64,000 nucleotides of DNA. Origin: Chara braunii (taxonomy: Eukaryota > Plantae > Charophyceae). Positions 1 to 64,000 of this stretch are shown here, in pieces. Position 1 is the stretch's first letter. Each line of letters begins with the position of its first letter. The stretch spans positions 4,858,005 to 4,922,004 of the forward strand of contig BFEA01000022.1 in the NCBI GenBank assembly GCA_003427395.1, written 5' to 3'. Under the pieces are notes generated by a model, which did no database searches, was not told where the DNA came from, and saw only the letters and a program-made list of their open reading frames with translations. The translations under genes were made by a program, and so were the position numbers.

Positions 1-80
1 AGATATCCATAGGGAGATCATCGCTCACTAGGAAAGAGACGCGATGTCTCAGTTCCCCTCCCGCGTACGGGAAGCAACAC

Positions 81-539
81 TCAACATCTTGGAGGTAGTC
101 GTTGACTACCATGCACTGTTTGTTGGCATAGGTCGACTTCACAGGTCGACTCCACAGGTGGACTCAGGTGCTGCACTCGCCCCTGTAAGCGCAGCCTCTC
201 AACGCATGTGTGGCTAATGAAGTTCCTAGTCGAGCAAGTGTCATAATAGGCCCCGGCCTTGCGGCCGCTGATGACTACCTCACCAACGAACATCTCTCCC
301 TTAGGGGCTTTGGCCAATGTCCTCCAAGAAGCTAGTGGGTGTGATCTAGACCACTCCTCCTCTAGCTCCTCTAAGGATTCAAACACATTCATCGAACAGA
401 GGCTCGATGGGTCAGAATGTGTTTGCGGGACGACTATGGAGTCAGTAGCTTGGGCCATCTCGCGAGATGGTGAGGGTGTATCCACCAGCTCGACCCTAGC
501 AGGAACAACTACTATTCCTACTGGCTCGACGCGTCTCCC
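81..539 (-). pseudogene. pol: Start of pol: degenerate retropepsin-like aspartyl protease
   Basis: VVISGRKAGAYYDTCSTRNFIS resembles the D-[TS]-G-[AS]-T-x-N-F-I motif. It is in the -1 frame relative to gag and disrupted downstream. Confidence 0.75.
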
Positions 540-2080
540 GGAGCAGTGCGAGAACTCCTGGCCGCATTGCTACCAACGGGAGCGGAGGATCCCAACGCCT
601 GCCCCATCGTAGGCGGGATCTTTTCGGTCACCTTCTTGTTTCGACACTTGAATTGGTTATGGCCATATTGGCCACAACGGATACAAACCTGCCTTGTGTA
701 CCGATCTCTCCACACGTCCTCTGTGAGACCCGCTTTCTCCCATGGAGGAACATTGAAATCAACTTGACTCCTAGACTGGGAACCTCCTCGGCGTCTACCG
801 GTCGCCTTTCCTTTTTGAGCTACGGCAGCGACTACTCCACCCCCTGAAGCCTCCACGCTGCCAGCCTCTGAACCTACTCCCTCCTGGAAGTTGTCATCTA
901 ACTCGATGGTTGAACCATCGTTATCGACAAACATAATGCGACCCTTCGCCTTCTAGTTGGGAGGCAGTGACTTTCTCCTACCATCCGTAGTTGGTGTCTG
1001 CCCATGCCCTATCTTTGCCTCAAGGTCTAGGGCCTTCTTGCTAAATGAGGGAAAGTTGTGCATATTGATGTTGGCCTCACCTGCCAACTGATTCCTGAGA
1101 GGCATGGGAAAGCATCTCAGGTAGGAGGTGAGTAAAACCTGAGGGTCATAGCAAACCCCAGGGACACAGATCAGACGCTCTACAGCATCAGTGGCCTTCC
1201 TTACTGACTTGAACTGCCTCGTGTGCAGTGTCGGGATCGCATCAGTGGCCTTTTGGGCCTCCTGAGGATCATGCCACCTGTCTTCCACCAACTTGAGGAA
1301 GTCATCCAGTTTCTGGGTGACCGCCCAAGCGCGAAAGTCGTGACCGTACCCCTGGAACTGCACTAAACCACTCGACCATCGTGCTGCACTCCCCTCTAAA
1401 TAGGAGGCAGCCACAAGCACTTCCTCGTGTGGCAAGGTAAGTTTGCACTTTACATAGACTGGCACTGCCCTCAACCAAGTGTCGAGGTTTTCGACCCTCT
1501 TATCCCCTGTAAAGGGTTTAGGAGTGACGATGGCCGTCTTTGGCACCCACTGACTTTGTCCCGGTCCCTGCATCAATCCGGACTGTGGAACCTGTGGTGC
1601 AGGTGGCTGCACTAGCTGCTGGGGCTGTGAACCCTGCGGCTGTGCAGGCTGCGAGACAGCAGGCTGCCGGCTTATGGCAACCTGAGACGGAGGTTGGGAG
1701 AACACTGTCTGTACAGGAATCTGTACACTAGGACCGGTTGAGAACCCGCCTGTCAAAGGCATACCTAGGGAAACGGGTTGGACCGACGCTGGAGCAGTAT
1801 ATGGGGATACCCCAGTCACCGGTGGGACAAAAGGAGGATGTACAACAGGCCAAGCACCGGGCCCAGACGGTGGTGGTGCCGCCTGCACTCGTCCGACTAA
1901 CACAGCCAGACTCTGCTGGATGTCCTGTAAGATCTCCATTTGGTGATCTTGCATCTCTACTACACTTAGCAAGACCGACCGTATGGTCCTCACATCATCC
2001 TCCAACTCTGCAGGGTCCATCTCCTCTAACTCACTGATGTCTGCTTGCCTCCGCTGCATCCTGACTCTTCTTCTAATCAT
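518..2080 (-). pseudogene. gag: gag with an in-frame stop at 953-955 and a C-terminal zinc knuckle
   Basis: ORFs 953..2080 and 518..934 share a frame. Motifs PKPFTGD...WL...AASYLEGSAARW and CIRCGQYGHNQFKC (CX2CX4HX4C). The N-terminus probably extends to ~2550. Confidence 0.85.
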
Positions 2081-3747
2081 TCTTTATTTCTCTGCCTTAA
2101 TCTCTCCTAAAGTCTGTTGTAGTTGTGCCTCGCGATCAGCAGCTCACTGTATGGCAACCTCCTCGGGAGTCAACACTAGCAGCTGGCTTGCCATTAAGCC
2201 AATTGACCGACTCTGGGTCTGCGTGACCGTTGACCCTACAGACCCTGAACTACTAGCCTGGGAACTCTGCTGCGCAGAAGTTGTCATGGCTGCTGAAGCT
2301 GCGGCTTCGCTTGCAAACGCCCTACTGGCCTTTGCTGCCGTAGCTCTCCTCTACTGCTGCTGCCTCTCCCTAAGGTGGCGGAACAGAAACCTGTCGCCCT
2401 CTGGTCCTAAGGCCAAGTGGGCTATCGGGCATCTAGCCGATCGCAAGATCCAGTCGTCTGGTTGTGGACCCTCCCTGTCACTCGTAAGCTACAGCACTAT
2501 ACAGTCTACGCTAGAACACTCTAGATGTTTACCGCAGCATAGTGCACAGACCAACTAAAAATAAATAAATAATTAATTGGTGGCTACGTCAGAGTAGATA
2601 CATTTGGGTTCAACAGGTAAGTTCAGATTCCTACAAACGAAAACTATTTTACTTTTACTAGTGCACAAACAGAAGCACAAGGAGCAAAAAACAGTTCTAA
2701 CTAATGCTGTCTGTCAGATGTCAATGGCTGTACATCTAACTAATCAAAATAATAGGATCATTTGTTGGGTCTGTTTGCAGAGTGGAATCTTGCCCAAACT
2801 TATCACCTGGAATCTACCCCTCCCTCAATTCTTCTTGAATGTCTCCTGTCGTCAACGTCCCTGAGCGATCCAGATAGCGTGCGTGTCTGAAGGTGTGCAC
2901 ATGGCCCACCCCTGTACCCCGAGTCCTGCTGAGCTGGCCAGCCCAGCACAGTTTTTATCCTCGCGTGCAGCGAGCCTTACACCGACCAATTGGCTGATCA
3001 GGAGGTGTTTTTATGGACAGCCCCCGAAGTCCTCAGGAATTATTTAACGTCGCACACAGGACGACGATCACAGCCAATGGAAGGTACCCCGCCGGTGCTT
3101 ATTTATAGACGCCCGGGCTCGTATGTCCCCTAGAGCTGGCCTGCCCTTCAGAACCCCTCTGCAGCGCAGTGAGCAGACAAAGGACAAAGCAGCAAAGCAT
3201 GTGTGCTCTACTCCCGGTGGGTTGGCATGGTGACCGTGACCCAGTGCTTTGTCCAAGGCCCTTCAGATAGCTCCGCCCGCTCCTTCCAGATGCTCCACGT
3301 GAAGGCTGACAACTCTCAAGGTTGAGCGCACACGACTCCTCACATGAGAGGACTCTCAAGACAGAACACACATCCTCACGATAAGAAGTGTCGAAGAGGG
3401 TAGATAAGGTTAGGTGCAACGTACCTCAAAATAGCTGCCCCCAACCACAAATATTCTCACCAGATAACCCGACGTTGATTGTCATGACCAATCGCTGCTA
3501 CGGCACAACCAGCATTGCACAGCCGTTCCACCTCAGCATCAATCACACACCAGATAGTTCTCATCACACTGCGAACACCCAATAATCCCCATACAGCCTT
3601 CCTGGCGATACCCATCACCTCCTGGGTCGCCACTTATCTTCGCCCTCCTCACTACACACGTACTACGTCACGGTCACTCACCGCACACACTGCGTGCATG
3701 TCTCATTAGGCAGAAGATAAGCGCCAGATTAGCGCACCGAACCACAA

Positions 3748-3758
3748 CTCCGATACCA
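3748..3758 (-). promoter_or_regulatory. Primer binding site (initiator tRNA-Met type)
   Basis: TGGTATCGGAG lies 3 nt after the LTR-terminal CA, and matches the PBS at 13147. Confidence 0.8.
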
Positions 3759-4989
3759 AATTGCAAGGAAGATGAGCAATAGCGAACTTCAGCAATCAAA
3801 CAGCATCATACATATGAGACCAGATAGTCGTGACCTCGAACCAAAAGCAGAATTGCACCACGAGTTTCACCAAATAAGAGCACACCAAAAGCTCATAATT
3901 GACAATGCTGGAATAGCGTCATCATCATCAACGAAGAACCAATGCTGATATCCTATCTGGCGCTCGGCGCCCAGACTACGAATGGCAGATCCTATCTAGC
4001 CTAGACTACAATGCCGCTGATGATGTCAACAGCTTCCCAAGTACGAGCAGACCTCGGCCAATGCCGCATGCGTCAAGCACCAGGTATGTCTCTCGTATGC
4101 ACCCAAGGACCACCATGCGCCCCATCCAGCATCCAGCATACAGCAGCACAGCTCGGCTATGGCTGCCTGCTCCTTCCAGCTCGCCCGTGAGCGCGTGAGC
4201 CTGGCAGGCGATAGCGCAGAAGCGCTTGCGCACAAAGCAGCCAGTGCCCGAATCACCAATGTGTGGGCAGGCCCTTCCCTGTATCGAAATGGCCTGCTGC
4301 TGCGTGCTGTGCTGCGGTACTGGGCCCCGGCCCAGAAGCTTCCGGTAGGCCCAGGGAGGCTGAGCCTCAGTCCGAAGGAAACAGGCCCAGGGCCTGTGGC
4401 TCACTTGTGTATCTGGCCCAGGCCTTGTCTCAGTTACATGCAATGAAAGGCAGCCTGGGCCTGGGTGCTTCCAACCGAATGGCGCTGCGCAACTGCCTGA
4501 ATTTCCCCAGTTGCGTAGTAGTCCAAAATAGGCCTCTCGGGGGCTGTCGAGCCTGCCTTCACTTAGGGCGGCCGACGCTGTTGCAAATACGGGCCCAGTA
4601 GGGCTTATCGAGGCCTTGTGCCTCGCATCTCTTGAAAAAAAAAGAAAAAAAAAAAGAGAAGAAGAAGGACAAGAACAAGAACAAGAACAAGAAGACAGAA
4701 GACAGAAGTCACAGAAGCACTTTTCAATTCTCTTGACATTTCTTCCTTAATTTCCTAAAGAACAATACCTTTTGCAATAACCTTGCACAGACCAAATCAA
4801 TTTTTGTGAAGTCGTCTGGGTCGTTCAACCTGTGAGCTTTCTGAGAAACATTGTGCATGAAGTTCTCCGCATCATTCCAAATTTGGCTGCTCTGCAGAAC
4901 ATTCTGCACGGTTCATAAAGAAAGCAGAATCCATGTCGAGATAGTCACAAAATGACAAAACCATTTGACACGTAAATTCCACAGGAAGA

Positions 4990-6266
4990 TGACACCACTT
5001 ACAAGCATTACTGCCTATAAGCCCCTGAGCAAATGTCAAAGGGAAAGCAGGAGAGGTCACTGGGCTCTATTCTCACGGCGGGACTTTCATCTGCAAACAT
5101 GGGAAACAGTCGAGCCCAAGTAAGTGCATACATTTCTCGCCGCCCCCCCAAAAAGGAAACATTGCATACATTTAAAGGCCTTCCATGATTCAGACCCCAA
5201 ATTCGGACTTCAGCGTCAGATGCCCAGGCCGAGTTTGTCAAACTCAGAAAAGTCACAATCGGGTACCTCAGCAGTCTGGTCCAACAGGCACCCAGCAAAC
5301 AGTCACGTTTCAGGGATAAGAGTCACATCCCACGAGTGAAAAGGCAGATTCACCAAGCAAGAGTCATGTCTCAAAGGCAGAAGTCACGTTTCCTAATGAA
5401 AAGTCGTATTGAAGAGTCACATCCCTTGAGTAAAGGCAGTATCACAGGCAAAAGTCGTGACCCTCAGGCAGGAGTCACTATCCACAGTCAAACGTCATGT
5501 TCACAAGTGAAAAGTCACGACTCAAAGGCCCAAGCAGCAGCAGTCCAATGGAAATTCGGGAAGGTTCCAGGCCTTGACATTCAGAAGCAGACAGGCCGTG
5601 GGGATGTGGTACCGGAACCAGTCAGGACCCAAGAAACAGAGGCTGGCACGAGTTGAAGTGCAAACCAAGACTACAAAAGGACTGGCCAGCCTCCCATTCG
5701 GGGAGATTGCTCATTCGTAAGAAGTGTGGAAGTGCTGGTGCACTTGTGCGCTGAAGTGAGGAGCAGAGCGCTGAAGCCAGAGTGCTGCGCTAAGTGAGGG
5801 AGAGAGAGGAAGATAGCGCTGGCAGGAAGAAGGCAGCCATAGCTGCGCCAGTGCAGAAGTGTTAGTGCTAGATGTTAGTAGTAGACTCCAGAGGGGTTAG
5901 TAGAGTTGACAGTGGGTGTATTCAGAGTAGATCTTTGAGTAGAAGATAGTGAGTGTGCATGTATGTAGAGAGAGAAGATACAGCAAGGACATAGCTAGAG
6001 AGGAGACCAGCAAGGAGGGAGAAGAGCAGAGAGGAAGAGATACTTACCTGAGAGTTTATGCTGGATACTGGTTACATTCGATATGCGCTGATGAGCGCTG
6101 GTGACTTGAACTCTTATTGCTCTTGTATATCTTGTTGGAATTCATAAGATGCGTTTTCTGGTTTTAATCTCTCTGGTCTTCGGTGTGAACTTCGTATGAA
6201 CTCATATATGCATGAGGTGTGAATATGTGCGCTCACTGGTGTTGAACTAAAAGGTTCATTGCAACA
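4990..6266 (+). mobile_element. Probable LTR remnant
   Basis: Repeated AGTCAC motifs, a GA-rich R-like region and a T-rich U5-like tail ending TTGCAACA, similar to the GCAACA end of the LTR at 13143. No TSD or PBS found; left boundary uncertain. Confidence 0.3.
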
Positions 6267-8467
6267 TGCCACACGGTTTTGCAATTCCACAGGAAGTCAT
6301 CATACTTTCTATGTCCTGTGCAGGGACCCGAGGCTATTGCAGCAAACAGCAGAGGACCGTTAGCCCCTGAGCTCAGGCCCAAAGTGGTAAGGCCTGGTCA
6401 GACAAGGGTTTGGGGCCCCGGCCAAGCTGTCTGGAACCTGGTAGGTTGAGGCTGAAACCAGAAGTCTCGACAAGGCAGTGCCTGAAGACCGGCCAAAGTA
6501 CTTAACGAAAGCCGGAGAGAGTCATGGTTGTCCTGGTTGGAGGGAGTTTGACGAACAGCCCGCTGGGCGCTCATGGTGACCTGAGCTAGCGGGAGGAAGC
6601 AGGGCCAGCCATAGATGGACTGGGAGGAAAGCATCCTGCCAGGCTGATGGGGGGTTGTGGTGGCAGCAGCAGGTCAGCGTACAATATCAGGCCAGCAGCA
6701 GCCATGGCTGGGGAAGAAGGCTGGTGGCATTGCAGGTTGGGCACTGGGGAAGAAGTCCGGCGCCATAGCAGGTTGGGCTCAGAGGAAGAAGGCCAGCGCC
6801 ATAGCAGGTTGGGTGCTCCAGAGGAATGGAGACCCTATAGCTTTGTGCTGCTGAGAAGTGAGCTGGTGGTTCCAAACAGTGAGATCCTTGGGAAGACAGC
6901 AGGCACACACAAGGTGCATGCACATTAGCAGTCACCGCACCACATGTGTGCACCACAAGTGCCGTCCTATATTATTCCAAACCATGTATGAGGATGAGCG
7001 TAGCTATCATGGATGACAATTGACAGTGCACTGAAATGCCAATTTTGAAGAGTTTTTCAGACTACTGAGCCCCGGCCCAGCCATCCTAACTATCGACTGA
7101 GCTTCATTTCAGGACATACCAGCAACAAACTTTCCTTGGACAAGAATCCCAAGCGTTTGTTCACTTCTCCAACTACTCATGCATTCAACATAGTCCATCC
7201 TCACAATGGCTCGCATGGAAGCTAAGGAGCCAATTGTTCTCGTTCTTTTCAGAAGGCCCCTCAGGTCGGCGTTGGCAAGAAGAGTTTTCGAAGTCCTACA
7301 GACCAGAGACTTCTCATTGCGAGGGTTGGGGGAACATACTAGAGACGTCCTTATTTTTTTTCTTTTCTCTTTAACTGATTCTATTGAAACTTGAACTCAG
7401 GTCTTGATTTCAACAGTTCACATTGGAACTTCACGGGTGTTCCAACTGAGCTACTGCCAGACGTCCTATTGCTAGTACTGGGAGAAAGAAGTGATTGCAT
7501 GTGCACCATAAGATGATTCCAAGCAGTATGCAAGTGAAAGGATTTCACACAGTGTCTGTGTCCTGTGTACCGGTCCCAGAGTCCCACTTGGTCCCAGTCC
7601 CATGTGTCCCGGTAGGTCCCGATCCCAGGGTCCTAGGAGTCTGGTAGGGTCCAGTAGACAAAACATTGCAGTTCAGTAGAAGTCAGGCTGGTATCCGACA
7701 AGAAAAGTCCAAAGCCCCAGTCCAAATTTGCAGCAGCATCCCAGGAAAGTCCGGAGGTTGACAGGCCGCGGAGACCGGTACTGGTTCGAAGCAGGCAAAG
7801 AACAAGCCAAGTCCCTATTTATAGCTGCTACACGGGTCTCTTAACATCACTTGTCAATTCGCGGGTTGAGGAAGCGCTGCTTAACGCTCGTGCGATTACA
7901 TGCGACCTCGAAGAGGACAGCGTCGACGGAAAGGACGAAGGGTTGCGCCATAGCTAGAGTCGTCCGAGGGGGACGGTGGCGGCCATAGCCAGAGTTAAGG
8001 TAGAGGTAGACGAAGGTGGGTATATTTAGGAAGCGAGAGAGGGAGAGGATGAGTGATACAAGGTCGGAGTGTGAGAGCAAGCGAGGCTGAGCGATGAAAG
8101 ACTTGTGAGAGAGAGAGAGGGAGAGCCGTAAGTGCTAGGTTACCTGGTTGAGGCACTGTGCGAGGTTGCGGGCATAGCCGCTGAACTCAAACTCGATCTC
8201 TGTATAGTATGATAATGTTTTGAAGTGCTTTCTGCTCGGAGGAACTGTTTTAAGCTATCTCATGACTTTGCGACTTCTCTGTGAATGTTCTGTTCTGTGT
8301 GAGCATCGAATTGAGCTTGAATTGGGTTGGTTTCATTGCACAGGCCAGTCTTCTGTACAGGTTCAAGCGACTCAGCCTTGAGTATTGAGCTCATACTCTG
8401 TGACTTTCTGAAATTTCTCCAGCTCAGCTTCTTATTCAAAGCAACTGCTGCTAGGTGGATCAGAGTG

Positions 8468-8828
8468 ATTCTCCCCAAAACAGAAGGAAAAACTGTGACA
8501 ATCAGACTATGTTTTCCTTTCCTTCAGTCACTTAATTTTTAGAAAAATAAACGAAAAAAACACTCCACTAAGTCCACTCGGATTTGGGCCTTCATTCTCC
8601 CCAAAACAGAAGGAAAAACTGTGGCCATCAGACTATGTTTTCCTTTCCTTCACTCACTTGTTTCTTAGAAAAATAAAAGAAAGAAACACTCCACTCGGAT
8701 TTGGTTCTTCATTCTCCCCAAAACAGAAGGAAAAACTGCGGCCATCAGACTATGTTTTCCTTTCCTTCCCTCATTTATTTCTTAGAAAAATAAAAGAAAA
8801 AAACACTCCACTCGGATTTGGGTCTTCC
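8468..8828. repeat. Minisatellite, three units of about 120 bp
   Basis: ATTCTCCCCAAAACAGAAGGAAAAACTG...CACTCGGATTTGG occurs three times in tandem. Confidence 0.9.
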
Positions 8829-8966
8829 TCAGGTCATGTCACAGCCTAGCATTTGCAAAATTCGACTTGAACCAGCTAATCAAACATGCCATTAGTTTAA
8901 AAATTAAAGAGCTCGGTAATAATGAGGGAGGGATATCACTCAACCGTCCAACCAAATAACGAGTTA

Positions 8967-9421
8967 TGAGTGAGTGAGTGAGTGAGTGAGTGAGTGAGTG
9001 AGTGAGTGAGTGAGTGAGTGAGTGAGTTAGTGAGTGAGTGAGTGAGTGAGTGAGTGAGTGAGTGAGTGAGTGAGTGTGAGTGAGTGTGAGTGAGAGAGTG
9101 ACAGTGAGAGTCAGTGAGTGACTGAGAGTGAGTGAGTGAAAGTGAGTGCGTGAAAGTGGGTGAGTGAGAGTGAATGAGTGAGTGAGTGAGAGTGAGTGAG
9201 TGAGGGAGGGAGGAAGGAAGGAAGGAAGGGAGGGAGGGAACGGACGGATGGACGGACGAACGAATCAATCAATTGAATGAAGCAAGCAATTGAATGAATG
9301 AATGAATGAATGAATGAATGAATGAATGAATGAATGAACGAATCAATCAATGAACAAATCAATCAATGAACAAATCGATCAATGAACAAATCAATCAATG
9401 AACGAATCAATCAACGAACTT

Positions 9422-9481
<60 letters not shown>

Positions 9482-9524
9482 GCCAATCAATCAATCAATC
9501 AATCAGCCAATCAATCAATCAATC
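8967..9524. repeat. Compound microsatellite (GAGT)n/(GGAA)n/(GAAT)n/(CAAT)n
   Basis: Directly visible tetranucleotide runs. Confidence 0.95.
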
Positions 9525-10877
9525 ACTTGATCAATGGATAGAACGACAAGCTGCTTGGCAAGAGAAAGTTGTGTGGGAAGAGACAGGGGAGTTGAGAAGA
9601 AAAAAGGTAAACCTGAGGAGAGGAAGGAGGGTTGGGAAGAAAGAAACTAACCCTGCCAGCTGCCAAGTCCATGGCATTGAGTTTCTCAGCCAACGAACCC
9701 TGCCTTGATTCAATATCCTCCTGTATCTTTCTCCTCCTCTCAGCAGCCTCCACCTTTGCAACTGCCTCTATACTTGGATACAGTTCAGAGCTCCATACGA
9801 TGGGCTTGCCACTCGGCCGAGGAATACCTCTCCTTTCCGACCACGCCATCTTTCCAGTTCAGGGACACATGCACTGATGCCTTCCCCACAAGTGCGCTCC
9901 CCTCCTCCCCCCCTTCCCTTGGTAATCACAGCCCCAGGCGTAGTCAAATAAGGAGTTTTGTGTGCCTCATTCTGAGTAAATTGTACACATCTTAAATCCG
10001 GTGCTCCAGTCCTGCACAATTCTCCAAAAATCACTACAGAAAAGCCTCCTACTATAGCAGGTTGCAGAAAACTGCCCAAAGGCTACATTTACCTAACCCA
10101 CCCCCGTTTTATGTTTGGTTATGGATCTTCTCTTGGGCCTGTTTTTGTTTCTGTTTTTGCTTTCTTGGATTTGTGGATGATGCAAACTGAGAACAGCAAA
10201 GGAAAAGAAAAATGTACAGCATGTCCAAACTTTCATTTTCGTTCACGGAATCAATACAATGATAGAATCTCATGATACGAAGCTTAGGCTCAGCAGCGGG
10301 AGGGGCCTCGTCCCACTTACAACACTGAGTTCTCAACCGCGTCTGGTGGCATCATTGGACAGAGGCCTGCCTTAGATATGTTGGAAATAGATCAGTAGGA
10401 AAATATAGGGAGATATTCAGCATGAACCTATTAGATTTGCTGAATTTGAATTCATTTTCTAGATTTTTTTGTAGATTGAGATCTATTTTCTAGATGCTTT
10501 GGCCCTTTTCGTTTGGGCGGGAAATGAGAAGGCCTTCATCTGCCCTATCCTTGATAACTCAACGCCATCCGCCTCTACAAACTTCAAAAAAGGGAGGATG
10601 GCAGTTTCGTTGTCATAATTATATGACGGCATACCCACAAAAGTTCTTCATATACCACCCAGAACAGCTTCGGTTTCACGCACGCTGAGAGAAACGAACG
10701 TGTATGTGTCCATTTTTGGCTCTACATATGTTTCGAACCACCATTACATCGGACGCTGTTTTTCACTAGCCTCCGACGCGCTGCATGCCAGAAGAAAACC
10801 GGACCGGCATGGACGCAATTTTTCTTCTTTTTGGCTGGCGGCACCAGCCATCATGATCCCCAATAGTTGGAGTCGTA

Positions 10878-11159
10878 ATTAGTACGAGTAAGCTTCATAC
10901 CTCACGGTGCTTTTACTTTTCACCTATTCAAGTGATGGTCTTTCACTTTGTATGATAACTTTTTCAAGAGGGGTTTCCCGCTTATATGCTTTCAGCGGTT
11001 CTCCCATACCAACGTAGCTACCCGGCAATGCCACTGGCATGACAACAGGTCCACCATAGGTTGACCCATCCCAGTCCTCTCGTACTAGGGATGGCTTCTC
11101 TCAGTTCTCTGCAAATCACCAACGGTAGATAGCAACCGAGCTGTCTCATGACATTCTAA
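10878..11159 (-). rRNA. rrn26: Mitochondrial LSU (26S) rRNA 3' fragment inserted in the nuclear genome (NUMT), non-functional
   Basis: Reverse complement of the LSU 3' region including the sarcin-ricin loop (TCCTCTCGTACTA, 11075-11087) and CTGTCTCA.GAC.TTCTAA. Diagnostic stretches such as GGTTGACCCA.CCCAG and CACCAACGGTAGATAG are of the plant mitochondrial type. Confidence 0.85.
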
Positions 11160-11634
11160 TTGTTATCTCCGGTAGCCCCGGACCCCCAAAACTTTCAGAC
11201 ATATATGTCCTCGCAAAAAGTCACAAGCTCGATTTCCCTGGGGCGCATTGTGCTGGTTTGATGCTGGACTTTGGTCAACTGCACAACTTGACCTTAGCTT
11301 GGTTCAAACCATGGCAACTGGCCGAACGTCTGGACCGGAATCCAGACGGTCCGATTGTTTGGGTATGGGTCCAGTGTCCGGTCTGGTAGGCCTGGATTGG
11401 GCCCAATTTTGAAAAATTCAATTTTTTTTGGGGGGGGGCCTAGGACGTTTTTTCGGGTCCTAGGCCGCCCCCAAAAGATGCCCCCGGTATTTTTTGGCCG
11501 TTTCAGGACCTACCGGCCACCGCCAGACGCCTCCAACAGCTCCCGCTGCTGTTTGTACTACGGTGGTAGTTCATCAGATGAGGATGAGTCCGACTCCGAA
11601 AATGAAGCGCTGGCTGCTAAGCGCCACAGAACGT

Positions 11635-11720
<86 letters not shown>

Positions 11721-11959
11721 TTGGTCAGATCTGCGATCCGTCTTAGATCTGGTCCTGACCAGATCTCAGTTCTGTTCGTACGCAGATCTGAATAACGTTT
11801 TTTTTTGTTTGTTTTTTTTCAAACAGGTCCTTATGGCCCTGGCGCCATTTCCATTCTGGGGAGCATCAGTCCGGTTCCTATTCCACTGGCAAGTCAGAAT
11901 ACAATGTTACATCATGACACACACTCACGCTTCCTTCCGTCTGGCCGAAGGACCCCTGA

Positions 11960-13143
11960 TGTGGCATACTGCGTAGCCACACGGGCCCTGCAGGGCCCGT
12001 CCCGGACATTCAGCCTAAAAGCCTAAAACTTAGGGCTTACAGGCCCCGGTCGTTTCAGTCTGAAAGCTGAAAAACGAGGGCCTGCAGGCCCTACTCCGTT
12101 TCAGCCTATTTCTGGGTCTTTCAGACCCAGAGTTTTTCCAACCGGAAACGGAGGGCCTTTTTCAGGCCCTCATTGTTTCGACCGCCCCTAAGACTCAGGC
12201 ACTTAAACAGGGATGTGGAACAGGCCAGAAATAGCCTGTTCCTCACGAGCTTGAGCAGGAGCTGCAGCGGCAGCCCCTGCCTCCGATCGGCATTGGCAAG
12301 AGCAGCCTCCTGGAGTGCTCGCCTGCAGTCAGGAGGCTCGCCTGCAGTCAGGAGGCACCCGGTAGTACATAGGCAGTTCCCATGCACTTCCCAGGTAGGA
12401 AGTTGTCGGTAGTCTTCAGGATTCGGCCGCAGCACTCCGGAGGAGCGCTGCAGTAGTCTTCAGCGCTAGGCAGTAGTATGAGCGCTAGCTGTAGTCTTCG
12501 GCGCTGGGCGCCCATAGCCATAGTGGTAGTCTTCAGCGCTGGGCGCTATTAGGTGGTTGATCGTAGAGTTGGGGGAGATGGCTGGCGGAGGCCAGCGGTA
12601 CTTACATGTGGCGCCATAGCTCCAGCTCCATCTTCGAGGTACCTGCATCAAGGCGCGAACTTCACAGGTTAGTACTGGACACAGAGAGAGAGAGAGAGAT
12701 TTCTTCTTCTTCCTCTTCTAAGTCCACCATCTCTTCTCACCCTCTCGCCACCTGACTTCTCAGACTACGACAGAGAGAGAAAGAGTTGTGACTTGAGACT
12801 TGACGACATTGGATCCAGACTGGACATTTGGGATTCAGACATTTCGACGAGGGACTATTTGGGCCTGTGCCGAGACTTGGTGTTGACGACATTCCCATCT
12901 TCCCCTCCTCTTCGTCTAACCCCTCCTTCTTCGTCTGTGTATGTTTGGGGCTGGCGCAGTCTTCTTGTGTGAAGCGCCAGACCCCCTTCACACCAGATAA
13001 CGATGATGATGATGATGTGTTCAGGGCTGCATTGAAATATTGATTGTTCGGATCATTCGTATCTAAGTCTTCCGCTGTGTTATCTTGTACTTTGTATTGA
13101 GAGGTCGGTTCTTGTTCTGGTCTGCACGTTACAGTATGCAACA
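11960..13143 (+). repeat. 5' LTR (TG...CA, ~1.18 kb)
   Basis: Starts TGTGGCATACTGCG as at 19726 and ends GCAACA just before the PBS. Confidence 0.9.
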
Positions 13144-13146
13144 GTT

Positions 13147-13158
13147 TGGTATCGGAGC
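13147..13158 (+). promoter_or_regulatory. Primer binding site (initiator tRNA-Met type)
   Basis: TGGTATCGGAGC, 3 nt after the LTR end. Confidence 0.9.
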
Positions 13159-13975
13159 GGACCTCTCATTCAGAGGACCCGCTCAATCAAGTAGCCAGCT
13201 TGCTGATCTATTGATCACTCGTTAGTAACGCAAGTACGACTTCGTCAAATCTCTGAAAAAAAAAATTCTCGCAACAACTATCTGAAAATTTGAAATTTCT
13301 GATATTGGCATTTCGTTTTACCTGAAAATTTCTGATATTAGTAGTTCGTTTTTACGTAACAAATATCTGAAAATTTCTGATAAATTGCATTTCGCTTTGT
13401 CTGAAAATTCCCGATAGTAGCTTTTCGTTTCTCTGATATTTCGCATACATAGCTGAAAGTTCTGAAGTTAGTATTTCGTTCTCTAGGCATATTGGGATAA
13501 CGATAGAAGTGGTCATATTCTCGGAAACTGGAATTATTCTTTTCTGAAAATCGAATTTCCATTCTATCTCGCAAAATTTTTTTGAAAACCGAAATCTTGC
13601 GAAGCCTACCAATATTGCGTTAGGCATATTCGGAGGTTGCCATATTCTCAGAAAGTGGATTTCGTTGTTTTCTGAAGATCGCATCTTTACTCCATTTCGC
13701 CAAAAAAAATTTCAAGATCGCAGTTTGTAAAAGCCGAAACTTTGCGGAACCTAGCCTAGATCTCGTTCATAGTACTCTTCTGACATGTCCTACTCATAAT
13801 AGATCGACAGATATACAAAAAAAAAAAAGAAAAAAAAAAGGAAGTAGTCCTCTTTTATTTTTTTTTATATTTTATTTTTATCTGTTGATTAGGGCCGGAG
13901 GAAAGTATTGTTGGGTTGGTTTCCTACCTGCGTCTTCCCTCCCACCCACCCTTTGCATGCATTTCCGGGATGGTA

Positions 13976-14178
13976 CAGTGACACATCAGCAGTGCCACGT
14001 CAGACAGTGCCACGTAAGCAGTGCCACGTCGGCAGTGCCACGTCAGACAGTGCCACGTAAGCAGTGCCACGTCAGCAGTGCCACGTCAGACACAGTGCCA
14101 CGTAAGCAATGCCACGTCAGTAGTGCCACGTCAGACAGTGCCACGTAATCAGTGCCACGTCAGCAGTGCCACGTCAGC
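13976..14178. repeat. Tandem array of 13 TGCCACGT (ABRE/Hex-like) motifs just before the gag ATG
   Basis: Unit CAGTGCCACGT(C/A)AG; 13 GCCACGT cores counted; ATG at 14182. Confidence 0.9.
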
Positions 14179-14181
14179 AAC

Positions 14182-15741
14182 ATGACGGGCCTGCCAGGCC
14201 AACTGGCCAATGAGCCCATTGCCGACTACAAAAAGCGCTTCCAGGCTCAGCTCGCTGTAATCGAGGCTGAGGAACAACGCCAGCTGGCAGCCAAGGCTAC
14301 CCAGCTACAGGCTGACGAAGCGGCAGCAGCAGAGAAGCTGCGGCTACAGGCCGAAGCAGACGCAGATGCCCAGGCTCGCCGCAAGGAAGCCCAGGATCTG
14401 CTGCTGCGGCATGAAGCCAACAGCATCGAGAGACTCAAGTACTGGCACTTTGAACCGAACGGCGACGAGGCAACACCAGAAGAGCAGCATAAGGAGTTCA
14501 TGGCCAAGCTAGTGACCAGGTTGGTTTACACGTGTACAGTCCGAGCTGGCGAACCTCCAGCGGGCCGTGCGGAACCATAAGACTCAGCACGAGGATGCCA
14601 CACGGGCACTGGACGCCCGTGTACAGGACTTGGAACAAGTTCCGCCAAGACCAGATGCTGGGGCTTCCAGCAGTGCATCCTCTAGCCGCCAACTGGAGGA
14701 ACGCGTTGACCACGTAGTGGCAATGCTCGGCGACATCAGCACCTTCACTGCGCCGACCACCATCAGCAGTCAGCTGCATACCTTGAAGACCGAGTTCCAG
14801 CAGTTGCAGTCGACGAACACGGATGGCAATCCTAAGTTGTACAAGATGCCAACTTTCCAACTGGACAAGTTCGACAACTACACGCAGCAGGATCCGGTCC
14901 TCTGGTGGGAAGCATTCACGACGCAACTTCGGATTTTGCCTGTCGCTAAGCATGCGTACATCGGCGCCCTGTTCATGAACTCAAAGGGCGGATGCCAGAT
15001 CTGGTTGACCCACCTGGCAACCTCTCACGGCGTCGACGTACCGGACTTGAAGGACAAGATCACATGGGAGGAACTGACACGACTGTGGAAGAAGCGGTTC
15101 ATCGTCGACGACGCACCATCAACCGTCTGTTCACCATGTCACAGGGCAACACCGCAACACGGGATTGGCTCACGGAGTGGCAGAAGATTGCGGCAGTGCC
15201 CAATCTGGACTTGCCATTCACGCATTTACGCCCTGAGTTCTACAACAGGTCCTGTGCTGCATTGAGCCAGGCTCTTGGTGATCGCGAGCAGTACTCAACC
15301 TTTGCTGAGATCATCGACAAGGCGAGGGAAATCATCAAGACCAACAGGTCGACTGCACATGAGAAGTCAACATGGCAGCCGACCTATGTGGAGAAGGTAC
15401 GAACTGGTCCACGACAGCAGCACTTCGCTGCAGTCCAGTCGGACAGTGGAGATAATCCAGCAGCCACTCTAGCATCAGGTGACGGAGATCAGGTGGCTGC
15501 TGTCCAGCCGCGAAGCAACAACAAGTCCCGCAACAATGGGAAGGCGAAATCCGCATCACAGGCCGGAAATGGACAGCCAGTACAATTTCCATGGGTCAAG
15601 TTNGGCTTGACCGAGGCGGAGTACAAGGTCCGCGGCCGCTACGGCAGCCGCTATTGGTGCAACAGCACCAAGCACAAGACCTCCCTGTGCCAAGATCAGG
15701 GCAAGGAGGATGTGCGACCCCGCCTCAACTCGAGAAACTAA
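14182..15741 (+). pseudogene. gag: gag with two frameshifts and a degenerate zinc knuckle
   Basis: Split over ORFs 14152, 14567 and 14992. Motifs KMPTFQLDKFD..QQDPVLWW and RYWCNSTKHKTSLC. Confidence 0.85.
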
Positions 15742-18700
15742 GTTCCACGGAAGGTGAGGCGACTCCACCTTCTACTCCGCCAGATTCGGCCGCCTTGCTA
15801 GCGGCCTCCCACACATCTGGGGAGGATGCGAATGTCGCAGGTTCTCGTTACACTTACGAGGACTATGCTGTCCACTTGGTTCCACCGCTGGACCAACCGC
15901 TCCACGTGCAACAATCTACCGCATGCACGGTTTCATCACCATCGGCAACCGATTCGGCAGCTTCGCCGCCATCTATCACCGGGGATTCATCGTCGTGGTC
16001 AAGACTTGAGGTGCTCGACCCACTGACGTTCACGGACTTCCAGTGGATGCCCATTCCCCCGAGCGGACGATTGTCGAAACCGCATTGCAATGTGCTCATG
16101 GCACAACTGCGGGATCACTTGCACACTGCAGGACCAGCTCCGTTGATGGACGTCGGAGTAGAGGTTGTCGACCTTCACGCTTACACTGCGAAGATCGACC
16201 GCGAGTTCAAGATGCAACGGTACGACGACATCGACGCACCATTGCTATATGTACGCATTCAGATCGGAGAAGCGACCTGCAACGCCTTGATCGATTGCGG
16301 AGCATCTCGCAACTACATCAGCCAGGACTTCATGGTGCGCGTCGGCCTTGGCCCACGTGTCCGGAGGAAGTCCCAGCCTACGCAAGTCACGTTGGCGGAC
16401 GGTCACACGCACAAGTCAATCGACCGGTGCATTGACAACGTCCCAGTGTACTTTGCCCCTCACGCAAGTGAGGCGGTGTCCTTTGACATTCTGGACACCA
16501 AATTTGACATGATCTTGGGCATGTCATGGCTGCGAAGCGAGGATCACCCGGTGAATTGCTTCCACCGCACCGTTCACATTCGTGATCGGAACGGAGTACT
16601 AGTTCCATGCACGGTGCCTCTTCCTCATCCTTCGATCACCTGCCACGTGGTATCCGCCACAAGCATGCGAGCTTCCATCATCACAGACGACATCGAGGAG
16701 ATGGGGGTATGTTTTCTCCACGCCCTCCCGCCCCATGACGCTTCATCGACGGACTCACCTTCGGATCCACGCATCACCGAGCTTCTCGACGCCTACAGCG
16801 ACGTGTTCGAAGGCCCGCACGGAGTAGTACCGGATCGACCCATCCGCCACGAGATCATCCTCGAGGACGGGGCCGTACCTCCGCGCGGTTGCATCTACCG
16901 AATGAGCGAGGAAGAGTTAAGTGTGCTTCGGGCACAACTCGACGACCTTCTGGAGAAAGGTTGGATTCGGCCTAGCTCATCGCCATACTGTGCTCCTGTT
17001 CTCTTCGTCCGGAAGAAGAACAAGGATTTGCGGTTGTGCATCGATTATCGCAAGCTCAACGCGCAGACGATCAGAAACGTCGGCCCTTTCCCACGCATCG
17101 ACCACCTTCTCGAGCGACTGGGCGGCGCCAAGTTCTTCTCCAAGCTCGATCTCAAGTCGGGATATCACCAACTCGAGATTCGCAAGGAGGACCATTACAA
17201 GACCGCGTTTAAGACGCGATATGGGCATTTCGAATGGCTGGTTATGCCTTTTGGCCTTACCAATGCCCCGGCCACTTTCCAAGCGGCTATGACAACGGAG
17301 TTCCGACACATGCTGGATCGATACGTATTTATCTACCTCGACGACATCCTGGTGTACAGCCGGAGTTTGGAGGAGCATGTGGAACACCTGTGCACCATTT
17401 TGGAGCGGCTACGACAAGCCAAGTACAAGGCCAACCGCGACAAGTGCGAATTCGCACGACAGGAGCTAGAGTACTTGGGACATTATGTGACGCCGCAAGG
17501 CATCCGTCCGCTTGCGGACAAGATCGAGGCCCTACGAGTATGGCCCGAGCCCACCAACACCACGGACGTTCGTTCATTCATGGGGTTGGCGGGCTACTAT
17601 CAGCGATTCATCACCGGATACTCACGGATTGCTGCACCTATGACGCGACTACAATCGCCAAAGGTGCCATTCGTATTCGATGACGACGCACGTCGGTCAT
17701 TCCAAGCACTTAAGATGGCTATGCTCATGGCACCCGTCCTCAGCATCTACGACCCCACCCTGCCTACGAGCGGCATTGGGGCAGTCTTGGAACAGCACGA
17801 CGGCGACGACTGGCACCCTGTGGAGTATTTCAGCCACAAAGTGCCTCCCATCAACTCGCTTGATGATGCAAGGAAGAAGGAGCTGCTCGCGTTCGTCATG
17901 GCTCTCAAGCGATGGCGGCACTTCCTCCTTGGGCGTCGTAGGTTCACATGGGTCACAGACAACAACCCATTGACCTACTACAAGACGCAGGATACGGTGA
18001 GCAGCACGATCGGGCGATGGATGTACTTCATCGACCAGTTTGACTTCTCACCAAAACATCTTCCCGGCCTCTCAAATCGCGCAGCAGATGCACTCTCGCG
18101 AAGACCTGATCTTTGCGCTATGACACATCATGCCTTCGCATTCGACGAGGAGCTTCAGCGACACTTCATCCGGGCATATGAGTCTGATCCGGACTTCGCC
18201 ACGCTGTATGCACAGCTATTTTCGGATCACCCGCCGGCCAGCCACTATCGCATTGCCGACGGGTACTTGCTCCTCCACTCGAGAGGCAAGAACTTACTAT
18301 GTGTCCCACGCGACCGCCGTCTTCGGACTCGCCTCCTCGGCGAGTATCATGATTCTCGACTCGCCGGCCATTTCGGCGTCAACCGCACTATTGCACGGCT
18401 TCGACAGCGATTCCGATGGCCCGATCTCATTACCGATGTCACTCAGTATTGCGACTCTTGCGAAGTTTGCCGACGCAGCAAGCCCCACAACCGCAATCCC
18501 TACGGCGAGTTACGCCCGATGCCTATCCCACGGGAACCTGGTCTCTCCATTGCCATGGACGTCACCGGTCCGTTTCCCCGCGACAGGCTCGGGCACGACG
18601 GCATCCTCATGGTGGTGGACCGATTGAGTAAGTATGTGTGTTTTCTTCCTTGCAAGTACTACTCCACGGCTCCCGAGCTGGCACGCCTCCTGCACACTGG

Positions 18701-19424
18701 TTGGATTTGTGGCCACGGTGTACCAGAAGACATTGTCAGCGACTGCGACACTCGCTTCATGTCGGCATTTTGGACTGCTCTCATACAGGAGTCCGGCACG
18801 AAGATGAAACCAAGTTCGGCTCGGCATCCACAGACGGACGGGCAAACGGAGCGGGCACATCAAACCGCTCAAATGATGCTTCGTACGCTCATCCGTCCGG
18901 ACCAGAAAGATTGGGTTGACCGCCTCCCCGACATCGAGTTCGCCTACAACACTTCGATGCATCTGGCGATCGGCGTGACTCCATTCGAGTTGCACCACGG
19001 TGGACGGAAAGGCCGGATCTTCGCCGACCTTCTCCTCCCTCGACCAGCCGACATTGACGCTGCCTGCTCTCCCGCTTCCATCTGGAAGTACAGGGAATTG
19101 CTGACTCAAGCCCGCGCAAACATGCAAAAGGCTCAAGTCCGCATGCAGCAGCANGCCAACAGGCGTCGCGTACCATGTCCCATCCGCGCCGGTGATCTGG
19201 TTTGGGTCTCCGCGGAAGAGTTTGCACTGGAACAGGATGTTTCACGCAAACTGCTTCCCAAGTGGTTTGGACCTTGGTCTGTGACAGCAGCCGCGGGCGA
19301 TGAGCCCGATGGCCCTTCATTTGTGATCAACATTCCAGAGCATCTGACGGTCCATCCGGTCTTCCACGCCTCGAAGCTTGCAACATACATGCCAGCCAAG
19401 AGCGACGACTTTCCGGGCCGATGA
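15591..19424 (+). CDS. pol: pol polyprotein (protease, RT, RNase H, integrase)
   Basis: ALIDCGASRNY (protease); LRLCIDYRKLN, MPFGLTNAPATFQ and YLDDIL (RT); KELLA...TDNNPL (RNase H, with an apparent deletion of the first catalytic motif); H..GHFG..C..C and MDV...SD..E (integrase). Confidence 0.95.
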   Translation: MGQVXLDRGGVQGPRPLRQPLLVQQHQAQDLPVPRSGQGGCATPPQLEKLSSTEGEATPPSTPPDSAALLAASHTSGEDANVAGSRYTYEDYAVHLVPPLDQPLHVQQSTACTVSSPSATDSAASPPSITGDSSSWSRLEVLDPLTFTDFQWMPIPPSGRLSKPHCNVLMAQLRDHLHTAGPAPLMDVGVEVVDLHAYTAKIDREFKMQRYDDIDAPLLYVRIQIGEATCNALIDCGASRNYISQDFMVRVGLGPRVRRKSQPTQVTLADGHTHKSIDRCIDNVPVYFAPHASEAVSFDILDTKFDMILGMSWLRSEDHPVNCFHRTVHIRDRNGVLVPCTVPLPHPSITCHVVSATSMRASIITDDIEEMGVCFLHALPPHDASSTDSPSDPRITELLDAYSDVFEGPHGVVPDRPIRHEIILEDGAVPPRGCIYRMSEEELSVLRAQLDDLLEKGWIRPSSSPYCAPVLFVRKKNKDLRLCIDYRKLNAQTIRNVGPFPRIDHLLERLGGAKFFSKLDLKSGYHQLEIRKEDHYKTAFKTRYGHFEWLVMPFGLTNAPATFQAAMTTEFRHMLDRYVFIYLDDILVYSRSLEEHVEHLCTILERLRQAKYKANRDKCEFARQELEYLGHYVTPQGIRPLADKIEALRVWPEPTNTTDVRSFMGLAGYYQRFITGYSRIAAPMTRLQSPKVPFVFDDDARRSFQALKMAMLMAPVLSIYDPTLPTSGIGAVLEQHDGDDWHPVEYFSHKVPPINSLDDARKKELLAFVMALKRWRHFLLGRRRFTWVTDNNPLTYYKTQDTVSSTIGRWMYFIDQFDFSPKHLPGLSNRAADALSRRPDLCAMTHHAFAFDEELQRHFIRAYESDPDFATLYAQLFSDHPPASHYRIADGYLLLHSRGKNLLCVPRDRRLRTRLLGEYHDSRLAGHFGVNRTIARLRQRFRWPDLITDVTQYCDSCEVCRRSKPHNRNPYGELRPMPIPREPGLSIAMDVTGPFPRDRLGHDGILMVVDRLSKYVCFLPCKYYSTAPELARLLHTGWICGHGVPEDIVSDCDTRFMSAFWTALIQESGTKMKPSSARHPQTDGQTERAHQTAQMMLRTLIRPDQKDWVDRLPDIEFAYNTSMHLAIGVTPFELHHGGRKGRIFADLLLPRPADIDAACSPASIWKYRELLTQARANMQKAQVRMQQXANRRRVPCPIRAGDLVWVSAEEFALEQDVSRKLLPKWFGPWSVTAAAGDEPDGPSFVINIPEHLTVHPVFHASKLATYMPAKSDDFPGR

Positions 19425-19700
19425 TCGCAGGACTCTCCTTCTATGGATGGTCATCAGGAAGTTGACCGCGTCATCACCGATCGCAAGTACGGCAGCAAGC
19501 CGCGGCAGTACAAAGTCACATTCAAAGCATGCGATCGCGACGACACTCGGTGGATTTCAGGCGCACATTTGAAAGCATCCGCACCGCTGATCTACGCGCA
19601 TTATGAAAAGCGGAGGTTAGCTCAAGAAGCTTCACGACCAGCCCCTCCCACCCGGACTGTGGTCCCTCCCTCAGACAGACAGCTTCACCCTCGCAGGTAA
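19425..19700 (+). pseudogene. Integrase C-terminal chromodomain, separated from pol by one TGA
   Basis: Same frame as pol. EVDRVITDRK...QYKVTFKACDRDDTRWIS is chromodomain-like. Confidence 0.75.
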
Positions 19701-19712
19701 GCTCGGTTCTTC

Positions 19713-19851
19713 AAGGAGGGGGGGGTGTGGCATACTGCGTAGCCACATGGGCCATGCAGGGCCCGTCCCGGACATTCAGCCTAAAAGCCTAAAACTTAGG
19801 GCTTCCAGGCCCCAGTCGTTTCAGCCTGAAAGCTGAAAAACGAGGGCCTGC
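19713..19851 (+). repeat. Polypurine tract plus the first ~126 bp of the 3' LTR
   Basis: AAGGAGGGGGGGG followed by TGTGGCATAC...; identity to the 5' LTR stops at CGAGGGCCTGC. Confidence 0.9.
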
Positions 19852-22800
19852 CTCCCACCTTCCCCCCAATTCATCCCTTAGTCTGCTTTCAGTCAAAAAT
19901 AAAGAAGAAACTTGAACTTGTCACACACATTCCTTCCACTCAGTCTGATTAGATCCTAAAAGAAAGCAAAAAATCATAGGGAAACACACGCATACATCAG
20001 TCAAACTAAAGGGAGATGGTCAAACAGGGAGGTAGTGAGTTCATACAGGCAGAGAGAGATATACCTGATGGTTCCCTGCCTCCAGAACCTCACCTAGGTT
20101 CCGGCAGAGCTCCCGCAATCGGTGGGCAGACTCCCCACAGAGTCTTGCTGCGGTCCTACGGGTTGCACTCCCACCTGCTGCCTTCCTCTCTGAACCGGAT
20201 TAGACTGAGATTAAGAAGGGCAGAATGAGGGGTTTCAGACGCTCGAGATACAAGAGAGGGACTGACTCAACTCGCAGGAGAGGGCCTTGTTGCCTTGATA
20301 CGCCTGAGGGCCCCGCAATGATGGCCAAAAGTACTCAGCAGTCTGGTCAACTGAAGTCAAATCACTAATTGTTCATTCCCTGACGACTCTCCCGCTTCGC
20401 AACAATACCGCTGACTGCAACGCACACCCCTTTTTTTTTTTTTTTGACACAATATCTCTCCCTTAATCTAAACTATCGCTCCCCAGTCCTCAAAGTTTGT
20501 GTTTAAGCGCTCCCCACCTCCATGTTCTTACTCAAAATACGGTCACAACATACCAACTCCACTGATACGATGTCAAGAGCAACATGAGCAACAACCAATT
20601 TGTTGCAGTGGTCATTTCGAGGGCTAGACAAAATGCAGCAGCAATCGATTATGAATTCTTTCGTCGGCCAAGACGCAGCAGTCGCCACTGTAACGCACCT
20701 CCGCAAGGCTCGGCAGTAGTGTCTGACCGCCCATTAAAGTGCAGCCTCCAGCTATGGAATGCTGAGCCCACGCAACAGTTGTTCACGACATGTGTAACAA
20801 CCCGACGACTTCCAAATGATGGTGCACAGCAAACCGTAGCATTCCCTCGCTTGGTCAAAGAAGCAGACCCAACCGTAGTGAGTGGGTGGATCCCAGTTCA
20901 AGCGTAGCTATCGACCCTTGGACTTGGCAATCAAAGATCGGCAATCCACTCGCAATAGCCCCCGAACTTCACAATATGCACCAACAAATGTCCCGCATAG
21001 GTACACAACAAAAATACGCAGCAAGCACAATAGACGCAATGATCTTGGTATTGAACTGTACTCTCCCCGCAACAGCACCGGTTTCACACGTCCATCGGAT
21101 GCGAAATGTCTCGGCGCAGGGCGGCGCCAGCCTGCGCGCATGGCTCCACCTGCTGTGCCACCGTAGAGCGAACCCCCCCTCTCTTTACGAGGATCAAGTC
21201 CAAACTTTGCTAAGGACAAACTCGACCCGATGCTGTGGTGTCTCCGAATCCACGATGGTGAGTGTCCTTTCCACCAAAAAACGGTTGTAGACGATGGCTC
21301 CCACTACAGACGAATGGAAGGACCAGCCTGCGTACCAGTCTACCTCATCAGACTTCGCTCGGCCTCTAGGCAAGTATACGACCTGCGGCTCGACTCACAC
21401 TACTTCAATCTTTAGGATGGGCAGGTTCGGAATGAATCTTCTGCAATTTTGCGGAGACATGCACTCCCTTCAGCCAGACGCCCAGAGAACCTAGAGAGGT
21501 GCTCCCTCCAAAGATATGTCGAGCACGCACCCGCCGATCAGGTAGGTCTCTAACCCTGCAACTGGTCTCTCGCTCAGTGGTTGGACGAGCGATAACGAAA
21601 TGCACCTTTCACGAAAGGCAGCCAAATACATCCATCACTCGAACCTCTCCAACTAGCGCAGTCTGTAGTCAAACAGATCAAAATCTAACTCCTTCCTTTC
21701 TCAATCTAACACCCCCACTCAATTCGCCTTATCAGGAAGCCCCTAACTACTACTCCCCTCCTTCAAATCTGATTCAAAACGAGCAGGATATGCCCTTTTC
21801 TCTTTCTTTTCCCCTATAGCTAGGCGCATTGCTCTTTCTATCTAACTCTCATCCTACTGACCTACTATTAGAACTAACACTGGATTTGAAATCTCCCATT
21901 CCTAAAACCCCCACAACGCTACTATCAACGAGAAACGCCTGAGTTTCGCGATAATCATCCTCTTCCATCTCTGCCATCACTTCTACTCCGCGCCCGTCGT
22001 TTTTTCCTTTACCTTACCTTTTACTCACTCTCTCCTCAAACTGACTGTAGATTCGTATTAGTTGTCCTTCAGAACCCCTATAGCCTTTTTTTCCCCGCCT
22101 GAATCCACGAAGAATCGGACAAACAACCCACCCATCGCTGCGCTCAGCTAGTCTTCTGCCATCTCTACTTCAGTTGTACCTGGCGCAGAACCCCAGCCAA
22201 ATTCATTCATCCTTTACCCTACTATCTTTCTGCAGTTGACGCCCTCTCCCCGGTCCATTCCTTCCTTACATGCATTCCCCCTTCGCGCTATCCAGTGCGC
22301 TATAGCGGCGCATACCGCTACATGTCGGAAGTCGGCGGTCAAGGAAGTTGAAATCTGCTAGATGTGTAGCCACTTACCTGTCGAAATGATCCGCTCGACA
22401 GCACCTGGCGCTGCGATGTTCGGGCCAGCTTGTCGCTACCGTGGGTAGGAGGACGCTGCCCTGCTGTGGGTCATCTTCGTAGCAACCCCTATCGAGTCGA
22501 GAGTTTCGAAGACCGAGGCTAGTGGCGGGTTCCAAGTGTGCCACCTAGTGGCCTATCGCCCCTTGTCTCTCAACAGGCACCCCCCCCATGCAAATGGCGT
22601 CAAGGAACCGGACTGCGGCCCTGATGTAGGGCCTATGCATGGGCCTCGGTGAAACTGGGCCCGGTACTGCCCTTGGTGGCAGCAACAAAATACTCAATTG
22701 AGAACTTTGAGAATCGAAGTGAAGAAGAGGACCCACGCGGCTGGTCGTGGTGCCCTATCTGCGTCCCCTGCTACTGCGCCCCGGGCTACCCCGTCAGGCT

Positions 22801-23118
22801 CAGCCTGCCGCTCTCCGATGTCAAGCGGCCGCAGACCAGTCAGCCACCCGAAATACAAAGGATTGGGCCTTGGGTTAAGTGCCTAGAGAGGGATCGGCCG
22901 GGACTTTCATCAGAGCCATCGGGGAAAATTAGGGGTCGGAAAAAGATCTCTAAAATTTCCCCCATCAACTGATAAAACTAACCCTTGAAATCAAAAAGAG
23001 GAACGGTCGCGCCTGTCGGGCCTAGCACCTATCATTTTCGTCCGTTCTGAGGCTGTTCCCGAAGCGGTCGGCCGCGGTACGGAGGCGCGGTAGCAGGCCT
23101 CGGCGCGTCGTTTTCACA
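19852..23118 (-). mobile_element. Unclassified non-coding segment, possibly a long LTR of another retrotransposon
   Basis: Begins where the 3' LTR breaks off. A minus-strand TG start is possible at 23118. No TSD and no recognisable ORF. Confidence 0.25.
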
Positions 23119-26100
23119 CTAAGCAATTGACGAAGGAATGACACTTCAGATTTTATTAATTCTAACGACAAAATTAAAACTGAGAAAAGGAATTAAAAAC
23201 AATAGGAGGAAGAAACAAATAAAAAATTGTTAATTAATTAATTTTCTTCATAATTCACTTTTGGCGAAATTGTCCTAATTTTTTGTCAATTTTAATAACA
23301 GCATTAAGAATGAGAAAAAGGAAATAAATAATAAAAGAAACAAAAACAGATTATTATTTATCGTTCAATTAATTTTTTACGGGATTCATTTTTTATGGAA
23401 TTTTGCTGGAAATTACTTATTTCTCTATTGCCCGTCGATCCGTACGAGTCCTTCGATTTTCCGATCCACCTGATTTATAGCACGAGTTATCTTGAGTGAC
23501 AGGGGCCAATTTTGGGTCGCGGCGGCATGGGCTGCTACAAGTTACGTGGCCTTATGACCTTGGTCCGGGGGCAGGTCTGGAACGGGCATGACACTTTGGT
23601 ACGGAACAGGTACAGTATAGATTTTGCGGGTGCTGGCATGGCACATTTATGGCACGACATGGGATTCTGTTCTCTGGTCACGGCGATATGGTAGGTACGG
23701 TGCGGCAACGGGTTCATCTGCGACATGGTACTATACTCCGTATTGGACGGGCTCGGTTTACTGGTTTGGGGCTGGGCCGGATTTCTGCAAAGCGATACTT
23801 TTGTGTCTGGCATGGTACACTGGTTCGGGACATGTACAAGAACTGGCATGGTATTGGCGGCACGGTACCGTATTCCACGCTGGTGTGGTACGGTTGCTAG
23901 TCTGGGACAGGAATGGTAGACTCATTCGGAGCAGGATCGACATTGGTGTTTTCACTGCACTGATACTGACACGACACTGGGCCAAGGTATTGCGGCCTGT
24001 TCCTGTTCTTTTCAGGTTCGGTAACTGGTGCAGGTCGGGAACAGCCCATGAACTGTCTCATTAATCAGGCTTGGCCATTGGTTCGGCATCAAGTCTGAGG
24101 GTGGTGTGGTCACTACTTGGAGATGGGGCAGCTTACTGCAGCTTGGTATGGTCAATATTCAGAATGTCAAGGCCTCGATGCTCCTGGTTCGCTGTTGCCT
24201 AACGCTATGTGCCTACTTCAGTAATTGCGGATACAGTCCGGTACTTGGGGCGACCTGCTGGTACCGCTTGACTTTCATGGACTGCATTGGTACCNTCACT
24301 ATTCCGGGTCTGAGAACCTGGATTTTCAGGTACCATCGGTCTGCTGAGGCCACGGCGAGGGCGGCAGTCCGCATATAGCCGAGACCAGTTGACAAGGGGA
24401 TTCATTCGGGGAGAGGACCAGACCANNNNNNNNNNNNNNNNNNNNNNNNNNNNNNNNNNNNNNNNNNNNNNNNNNNNNNNNNNNNNNNNNNNNNNNNNNN
24501 NNNNNNNNNNNNNNNNNNNNNNNNNNNNNNNNNNNNNNNNNNNNNNNNNNNNNNNNNNNNNNNNNNNNNNNNNNNNNNNNNNNNNNNNNNNNNNNNNNNN
24601 NNNNNNNNNNNNNNNNNNNNNNNNNNNNNNNNNNNNNNNNNNNNNNNNNNNNNNNNNNNNNNNNNNNNNNNNNNNNNNNNNNNNNNNNNNNNNNNNNNNN
24701 NNNNNNNNNNTTGCTAGCCATGTTCGCGAAAGGGGCGTGCACAGCAGATCAGACCACAAGGTGTGTTCTGCCAGTGATCTGAGTGCTAAAGTGAAGAGTC
24801 TCGGATGTTGCGGGGGGAGACACTTTCGAGAGGCGGTCTGAGAGCACTGTCAACAGGGGACTTTCAGGTCGGATGTCTGGTGGAGAATTGGATAACCCGT
24901 GGATGAGAGCATAAACGGTTGCCTTCAGCCATTGGCGTGAGTTCCCATCCCGCCGGTGGAATCAGCTGTACCAGCGGTGAAAACTTCAGCAACCTTCAGT
25001 TAACGAGGGGATCGGTCATCCCGCAAATGAAGTCAAGACTCAAAAGTCATTTCTTGCAACACGTCGTGAACCGCTGTTCCAGCAGTCATGAGTGCAGCTA
25101 CTTTCAGTTGGTGAAGGGATCTGCTGACCAGCGATCCAAAACTACAGTCACACTCAGTGGCTGGTGGATCTTGCTAATCCGCTGGCAATGAGACCAGCCA
25201 TTCATCTACGACCAGGTATTAAGGAAAGATATGTATATACGCATACACAAATAAATAAATCAATAAATAAATAGTCGGGAGTATGGTTTGCGTGAGTCGC
25301 TGAGCGAAGAGGGCCATTGCCCAGCGGGGGAGAGATGGAAGACAGAGGGGGCAGGGCGCGTGGAGTGAGAGACTGAGAGTTCAAGGACAAGAGAGAAAGG
25401 AAGAGAGAGCGTTAATGAGTGAGTGAGTGGGTGCCGCGAAAGAGTGAGTGGGTTAACGAAGAGAATGTGAAAGAGTCAGTGAGGGTGACTGAGGGATAGA
25501 TGGGCGCGAGCACATGGCTTTTTTTTTCTCAGATGATACGAGTGCACTTGGACTCATACGTGGGCAGGTTAATTCGGGGCTGAGCAAGCGAGGCTGCGAT
25601 GACTTGATGGGCTGTCGAAGGGAGAGGGGATGACAGAGAGGGAATCACTGAGTGAGTGTGTATGTGGGTGTGAGACTGTGTGTGTGTGTAAGAGCGTGCG
25701 AGGGAGTGAGGGACAACGAGAAGAGGAAGAGAGAGGAGAGAGGAAGAAGAGAGTGCTCATACTTGTGCTACCCCCCCCCTCCTTCCTCTACAGAGTAGCA
25801 TGGAATATTGAAAGGCAATGCCCGACCCTCTTTGAGAATAACATTATATGTGACAGTAACCACAGGCAGATTCACTGCAGGGAGAACTCGAGTACTGCGC
25901 GCATAGGGAAAAAGGAAATGGAGGGAAAACCGACCCTCGCCGCTTGAATCCATGGAAAGCTGCTCGCAGAAGTGATCTTTTTTTTTTGGGAAAAGCTCTT
26001 CGGAGCGCCCGTCTGCTGGCATCTGCCATGAGTTGTCATCAGCCTGAACCGGTCATTTTCGGGGCATGTATCTGCTGAATCGGTCTTTGCTGGGAAAGCT

Positions 26101-26141
26101 CTTCAGAGCGTGCGTCCGCTGCCTATCTGTCTAGGCCCTAT

Positions 26142-27724
26142 TGTTAATACAAGCAACTCAAAGATTTATCTTTATTCTCTGTTCAAGGGTAGATATGTTT
26201 ACCTGACAGAACTCGCGAGCAAGCCAAATACAGAGGAGAAATGAGAGTGTTTNTAAGCNAGAGAGAAGGGAGAGAAAGGAAGAGAGGGAAGCCCTAAGTG
26301 AAGGCTACGNCCCTCGCTGTTTGACAAGAATGTTTTCGAAGTGAAGGTGAAATGGTTTTCCCGGTATCTGCAATCGGCACACTCTAATGCTTAGAGAGTT
26401 GGATCCTCTGGCTCTCGGCTCTGCATACCCTTAGGCAGATTACGGAGGCATCTTTATCTCTGCCCTGATTTCAACCCTGTAGGTAAAATGTATTAACATT
26501 AATTTTCATCAAAACCCTTTTGGGATTCACTGATAGAGAAGGAAAGCTCACTCGTCGGTTTAGGTAGAAATGTGACAGGCAGCGCTAATCCTTACACCCC
26601 TGCTGGTCGCTGAGGNCCTCAGAGGCGGGCGCAGCGAGTGACAGGCGCTGTTGCCCCTGGCTTCAGCGAACAGCAGGCGACCTCTCCCCGGGTTTCCTCA
26701 CACCGGGTCCAACGGTCATGCTCACACTCAGTCCTTCCACGACAACCGACGGGTGGTTACCCGTGTACCCGCAACGAGGAGCCACCCTGAGACTGCAGCC
26801 TCACAGACCAGCTTGGAATATTCCCCAATCTCCCTTCCTCTTTAGGCTATCGACACTCCAAGCGGGAAGCGAAAGAAGCCACGACCACGGACCCCACGCA
26901 CATTGGTCTCCCCAGTCCGAACTTCAAGACGGACGGGGCAGAGGAATCTTGCCAACACTTCCAAATACGCGGAATCCAGACGGGCCCGTTAAAAGAGGCG
27001 CATACTCAAGATCCTCGATCGTCACGACGACCTCTAAATCCAGCGTCGCGCCTGAATCAAGGAGCACCGAAGCAAATTAATAATAATACGAAAATAAATG
27101 ATAAAAACATTTAGAAGCTTTTAATCGTTGGAAGACGATGAACGAGAAAAAGAGGAACCGCTAGCACCGTCCCAAACACAGATGACGGCAAAACCAACGG
27201 GGATAGCCCCATCGGGCCCTCCTCGCTATTTTGATATCATGCGTCGTCACCGCTCGATCTCGATCCCTGAATCTTTCTGGTGAAAGTCCGACGTTGTAAC
27301 CAATAAATCTAGGTCCCAAGCTAAGCCTAGCACTAGTGGACCCCTATATAAACTAATATTGCGCAACGCGCGGATCTACCGAAACATTTTCAAAATCACA
27401 TGGTTATCGACATCGTCCTCCGCACGTACGCACACGTCACAAGTAAGCGCATCAATCACAAGACAATCTTTGAAATCCTGGTTCAATCAGAAGTAAAAAA
27501 ATTCGGCCGGCGATCACGCCGGTTCTTCAATTATCAACAAATAAAGTCACGCGCGCCTCAAGCCTGCGTGCCCACACACTCTCAGCTATAGTCAACCGTC
27601 CAGTCAACGTAAACCACAGACACGGTCGCGCCTCACGCGGTATACCTAAAGTTTAAACCAAACTTATTACCTGTTGCTTGCAAAAACCAGGGCGGATACC
27701 CTTGTAAGGGTATTCGCACCGACA
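26142..27724 (-). mobile_element. Possible solo-LTR-like remnant
   Basis: TGT...ACA termini and LTR-like composition; TSD not found. Confidence 0.25.
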
Positions 27725-28030
27725 GCGCATCCATCACCAAAATCGAAACCAATATCTCTGGCCTATCCGACTGTGTGACCTCTATCGAGCATCAAACCCC
27801 GGCAATCACAGTGGTCACGACCACGGCACCCCCCTCTACGACCGTGCCCACATCCACTGCCCTCTCCGCTAGCACGTCCTCCACACCCCCTCCTTCATCC
27901 ACCACTACCTCCACCATAGTCACCCAGCGGAAAACCCCCGCCGTCACACAGTCGTCAACCATCCTCCCCCAATCAAAACCCCTCTTGACTTCATTCGTTG
28001 TACCCAGACCATTCCACAAGCTATGTACCC

Positions 28031-28103
<73 letters not shown>

Positions 28104-31032
28104 NNNNNNNNNNNNNNNNNNNNNNNNNNNNNNNNNNNNNNNNNNNNNNNNNNNNNNNNNNNNNNNNNNNNNNNNNNNNNNNNNNNNNNNNNNNNNNNNN
28201 NNNNNNNNNNNNNNNNNNNNNNNNNNNNNNNNNNNNNNNNNNNNNNNNNNNNNNNNNNNNNNNNNNNNNNNNNNNNNNNNNNNNNNNNNNNNNNNNNNNN
28301 NNNNNNNNNNNNNNNNNNNNNNNNNCTCTGCTCTGCCTCGGTCTCGGCGCACAACACGGCTGCACAACGCCAATAACGATTGCAAGGAACGACATGGCAC
28401 ACAGGACATGCAGCACAGCAACCATGTAGTGAAGCACAAGGCAACACAAGCAGGGCAACCACACTGCAAGGGACGACAGGGCGAGCATACCAGCAGCTCG
28501 GCAACCGTGGAGCGGGGCACAAGGCACCAGCAACAAGGCAACCAACCTACAGGGCACACAAGCAGCAAACACGGAAGGCACGACCAGCTGATGAGCAGCA
28601 CAGCAACGAAGCAGCGAAGTGCACGGCAACACCAACAACACAGCCACACCACGCAGCGAACACAGCAATTCGCAGAGAGCCACACGCGGAGCAAGCGGGA
28701 CAGGCAGCAGGGCAGCGGCGGAGCGTAGACGAGGAGGTCCACACATCCATCACGGAGCAAAGCAGCACATGACCTACTCACATCACGATTAAACCCCGCA
28801 TACTGTTGGTTCCCACCACCCACTGAGCTAGGGAGTCACTTCGACAAACATCCGTCATCACCTACAGGCAACACAGACATCCCGAACCAAGCGGCCCCAA
28901 TAAGAGTGCAGTAGGCACTCCAAACAAGGAACCACCAACTGTTTGGCACTACGTAAGGGTGCTCAGTTGGCTAAGCAAAAATACTTAGAAAAACATTAGA
29001 GGAAGGACAGACAACAAGTGGAAAACAGACAAACATAAAACTCATTGTGTGTGTGGGGGGGGGGGGGGGGTTGTGTAAAGAACACAGCCATCCCAAAAGA
29101 TTGGGACAATAGGTAGCCATCATGCCCATGATATTAGTCCGATACATGGTTCTCTCAACAAGGGGAAGTTTTTTAAGAGAGAGGGGGGGAGCATTATAGA
29201 TTAGTATTAGCAGGTTAGCAATGGTTAGGAGAGGGTCGAAGGACCCAACCATAGGGGGGGTGCACGCCCTTAAGCGCGCTTTTCGCCGCCTAGCACCCAT
29301 AGCAGCTCATCAAAGGGGTTAGCTTAGTAACAACCGCTCCAGTTAGATTGGGGAGGGGGGAAGGAAGAGGAGGGGGATGGTGGGGACCGAGTTAGCTAGT
29401 CTTACCTGCGTCGTCATTGCCGGTGTCGCCGGGTTGTCAGCAGCCGCCATGGCAGGAATTGCAGCCTTCGCAGCGAAGTATCAGTAGCTCACGGTGTACG
29501 TACAGCGTGTGATGCACTGTAATGTGTCCGACCGAGCCCAGGTACCCTCTGTCTTCTCAACCGATCAGTTGTGTTTTGGCGAGAGATACTGGGGGGACTG
29601 GTGTTACGTGGTGAAGGGAGATGAAGTGTGTGCGTTGTTGTTGTAGTGAAGCCGCGCGAGCATTCAAGCAATTGCGTACGTAGCAGTGTTCCACAGTGCA
29701 TGCTGCAACATGAAGGGGGATCTGGTTGTGCGGGCAGTGTTTGTATAGGGGATTGAGCCGTGGTATGGGCTATGCATATCCTGGCTATGATGGGGGTGTG
29801 CGAGCAATAGTTCCAATTCCGTATGCAGAAGGGTGCGAAGCAGGGGAAGGAGTGCTTTTCGGAAGGATGTCTACGACAGTAATCAGGGGAAGCATGCATT
29901 TTCAGAGGCATAGCTGTAGCAGTAGCCATGTAGGTGCAATATGGTAAGTGGGTCTGTAGCTGCGTTTACTATTCTTCAGTAGTGTGCGCTGTAGGGGGTG
30001 ACTTGCACAAAGCGGGCTCTGGTCCTTGCCTCGTGCGGCGCGAACATTAGTATAGGACAGGGCAGCACCATCTTTTTGCCCTGTCTTGCTGCGCGTGGTC
30101 AAGTGCAGCTGTGTGTGTCTTTTTTCGTCGTGGCGGGAAGTACTGGCTATGGAGGCGCTGGGTGTCGTCGTATCTCGTTTTTATCCTGTAGGCGTGAGTA
30201 TTTGTTTTTTGCATATCGTTTGCATCGTTTCGTTGTGGTGCTTTTCGTTATTGTCGTATCCGTAGAGGTCATTAGAACGTTTCCGCGAACACGTATGGTC
30301 TTTGTATTTTGATGTGAGCGATATGGTATTTACGTTATGCGTGTGCATTTCTGGTATCGTAGATGGGCGAGTATACCCGTAACAGGAGTGCGGAATGCAG
30401 TTGGTGTGGTGATAATGGGTGCCTGTGTTGTTTTGATTTGCCGATAGGTGCATTGGGTTTCAGGTGGAGGTATGCATTATGGTTCGTAGAGGGTTTCGAG
30501 ATGGGGAATGGATTACCGCTATGTGCAATTATTACTTGACTCGTAGAAGCGCGAGTGCACCCGTAACCGAAGAGCAAAACGCGATTGGTGTGCTGGTAAA
30601 GGGTGCTTTTGCATTTTCGAATCGTCGAAAGGTGCAGCAGGCATCTGGTGGGGGTCTATAAAATGATAAGCAGAGGCAGTTGGATTATTTTCATTAAACG
30701 GAGTGATTTTAATTGTAGCTGTCTGTGGGTATCTGGGGGAAGTGCGGCTCATTGAGTTTTAGGTTTTCCACGTATTTATGCCTTGTTTCATGGATCAACT
30801 AGATTTAATATATTTAATCACAAGGCTATAGATTAATTTTTCTAGTTTTAATTTTCTATTTTTTTATCTTTTGCTTTTAGCATTGCTATTTTTTCCATTT
30901 CTATTTTATTATTATTATTATTATTACTTCTATGAACTCCCTTTTTCTTAATTTTTATTCCTTCTATTCTTTTCATAATTTTTCAAAAAAACTTTCTTCT
31001 TTTATATTTTTATTATCAGTATATATGTGTGC

Positions 31033-31115
<83 letters not shown>

Positions 31116-33775
31116 NNNNNNNNNNNNNNNNNNNNNNNNNNNNNNNNNNNNNNNNNNNNNNNNNNNNNNNNNNNNNNNNNNNNNNNNNNNNNNNNNNNNN
31201 NNNNNNNNNNNNNNNNNNNNNNNNNNNNNNNNNNNNNNNNNNNNNNNNNNNNNNNNNNNNNNNNNNNNNNNNNNNNNNNNNNNNNNNNNNNNNNNNNNNN
31301 NNNNNNNNNNNNNNNNNNNNNNNNNNNNNNNNNNNNNNNNNNNNNNNNNNNNNNNNNNNNNNNNNNNNNNNNNNNNNNNNNNNNNNNNNNNNNNNNNNNN
31401 NNNNNNNNNNNNNNNNNNNNNNNNNNNNNNNNNNNNNNNNNNNNNNNNNNNNNNNNNNNNNNNNNNNNNNNNNNNNNNNNNNNNNNNNNNNNNNNNNNNN
31501 NNNNNNNNNNNNNNNNNNNNNNNNNNNNNNNNNNNNNNNNNNNNNNNNNNNNNNNNNNNNNNNNNNNNNNNNNNNNNNNNNNNNNNNNNNNNNNNNNNNN
31601 NNNNNNNNNNNNNNNNNNNNNNNNNNNNNNNNNNNNNNNNNNNNNNNNNNNNNNNNNNNNNNNNNNNNNNNNNNNNNNNNNNNNNNNNNNNNNNNNNNNN
31701 NNNNNNNNNNNNNNNNNNNNNNNNNNNNNNNNNNNNNNNNNNNNNNNNNNNNNNNNNNNNNNNNNNNNNNNNNNNNNNNNNNNNNNNNNNNNNNNNNNNN
31801 NNNNNNNNNNNNNNNNNNNNNNNNNNNNNNNNNNNNNNNNNNNNNNNNNNNNNNNNNNNNNNNNNNNNNNNNNNNNNNNNNNNNNNNNNNNNNNNNNNNN
31901 NNNNNNNNNNNNNNNNNNNNNNNNNNNNNNNNNNNNNNNNNNNGCCCAAGAGGCCAGTAGGCCGCTACATCTTCTGGAGTGGCAAGCAGCTCCTCCTCAT
32001 TTTGCGGTATGCAAGGATTGGCGACATGCTGCTGGAGACAAGCGCTAGACTTGTGCAGCGCTGCCGGAGGAGAAGAGCAGTTGGCGCTCAACCTGGCTAT
32101 GGCGAGCAGCCCAGCTTGAGGAGGAAGAAGGGGGCGAAGGAGGAGAGTGGCAAGGTACCTAACTGCCTATGGTGGACACCATCTTCATCACCTTGTTGGG
32201 CGCTGCATCTGGAAGGCACCAGTTGGGGTAGTGCCACACCAAGGAAGCTCGAGGCAGAGTCAGGCATGGCGGCTTAGTGAAGCAGCGGCATAGCTGCTTT
32301 GGGTTGTCCTTTGGACAGGAATGCAGCAACATAGCTGCTTTGCGTTGTCCTTTGCACAGGAGGGCACAACCCTCAGTAGTTCGTGATAGCCTAGGCATGT
32401 GAGAGGAGGAAAAAGGGGGGGAAGCCATAGCTATGGTGGACCTATTGTTGTGTCAACAGTAAGAGGGAACTTCGGACATTGACTCTGGTTCATCCACTCA
32501 TTGTTATTATTATTATTGGAAGAAGAATAAGATTGGTGAAGTGAAGGAGGAGGAGGAAGGTGGAGAGAGAAGGGGGATTTGTCATTGGTCTTGTTGGTGT
32601 ACATCTTCTTCTTCTTCTTCTTTCTCTCTTCTTTGGTCTCTATCTCTTTGCAAGTGCTTTCATTTCTTTCGCAATTGGGTGGCATTGTCTTTCATTGTGA
32701 ATTTGCACTTTGGGAATGACCAGGATCATAAGAATTTATTTTATTATATTTTATTTTATTTTTCACACACCAAAAACCACCCCCCGGAAAATTCTTTTTT
32801 TCAACTTTTTCTTGTTCAAGGGGGTAGGGTTGGGGTTTCGGAACCCCAATCCGCAACCCCCACCCCCAACCCCCTCTCCCCTCGACGGCGGTGGGCCACG
32901 ACAGACCGTGGCCGCGGGGAATTCATAGCCTCTGCCAGCTCCCTTTCCGACTGTACTCAATTCGGCTCTACCTTCGGAAATTATACTCAATGGTCGTTGA
33001 ACACTTCCGCGAAGTGTTGCTCGACACTTGTAGAAATTGTAGCTGCTTTGTAGGGCAGATCATCTACCAGATCACTTCCAACCGCGCTCATATCGACTCT
33101 GCTTCTGGAAAACACCTGCGGAAACTATCCACAACAATTGTCGGGCACTTCCACAAAGCGCAGCTCACAGTGGGTTCACTTCATCCGTACTTCTCTCGTC
33201 CCTGAGAATCATGAAGGACCGTACTCCCATCAAGTGTCGACAATAGCAGCTGCTACTTGGACGGCCAGAACCACTACCAGGTCCCTCCGACTGCGCTCAA
33301 AATCACTCTCCGCCGTAGGCGTGCCNNNNNNNNNNNNNNNNNNNNNNNNNNNNNNNNNNNNNNNNNNNNNNNNNNNNNNNNNNNNNNNNNNNNNNNNNNN
33401 NNNNNNNNNNNNNNNNNNNNNNNNNNNNNNNNNNNNNNNNNNNNNNNNNNNNATATATATATTGTCACAGAACTATTGACTAAGAGCATGAGCATGTGAA
33501 GTAGAAGAAGAAACAAGATGAGCAAAGAAAAGAAAAATGAAAGGAATATATATATATATATCTCACTCACTCTCTCTCTCTCTCTTCGCTCGTAGCTTCC
33601 ACCCTTCTTTCCCACTCACAAGTCTGAAGTAGGCGTAACCACCAAGACGAGTACGACCGCTCGTATGGTAGTTGCGCATTCAAGAATTGAAACAGCGAGG
33701 CCAATCGCTATGCGTCCATGTCTCGATGATGAGCAGTAAAGCGCCTGCACGGACAATCAGCTCAACGAGCACATT

Positions 33776-33820
33776 CCCCGACGCGTTTCGCCTGGTTGCG
33801 CACCAGGACTTATCAAGGGG
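33776..33820 (-). ncRNA. Minimal type I hammerhead ribozyme (PLE-type), U3-A8 core variant
   Basis: Minus strand reads CCCC UUGAUAA G(U)CCUGGU-gcgca-ACCAGGC GAA ACGCGU C^GGGG: stem I CCCC/GGGG, stem II hairpin, palindromic stem III and a GUC cleavage triplet. Confidence 0.8.
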
Positions 33821-34059
33821 CAACCACACTCCCACATCCACCGTAGGCTGAGCACTTCGTGCCTTCTACGGCCTTAGTGAGCAATATAGCAAAATCATTT
33901 GCTGACGTAGCTATCCACCCAGAGCAAAGAGGGTTGTTGTGACCTTGCCCTCTAAACATATGGTCGGTACAGCCTCCACGTCCGCACTCTGGCAGCTCGA
34001 GTACAGCAACTGGGTAGGCGGGTGTCGACTGTGCTCCGTTTCTCAATGAAGTGGCATTC

Positions 34060-34140
<81 letters not shown>

Positions 34141-34148
<8 letters not shown>

Positions 34149-35349
34149 GTCTATCCGTCATTTCAAGGGTGTCGGCTCCGTGAACACGAAAATATTGACG
34201 ATCATCGACACTTTCCACAAAATGGTAACAAACACGTATGACATGAACGACTTGTTCGTCGTATTGAAATTATATTGCACAGACCTTAAATTGTTGGAAT
34301 ACCCGTGGAAGACAACATGCTCGACAATTTTGGCCTTCATCAGGAACTGTACAGACAACACAATGCGAAATATCCTCTTAGAATTTATGGAAAAGGAAAA
34401 CATAACGAATTGGTAAAATTAAATAAAAAGTAACACACACAAACAATATCGGAATGTCCGTGGAAAGGTAAAATAGTAAGCTCCCCTTTCTACCAAACGA
34501 AATACAACGGATATACAGCCGAGTACCCGTATATGAAACACAAATACGGCGATCTGGGCCTCTCGTTAGAATATCGAAGGAATAGTACGAAAACATGTCG
34601 AAATATAAAACCTTGTCGGATTCCGGATGGAAAAACCGACTAGGAATTTCTTAAAGTTTCGAATATAAGATCATGCGGAAATAAATACCGAACAGTCAAC
34701 AAGAAATTCAAAACGAAGCTCTCCAAAAAACGTACCGACCAAGAAGAGTGCAATCGATCTTCAAACTCAGGATCTGAACTGATACAACACTTAGATATTA
34801 ACGACTGCATTGCAAGCAAGGACAAAAAAGCAAAAGTCCAAATTCTAAAATACCAAATTAAAAAATAATAAAATTCACAAACGAGGACAGATGATGAAAA
34901 TGAAGGATACTTGAAAGCGTTACCAGGTTACTTCATTGGATATGAAGACGCAAAGTTTTTTCGAAAATGAAATTTTCGGCATATTGTGACCAAAAGACCA
35001 TTGGGATAACCGATATCAGCAGCAACGACAAAGAGACCTCAAGGGACGTAAAGGCACAAAGTTTTTCGGAGAAAGAATGATTTCGACATATCGCGACGAG
35101 AAGAACATCTGGACGGTGGTAATTATGCAACGCGACGATGACACGATGATGAGAGGAGACTGCAGGGACTAGGGTTCAGTCGGACGGGGAAGTATTTAGA
35201 CCAAAGGGTATATATATTGACGATAATGGTTTAAAGGATTACCTAAGCAGAGAGGTGGAAGGGTAATCGCGACTGTTTTGGTCGCATGCCATGTACAGGA
35301 CATGTATTCTGTGAAAGTAAAGCCTCGCTCGTGTTGTCCAATATTGCAA
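34141..35349 (+). repeat. 5' pseudo-LTR (copy of 39614-40824, including the RT C-terminus and 3' UTR)
   Basis: Collinear diverged direct repeat, e.g. GTGTCGGCTCCGTGAACACGAAA...GTCCAAT.TTGCAA. Confidence 0.92.
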
Positions 35350-35743
35350 GTTTGTATCTCAAGGCACGGTGCTTTGAACTTGCGGGAACCACCTTTGAAG
35401 ATCGACACCGACTTCAGGTTGGTATACAACTCTGGTTATATTTTTTTTAATCTTCTTGTATGTCATCCTCGTACTAACAGGTGGCTTAGTGGTTGCAGTT
35501 GGAGTGAATACATGGAGTTGATTTGAATGGCTATCTGTTTGGGTATTGACAGGATCATATTTTCACGATCGGAGATTCGTCTCCCATTATCATATAATCT
35601 TCTTGTGCGTTTATATTTCGACGAAAATGTGACATGTTCTTTATTTTACCATATTGAATGGTGATTATCCGGACACGGGATCGTAGATGCAGATCAAGAT
35701 CGACATCAGTTAGGAGGAAAAGAGCAGAATCGGACTCGCCAAG

Positions 35744-36312
35744 AAGATTCGTTCGACAGTAGTGGGAGTTGAGGCGAAACGATTTTCCACCACTTGAGAA
35801 CAGAGCGTGGTTTACAGCTGACCTCAAGGAGGAGATATTTGCATTACGACGGGGAGTGGAGAAGATGAAGAAGGCCATCGAGCACCTGACAACAAAGTTA
35901 GCAGATTGTAAGAAGTACTCACAAGTAGATAAGGGGGACAAGAATGAGAACACGGATGAGAAGAAATCAGGATCAACGGAGGAGAAGACAACGAAACCAC
36001 TGACAGCAGCGGATCTCAAGATAATGAAAGATTCGTTCGATAGCAGTGGGAGCAGAGGCAAAACGATTTTCCACCACCTGGGAACAGAGCGTGGTTTACA
36101 GTTGACCTCAAGGAGGAGATATTTGCACTACGACGGGAAGTGGAGAAGATGAAGAAGGCCATCGAGCACTTGACAACAAAGTTAGCAGATAGCAACAAGT
36201 ACTCACAAGCAGATAAAGGGGGACAAGAACGAGAACACGGATGAGAAGAAATCAGGATCAGCGGAGGGGAAGACAACGAAACCACAGACAGCAGCGGATC
36301 TCAAGATAATGA
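35744..36312 (+). repeat. Tandem duplication (2 x ~284 bp) in the coiled-coil-like upstream coding region of the PLE
   Basis: AAGATTCGTTCGA...GGATCTCAAGATAATGA occurs twice and encodes DLKEEIFALRR.VEKMKKAIEHLTTKLAD. Confidence 0.9.
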
Positions 36313-37184
36313 TCGATAGGGCTTTGGAGACAGCACTACCAAGAAGATAAGGTGGAGAAACAAGTAAGGCTGGAAATGCACAGATAGGAACCGGTGGAGC
36401 AGACAAAGCTAGCGCAGCAGAAGGAAAGGTCGAGAAGATGGTGTCGAAAGTACGAAGAGATGTCAATGAAACCAAGCTGATGAAATACGATCTTCCCGCT
36501 GTCAAAGGTGCCTTAAAGAAGATAAATGAACCATATAGAACCTACACACCGCATGTATCATCCACAGTTAATCCAACCACTTTCAAGGTTCTATGATGAC
36601 TGGTGCACCAGCAACAGTGCATGTCGGCAGGAGTGCACCAAGTCGACCACTGGTACCACATCCGAAGCGCGGGAGGACGAAGATCAGATAACCGAGCAGA
36701 GCAGCAAAGGTGAAGAGGAACATCAGCTTTGGATTCGAACCATTGACAGATACGCAACTTTTGAGGCTTCACTACACTGATCTACAAAAGTTGTGCAAAA
36801 CTCACACATCAAGTACAAAGACAGACCGCATGCCATGGCTGCCCTATTCAAAGTGTCGGGACTCGTAACATACGAAGGGAGGGACTTCATTCATGATTCC
36901 GACTTCGAAACACGGATCTACCCGGAGGACATCAAACAAGATGCCTCAAGCTATGAAGACAGCGAAGAAGAAGACTCAGACTCCAGCGGCAAGGGTGACG
37001 ACTTATCACCTACATCATCCAGTGGCCATGACATCTCGGGAAGGTAGAACGGCCAGAGCCAACGTGGGGTCTCACGAATGAGCAGAAATGGATGCATACA
37101 CATCGTATAGCATCAAGTGTAGAATTACTTGTAAATACAGGGCAAATGAAAACTGCTTCGATAGTAATAGACTATATAGATTGC

Positions 37185-37557
37185 TTTTTATATCATTAGG
37201 AATTGAGGGCAGTATTACATGGGCAAGATCATTTGTGGATTTATGGACGGCTCATTATGCATGAGTAGACATTGCTAAACACGAATCATTGTGTATATGT
37301 ACTCCCTTCACCATGGTGTAGTCACTTTTACATACGGAAGACGGGGCGGCGGCCGGATAGTAGGTGGTGTGGCTCGAAAGATTGGGAAGGGTGTACAACG
37401 CAAGTTATTCAGCTGGCTACGGAAATTTGGTTGGCATAAGTACGTACTCATACCAATATGGACGGGGGTGAAGTTTGAAGAAGTCTCGATGGAAGAGGCT
37501 CTCATTAGCAGACTAAATCCATACTTGAACACACGTGGAAAGAAAAGGAAGCAATGA
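37185..37557 (+). pseudogene. GIY-YIG endonuclease domain, degenerate
   Basis: FYII...YYMGK upstream, then KLFSWLRKFGWHKYVLIP...MEEALISRLNPYLN (E..LI..L.P.LN motif). Confidence 0.75.
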
Positions 37558-38769
37558 AAGAATAGAAAGCAAAGAAGAGGAAAAAAATCCGGGAGAAGTA
37601 CAATTAATCAAAATATGCCTATAATCATATAATGTTTAAATCTACGAGATCCACACATGCAATGAAGCTGATCCAGATTCTGCAATCGAAAGCAACAATA
37701 CAAAATACTGAAGGCAAATTATGGTACGAGAAATGGAAGGTGATCAAACGAACATTCGGGTCTACCATAATTGAAGTAGAGGGAGTACAATATATGCTCA
37801 AGGAATGCAAAAGTTTACTGGAAGCTGGTTGTAGATTTTGTGTTATCAAGTTAGTATACACACGACCATCGTCAAATAAACATAGGAACACATTGATTAA
37901 TTGTCTAAGAGCCCCATGGAGAAGGAATAAATTATATAAGTTGTCATTGGATGATTTACTTTTCCTACTGTCAAAAGTCGGTTCGATCACAGGCAAGAAA
38001 CAACGTGGAACTATAAAGGGTGTATTTGCTAGGATATCGAAAAGAAAGTTTGCATTCAATATCAAACGAAGATTGATATTCAAAATTTCGTATCACGCAA
38101 ATTAACATAAAGCAAATTTGGAACACAACATCGGATGCTATAATTGGAAGCATAGAGAATCCCAACCTAGCGAGAGATTTGATATCATGCATGCGAGTAA
38201 TGTTTAAAAAAACAAAAACATTGCTGAAATCTTGCATGATCAAAAACAGGTAATGGAGACACTGTCTGCATGTGAATGCGCAACGAATTGGTTTCCAAAG
38301 ATAAAATCACATCTTTCGTGTCGATTAAGTCACATTGAACAAAATGAACTTATGTGGAATGCAAAGAATGTACCGTATATAAATGCAAGAACATAGAAAA
38401 CAGATGGTGCATAGAGCCATAGTACAGACCATATCCAACATACCATCAAAAATGAGAGTTTCGCAAGGAATGTATGTGGATTTATTCGACTGTGTGATCT
38501 CAAACATCAATGATAAATACCGCCTGGATATCTCCGTAGTGTGGTAGGTGAAGAACAAATTGAAGGGATATATATTATCACCGTTGGATAGAAATCCCGA
38601 TGAAACATATATTGAATGCCCAAAGACCAGGTTTGAAAAAACCAGATCTGTCTTCGTAGAGTCTGCACACTACGGGCAACAGACAGAATGTGAGATTCTC
38701 CAACAAGCAAAGCATACATATCATGCATGCTGACTTAGGAAAGTGGCTAAGTGTGATGATAATGGATCA

Positions 38770-39895
38770 TATGGAAATACGTACGTAATACCAAAGAACA
38801 AAGATGTATCCAGAAGACGCCTAATTGTACCAACATACAATGAACCTTCACGCCAAGCATAAAAAATCATGTTAAGAGCCTTAAATTTCCTATGTAGTAC
38901 GTGGCAATTAGGGTTTGCCCTGCAAGGTACAAATCAACTGGTTCCAAGACTAAAACAGTTCAACAAAACGACAACACAGACATGTGGACAAGATGCCACT
39001 TTACTATGCCTGACATATGACGTAAAGGACACGTTCTCCAACTTAGATCATACACATGTCCTGAACGCCATACAATGTATGCTAAGTATAGCGAAAGACA
39101 AAAGGAATACCCATCTATGCTATAAAATAAGAGGAAAATATATAAATTTCGAAAACGCAAATGAAAAACAGTGAAAATTAAGATATTATGTGACCTACTA
39201 TATTTTAATATTCAGCATGCATACTTCAAAGCACAAGGTATATTGTTACGACAAATCAAAGAAGTGCCCATGGGAAAAGGATCTAGTCCGCCGATCGCAA
39301 ACATGGTTTGCGCATATGACGAATACAAATGACATTTTGAAATCGATATAGACCAAAAACTCGTACATGGTATGAGATTTGTCGATGATGTAATGATCGT
39401 AGCCATTGCGAATCAAAACAACATTGAAATTGAAACAGCATGCCTGAATTCATTCATAAAGTGTTATCACTCATCGCTAAAATTAGAATCCACATCAAAT
39501 ACGCAAAGTACAGAATGAAATTATTTTGAATCACGAAGATGGATCACGAACTCCTCCTTAAATGTACGCATAAACTCTAGAATGAAGCTACACTCCGGAA
39601 GGGGTTGTTAAGCCTCTCTCTATTCGATCTATCTGTCATTTGAGGAGTGTCGGCTCCGTGAACACGAAATTATTGACGATCATCGACACTTTCCACAAAA
39701 TGGTAACAAACACGTATGACATGAACGACTTGTTCGCCGTATTGAAATTATATTGCACAAAGCTTAAATTGTTGGAATAACTATGGAAGACAACACGCTC
39801 GACAATTTTGGCCTTCATCAAGAATTGTACAGACAACACTGTGCGGAATATCTTCTTATAATTTATGGAAAAGGAAGACATAACAAATTGGTAAA
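38770..39895 (+). pseudogene. Penelope-type reverse transcriptase, frameshifted
   Basis: YVIPKNKD..RRRLIV; YDVKDTFSNLDH (motif A); QIKEVPMGKGSSPPIAN (motif B); RFVDDV (motif C). Confidence 0.88.
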
Positions 39896-40822
39896 ATAAA
39901 CTAAAAAGCAACATACAAAAACAATGTCGGAATGTCCGTGGAAAGGTAAAACAGTAAGTTCCCCTTTCTACCAAACAAAATACAACGGAAATACAGCCGA
40001 GTACCCGTATATGAAACACAAATACGACTACTTGGACCTCTCGTCAGAATATCGAAGGAACTATATGAAAACATATCGAAATATAGAACCTTGTTGAATT
40101 TCGCATGGAAAGACCGACTAGGAATTTCTAAAGTTTCGAATATAAGATCATACAAAAATAAATACCAAACAGTCAAAAAGAAATTCAAAACGAAGCTCTC
40201 CAAAAAACGTACCGACCAAGAAGAGTGCAATCGAACTTCGAACTCACGATCTGAACCGATACAACACTTAGATATTAGCGAAAGCATTGCAAGCAAGGAC
40301 AAAAAGCAAAAGTCCAAATTCTAAAATCCAAATTAAAAAATAATAAAATTCACAAACGAGGACAGATGATGAAAATGAAGGATACCTGAAAGCGTTACCA
40401 GGTTACTTCATTGGATATGAAGACGCAAAGCTTTTTCGAAAATGAATTTTACGGCATATCGCGACCAAAAGAGTATTGGGATAACCGGTATCAGCAGCAA
40501 CGACGAAGAGACTTCAAGAAAAGTAAAGACAAAGTTTTTCGGAGAAAGAATGATTTCGACATATCGCGATTAGAAGAACATATGGACGGTGGTAATTCAA
40601 CAACCCGACAATGACACGATTTTGAGAGGAGACTACAAGGACTAGGGTTCAACCGGACGGGGAAGTATTTGGACCAAAGGGTATATACATTGATGATAAT
40701 CGCAAAAAAAGGATTACCTGAGTAGAGAGGTAGAAGGGTAATCGCGACTGTTTTGGCCGCATGCCATGGACAGGACACGTATTCTGTGAAAGTAAAGCCT
40801 CGCACGTGCTGTCCAATCTTGC

Positions 40823-40824
<2 letters not shown>
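39614..40824 (+). repeat. 3' pseudo-LTR
   Basis: Direct repeat of 34141-35349, ending TTGCAA immediately before (CT)n. Confidence 0.92.
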
Positions 40825-40891
<67 letters not shown>

Positions 40892-40892
40892 N

Positions 40893-40986
<94 letters not shown>

Positions 40987-42969
40987 TATTTACCCAAGTT
41001 ACCAGCTCCATACCAATACTCCATGTGTAAGACCACGGGACGCTGAATGCATGCGGACAAGGCGTTCACACGGTTCCCACAGGTCAGGGCAATGATAGTG
41101 TCATTGATGCAGACACACGTAAAAATACTTTGCTGGTTGAGATCCGTTTTAATGGCAAGACAGCAAGAGTTCATGGAACCCTACTTTCAAATTGTTTAAG
41201 CACTGAAGATCCACGTCACATCGATGCCTAGATGTACTATGTTTCAATGTTCCCGTTTGTTAACACAAAACTCTTTCATACGACACTCAAGCAGCGAAGG
41301 ATTGCATCCACAAGCTACAAGTATTACGTTCAAGATTTCCTTCTGACAGTACCCTGCTGCTAAGTGGAGAGAAAACACAAAAGCACACTTCCAGATTCCT
41401 CTATCTGTTCGAAACGAAAACATAGAAATATAAATTCAGGAAGATGGATTCAACAGCTCCACGATCATCACTATGGTGAGCGCATTGCTTCCCTAGTTAC
41501 CGCCGTCCTCCCTCCATCCTACTCATACTCCACCCTAGTACGAGTACAACCCCTTCCCTTTCTTCCTTCACCTCCAATGTGTCCATCGAAAGAGAAATGT
41601 GAAAAATACGGTAAAGAAATCCCACTTGATGACTTTTATGGCTATATTCCTCCCTCACTACCTAGCTCCCCATCCCTTAACATCCAACCATACACTCCCC
41701 ACCCCTTCCTCAACTCCGATGTATGTCGCACAATCATCCAGAGACCTGTACGCCGCTCATCTCATGACAGAAGTACGCATCCCATTCGTCCCACTATCCC
41801 TGCCAAGACCTCCTCTCACCCCCATCCTCTCGATGTTCTGCACAATCAACCCAGCGTTCCATGTCCATCTTAATCCCATCCTCCTTCTCATCATATCCCC
41901 AACTCTCTTCCGCGACGATTCTTCAACCAAAAACTCGTGCTGCTCAAGGTTGCAATCACATCCTCCTTCGATCCACCTGTCGAGTGACCGTGGAATCACT
42001 TCAGATGTACCCCTTTTCCGAAACGTTGAAAGTGCTTCTACGTCACCATTCATCAACCATCAACACAAAATACAAAAAACACGATACAAAATATACAATA
42101 CACAGGTAAATTATTGGTGAGGATCTAATCGTAGAGGAAAACGTTACCCTAAACAACAAGTACAATAGTGTGTGTGTAATCGCGACACCACCTCCATCAA
42201 GCTTCATTCCATAGAACCACACAATGGGTCAGGCAATGAAGAAGGAGAGCGAGATGCAGCGACTAGGGATTAGTGGCAAGTCCTTAAAGCTAGCTTTTCG
42301 CTGGCTGCCACTGAGACAGCTCATAAAAGGGAGAGGCTCAACAGCACACCCATCCATAATCGCACCTGTGGTTAGTGTTACACACACCCCGTGCTTACAC
42401 AAGGTAGCAACAAACCTATCATTCTCTTGATCCTTACGCATGATCGTACCACACTTACCGTGCACTGCTGTCCATGCTGCAACAGGCCTTCCCCATCCAA
42501 CATTTCATCCATTGACGGGACACACTCCCCCATGGCCGACATCTTCGAACCAGCCACGCTCACGCTGCCGAACCTCGCTGGCAACTGAAAGAAGCAGTTT
42601 ACGGTGGTTGTTACTTTCGTTTCGCGCCGCCGCACCCCGCTCCTTTAGAGCGAAGAGGACGAAATCTTAGGACGAATCCGGATAAACAGTCTAGTTACTA
42701 CGCTCTTCACCTGTTCACAGTCCCAGGCCGGTCATATTCCAGCTCATACCATTTTCCCCTTTTTTTCCTTTTTTTTGGGAAAACATTTTTCACAGCGGTC
42801 CCGATCTCCACCCTCTCAAATAACTCAGGCCTTGATTTTTCCAAGGAGGGTCTGACTCCTTCCACCAGTGACCACCACTGTAATTTTCAGGTAGAAATCA
42901 TTACCAGGCCTTCATCAAGGGGTTCTACTGTGAGTGGGGAAGCAGAAAACGTAGGTATGTGTGTGTGTC

Positions 42970-45040
42970 TTTTTTTTTTTCTTTTTTTTTTTTTAAACAC
43001 CCCACCGCCATTGCTAGTGGTGTTGGTAAGAGCAGACACCGCTATCACCTGGGGGGAGGCCCCATCTATTGGTGGGGGGCATCACCTACTGGAAAACGGG
43101 TCCAACGTCCCATGTACAAACTGAATGTCGGAATACATCCGAAAAAGGTTGCGGGGGGGGCCTGCCAGCATTGATTACCCTGGAATCCAGGGGATTGACT
43201 AAGCAGGGCCTTAGAGAGAAGGGGGAACCTCTTCACCTTGGAGTCAGCGCCAGATACCTGCAATTGCACATGAGTTCCTCCCACCCCTAACTAGTTCCCC
43301 ATACTCACTGACCCAGAATGTTCAAGCTGCGTGCATTGGCAGGCTGCCAGCATTGACTGGCCCAATCCGTAGAAGGGGGGGGGTAATTGAGAAGCAAGAT
43401 GGAAAAACAAAAACGGAAAAATTGGGTATTTAGCAAAAGAAAGAGTAACCTCCCCGGGGGGCTCCGAAAGGCCATTTCTTATCTGAGTACGAGTGAGCAG
43501 AAGATGGGGTAACAAAATTCCTCAGTCAGGACAAGATCTCTACCAGGGAAAGGGCATGGGGTGGGACGGGATCGGGGAAGTCCCAGGGGGGGGGGAGTGG
43601 GAATGAGGGTTCAATGTTTGTCCAGTCCTTAAAACATAGGCGATAGTCTCTCATCTCTTCCAAATCCCACTGTCCCTTTCCCTTGTCTCCGCTTCATTCT
43701 ACTTTCGCAATCCATCCTTCTCTCTCCCCACCCACCCAGTCTGTGCAAAATGTTGTGATCTGTCTCCTGACATCTCCTACTTGTTTACGGAGGTCTAACT
43801 GTGCTTTTGTGTCTAGCCATCTCTGTGTGAGTTCGAAGTGTACCTGCTGTTGAATCTGTTCAGTGATTTCCGCCTCTTGTACTCTCACCTTCTCCATGGC
43901 CAAAGTGCATCTTTGCCACCAAAGTGCCCATATTACCGCTCTCCTTCCAAGTTTGTACATGTTTTTAATGAAGGTCGTAGTTGCCTCTGCCTGCGGCAGC
44001 CAGAATGGCCTGCCAAGACCAGGGCCAGGGGGTTACAGATTCCATTTTTCTCCAGATGCGATCCCACCATCTCCATATGCATTGGGCGATCGGGCATTGC
44101 ATGAAGATATGTTCAATGGTTTCCGCCTTCCTGTAGAATGGAAAAAGGCTCTGGCACCGATGGCACCATGGAAGCAGCAGGCCTTTTTGTTCTAAGTTAG
44201 TGTCATCCATTAGCCAGTCGTTACTTGGTAGACAGCGGTGGGCAATCTTCCATTGCAGGGATGTGATTTTCATAGGTTTTGCTTTTGTTCTTGGAACCAT
44301 TTGATTGGCAACAAAAGGGAGTGATCCACATTTAGGTGTCTGGCCCATCGGTCGTTTACTATGTCTCTCAACCTTCTTTTAGGTCTGAGCATTTTGTAGG
44401 CTGATCTGGCCGACAACTGATGGATGCTGATACGTCTGGCTATGAGACCTCCCCTCCTCTGGGGGGGATCCCATGTCCAATCTGCCGGATCCAGAGCCAG
44501 ATCCTGGATTGGTTTGAGAGGCTGAAAAACCACCTTTTGTCCTTTCTCTTCTAGGATTCTCACCCGATACACAAGTTTTATCCTTCCATTCGAAGGGGGC
44601 TGTGCTGCCTTGGAGGGTGTCTGCTCTAGTGATTGTGTAGTGTTCAATCAGGACAGACTGGGGTGAGACCATGTGTATCAGACCTATCCTATGTGGAGAC
44701 TTTGTGCTTGCTACCCAATCGCCTTCTTTTAAGATGGGGCCTCGGTTAAGGGTTTGGTACCGGGCCAACGGGATAGCTTCAATCAGGTTGTCCAAGTGCT
44801 CCTCCACGTGGTGGCAGTATCGTAAGATCACTCGCATCTGGTCTCCTGTTTTCCAGTCCCTTCTGTCTTTGTCCAAAAGATCCCCAACTCTAAGCACCCC
44901 TCTTTTTTTAAAGCACCCCAAATTCTCTCTCTCGTTTCCTCCACAAATCATAACAAACCATATAGTAGAAAATGCAAGGTTGGCCCCGTTTGTGTGGTTC
45001 AGTGCGGAGTGCCCACACAGCCGTCTCCCACCGAAGTGGA
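42970..45040 (-). mobile_element. 5'-truncated L1/Tx1-type LINE (ORF2 C-terminus, 3' UTR, poly(A))
   Basis: KRGVLRVGDLLD...WKT and WKIAHRCL...CHRC...ETIEHIFMQC (zf-RVT-like), homologous to the tail of ORF 52780..55566. Poly(T) at 42970-42994. Confidence 0.85.
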
Positions 45041-46778
45041 ACACGTGCACATATACATATATACATATATTTATTATCCATAAAAGGGTGGAGGGCAAGA
45101 CGCAACTTACCCAAGACAGTGGACTCCACCAGCAAGAAAGCACCGATCCCATCCGCCACAGGTCCGAGAAATCTTGGAGAGCCCTCCACGTGGGCCCACA
45201 CAACCACAAAACAGCATAACACAAAAGGCTCCACTATGCCAATGATCTAAAAAAGAATTGTAGAGCCCTCTGCATCGACCTACAGCGCCACCACAAATAA
45301 AAAAGACACCGCATGACCTGCACGCAACACCAAGAGTGCCAGGAACCTGCCCCTGCCGTGCAACCTGCAGAATCGGATGATGTCCTAGTGTTACAGCGAG
45401 GCCATTGCGAGAACGACGCCAAATTCCACAAGATCTCCACGTAACACCAGGAGTGCTACTGCTTAAAACACCCTAGAAGGCATCCCATTCTTCCATGTGC
45501 TCCAAAAGAGCAGCCCCCGGGAATGACACCCACAGCAAACACTCTCTGAGCCTCCTCGCAGAGATAGTGTGGACAAAACCCCAAACTCCCACCCCAGAAA
45601 AAACTTGTGGCCACCCACAGACATCGACAAGACAGCCCATGCTACAAAGCAGGGCAAAGAATGTTTGTGTGTGTGTGTCTCTGTGGGACTTTTTGAAGAG
45701 ACCACAGTCAGTTTTCTAACATGGGAATATGTGCTGAATATGTCGAGTTTTGTTTCTATTTGGTTGCACTGTTTTAAAGGATGAGGAGCGGAGCAAATGG
45801 GCCAGGGGGTGGGGAGGAGGAATATAGCAACCTGCCAACTGTCCTTCTTAACATCCCTGCGCGCTGCATGTGCTGTCGTACGTTTCGCTTGAGATCAAGC
45901 TCAATTAGTGAAAATGGTAAACACGGCGACAGACTGAAAATCTGTTCTTACGGGCTCTGTTCCTACGGGCTACCGGTTCAAGTCCGATAGTGCGCAATTA
46001 AAAACCCCAATGAAAGGGGAAACTACGCGGGAGTCACAAAAATGAGTTATAATTGCAGTTCGGGCAACGTATACAACCCAGCTTTGGGGCCAGGTTGGGT
46101 GCCCGAAGTGCAATCCCAAATTGTATCTTGCCCCATAGTGCACTTATAACTCGTTTTTGTGACTCAACTGAAGTTACCCCAAAATGAAAATCGTAAACGC
46201 GGCAGACTAAATAAGCCACTTTGCATGTCGGTTGGTATCCGATAGTAAGCTGAGAGCACCCGATGTCAGATTTTGGTGAGTATAGTAATAAAATTACTAA
46301 CATGGTAAATAGGTTCACATGTCAGACTTCGATGAATAGAGCTTGCTCCAATAGTTCAAATTGAACTCTGACGAGCCTGTCGAAATTGATTCCAGCCAAA
46401 GCTCAGCCAAAGTTGGAATGCCTCAAGACAGTTATTCATTGACTGAAGTGAATGAATGTACACAAGTTCCCTATTCAAAGAACCACAGAAGCAGTGAATT
46501 GGGTACAACATAAAAGACGAGAAAAATTGCTGAGATATAGAAACTTTCTCTAAAGTAGTTCTTTTTCTGATGGACCCAAGTATGCAAGCACTGGCCATAT
46601 AGTAATACAAGATTTTTTAAGACTAGTAATACTAGATTCTTTGAGACTAGTAATAGTAATACAGGATTCTTTGAGATTCGAAATAGGATATAAATCTTGA
46701 AGCAGTTTTTGGCCGAGCCACCAGGCACAAAGTGCATTGCCGCACCAATGACCAATTGTGCAAAATGGAGCGTATATT

Positions 46779-46972
46779 CGCTGCTTGGAAGTGGGAAAAT
46801 ACCCTCGCCCCAGCTTTTTGTCTTTTTCACGTGGGGTGAGTGCTGCGGCGAGGCCCGAAGTGCAGCCATGCGGACGTGGCGAAGCCCGCAGTGCAGCCAT
46901 GCGGACATCTCGGAATCACCCGTGAAAAAGACAAAAGCTGGGGCGAGCGTATCTTTCCATTTTCAAGCAGCG
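46779..46972. repeat. Long inverted repeat (~55 bp arms) with a tandemly duplicated loop
   Basis: 46779-46839 is complementary to 46916-46972. The loop contains GCCCG.AGTGCAGCCATGCGGAC twice. Confidence 0.9.
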
Positions 46973-47949
46973 GGGGCGGGGCAGGGGGCGCGGAAGGATT
47001 GAGCTCGCAAAGGTGACGAGGAAGCTGAAGGCGCTCAAGGGGCCAAAATGGGCAGAGACAGAATGCATACTTGACGAACACAAAGCGGGAGCGGTTGGGC
47101 GGGGCACGGCTATTCTCGTGGAATGCGTAGGTAAATGGGGGCGATCTCCCCCTCTCTAGGGCGAGATCTCTTTCTACGAGGGTGGGGTCCTCGACCTGCA
47201 AAGGACAGAGGGCCGTCAAGGAGCACTGGGAGGTGGGGGGGAGGGAGGAGAGCTGAGCGCGCCCCTTTCAGGAGAATAGGAGGGCGAGCTCGCCGTGAAA
47301 AGGGGGCGACCGTGGAGAATGGGGGGAAGCCCGCCGCTGTGCACGGCTGGCAGCAAACATACGACGTACATGCAGTGTTTATTTTTTGGGTCTGTTTTCT
47401 TTCCGCGTCCTCTGCTCTCCGTTGATGACCCGTCTATCAGCGGTATGTTCCCTTGTGAGTCCGCCAACCAATTAGCAAACGTCAGATCGAGGCGGCTACG
47501 TTTCAAACACGGCACAGATCAGATGCGGCGATTCCAACGTAGCCTCTGCGCGATGATCAACAGACGTCAGCAATCAATCAATCCAGTGCACCGAGGGTTC
47601 ACGGATGGCGCCCCTCTCGTTTCCACGCCCCGCGCAAAAAGCACGTTCTGTTTGCGATCATCGGTAGCATCGGTGTTGATGAATTAAACGTCTAATCACG
47701 CATCGAGAGACTGATCAATCAATCTAGCGCGCCAATGGTTCATGGATGCTTGCGCCCCTGTGGTTTCCGCGCGCCAACCACCCCCGCGCAAAAGTACGTC
47801 GTCGCGTACGAGATCGTCAGTCGCATCGACATTCATGGCTCCTAAATGTAGTTAATCGGAATTCAATCATCCTCATTGAAGGAGAGACAAATGAACTGCA
47901 TTGCGCGCAGTGTGCCCGGACGGTGTTCGTCAAGGTAATTCAACATCGC

Positions 47950-48120
47950 GATTGATTGATAGGTTCATTCATTCATTCATTCATTCATTTGATTGATTGG
48001 TTGATTGATTGATTGGTTGGTTGGTCGGTTGGTTGGTCGATGATTGATTGATTGGTTGGTCGATGATTGATTGATTGATTGATTGGTCGATGATTGATCG
48101 ATTAGTTGGTTCGATGATTA

Positions 48121-48162
<42 letters not shown>

Positions 48163-48255
48163 CGATTAGTTGGTTCGATGATTGATTGATTGATTGGTCG
48201 ATGACTGATCATTGATTGATTAATAGATTGAACGATACTTGATTGATTGATTAAT
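47950..48255. repeat. Compound microsatellite (CATT)n/(GATT)n/(GGTT)n
   Basis: Directly visible. Confidence 0.95.
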
Positions 48256-49542
48256 CGCTGACTACTTATCACGCCGTGATCACGAATGGCGATTGGCCCC
48301 CGTCCTCTAAACACGCCCTAACATAAACAAAAATCCTCTTCCGGAGACATGGTCTACGTCGACAACACCGTGCAACTCGAGTCAGAAAGGGGGGAGGACA
48401 ACGGGAATGGCAGCAATGTAGCAACAGGATTGACAGGAACTCGAGTCAGGAGAGGAGGACGACAAGGGGACTGGCAGCCAGGAGGAAGAGTCTGATCAAC
48501 CGAAACGAGGAAAGATGACATGGAGGACAGTACCAGATAACTTTTTTTCCCCTTGAGGGGGGGGCGGTGGGGAGAGAAACATCGTAGGCCACCGCCTCGA
48601 TCCCAGCAACGAGTGGTAAGACAGATCATCCAGCAAAACGTCCAAAGTCGGGGAGTAAGCGCTCACATCGGCAAAAGGAATAGATCAATGACCGTGGAGA
48701 GTGCATACAGATCAGGCCGGTACAATCAAGCGCCATGGATACAGAGACATGCGATTTCACTCGGCGGACACAGTGGTCTGGTGACTTATGATAAGTTAAA
48801 ACCAAACACAGAGAGAGCGCGAGAGAGAGAGGGCACAAGAGGAGGACAGGGAACGAGAGGAGGACAGAGAGAGAGAGAGAGAGAGGGGGAAGGAGGGAGA
48901 GAGAGAAGAGGTCCTACTCACTCTCGCGCTACGACCCGCCAGATGAAAGCGGTCACATAAAATGTGACCCAGACTTGCTCGCCAGATAGCCAAGGGAACA
49001 CGCGAAGATGACACGTGGACAGCTTATCCAATCAATCCTCCTCCGGCAGACCGCCAACTGGCTATCAGATCTGATTGCATCAATCTTCTTCGTTGATCAC
49101 CGTGATCAATCGAGCTTCTTCTCATATGATTGATGCTCTCTTTCTGTTCTGCAACTCCCATTTGCGCAGGAGGAAAGAGTCGCCTTCCACCGAGACCAAG
49201 GATGGTCCGCAGCTATGTCGATAGATCGATGGACAGTTTAATCTCTATGTGGTGGGTACTGCGTTAAGACACTGAAAAATCCAGCATACAACCGTCAGAA
49301 ACTCAGACAGATCAGAAAACAAAACGCCTGAATATGGACGTGTTTGTGGAGATGTGCCTTTGACGGAAACTCAACGCCATTTTCTGCACGTCTCGACGAA
49401 CACGTCCAGATTCGGGCTTCGAGGAGACCCAAGGTGCTAGTGGGACTTGGCCCCCCCGTTGGAGAGCACATGCTGCTGATGTTCCCTGATCCAACCCGCT
49501 GGCCCCTGCACAAGGGAAAAGGCTGCACCGGGTTCCCAGTAG

Positions 49543-50111
49543 GACCAGGGCTGTCTCCATATCTCCTGCCACCGCAGCTGAGGGGGCAGCTTGTCCGGAC
49601 CTATGTCCCTCCATAGGTGAATGATATCGGTCCAGAGGGGGTCATTGAGGAGGTCCGTTGAGGAGGTCCGTTCTTGTCGCTGTTGCTGGGGAGTTGTCGT
49701 GGCGTGTCGTAGGTGCGTTGGGGATAGACCATGCATGGTTCGTAAGCCATAAGAGGGAGTGTACTGGCCGGTCTTGCGCTGTGTCAGGGGCAAGGCTGGT
49801 TATTTGGATGTGAGCCAGCAGAGCCCAAGGGACATCGTTTGCCATCAATATTCTGACAATAATTCTAAATATGAGGGCCTTGGTTTCATCTTCCGGGTCG
49901 ATGATAGCCAGGCCGCCCTTTGATCTTGGTTGGGCCACCTGGGCCCACGTCACCCTTTTGATGCATGTTTTGATCTCGTGATCATTACTCCAGAGGTAAG
50001 CCGCTGTGGCTTCCTTGAGGCGAGTCATTTGTTTCTGACCTAGTGCCCAAAAGGCTGTCTTGTACCAGATTGTAGACAGTATGGCATTGTTTATGGTCAG
50101 GGCCCTCCCAA
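49543..50111 (-). mobile_element. Inverted fragment of the same LINE family as the element at 50112-56806
   Basis: Reverse complement of ~53940-54495 (MTRLKEATAAYLW.NDHEIKTCIKRV...), with substitutions and a small internal duplication. Confidence 0.9.
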
Positions 50112-53100
50112 ATTCAGGTCACCCAAAGAATATTAGACAAACTGTGGTCAGTACAACCTCCGGAACCAGGAACACAAGAAATTTCAGCCCTTGTTCCCCA
50201 GGCAAGAGAGGATACCTTCTCAGTGGATGGCCAGACATGGCCACAAGTCCTCATTCAGGAGATGGCGGAGGTGCTGCAGTCAGACCAGAACCAAAATATG
50301 CTGGCTGCAAAAAAACAGTTGTGGGAGGACAGCGTCCCACCCCACTTCCTCATAATTGTACTACACATAACACCATCTCAGGAAGTCGACAGCACTCTGT
50401 CCACAGATTCGGCAATCAACCTCATCTCAGACTCCGACTCAGACTCCTCCTCCATCTCCTCTTTGCAGGCCTGTTACACTGATGACGAAGAAGGGGGAGG
50501 CACACAATCAGAATCTGACTTGGGAGCCGAGACTATACCTCAAACAATGGACCGGACTGGGCAGCCACGATTCGAAAACAACCAAATGCAACGGGACTAC
50601 CAAACCCGTGGCCCCCCGAAGGGGCCCCGGCAGCCCCTCAGAAAGCCCACCACCTGAGGGAAACTTAGAGACCTCATAAGGCCCTCCTCCTCCACCCGGG
50701 CACCAAAAGACAGTGAACCCCTACAGGGCCTACTAATCCTTTCGATCAGGAGGGATCCTCAATCCCGGGCATGGCAGCTTGGCCTGCACACAAAGGGATA
50801 CCTAGCAGACTTTACTGTGGACCATGCTAGCTCCAAGAATGAATTTGTGGGGCTCACGGTTGAAGGATGGCAGGGGGAATACGGGAAAACAGAGGCTGTG
50901 AGAATGACCACAACCCTCCTTGCAGAGTACAAAGATACAGAGGCTCAGGGGGTGGGCCTGCCTCCGAACCACCCACTGCCACGAGGCATCACGGTGGCCA
51001 CAACTGTCCTTGACTACGACCTCTCCTAGAAAGGGGCCTCCTCTCTGCTATGGTTCGCTGAAGAACAGTTGGTTGACCTGTCAACAACCAGGCTGAGATC
51101 CAACCAAGCATGGAGATTAGCCCAGATCCATATTTTATTCCAAGCTATTTTAGAAAATGGGTTTCTCCATGCCACAAACAACTAGGATGACCCTATGCTC
51201 CTTAACAAATTGTGAGCCACCACATACTATAAACCACTAACACTTGTCAAGATGGAGCAACAAACAATGTGTGCAGGAGACCGCCGCCCCGACCCACCTA
51301 CACAATCCACGCCGCAAACGCATGTCCTTCGCATTGCACCGCTACCCCCCCCACACCAACCAATCACCCCCCCCCCCCCCCCCCCCCCCCCCACTCCACT
51401 TGTTGTGCCGCCACCCCTCAGACCCATCCCTGCCTGGGCAAAAAAATTGGCTCAGGCAGACCTGCACATAAGGTCCCTCAATGTCAATGGGCTGACACCC
51501 AGAAAACTGCAGCCATTTGGAATGAAATCAGACACCCGGATACAACAAATTGGCCAGACGCCATCTGCATCCAAGAGACCCACCTTTCCGACACAGCTTC
51601 CCACCAGGCCAAACACCGGGCGGTCTGGCCACACACAGCATTCACAGCCCCGACCGTAGGTACGGCCTCAGCAGGGGTGGCCATATGGCTGCCACCCTCA
51701 TCCCGCTTGTCCCCGATCCAATCAGACTACGACAGGCGGGAAGGAAGATGGTTATACCTCAAAGCAACCCTTGGGGACGAAGAGATATGTTTGGTAAGCA
51801 TATACGGCCCGAATGATCCCATACAACGCATCCAATTTTTCCAGACTCTACACGATGTCCTGCCCACCGACTGCCCAACCATCTTGGCAGGGGACTTTAA
51901 TACCACGCCGGACCCGGGAATGGATAGACATTCCATCCCTCTCCCTGACATAGGAGAGCTCACACCAGACATTATATCTCTGTCCCAACTCATCTCAGAG
52001 AGACAACTGTGTGATATCTATAGACTCCTCCACCCGACTAAAAGGGCCTACACATGCCTGCGCTCGCGAGGGGAGGCGGGACTCTCCAACTCTCGCATTG
52101 ACTTCTTCCTCATTCCCCAAGCGTTGGTGAACCTGGTCACAATAGCTGAGATTCAAGTCATCAGCCCCTCGTGATCCTTTGACCATAGGGGGATAGCCTT
52201 GGGCATCTCCTTCCACCAACATCTGGCCCGGGGACCAAGCGTTTACAAATTTAATACATCACTCCCTAGACTTCCGGAATTCGATGACCTGGTCAAAGAG
52301 TATTGGCGATACTGGGACACACAGAAAACTCCACAACAATCATGGGTGGACTGGTTCAACATAGGAATTGCCAACCTAAGAGAAAGGACAAAAAAATTCT
52401 CGATTACTCACACGCAAAAGCGAAAGGCCACCATTGACAGACTGATCCACGCTTTGGAACAGTGGGATGACCAAATGGTCAATCGGCCTCTTGACCAAGA
52501 CACCTATGCTCACCTCCAAGACGCAAGGGATCACCTTCAAGCCTACCTAGACTACCAATCAGAAGGATGGCGAATCCAAGCGAAAATAAAGAAGACAAAC
52601 CATGAAGGTACAATGGCAGCCACCTTTTTTGCTAAAGCCAAAAGCAGAGCAAGGCAACACCTCGTGGCATCCCTACACCACCCTTTCGACCCTCACCAAA
52701 AAGATGTCACCGAACCGTACTCCATCGTTGACTACGCAGCGAAATATTACCAGAACTTGTTCACTTCTGAGACTGCGCAGTGGGAACCTCGTGTTTTAAA
52801 CGACGCCCGGGACACCCTCCTCAACAACCTGCCATCCTTGCTCTCCCACACCCAAAGCCAAGCACTAGAAGCGCCCTTAACCACACAAGAGATACACAGA
52901 GCCTTGCTAGACATGGACGACGAAAAGACCCCTGGGCTGGACGCTTTCCCAAAAGAGTTTTGGGTGCACTACTGGGATCTCTTCATAAACGACTTCATGA
53001 ACTACACACATGTGGTTCAACAAGAAGGCAGATTCGGGGACCTGTTGGGGTAGGGAGTGACAACACTGTTGTACGAAAAGGGGACAATGCAGAGATACGC

Positions 53101-56100
53101 AATTATCGCTCAATCACACTCTTGCCGCTCCCCTACAAAATGGTAGCAAAAGTACTATGCAACCGCATGTTGCCATACATGGGCCACCTCATCCACATGA
53201 ACCAGACAGGCTTCATGCCTCAGAGGAACATTCAGGATAACATCCTCTTGGTTAATGAAATCATAAAATACGCATGCCAGAGGAAGAGGGATGCGGCCAT
53301 CTTATTTATTGACTTTGAGAAGGCCTACGATCATGTCGATTGGACCTTCCTAGACCTGTGCATGGCCAAAATGAACTTTGGCCTGGGGTTTAGGCAATGG
53401 ATCACCACCCTGCACCACTCAGCAACGACCAATATAATGTTGAACGGCCATTTATCATCTCCACTTGCATTACAAAGATCGGTACAGCAGGGTGACCCGA
53501 TCGCACCTCTTCTCTTAGTCATCGTAATGGAAGCCCTGGCTGCACTCATCAGAGCTAATCCGGCCATCGAACGAATATCCATCCCAGAACTGCCCGCTTA
53601 CCTGGTACCGGTCACATCCCTGTTTGTGGATGACCTTACAATCCTTCTCCACGCTTCCCCAGCTAGCATGAGGGCGCTCGCCCATACTATCCACCTCTTT
53701 TCTGTAGCGGCGAACATGAAAGTAAATTGGGGAACTAAAACGGAAGGATGGTGGTTGGGAGAGGATGGTGAACTCCCCCCTGCTGACCCCCCCGTGTCCT
53801 GGAAACCCAAAAAGGAAGCTATTCGGATCTTGGGGGTCAGACTCACAGCCATGGGACTGCCAAAGGACCACAGTGACCGACTTGTTCAAACAGCCATCCA
53901 AGCAATGGCAAGGTGGAAAGGCCTCCACACTTCTTTGGTTGGGAGGACCCTGACCATAAACAATGCCATACTGTCTACAATCTGGTACAAGACAGTCTTT
54001 TGGGCACTAGGTCAGAAACAAATGACTCGCCTCAAGGAAGCCACAGCGGCTTACCTCTGGAGAAATGATCACGAGATCAAAACATGTATCAAAAGGGTGG
54101 CGTGGGCCCAGGTGGCCCAACCAAGATCAAAGGGCGGCTTGGCTATCATTGGCCCGGAAGATGAAATCAAGGCCCTCATATTTAGAATTATTGTCAGAAT
54201 ATTGATGGCAAAGGATGTCCCTTGGGCTCCGCTGGCTCACATCCAAATAACCAGCCTTGCCCCTGACACAGCCCAAGACCGGCCAGTACACTCTCTCTTA
54301 TGGCTCACGAATCATGGATGGTCTATCCTTAACGCACCTACGACACGCCACAACAACTCCCCAGCAACAGCGACAAGAACGGACCTCCTCAATGACCCCC
54401 TCTGGACTGATATCATTCACCTATGGAGGGACATAGGTTCGGACAAGCTGCCCCCTCCGCTGCGGTGGCAGGAGATATGGAGACAGTCGTGGTTCGACAA
54501 TCCCCACATAGTCAATTCACAGGGACAACCTTTTTCCATAAAAAACGATTCACATTGGCTGTCATGGGCACGAAGGGGGATTATTACACTTGGGGACCTA
54601 TGGGACATACCGACTGGCCAATGGAAGACCAAAGACCAAATGAAGCCCAGGCTTCACCACATAAAAAACGTGGAAACAAAACTACGAGAACTTATGACAA
54701 CCATACCAACCACCTGGGCCGATGTCTTGAAAAAGCGTCCATCCACTCAACCAGGGGACTGGGTGGTTGAGATGACCACCCTGCCTCTCCCCATGGTCGT
54801 CTACCAGGTGAAGGCCTGCACAGAGTCTGGAACATCCCTGAAAGCATATGAGTCGGCCCTCCCGGGAGCCCGCGTATCCCGCCTCACCAGAAATGCCCAC
54901 CTGGACAAGGAGCACAACGGACCTGGCCTCACAAGAGTTCGGACATTGGGAGACAACGAAGAGGGATGGTGGGCATATGAAGCCTCCACCCCCATATCTT
55001 CTCTCCTGTTCGACCCGAATGAATGGCAATGGGGAGGACGGACACCGCTCCCGCTATGGAAGTTCACGGTAAAAAACTGCTACAGAAAGGTGCACAACAC
55101 AGTTGACACCACAGACATTGTCAAAAACCGATGGCGGAGGGACTCCGCCGTATCAACAGCGTCCCTTCACAACTTTCGTTGGTCACATTATACGGGCATA
55201 ATGCCTACCTCTCAAAGGGCGCTCCAATGGCAGATTGTATACCGCTGTCTCCAGACCCCGGACTGGCTGGTGTCAAGATCCACACTTGAACAAAGGGGAA
55301 TTGCATCCCCCCTCTGTACCTTATGTGGAACATCAACCCAAAAGTCACGGGCAGACCTAGAACACTGCCTCTTGGACTGCCCCATGGTCAATCAAATCTG
55401 GCGCTGGTGGGACGCAGTGTGGAGGCACCTCACAGGCATTGATCTCCCATGGAACCCAGGGACGTTGTTAATGGACCTGCCCATAACTAACCAGCACACA
55501 TGGTCCTCCTTCCAATCCACTCTCTTTAATTACACGCGTGAACGGGAATGGCTGGACTTCGCGTAAGCTGGCGACTCTTGATGACAACCAAAACCTCCAT
55601 TGGAAACAATGGTGGCGAGATGAAGCCGGCTGGTTGAGACGGATCCTCCCACCCACCCGTAGATCCTCCCTTACAGAGCTGGCCATACCCCACCCTCCCA
55701 CACCCACCCATGATCTACCACAGCATCCCCCACTCCCNNNNNNNNNNNNNNNNNNNNNNNNNNNNNNNNNNNNNNNNNNNNNNNNNNNNNNNNNNNNNNN
55801 NNNNNNNNNNNNNNNNNNNNNNNNNNNNNNNNNNNNNNNNNNNNNNNNNNNNNNNNNNNNNNNNNNNNNNNNNNNNNNNNNNNNNNNNNNNNNNNNNNNN
55901 NNNNNNNNNNNNNNNNNNNNNNNNNNNNNNNNNNNNNNNNNNNNNNNNNNNNNNNNNNNNNNNNNNNNNNNNNNNNNNNNNNNNNNCCTTGGCCAGGCGC
56001 TCGACCAAGCTCGAAAAAACGAACTCGAACACAAAAGCTAGAGCCAATGTGGAAGAACAGGTACCTCACAAGATACTCATTCCGGCCAGGCAGGGGCCTG

Positions 56101-56806
56101 GCTGGAGGTTAGGCCCAATCAGTACAACAGCCACAACTTTGCATCTCGACAGATGACAGAACTCATGACTAAAGAAAAGCACCCGGATTGCTGGGTCAAA
56201 CAAGGAACAAGGGACCGGGGCAAAAAACGACAGTAAAGCAGTGACTTCCAATTTTGACCCTTTACGAATGTCTTATACACTAGTTTTAAGAGGGTTTAGG
56301 GTTTAAATGGGAGTAAAGGGACAGACACAACAAAAATCAAACAGGGGGGCTACTGAAATAGGGTTGGGCGAATAGATAAGGGGTGCTCCAAAAAGGGTAG
56401 GGTGTCACAAGCAGCTCCATGGGACAACGGAGCCCCGGAATGAGACAATAATGACCGCAGCCGCAAGAAACAACAAGGACTGTAGAGACTTACAGATAAA
56501 CAACTGCAGACTACAGTTGCATAAAAGACAGCGAAAGGGAAACAAGGCAGAGGGGGATAGATATGAGAACCATCACAGACTTGGAATGACATGTACAGGA
56601 GCACATCATTTCCCACTGTCATCAGCAGATAGGATCAAACAAACAATTTCAATGTTCAGGGACGATGGACCCGCTTTCCAGCAGGTGTTGCTCCCCACCA
56701 ATAGATGGAGCCTCCCCGACGGTGATAGTGGTGTCCGCTCTTACCAGCACCCCTAGCATTAGCTCGGGCTGTTTTCCTGTAAAAAAAAAAAAAGAAAAAA
56801 AAAAAA
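50112..56806 (+). mobile_element. L1/Tx1-type LINE
   Basis: APE endonuclease, RT and C-terminal zinc finger, with a 3' tail ending in poly(A) at 56781-56806. Continuity across the gap at 55738-55986 is assumed, and the 5' boundary is uncertain. Confidence 0.85.
51460..55566 (+). pseudogene. LINE ORF2 (APE endonuclease, RT, zf-RVT), disrupted by frameshifts and stops
   Basis: IRSLNVNGL, CIQETH, SIYGPN, AGDFN, SRIDFF and DH (endonuclease); YRSITLL, DFEKAYDHV, QGDPIAP and FVDD (RT); CTLC...EHCLLDC. Confidence 0.93.
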
Positions 56807-56909
56807 GGACTACGTTAGGGCCTTGCCAAACTACTCCCTGAAGTGGCTGTTTTTGAGGGTGCAGCGTGGCCACACCAGCTGCTGAATTTGATCTGTTAGA
56901 TTGAGTTCG

Positions 56910-57641
56910 GGAGCTGTCAGAATGTGGCTTCTGAGAGCAGTCCCCAAATCACCCCCTGCCAAGCTGCATTTTCAGGAGAGCTCCTTCACACCTCCGAGTT
57001 TCGTCTGAGTTGAGCTCGAAGGGAGAGCTGTCAGAATGTGGCTCCAAAGGGACAACTGCCAGAATGTGGCTCCCAAGAGCACTCCCCATATCACCCCTTG
57101 CGAAGCTGCATTTTTCATTTTTTTTTTAAAGGCTAATTCTTTTAAGCCCAACCAATTCAATTACCTGTCGAATCTGGACACAGTCTTTCAGGCCTTTTTT
57201 ATTGTCATTATAGTATTACGGGGAACCCCATAGCAGCCACATCCGTGCTCAAGCCTCCAAAGAGGGAACATGCGGGAGCTGCATCCACCAGCAGGTGCGA
57301 TACCTACTACAGTAGGTGAGCGATACTGGCCAGGGGTCAGCCGGTAGCATCAGGACCGAGGTTCTTCGATGGGCCAATCACTGTGCCTCCCCTCCGATTC
57401 CCTCCCCCTGTGAGTATCAGCAGTCTCTGCTCAATGCCACTCGGGGGACCAACGGCATATCTCTAGGTGGCGGGCGCCAAGCTTGCCCAGGAAGGTACAT
57501 GAGGCCAATGGGGATTGAACCCAAGACCTCCTGAATGCCACTTGCGTGCCTTACCAACTGAGCTAGGCCGCTGGATGCGAAGCTGCATTTTCAAGAGAGC
57601 TCCTTTGCACCTCCGAGTTTCGTCTGAGTGGAGCTCAAAGG
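56910..57641. repeat. Short tandem duplication whose second unit is interrupted by a SINE
   Basis: GGAGCTGTCAGAATGTGGCT...AAGCTGCATTTTCA.GAGAGCTCCTT..CACCTCCGAGTTTCGTCTGAGT occurs twice. Confidence 0.8.
57115..57575 (-). mobile_element. tRNA-derived SINE with poly(A) tail and 16-bp TSD
   Basis: A box TAGCTCAGTTGG and B box GGTTCAATCC. TSD TGCGAAGCTGCATTTT at 57099-57114 and 57576-57591. Confidence 0.9.
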
Positions 57642-57950
57642 GACAAACAGACGTCTATCAGACTGCTTCACACTGAAGGTGTCCAGATGTGGCAACTGTC
57701 ATTTTCAGACTTGGAGAGCGGCAGGTTCCAGAGAGTAGTGTGGCTAAAAGCATTCTCGAGCGGGATTTCATGTTCGGGAGCACCCCCAAATATTTTCTAG
57801 AGCTCGGGAGTGGTGTGGAGACGCCCATAATGATAATAAGGCCAGAAAGGACATCCTATCAGGTTAGACAGAAGATTGAATTGTCTACCACGGGGGCAGG
57901 GAATGCAGCCTTAAGGGTCTATTTTCTGTTTTTGTCCTTTTTTTCCTTTG

Positions 57951-57997
<47 letters not shown>

Positions 57998-58075
57998 GTT
58001 CTTTTTTTTTTTTTTGTTGTTGTCTTTGTCTTTGTTTTCTTTGTCGTTGTTGTTGTTGTTGTTGTTGTTGTTGTC

Positions 58076-58306
58076 ATATTCGCTATACACACGGTTCTGT
58101 CGGACTTTCACCGACTCAGCAGGAGGTTGAACCCTGACAGTCTGCCCAGGATGCATTTGACTGATGGATCAGGACTCACCACATCGCCCAGAGTTAGTGA
58201 TACCCCAGAGAAAAGTGGTCGACTTTACTCACACCAACCTTGCAATCCTAGCAGACTGCCGGTCCAAACCCTTGACAAGAACGGTAGTAAGTCTGAGAAA
58301 CTAATC
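58076..58306 (-). ncRNA. Non-coding repeat copy 1 with a degenerate type III hammerhead (58087-58147) and an (AAC)n/A-rich tail
   Basis: GCAGACUGUC^AGGG-uucaa-CCUC CUGCUGA GUCGG-ugaaagu-CCGAC AGAA CCGUGUGU; homologous to 61372-61553. Confidence 0.6.
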
Positions 58307-58339
<33 letters not shown>

Positions 58340-58344
58340 CACAC

Positions 58345-58376
<32 letters not shown>

Positions 58377-58410
58377 CAGACAGACAGACAGACAGGAAGA
58401 AAGAAAGAAA

Positions 58411-58781
58411 GGGGGTACCATGAAGTATGAGGCAGAAGGTGGTCGTGTACCTACTAGACTGTTATATCGCGTCAAACGCGGGGACGCAGCCATTCGGGTA
58501 GCATGCTTTATGTTCTAGACAGAAAGCTTGGCAAAGGTCTTATGAAGTGGGGGATGGGCAGCCTTCTGGATGGTAGTGTCCAAAGCCAACGCTCTCCCAC
58601 ACACCACACGCAACCCACTCACACCCGTGTTGGCTGAAGACCTTACTGATACGGACTGGAAGGATCCAACTCACTATCTCAGTTGGATGGCACCAAGAGT
58701 GCCAAAGGAGGCCGTGGGGATTGAACCCACAACCTCCTGAATGCCACTTGCGTGCCTAACCAATGGAGCTAGGGCGCTGGA
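58411..58781 (-). mobile_element. tRNA-headed SINE-like element with the same head as 57115-57575 but a different body
   Basis: 58708-58781 closely matches 57501-57575 (A and B boxes). The downstream body is unrelated and the 3' end is uncertain. Confidence 0.7.
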
Positions 58782-59822
58782 TGGAGCCCAGATTCTTCTA
58801 TCGCAGGACGGGGGAAAAAAAAAAAAAAAACACTGAAAAACGAATAGCAAGCTACTGAGGGTTGTACCACCCCACAGGCCACCAGGAAAAAGGGCATTTC
58901 AAGCTCTAAACTACGAGCAGTGTATCTACCTTTGCTCTACTGGAAGATTCATGCTCATGTTGCACATTTGGTCAGTAGTGGAGCAACGCCCTCTCAACAG
59001 CTCTCGGGGCCAAAGGTAAGTGTGTTTTTTCTTCTTTTTTTTCTGAAAGTAGATACGTTTTGTTTTTCTTTTCTTTTCTTAGTAAGCCCTGCCAACGAGG
59101 CAGGGCAGTCCGTTCTATTTCCTTACTTGGGCATAGTAAACAACAGAATGCTTCCATACTGTATTGCGGTAGAAGAGAAAAAAAACAAAAGGGGAATAGA
59201 CCCAGACCCAAATCGCCCATATCGCCCGCCCCCAGTTTGCAACGGGAAAAAACTCTATCCCTCAAAAGGGAAACAATGGACGACGCCCTATACTAAATTG
59301 CAACGACCTTGACAAGCTAACGTGCCCTACGACTGGCCTTAGGGGACGACTGCGACCGGACCCTATTTTCTGTTGTCGGAGACCCCAAACGAATCCGTCC
59401 TAGCGAAGTTGTACTGCACGACCGAACCGAAAATAGAAAGAAATGAAACGACAAAAATGAAACCCACACAAGCGCAGCCTCCTGGCTGCGAAGTAGAGTA
59501 CCTCCAGATAATTCGTAGCCCTAAGGCTGCGGTATAATAGGCTTCGGAGTCTGTGTCAAGGTGGCACATTTTCAGCAGCGGGGAACCGGCACACAAGAGG
59601 GTTCTAATGGGGTGAAAGTTGTTGGGGGACCGGTCCACCGCATTTTTACGGACTACCTACAGCCATCGCACGTAGAACCGTCGCGGTAGCAAAATTGAAG
59701 GACCGGTCCTCCCGGCCATCTGAACTGCAAAAGGACCCTCAGGCCTAGGCGTTGAGGCCCGTCTTCGGAATATAGGGAGGTCGACTCTAGGAAGATGTCT
59801 GAAAGTGCAACAAAACAGGCGT

Positions 59823-60320
59823 TTTGCCAGAGGCAACTTTGGTGATTTTTTGTGCTCGGAGGAATTCATAGAAAATGCGAACATTCGAGACTCCAGAGAT
59901 TACGTCTTTGTCTTTCCAAGAAAAATATTGATTTTTTTTCAGAAAATCATTAAGACCGCGAAATAATCACAGCACCGATTTGACCCATATTCCATTTTTG
60001 CCACTCAGTCATGTGTGGGCCAACGGAAAAAGTGTCCAATGATTTTTCCCGCTCAGAAGAATGTGTGAAAAAAGCTGAAAATTGCAGTGCTCGTAGATTT
60101 TATTATTTTTTTTTTTTGAAAGGGCGACAGCCTTGAGATATCATCATTAAGCTGACCGGCCCCAAGTAATTCAGAAATAGTTGGTTTCACAACTTTTACT
60201 CGTCAAGTTCCATCATCTGGATTCGAACACGGGTCTGTATTTTCAACAGCTCATGGGTGTACCCACTGGGCTAGGCTCTTGGGTAGTGCTCGTAGATTTT
60301 GTTGTGATATTTCCAGGAAA
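59823..60320 (+). repeat. Dispersed AT-rich repeat, diverged direct copy of 63693-64000
   Basis: GCAACTTTGG..ATTTTTTGTGCT..GAGGAATTCA and CCACTCAG.CAT.TGTGGGCCAACG are collinear in both copies. Confidence 0.8.
60102..60284 (-). mobile_element. Short tRNA-derived SINE (~180 bp) with poly(A) and 16-bp TSD
   Basis: A box TAGCCCAGTGG and B box GTTCGAATCC. TSD AGTGCTCGTAGATTTT at 60086-60101 and 60285-60300. The paralogous empty site is at ~63962-63977. Confidence 0.88.
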
Positions 60321-60391
60321 AGAATAATAAAACTAAATAATGCCAAATGCCAACTGCGAATAGATCATGGCTGCAATTTGACCCATATTCC

Positions 60392-60476
<85 letters not shown>

Positions 60477-61316
60477 NNNNNNNNNNNNNNNNNNNNNNNN
60501 NNNNNNNNNNNNNNNNNNNNNNNNNNNNNNNNNNNNNNNNNNNNNNNNNNNNNNNNNNNNNNNNNNNNNNNNNNNNNNNNNNNNNNNNNNNNNNNNNNNN
60601 NNNNNNNNNNNNNNNNNNNNNNNNNNNNNNNNNNNNNNNNNNNNNNNNNNNNNNNNNNNNNNNNNNNNNNNNNNNNNNNNNNNNNNNNNNNNNNNNNNNN
60701 NNNNNNNNNNNNNNNNNNNNNNNNNNNNNNNNNNNNNNNNNNNNNNNNNNNNNNNNNNNNNNNNNNNNNNNNNNNNNNNNNNNNNNNNNNNNNNNNNNNN
60801 NNNNNNNNNNNNNNNNNNNNNNNNNNNNNNNNNNNNNNNNNNNNNNNNNNNNNNNNNNNNNNNNNNNNNNNNNNNNNNNNNNNNNNNNNNNNNNNNNNNN
60901 NNNNNNNNNNNNNNNNNNNNNNNNNNNNNNNNNNNNNNNNNNNNNNNNNNNNNNNNNNNNNNNNNNNNNNNNNNNNNNNNNNNNNNNNNNNNNNNNNNNN
61001 NNNNNNNNNNNNNNNNNNNNNNNNNNNNNNNNNNNNNNNNNNNNNNNNNNNNNNNNNNNNNNNNNNNNNNNNNNNNNNNNNNNNNNNNNNNNNNNNNNNN
61101 NNNNNNNNNNNNNNNNNNNNNNNNNNNNNNNNNNNNNNNNNNNNNNNNNNNNNNNNNNNNNNNNNNNNNNNNNNNNNNNNNNNNNNNNNNNNNNNNNNNN
61201 NNNNNNNNNNNNNNNNNNNNNNNNNNNNNNNNNNNNNNNNNNNNNNNNNNNNNNNNNNNNNNNNNNNNNNNNNNNNNNNNNNNNNNNNNNNNNNNNNNNN
61301 NNNNNNNNNNNNNNNN

Positions 61317-61369
<53 letters not shown>

Positions 61370-61371
61370 GA

Positions 61372-61553
61372 GGACCGACAATTTGCAAGGATATAGGGTT
61401 GGTATGAGTAAAATTGACCACTTTTCTCAGGGTTATTGCTAACTCTGGGTGGTGTGGTAAGTCCTAATTGGTTAGTCAAATGCATTATGGGCAGACTGTC
61501 GGGGTTCAACCTCCTGATGTGTCGGTGAAAGTACCTGCGAATAGAATGCACGG
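61372..61553 (+). ncRNA. Non-coding repeat copy 2 with a degenerate type III hammerhead (61489-61551)
   Basis: GCAGACUGUC^GGGG-uucaa-CCUC CUGAUGU GUCGG-ugaaagua-CCUGC GAA UAGAAUGC. Confidence 0.6.
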
Positions 61554-62118
61554 TCATTACACCTGTGGTTGGGCTAACTTTCAGGTTAGATATGCTGGTA
61601 ATGATCGTGGGTTCTATTTTGTTCTATTCGGGATCAAAAATCGTCATCATAATCATCATCTTTGGCTTCTGTAGTGCAGCTCACTTTGGGAGTCGCAATT
61701 GTGATGACGTGGCCACTGTGGAGGTCACTTGGCATTTACCGAGCGATGTTGATGATGTGTCATTGGGGAGAACGAAGAAGATGAGGAGGTGGATGAAGAA
61801 TAGAAAGAGGATGACAACAGGAGAGGTGGGGGAGACCTTAGACTTGGAGAGATTAATAGTGGTGTGAAACAACAACGAGAAGCGTTAAGAGAGGAGATGG
61901 GAGTGTAACTCTAGGAGGGAGATGGAGTAGAGACTCTATACAAAACAGCAAATGACAATAGAGTCAGTCACGACAAACCTACTCCATCTCGCATCAACTT
62001 GGTCAGGGGGTACCCCACAGATTGTTCAATGTCGGTCGTAGTAAAAGACTTCTTTTTTATTTGGATATTAAACTTACAACGAACATTATTCCAAGTTAAG
62101 TCAAGCCAAAACCGTTAA

Positions 62119-63498
62119 ACCACCACTCTATGGGACAAGACGAAATTGCGCCTACCGGTAGGCCGAATTTGCGAAACGGCGTCCGGACTATCGGTAGGCG
62201 AGCGTACTACTAGGTTACCCTTTTCGTCAGTCCTGTCGGCGGGCCCAGCAATTGCAAGTGTATGTTTTTTTTTTTTTTTTTTTTTTTTTGAATGGGAAAA
62301 AAAAAAAAAAAATTACAAATGTCTTTTCGGATGGATCCCTGCCAGGGGCCGCGGTTGTTGCGGCGCCGTGTGCACAGAATTGCAGTTACGGCCGGATCCC
62401 CTTCGTAGGGCCTGTTGGGATGAGTGTGCGAATCTGGACGCTGGGCCCGGTAGAGATTCAGGAAAGCATATTTGTACACTCTTTTCTGCACCTCGCTGCA
62501 AATCTGGACGCTGGGCCCGGTATAGATTCAGGAAAGCATATTTGTACACTTTTTTCTGCACCTCGCCTACAAAACGTCCACGTTCAGTGGATGCAACCGC
62601 GAGATGGCACAGTCTTCGAAGTCACACATCCACGACGGTGGAAACATAGTTTTATGTGTATGTGTGTGTGTGTGCGAGAGAGAGAGAGAGAGAGAAAGTC
62701 TGTCAGCGCAGGAGCCAACTGTTGTTCATCGCTTAGTTCTGGTGGATAGTGGCCACTCCGCAGAACGAGCGCGGATATGGACGCATCGGCGCGGCAACGA
62801 CAGCGATGACGCAGCACAGACAAGGACGCATCGGCGCGGCAATGACACCGACGACGCAGCACGGGCACACAGAAACTACGAAGGGGCTTGCACACAGAAG
62901 CGACGAAACGACGAAGGCCCTTGCTGCAACTCTCGACATGCACAAAAGACAAAAATCTTGGCCGTGTATCTTTCCGAAATGCAGTGGAAGATTCACCATC
63001 ATTTGGCACATTTCCAGAGTACTGCAGCCCTTGCCGGTGTATCTTCCCGATACCAGGGGAAGATTCACTCTCGTTTTGCACATTTCGAGAGGCCCCAAGC
63101 CNGTACGGCCACGCTGGCGAAGACGTTTGTTTCTGCCCTCAACCGTTTTTTTTTTTTTCGGCCTCACCTTCTATGCATGTGGACGCGGAAACGTGTGGCG
63201 GGACTGCAAAAAAATAAAACAAGGCCCATGAAAATATGAAAATATAAAAGAAAAAAAAAAATTGGAATGTGTTTTGTTTTTATTTTTTTGTAGACTTTGA
63301 AAATGTTCTGGAAAGTGGCGGCCTCCACTGTTCCCGCCTTCGACAGCAGGGAAAATCACCTGCGCCCCGAAGGTGTCACTGGTTCCCACTTTCCCAGGCA
63401 GTTGGGCCTGCTGTTTCACCCACCGATCGCCGCCCTCCCTAAATAATCACCCGGACTCACAGGAGGGGCTATTTCCTCCTGTCCCATAGAGTGGTGGT
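62119..63498. mobile_element. Non-autonomous TIR DNA transposon flanked by TTAA
   Basis: TIR ACCACCACTCTATGGGACA.GA.GAAAT.GC (~31 bp, 3 mismatches). TTAA at 62115-62118 and 63499-63502. Internal 70-bp tandem duplication at 62431-62566; no ORF. Confidence 0.88.
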
Positions 63499-63692
63499 TT
63501 AATTACTTCTTTCCAACTAAAGCTCAATCAAACATCTTATGTGTGTGTGTAAAATTGGGATTTTTGGAAAAGGAACAACCGGTCCTCGGGTGGAAGCGGA
63601 CCCCCAAAAGAAATAAGAAGGAGAGGCGTTGTCAGGAATTTCATGCGCAAGTTGTCCCAAGGCAGAAGGTACCGACGGGTCCAGTCCCACAA

Positions 63693-64000
63693 TTTCCAAG
63701 AAGCAACTTTGGCAATTTTTTGTGCTTAGAGGAATTCACAAAAAAATCTTAAAATTTGAGAATCGGTAAATTAGATCGTGCTCTTTCCAGGAAAAATATC
63801 GAAAAGTTTCAAAAATAGTTAAGACCGTGAAATAATTGTCACGTCGATTCAACACATTTTCCATTTTACCCACTCAGCCATATGTGGGCCAACGAAAAAA
63901 GTACTCCAACTACATTGATTTTTCGTGGTCACAAGGATGCGTGAAAAAATCTAAAAATTTGAGTGCTTGCAGATTTTCTTGTGATCTTTCCAAAAAAAAT
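63693..64000 (+). repeat. Dispersed AT-rich repeat (SINE-free paralog of 59823-60320)
   Basis: Collinear similarity; lacks the 60102-60284 insertion. Confidence 0.8.

Follow-up and report, generated by a model that had tools for sequence, protein, structure and literature searches.

We describe two short repeats in the window (the whole 64-kb stretch of DNA analysed) that are quite probably dead insertions of a very abundant, non-coding Chara braunii retroelement, the master of which would end in a complete type III hammerhead ribozyme. Most likely, the family belongs with the Chlamys-type Penelope-like elements of this species that bear hammerheads, as either their 3' module or a non-autonomous relative. 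It is a notable variation on known ribozyme-bearing retroelements and no new system.

Two diverged copies of one unit adjoin (CA)n microsatellites

The unit occurs twice in the window (Table 1), with no inverted or tandem partner beside either copy. That the two are diverged copies of one unit, as the earlier note had claimed, is borne out by a gapless inverted repeat of 136 nt (58104-58239 and 61397-61532) with 85% identity. BLASTN pairs 58104-58265 with 61372-61532 at 82.7% over 162 nt, and the copies were also aligned with MAFFT. The limits given in that note had to be redrawn: copy 1, placed there at 58076-58265, has family similarity and multi-copy depth from 58099 to at least 58300, and copy 2 ends at about 61557 instead of 61553, running into a post-ribozyme tail (CACGGTCAT at 61549-61557).

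Table 1. Coordinates in the window of the two copies, their hammerhead relics and their flanks.
Feature	Position	Strand	Remarks
Copy 1, (CA)n-associated hammerhead element	58099-58306	-	Body and 3'-damaged ribozyme; 93.9% identity to family majority
Hammerhead relic, copy 1	58089-58144	-	Hammerhead_3, 22.3 bits at 58089-58143
Compound microsatellite, 5' junction of copy 1	58307-58339	-	(TC)8(CA)9 in ribozyme sense
Atypical 3' flank of copy 1	57920-58098	-	18-nt motif at 58073-58090, then (AAC)n and an A-rich tract
Copy 2	61372-61557	+	Older, shorter, 5'-truncated; 83.6% identity to family majority
Hammerhead relic, copy 2	61491-61548	+	No Rfam match
(AC)25, 5' junction of copy 2	61317-61367	+	The run itself is 61318-61367
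(TC)41 (60395-60476), then 840-N assembly gap (60477-61316)	60395-61316	.	Lies 5' of (AC)25

The microsatellite flanks noticed earlier were found at both loci, the putative (TC)41...(AC)25 pairing at copy 2 spanning the assembly gap, which overlaps neither copy. On the + strand the flank of copy 1 reads (TG)9 (58307-58324) followed by (GA)8 (58324-58339). Other (TC)n/(CA)n junctions have similar gaps, as in another Chara locus (L003, 3184-3552), which suggests that the gap beside copy 2 is an unresolved compound microsatellite.

The two copies begin at different positions of the element, each adjoining (CA)n. In total, (CA/TG)n makes up only 216 of the ~61,400 read bases of the window, so that the abutment of both 5' ends in the same orientation is far above chance (~1e-7 by our own estimate). 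Several read-derived 5' junctions also adjoin (CA)n, seen as (TG)n loose ends on the + strand behind 58130, 58134 and 58224; together with the window copies, these junctions reveal an insertion bias toward (CA)n. The abutment was observed at the 5' side; at the other end, the majority tail is known for 30 nt.

Both hammerheads in the window are relics

In copy 1, the stem III 5' strand (58137-58144) is followed by C17 (58136) and stem I (58123-58135), after which the core reads CUGCUGA (58116-58122), with an A6>C change at 58119 (G on the + strand). Stem II and its loop occupy 58099-58115, AGAAC (58094-58098) stands where GAAAC is expected, and the stem III 3' strand is missing. In copy 2, the GUC ends at 61500 and stem I (61501-61513) leads into CUGAUGU (61514-61520), that is, A9>U; the stem II 5' strand (61521-61525) faces a broken 3' strand (61533-61538), followed by GAAU (61539-61542). 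The core lesions and the lack of a clean GAAA were thus as first described. The broken helix is III in copy 1 and II in copy 2, and the invariant CUGANGA...GAAA core, present in the family majority (GUC, CUGAUGA, GAAA), is absent from both loci.

Rfam support for the single loci is weak. Against Hammerhead_3 (RF00008), the copy 1 score had an E-value of 0.031 in a 551-nt search and lay below the gathering threshold of 48.5 bits; a whole-window Rfam scan at E<=10 did not list this hammerhead, and copy 2 had no hammerhead match at all. Taken as a single locus, neither copy is a convincing hammerhead, and the significance of the pair rests on the family level. Judging from their lesions, neither copy 1 (~6% diverged, with A6>C and a replaced stem III 3' strand) nor copy 2 (~16% diverged, with A9>U and a broken stem II) can be expected to self-cleave. 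Both loci would be fossils only, with no function of their own.

The family majority sequence carries a canonical type III hammerhead

The best matches of an ORF in the window all come from Chara braunii, with 84-93% identity. Publicly available Chara sequences, both DNA and RNA, were aligned onto copy 1 at >=80% identity, which recruited 4368 contigs from DNA, while the RNA reads or contigs numbered in the hundreds to thousands. The majority sequence was derived from the pile-ups of these reads and contigs, not from aligned full copies, and is based on the variants listed there. CUGAUGA is regained through G>T at 58119, carried by 167,683 of 169,772 depth units, and the 1.1-2.1 pair through T>C at 58135 (103,510 of 115,137). 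The consensus of the loose ends before 58099 (X1, X6, X21 and X22) restores GAAA and an 8-bp stem III. Since variants of the type found in a (TA)n-associated sibling family account for less than 10% at the restored sites and body-containing copies make up at least a quarter of the ribozyme depth, the consensus of the (CA)n family itself must be canonical.

The 3' part of the majority sequence reads CAGACUGUC^GGGG-UUCAA-CCUC-CUGAUGA-GUCGG-UGAAAGU-CCGAC-GAAA-CAGUCUG, followed by a short tail. All 17 pairs of its helices (8 + 4 + 5) are standard, with helices I and II closed and III open, and every invariant core base, the GUC site and the G10.1-C11.1 pair are present. The predicted ribozyme fold (-19.5 kcal/mol) lies within 1.3 kcal/mol of the minimum free energy of -20.8. 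These features support, for the presumed family master, a type III hammerhead of canonical form whose loop 2 is of the UGAAA type. The chimeric sequence that the earlier note had assembled from the two copies agrees almost exactly with the majority, in which every lesion is mended, and its view that both copies have decayed from a non-coding element, present in many copies and associated with microsatellites, fits the family-level data.

Across five hammerhead sequences, 80.6% of the cells are paired in the hammerhead register, compared with at most 54% in slid registers. The stem covariation anticipated earlier did not appear: none of the changes among the five is two-sided or compensatory. 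JGI metagenome contigs gave 0 exact matches to a 33-mer and to a 23-mer of the majority ribozyme.

The unit is predicted to fold into a rod that competes with the ribozyme

The unit, at least 230 nt long, is an imperfect palindrome, the reverse complement of its left arm matching the right arm at 72 of 107 positions. Its predicted fold is a long rod (MFE -98.2 and z -5.5 for the majority sequence; z -2.85 for copy 1). In the predicted rod, the strand with the cleavage site is paired to a segment far upstream, so that the ribozyme and rod folds would compete. On the antisense strand, the unit has a degenerate half-motif of a hammerhead only. A U-run after the ribozyme was considered as a Pol III terminator and dropped; the tail of the (TA)n sibling runs pyrimidine-rich for ~70 nt past the ribozyme, and the U-run is probably internal to the element.

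A sibling family and the search for a reverse transcriptase partner

The sibling family was found in L003, where its hammerhead (24495-24549) scores 42.1 bits (E 5e-8; gathering threshold 48.5). The sibling has seven copies there, with a common 3' end and variable 5' ends; one of them begins 4 nt past the cut site, and there is also an inverted truncated partner. This diverged sibling retains the core and the helices, its changes being one-sided, as in G-C to G-U.

The window holds a decayed Penelope-like element, which has no hammerhead and is flanked by microsatellites in an order different from that at the copies. Its reverse transcriptase (RT) piece was searched with HMMER against 1.84 billion representatives and gave 8 matches, 4 of them from Chara (L003-L006). 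The ENA matches L007-L009 are non-Chara metagenome contigs, two with bacterial-type genes, and were set aside as spurious; the eighth match is a bacterial protein. At the four Chara loci, which contain RT genes and were examined with 10-kb flanks, there was neither a copy of the unit nor a hammerhead beside the RT. The unit is also absent from the paralogous Chara gypsy loci L001 and L002 (49 kb), and the + strand translation of copy 1 (67 aa), used as bait for predicted proteins overlapping family copies, gave no candidates.

Mode of propagation and alternative origins

We propose that target-primed reverse transcription, starting at a constant 3' end, would turn the RNA of the element into DNA, a mode of copying that would yield 5'-truncated copies at (CA)n. 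The different 5' ends of the copies at (CA)n and the greater depth at the ribozyme end of the element fit such truncation. The enzyme would most likely be the RT of Chlamys-type Penelope-like elements. In read-through transcripts, or in partly tandem ones, the hammerhead may cut after GUC; such cleavage would set the RNA ends and could give rise to very short copies that begin at the cut. We lean slightly toward the unit being a separate non-autonomous parasite.

Alternatively, the unit may be what heavy 5' truncation has left of an autonomous Penelope-like element, namely its 3' end (pseudo-LTR or tail), the element being either Chlamys-2_cBra or the endonuclease-less PLE-X. In C. braunii, both types have been described with a canonical hammerhead (Craig et al. 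2021, PMC8557442). The 3' position of this hammerhead, the very high copy number of Chlamys in this species and frequent 5' truncation (PMC8557442) agree with such an origin. So does the aligned depth, which falls smoothly toward the 5' side without a plateau, from ~200,000 at the ribozyme to ~3,400 at 58300, and so do the differing 5' ends of the two copies. Against it, copies linked to an RT were found neither in the window nor at the four Chara RT loci, the L003 sibling is a discrete ~197-nt unit with (TA)n runs on both sides, and the self-contained palindromic rod suggests a discrete module. We regard this origin as possible rather than probable.

A bolder reading would make the (CA)n family an independent, ribozyme-processed 'algal retrozyme': a viroid-like rod of ~250 nt, cut by its type III hammerhead, copied back by a Penelope-like RT and perhaps circularised. 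We think this improbable.

Also improbable is a true retrozyme or viroid-like replicon, in which hammerheads of tandem copies would release unit RNAs that are circularised as intermediates of transposition or replication. The type III hammerhead with its UGAAA-type loop 2 and the highly self-paired rod would suit it, as would a few joints that go back within contigs of an RNA-like run. One of these joints, however, is due to a repeated CAGACUG motif, and the others are single contigs. The window copies are single, inverted and ~3.1 kb apart, they lack LTRs and show neither tandem nor dimeric hammerheads, and one ribozyme per unit is unable to release a monomer. PBS, PPT and 4-bp target-site duplications were not noticed when the flanks were read by eye. 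The retrozyme membership suggested by the earlier note is not supported by the arrangement of the copies, nor by its proposed check for RNA-seq reads at the cut site.

In the RNA data, neither a pile-up of read starts or ends at 58135/58136 nor a dip in depth across the site was seen; the libraries, poly(A)-selected and dominated by dead copies, are uninformative here. Circle junctions were not seen either, in alignments to a copy 1 reference that lacks the family tail and cannot reveal unit-length junctions. The element is present on both strands, and 72-80% of its reads continue into unrelated sequence, so the signal looks like passive read-through transcription.

The (AAC)n and the long A-rich tract after copy 1, together with a LINE in the window that has both APE and RT (51269-55566), might point instead to a SINE that ends in (AAC)n/poly(A), owes its mobility to an APE-type LINE and resembles a hammerhead only incidentally. 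This is very unlikely. Depth drops ~35-fold at 58098/58099 (53,317 to 1,496) and the family majority has another tail, so the (AAC)n/poly(A) stretch, first taken as the end of the element, is not a family feature; it is private to copy 1 or a handful of copies, and copy 2 has no A-tail. The 18-nt motif in the copy 1 flank matches 8950-8967 of L003 at 17 of 18 positions, within another repeat preceded by (TC)n(CA)n, and the flank is probably another element or a chimeric junction. A tRNA-derived SINE had been considered for the B-box-like stem I, but ARAGORN found no tRNA, and the copies have no Rfam match to tRNA, 7SL or 5S.

Finally, the sub-threshold single-locus scores, the empty whole-window scan and the missing covariation would fit a chance resemblance in an ordinary repeat that never had ribozyme function, a notion we find scarcely credible given a majority sequence with all core bases, GUC, G10.1-C11.1 and three fully paired helices in order, a diverged sibling that conserves these features at 42.1 bits, and the hammerheads documented in Chara Penelope-like elements (PMC8557442).

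Comparison with known ribozyme-bearing elements

That the repeats represent an unusual class for an algal genome holds only in part, since hammerheads in C. braunii Penelope-like elements and the targeting of (CA)n by Chlamys elements were published in 2021 (PMC8557442). The family that we favour as a relative of these elements shares with them the host, the insertion beside (CA)n and the very high copy number, and, compared by published description, it resembles Chlamys-2_cBra and PLE-X in its 3' hammerhead and apparently frequent 5' truncation. It differs in being short (at least 230 nt) and palindromic, with no sequence-linked coding partner found. Non-autonomous derivatives of Chlamys exist in Chlamydomonas (PMC8557442); those of the MRC1 type are short and non-coding, as is the Chara unit, and share the 3' end of the autonomous element. 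In the literature searched, we found no description of non-autonomous Chlamys derivatives that bear a hammerhead.

Metazoan non-LTR retrozymes are 170-400 nt long, lack LTRs, PBS and PPT, and are thought to be derived from and mobilised by Penelope-like elements (Cervera and de la Pena 2020, PMC7229834); the animal non-LTR kind descends from the pseudo-LTRs of such elements (10.64898/2026.07.22.740005). The Chara unit is similarly small, non-coding and self-paired, with one hammerhead (PMC7229834; Li et al. 2026 preprint). The metazoan elements, however, have type I hammerheads, tandem arrays and abundant circular RNAs, whereas the Chara unit has a type III hammerhead and occurs as dispersed single copies.

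With plant LTR retrozymes (PMC4918200) the unit shares the type III hammerhead, a similar loop 2, a green-lineage host and the lack of coding capacity. Those elements have two direct LTRs, each with a hammerhead, as well as a PBS, a PPT and 4-bp target duplications (Cervera et al. 2016, PMC4918200), and they form circular RNAs of 600-1000 nt and are mobilised by Ty3/gypsy enzymes (PMC4918200). In contrast, the motifs in the window are inverted, lie on either side of an assembly gap and have no flanking direct repeats. The likeness to Avsunviroidae and viroid-like satellite RNAs lies in a type III hammerhead within a rod-like or self-paired RNA and in the competition between the ribozyme and the stable rod; these are free replicating circles with ribozymes in both polarities, unlike the Chara unit, which is genomic DNA in thousands of copies.

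The Chara element mixes the feature sets of plant and animal retrozymes, being short, dispersed and microsatellite-targeting, with a type III hammerhead and thousands of copies in a charophyte. To our knowledge, a tie to Penelope-like elements has been drawn for the animal kind of retrozyme only. If the ribozyme is active, the family would offer a tractable case for the role of hammerheads in Penelope-like retrotransposition and would bear on the origin of the type III genomic hammerheads of plants. Should the family prove to be an 'algal retrozyme', it would bridge the type III LTR retrozymes of plants, together with viroid-like RNAs, and the type I non-LTR retrozymes of animals, with the bridge lying in a streptophyte alga near the origin of land plants.

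Results

The window's two repeats, copy 1 and copy 2, were read and aligned at both sites and are the same unit in opposite orientation. The earlier note's claim of two diverged copies thus holds, with a gapless core (58104-58239 vs 61397-61532) 85% identical over 136 nt, which BLASTN stretches to 162 nt at 82.7%. No third copy was found within the 64-kb window. In ribozyme sense (the hammerhead strand), (CA)n lies directly 5' of both copies and (TC)n farther upstream. As (CA/TG)n runs of at least 6 units cover just 216 window bases, the double (CA)n association is not due to chance. The adjoining (TC)n that had also been claimed is contiguous with (CA)n at copy 1 (58307-58339), but at copy 2 it lies beyond an 840-N assembly gap separating the two runs and touching neither copy. 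Comparable gaps recur where (TC)n meets (CA)n next to other elements (e.g. 3184-3552 of L003, a Chara locus with a Penelope-like RT gene), so an unresolved compound microsatellite is the likely cause. Larger assembly gaps mostly adjoin (TC)n, (TG)n or (TA)n (window 28104, 31116, 33326, 60477; L003 3184, 7640, 9187), and several such runs sit beside retroelement 5' ends. Compound (TG)n(GA)n tracts are also found with no hammerhead element beside them, as at 62661-62695.

The hammerhead evidence is weak at single loci and strong at the family level. Copy 1 scores 22.3 bits against Rfam Hammerhead_3 (gathering 48.5) and is absent from the list of a whole-window Rfam scan at E<=10; copy 2 gives no match to the model. 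The core lesions described earlier are present in both: copy 1 carries A6>C and lacks GAAA and the stem III 3' strand, whereas copy 2 carries A9>U and GAAU and its stem II is broken.

Sequencing sets from one organism, containing parts of the stretch, were placed on 58066-58300 at 80% likeness: X1 (DNA contigs), X6 (RNA-like contigs), and X21 and X22 (raw oligo-dT RNA reads). A total of 4368 DNA contigs were recruited, with summed depths up to ~200,000 against ~8-15 per single contig. Taking their majority letters mends the ribozyme: CUGAUGA is regained through 58119 G>T (98.8%), and the first stem I pair through 58135 T>C (90%). In all four runs the reads depart from copy 1 at 58098/58099, beyond which the consensus in ribozyme sense is GAAA-CAGUCUGG-CACAGUCAUGC, then a U-run. 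The resulting 232-nt majority sequence includes CAGACUGUC^GGGG-UUCAA-CCUC-CUGAUGA-GUCGG-UGAAAGU-CCGAC-GAAA-CAGUCUG, nearly identical to the chimeric hammerhead that the earlier note had composed from the two copies. In the majority sequence each of the 17 helix pairs is standard, both G10.1-C11.1 and A15.1-U16.1 occur, and the ribozyme fold lies within 1.3 kcal/mol of the MFE. Among five sequences compared, the helices pair well, with no two-sided changes of the kind that would support covariation. Copy 1 is 93.9% and copy 2 83.6% identical to the majority sequence. Judged from these letters, and as had been proposed, both loci are relics of an abundant element, and its master carries a predicted canonical type III hammerhead.

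A sibling family, flanked by (TA)n, shares the ribozyme alone with the (CA)n family (~82%). Its type III hammerhead scores 42.1 bits (E 5e-8), with GUU at the cleavage site. Six more copies (five in L003, one in the paralogous gypsy locus L002) have a common 3' end and varying start points; one truncated copy starts 4 nt past the cut, and the family includes an inverted truncated partner. Sibling-typical variants stay below 10% at the restored ribozyme positions, and at least one quarter of the ribozyme depth comes from body-containing copies; hence the canonical letters belong to the (CA)n family's own master.

With its left arm, reverse-complemented, matching the right arm at 72/107 positions, the majority sequence is an imperfect palindrome and folds as a rod (MFE -98.2 kcal/mol, z -5.5; copy 1, z -2.85). 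A 12-nt upstream segment is exactly complementary to the cleavage-site strand, so the rod would compete with the predicted active ribozyme fold. In antisense, the left arm is merely a degenerate half-hammerhead.

The family does not share the (AAC)n/A-rich tract that follows copy 1, which removes the (AAC)n/poly(A) tail once taken for the element's end. At 58073-58090 an 18-nt motif agrees at 17/18 positions with an interior stretch of a different repeat, family Y (L003 8950-8967), which likewise has (TC)n(CA)n in front of it; probably, therefore, copy 1 is chimeric or abuts another element. The position of this family Y motif right behind the truncated ribozyme suggests a chimeric junction or a common 3' module. 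Depth over the flank (58066-58097) is 116-1,496, suggesting that ~10-25 contigs have it; these may be segmental duplicates or else a minor subfamily that multiplied with its ribozyme already broken.

Features of the window and of other Chara loci
Feature	Location	Strand	Remarks
Copy 1	window 58099-58306	-	
Copy 2	window 61372-61557	+	
Family Y, dispersed	L003 8780-9100; L003 3553-3800; window 43065-43126, 56652-56705	-; +; 	(TC)n(CA)n-preceded; 18-nt motif at 58073-58090
Sibling, full copy	L003 24416-24612		~197 nt between (TA)n runs
Sibling, stack of 5'-truncated copies and inverted partner	L003 12599-13537, 24307-24612; L002 3972-4057		
Decayed Penelope-like element	window 34136-40835	+	1.2-kb pseudo-LTRs, 90-93% identical; between (TC)n runs
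Ty3/gypsy pol ORF	window 15591-19424	+	1277 aa; two unread bases, otherwise open
LINE	window 51269-55566	+	APE endonuclease ORF; RT/zf-RVT ORF, 928 aa
Fragment like 3' part of bacterial-type LSU rRNA	window 10877-11110	-	234 nt; 168.7 bits; presumably organelle-derived insert
U6 snRNA gene or copy	L006 24810-24902	+	55.9 bits; ~8 kb downstream of the locus's Penelope-like gene model

The gypsy ORF encodes protease, RT, RNase H, integrase zinc-binding and SH3-like domains; its many matches, at 84-93% identity, are all Chara braunii proteins. A 454-nt inverted repeat (49658-50111/53939-54392, 96%) overlaps the LINE.

Discussion

Copies 1 and 2 start at different element positions. Depth peaks at the ribozyme end (~200,000 at 58122-58129) and declines steadily toward the 5' side, through 28,000-56,000 mid-body to 3,400 at 58300. 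Read-derived junctions place (CA)n beside further 5' ends, located behind 58130, 58134 and 58224; the second of these is one base off the predicted cut. Copies that keep one 3' end while their 5' ends vary at a microsatellite are the hallmark of target-primed reverse transcription. The best mechanism would be that a short non-coding RNA passes through a Penelope-like retrotransposition cycle of the Chlamys type, with the hammerhead processing read-through or partly tandem transcripts.

In C. braunii, two subclades of Chlamys-type Penelope-like elements are reported to carry canonical hammerheads; Chlamys elements insert at (CA)n and (C)n, are frequently 5' truncated, reach very high abundance in C. 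braunii, and have non-autonomous derivatives in Chlamydomonas (Craig et al. 2021, PMC8557442). The unit may be a parasite in its own right or may form the 3' module of one of the autonomous elements already published. No link to a coding partner emerged: at four Chara RT loci no hammerhead lies beside the RT. The window's decayed Penelope-like element retains RT motifs in broken frames (38863-39515), and Rfam at E<=5 found no hammerhead in 33500-41300, including the motif flagged earlier at 33776-33820.

Membership among the retrozymes, as first suggested, is not borne out: the window copies have neither LTRs nor tandem units, and data placed on copy 1 show no circle junctions and no RNA end pile-up at the predicted cut. 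Both strands are represented among the RNA reads, most of which continue into unrelated sequence, as expected from passive transcription of dispersed dead copies. Plant retrozymes are LTR elements with type III hammerheads; those of animals are tandem type I units, lately traced to pseudo-LTRs of Penelope-like elements.

In the literature searched, Craig et al. 2021 (preprint and journal paper) is the sole work naming both Chara braunii and hammerheads. What is new here is a subfamily associated with (CA)n whose long body is rod-shaped; the reads show its majority sequence to be intact.
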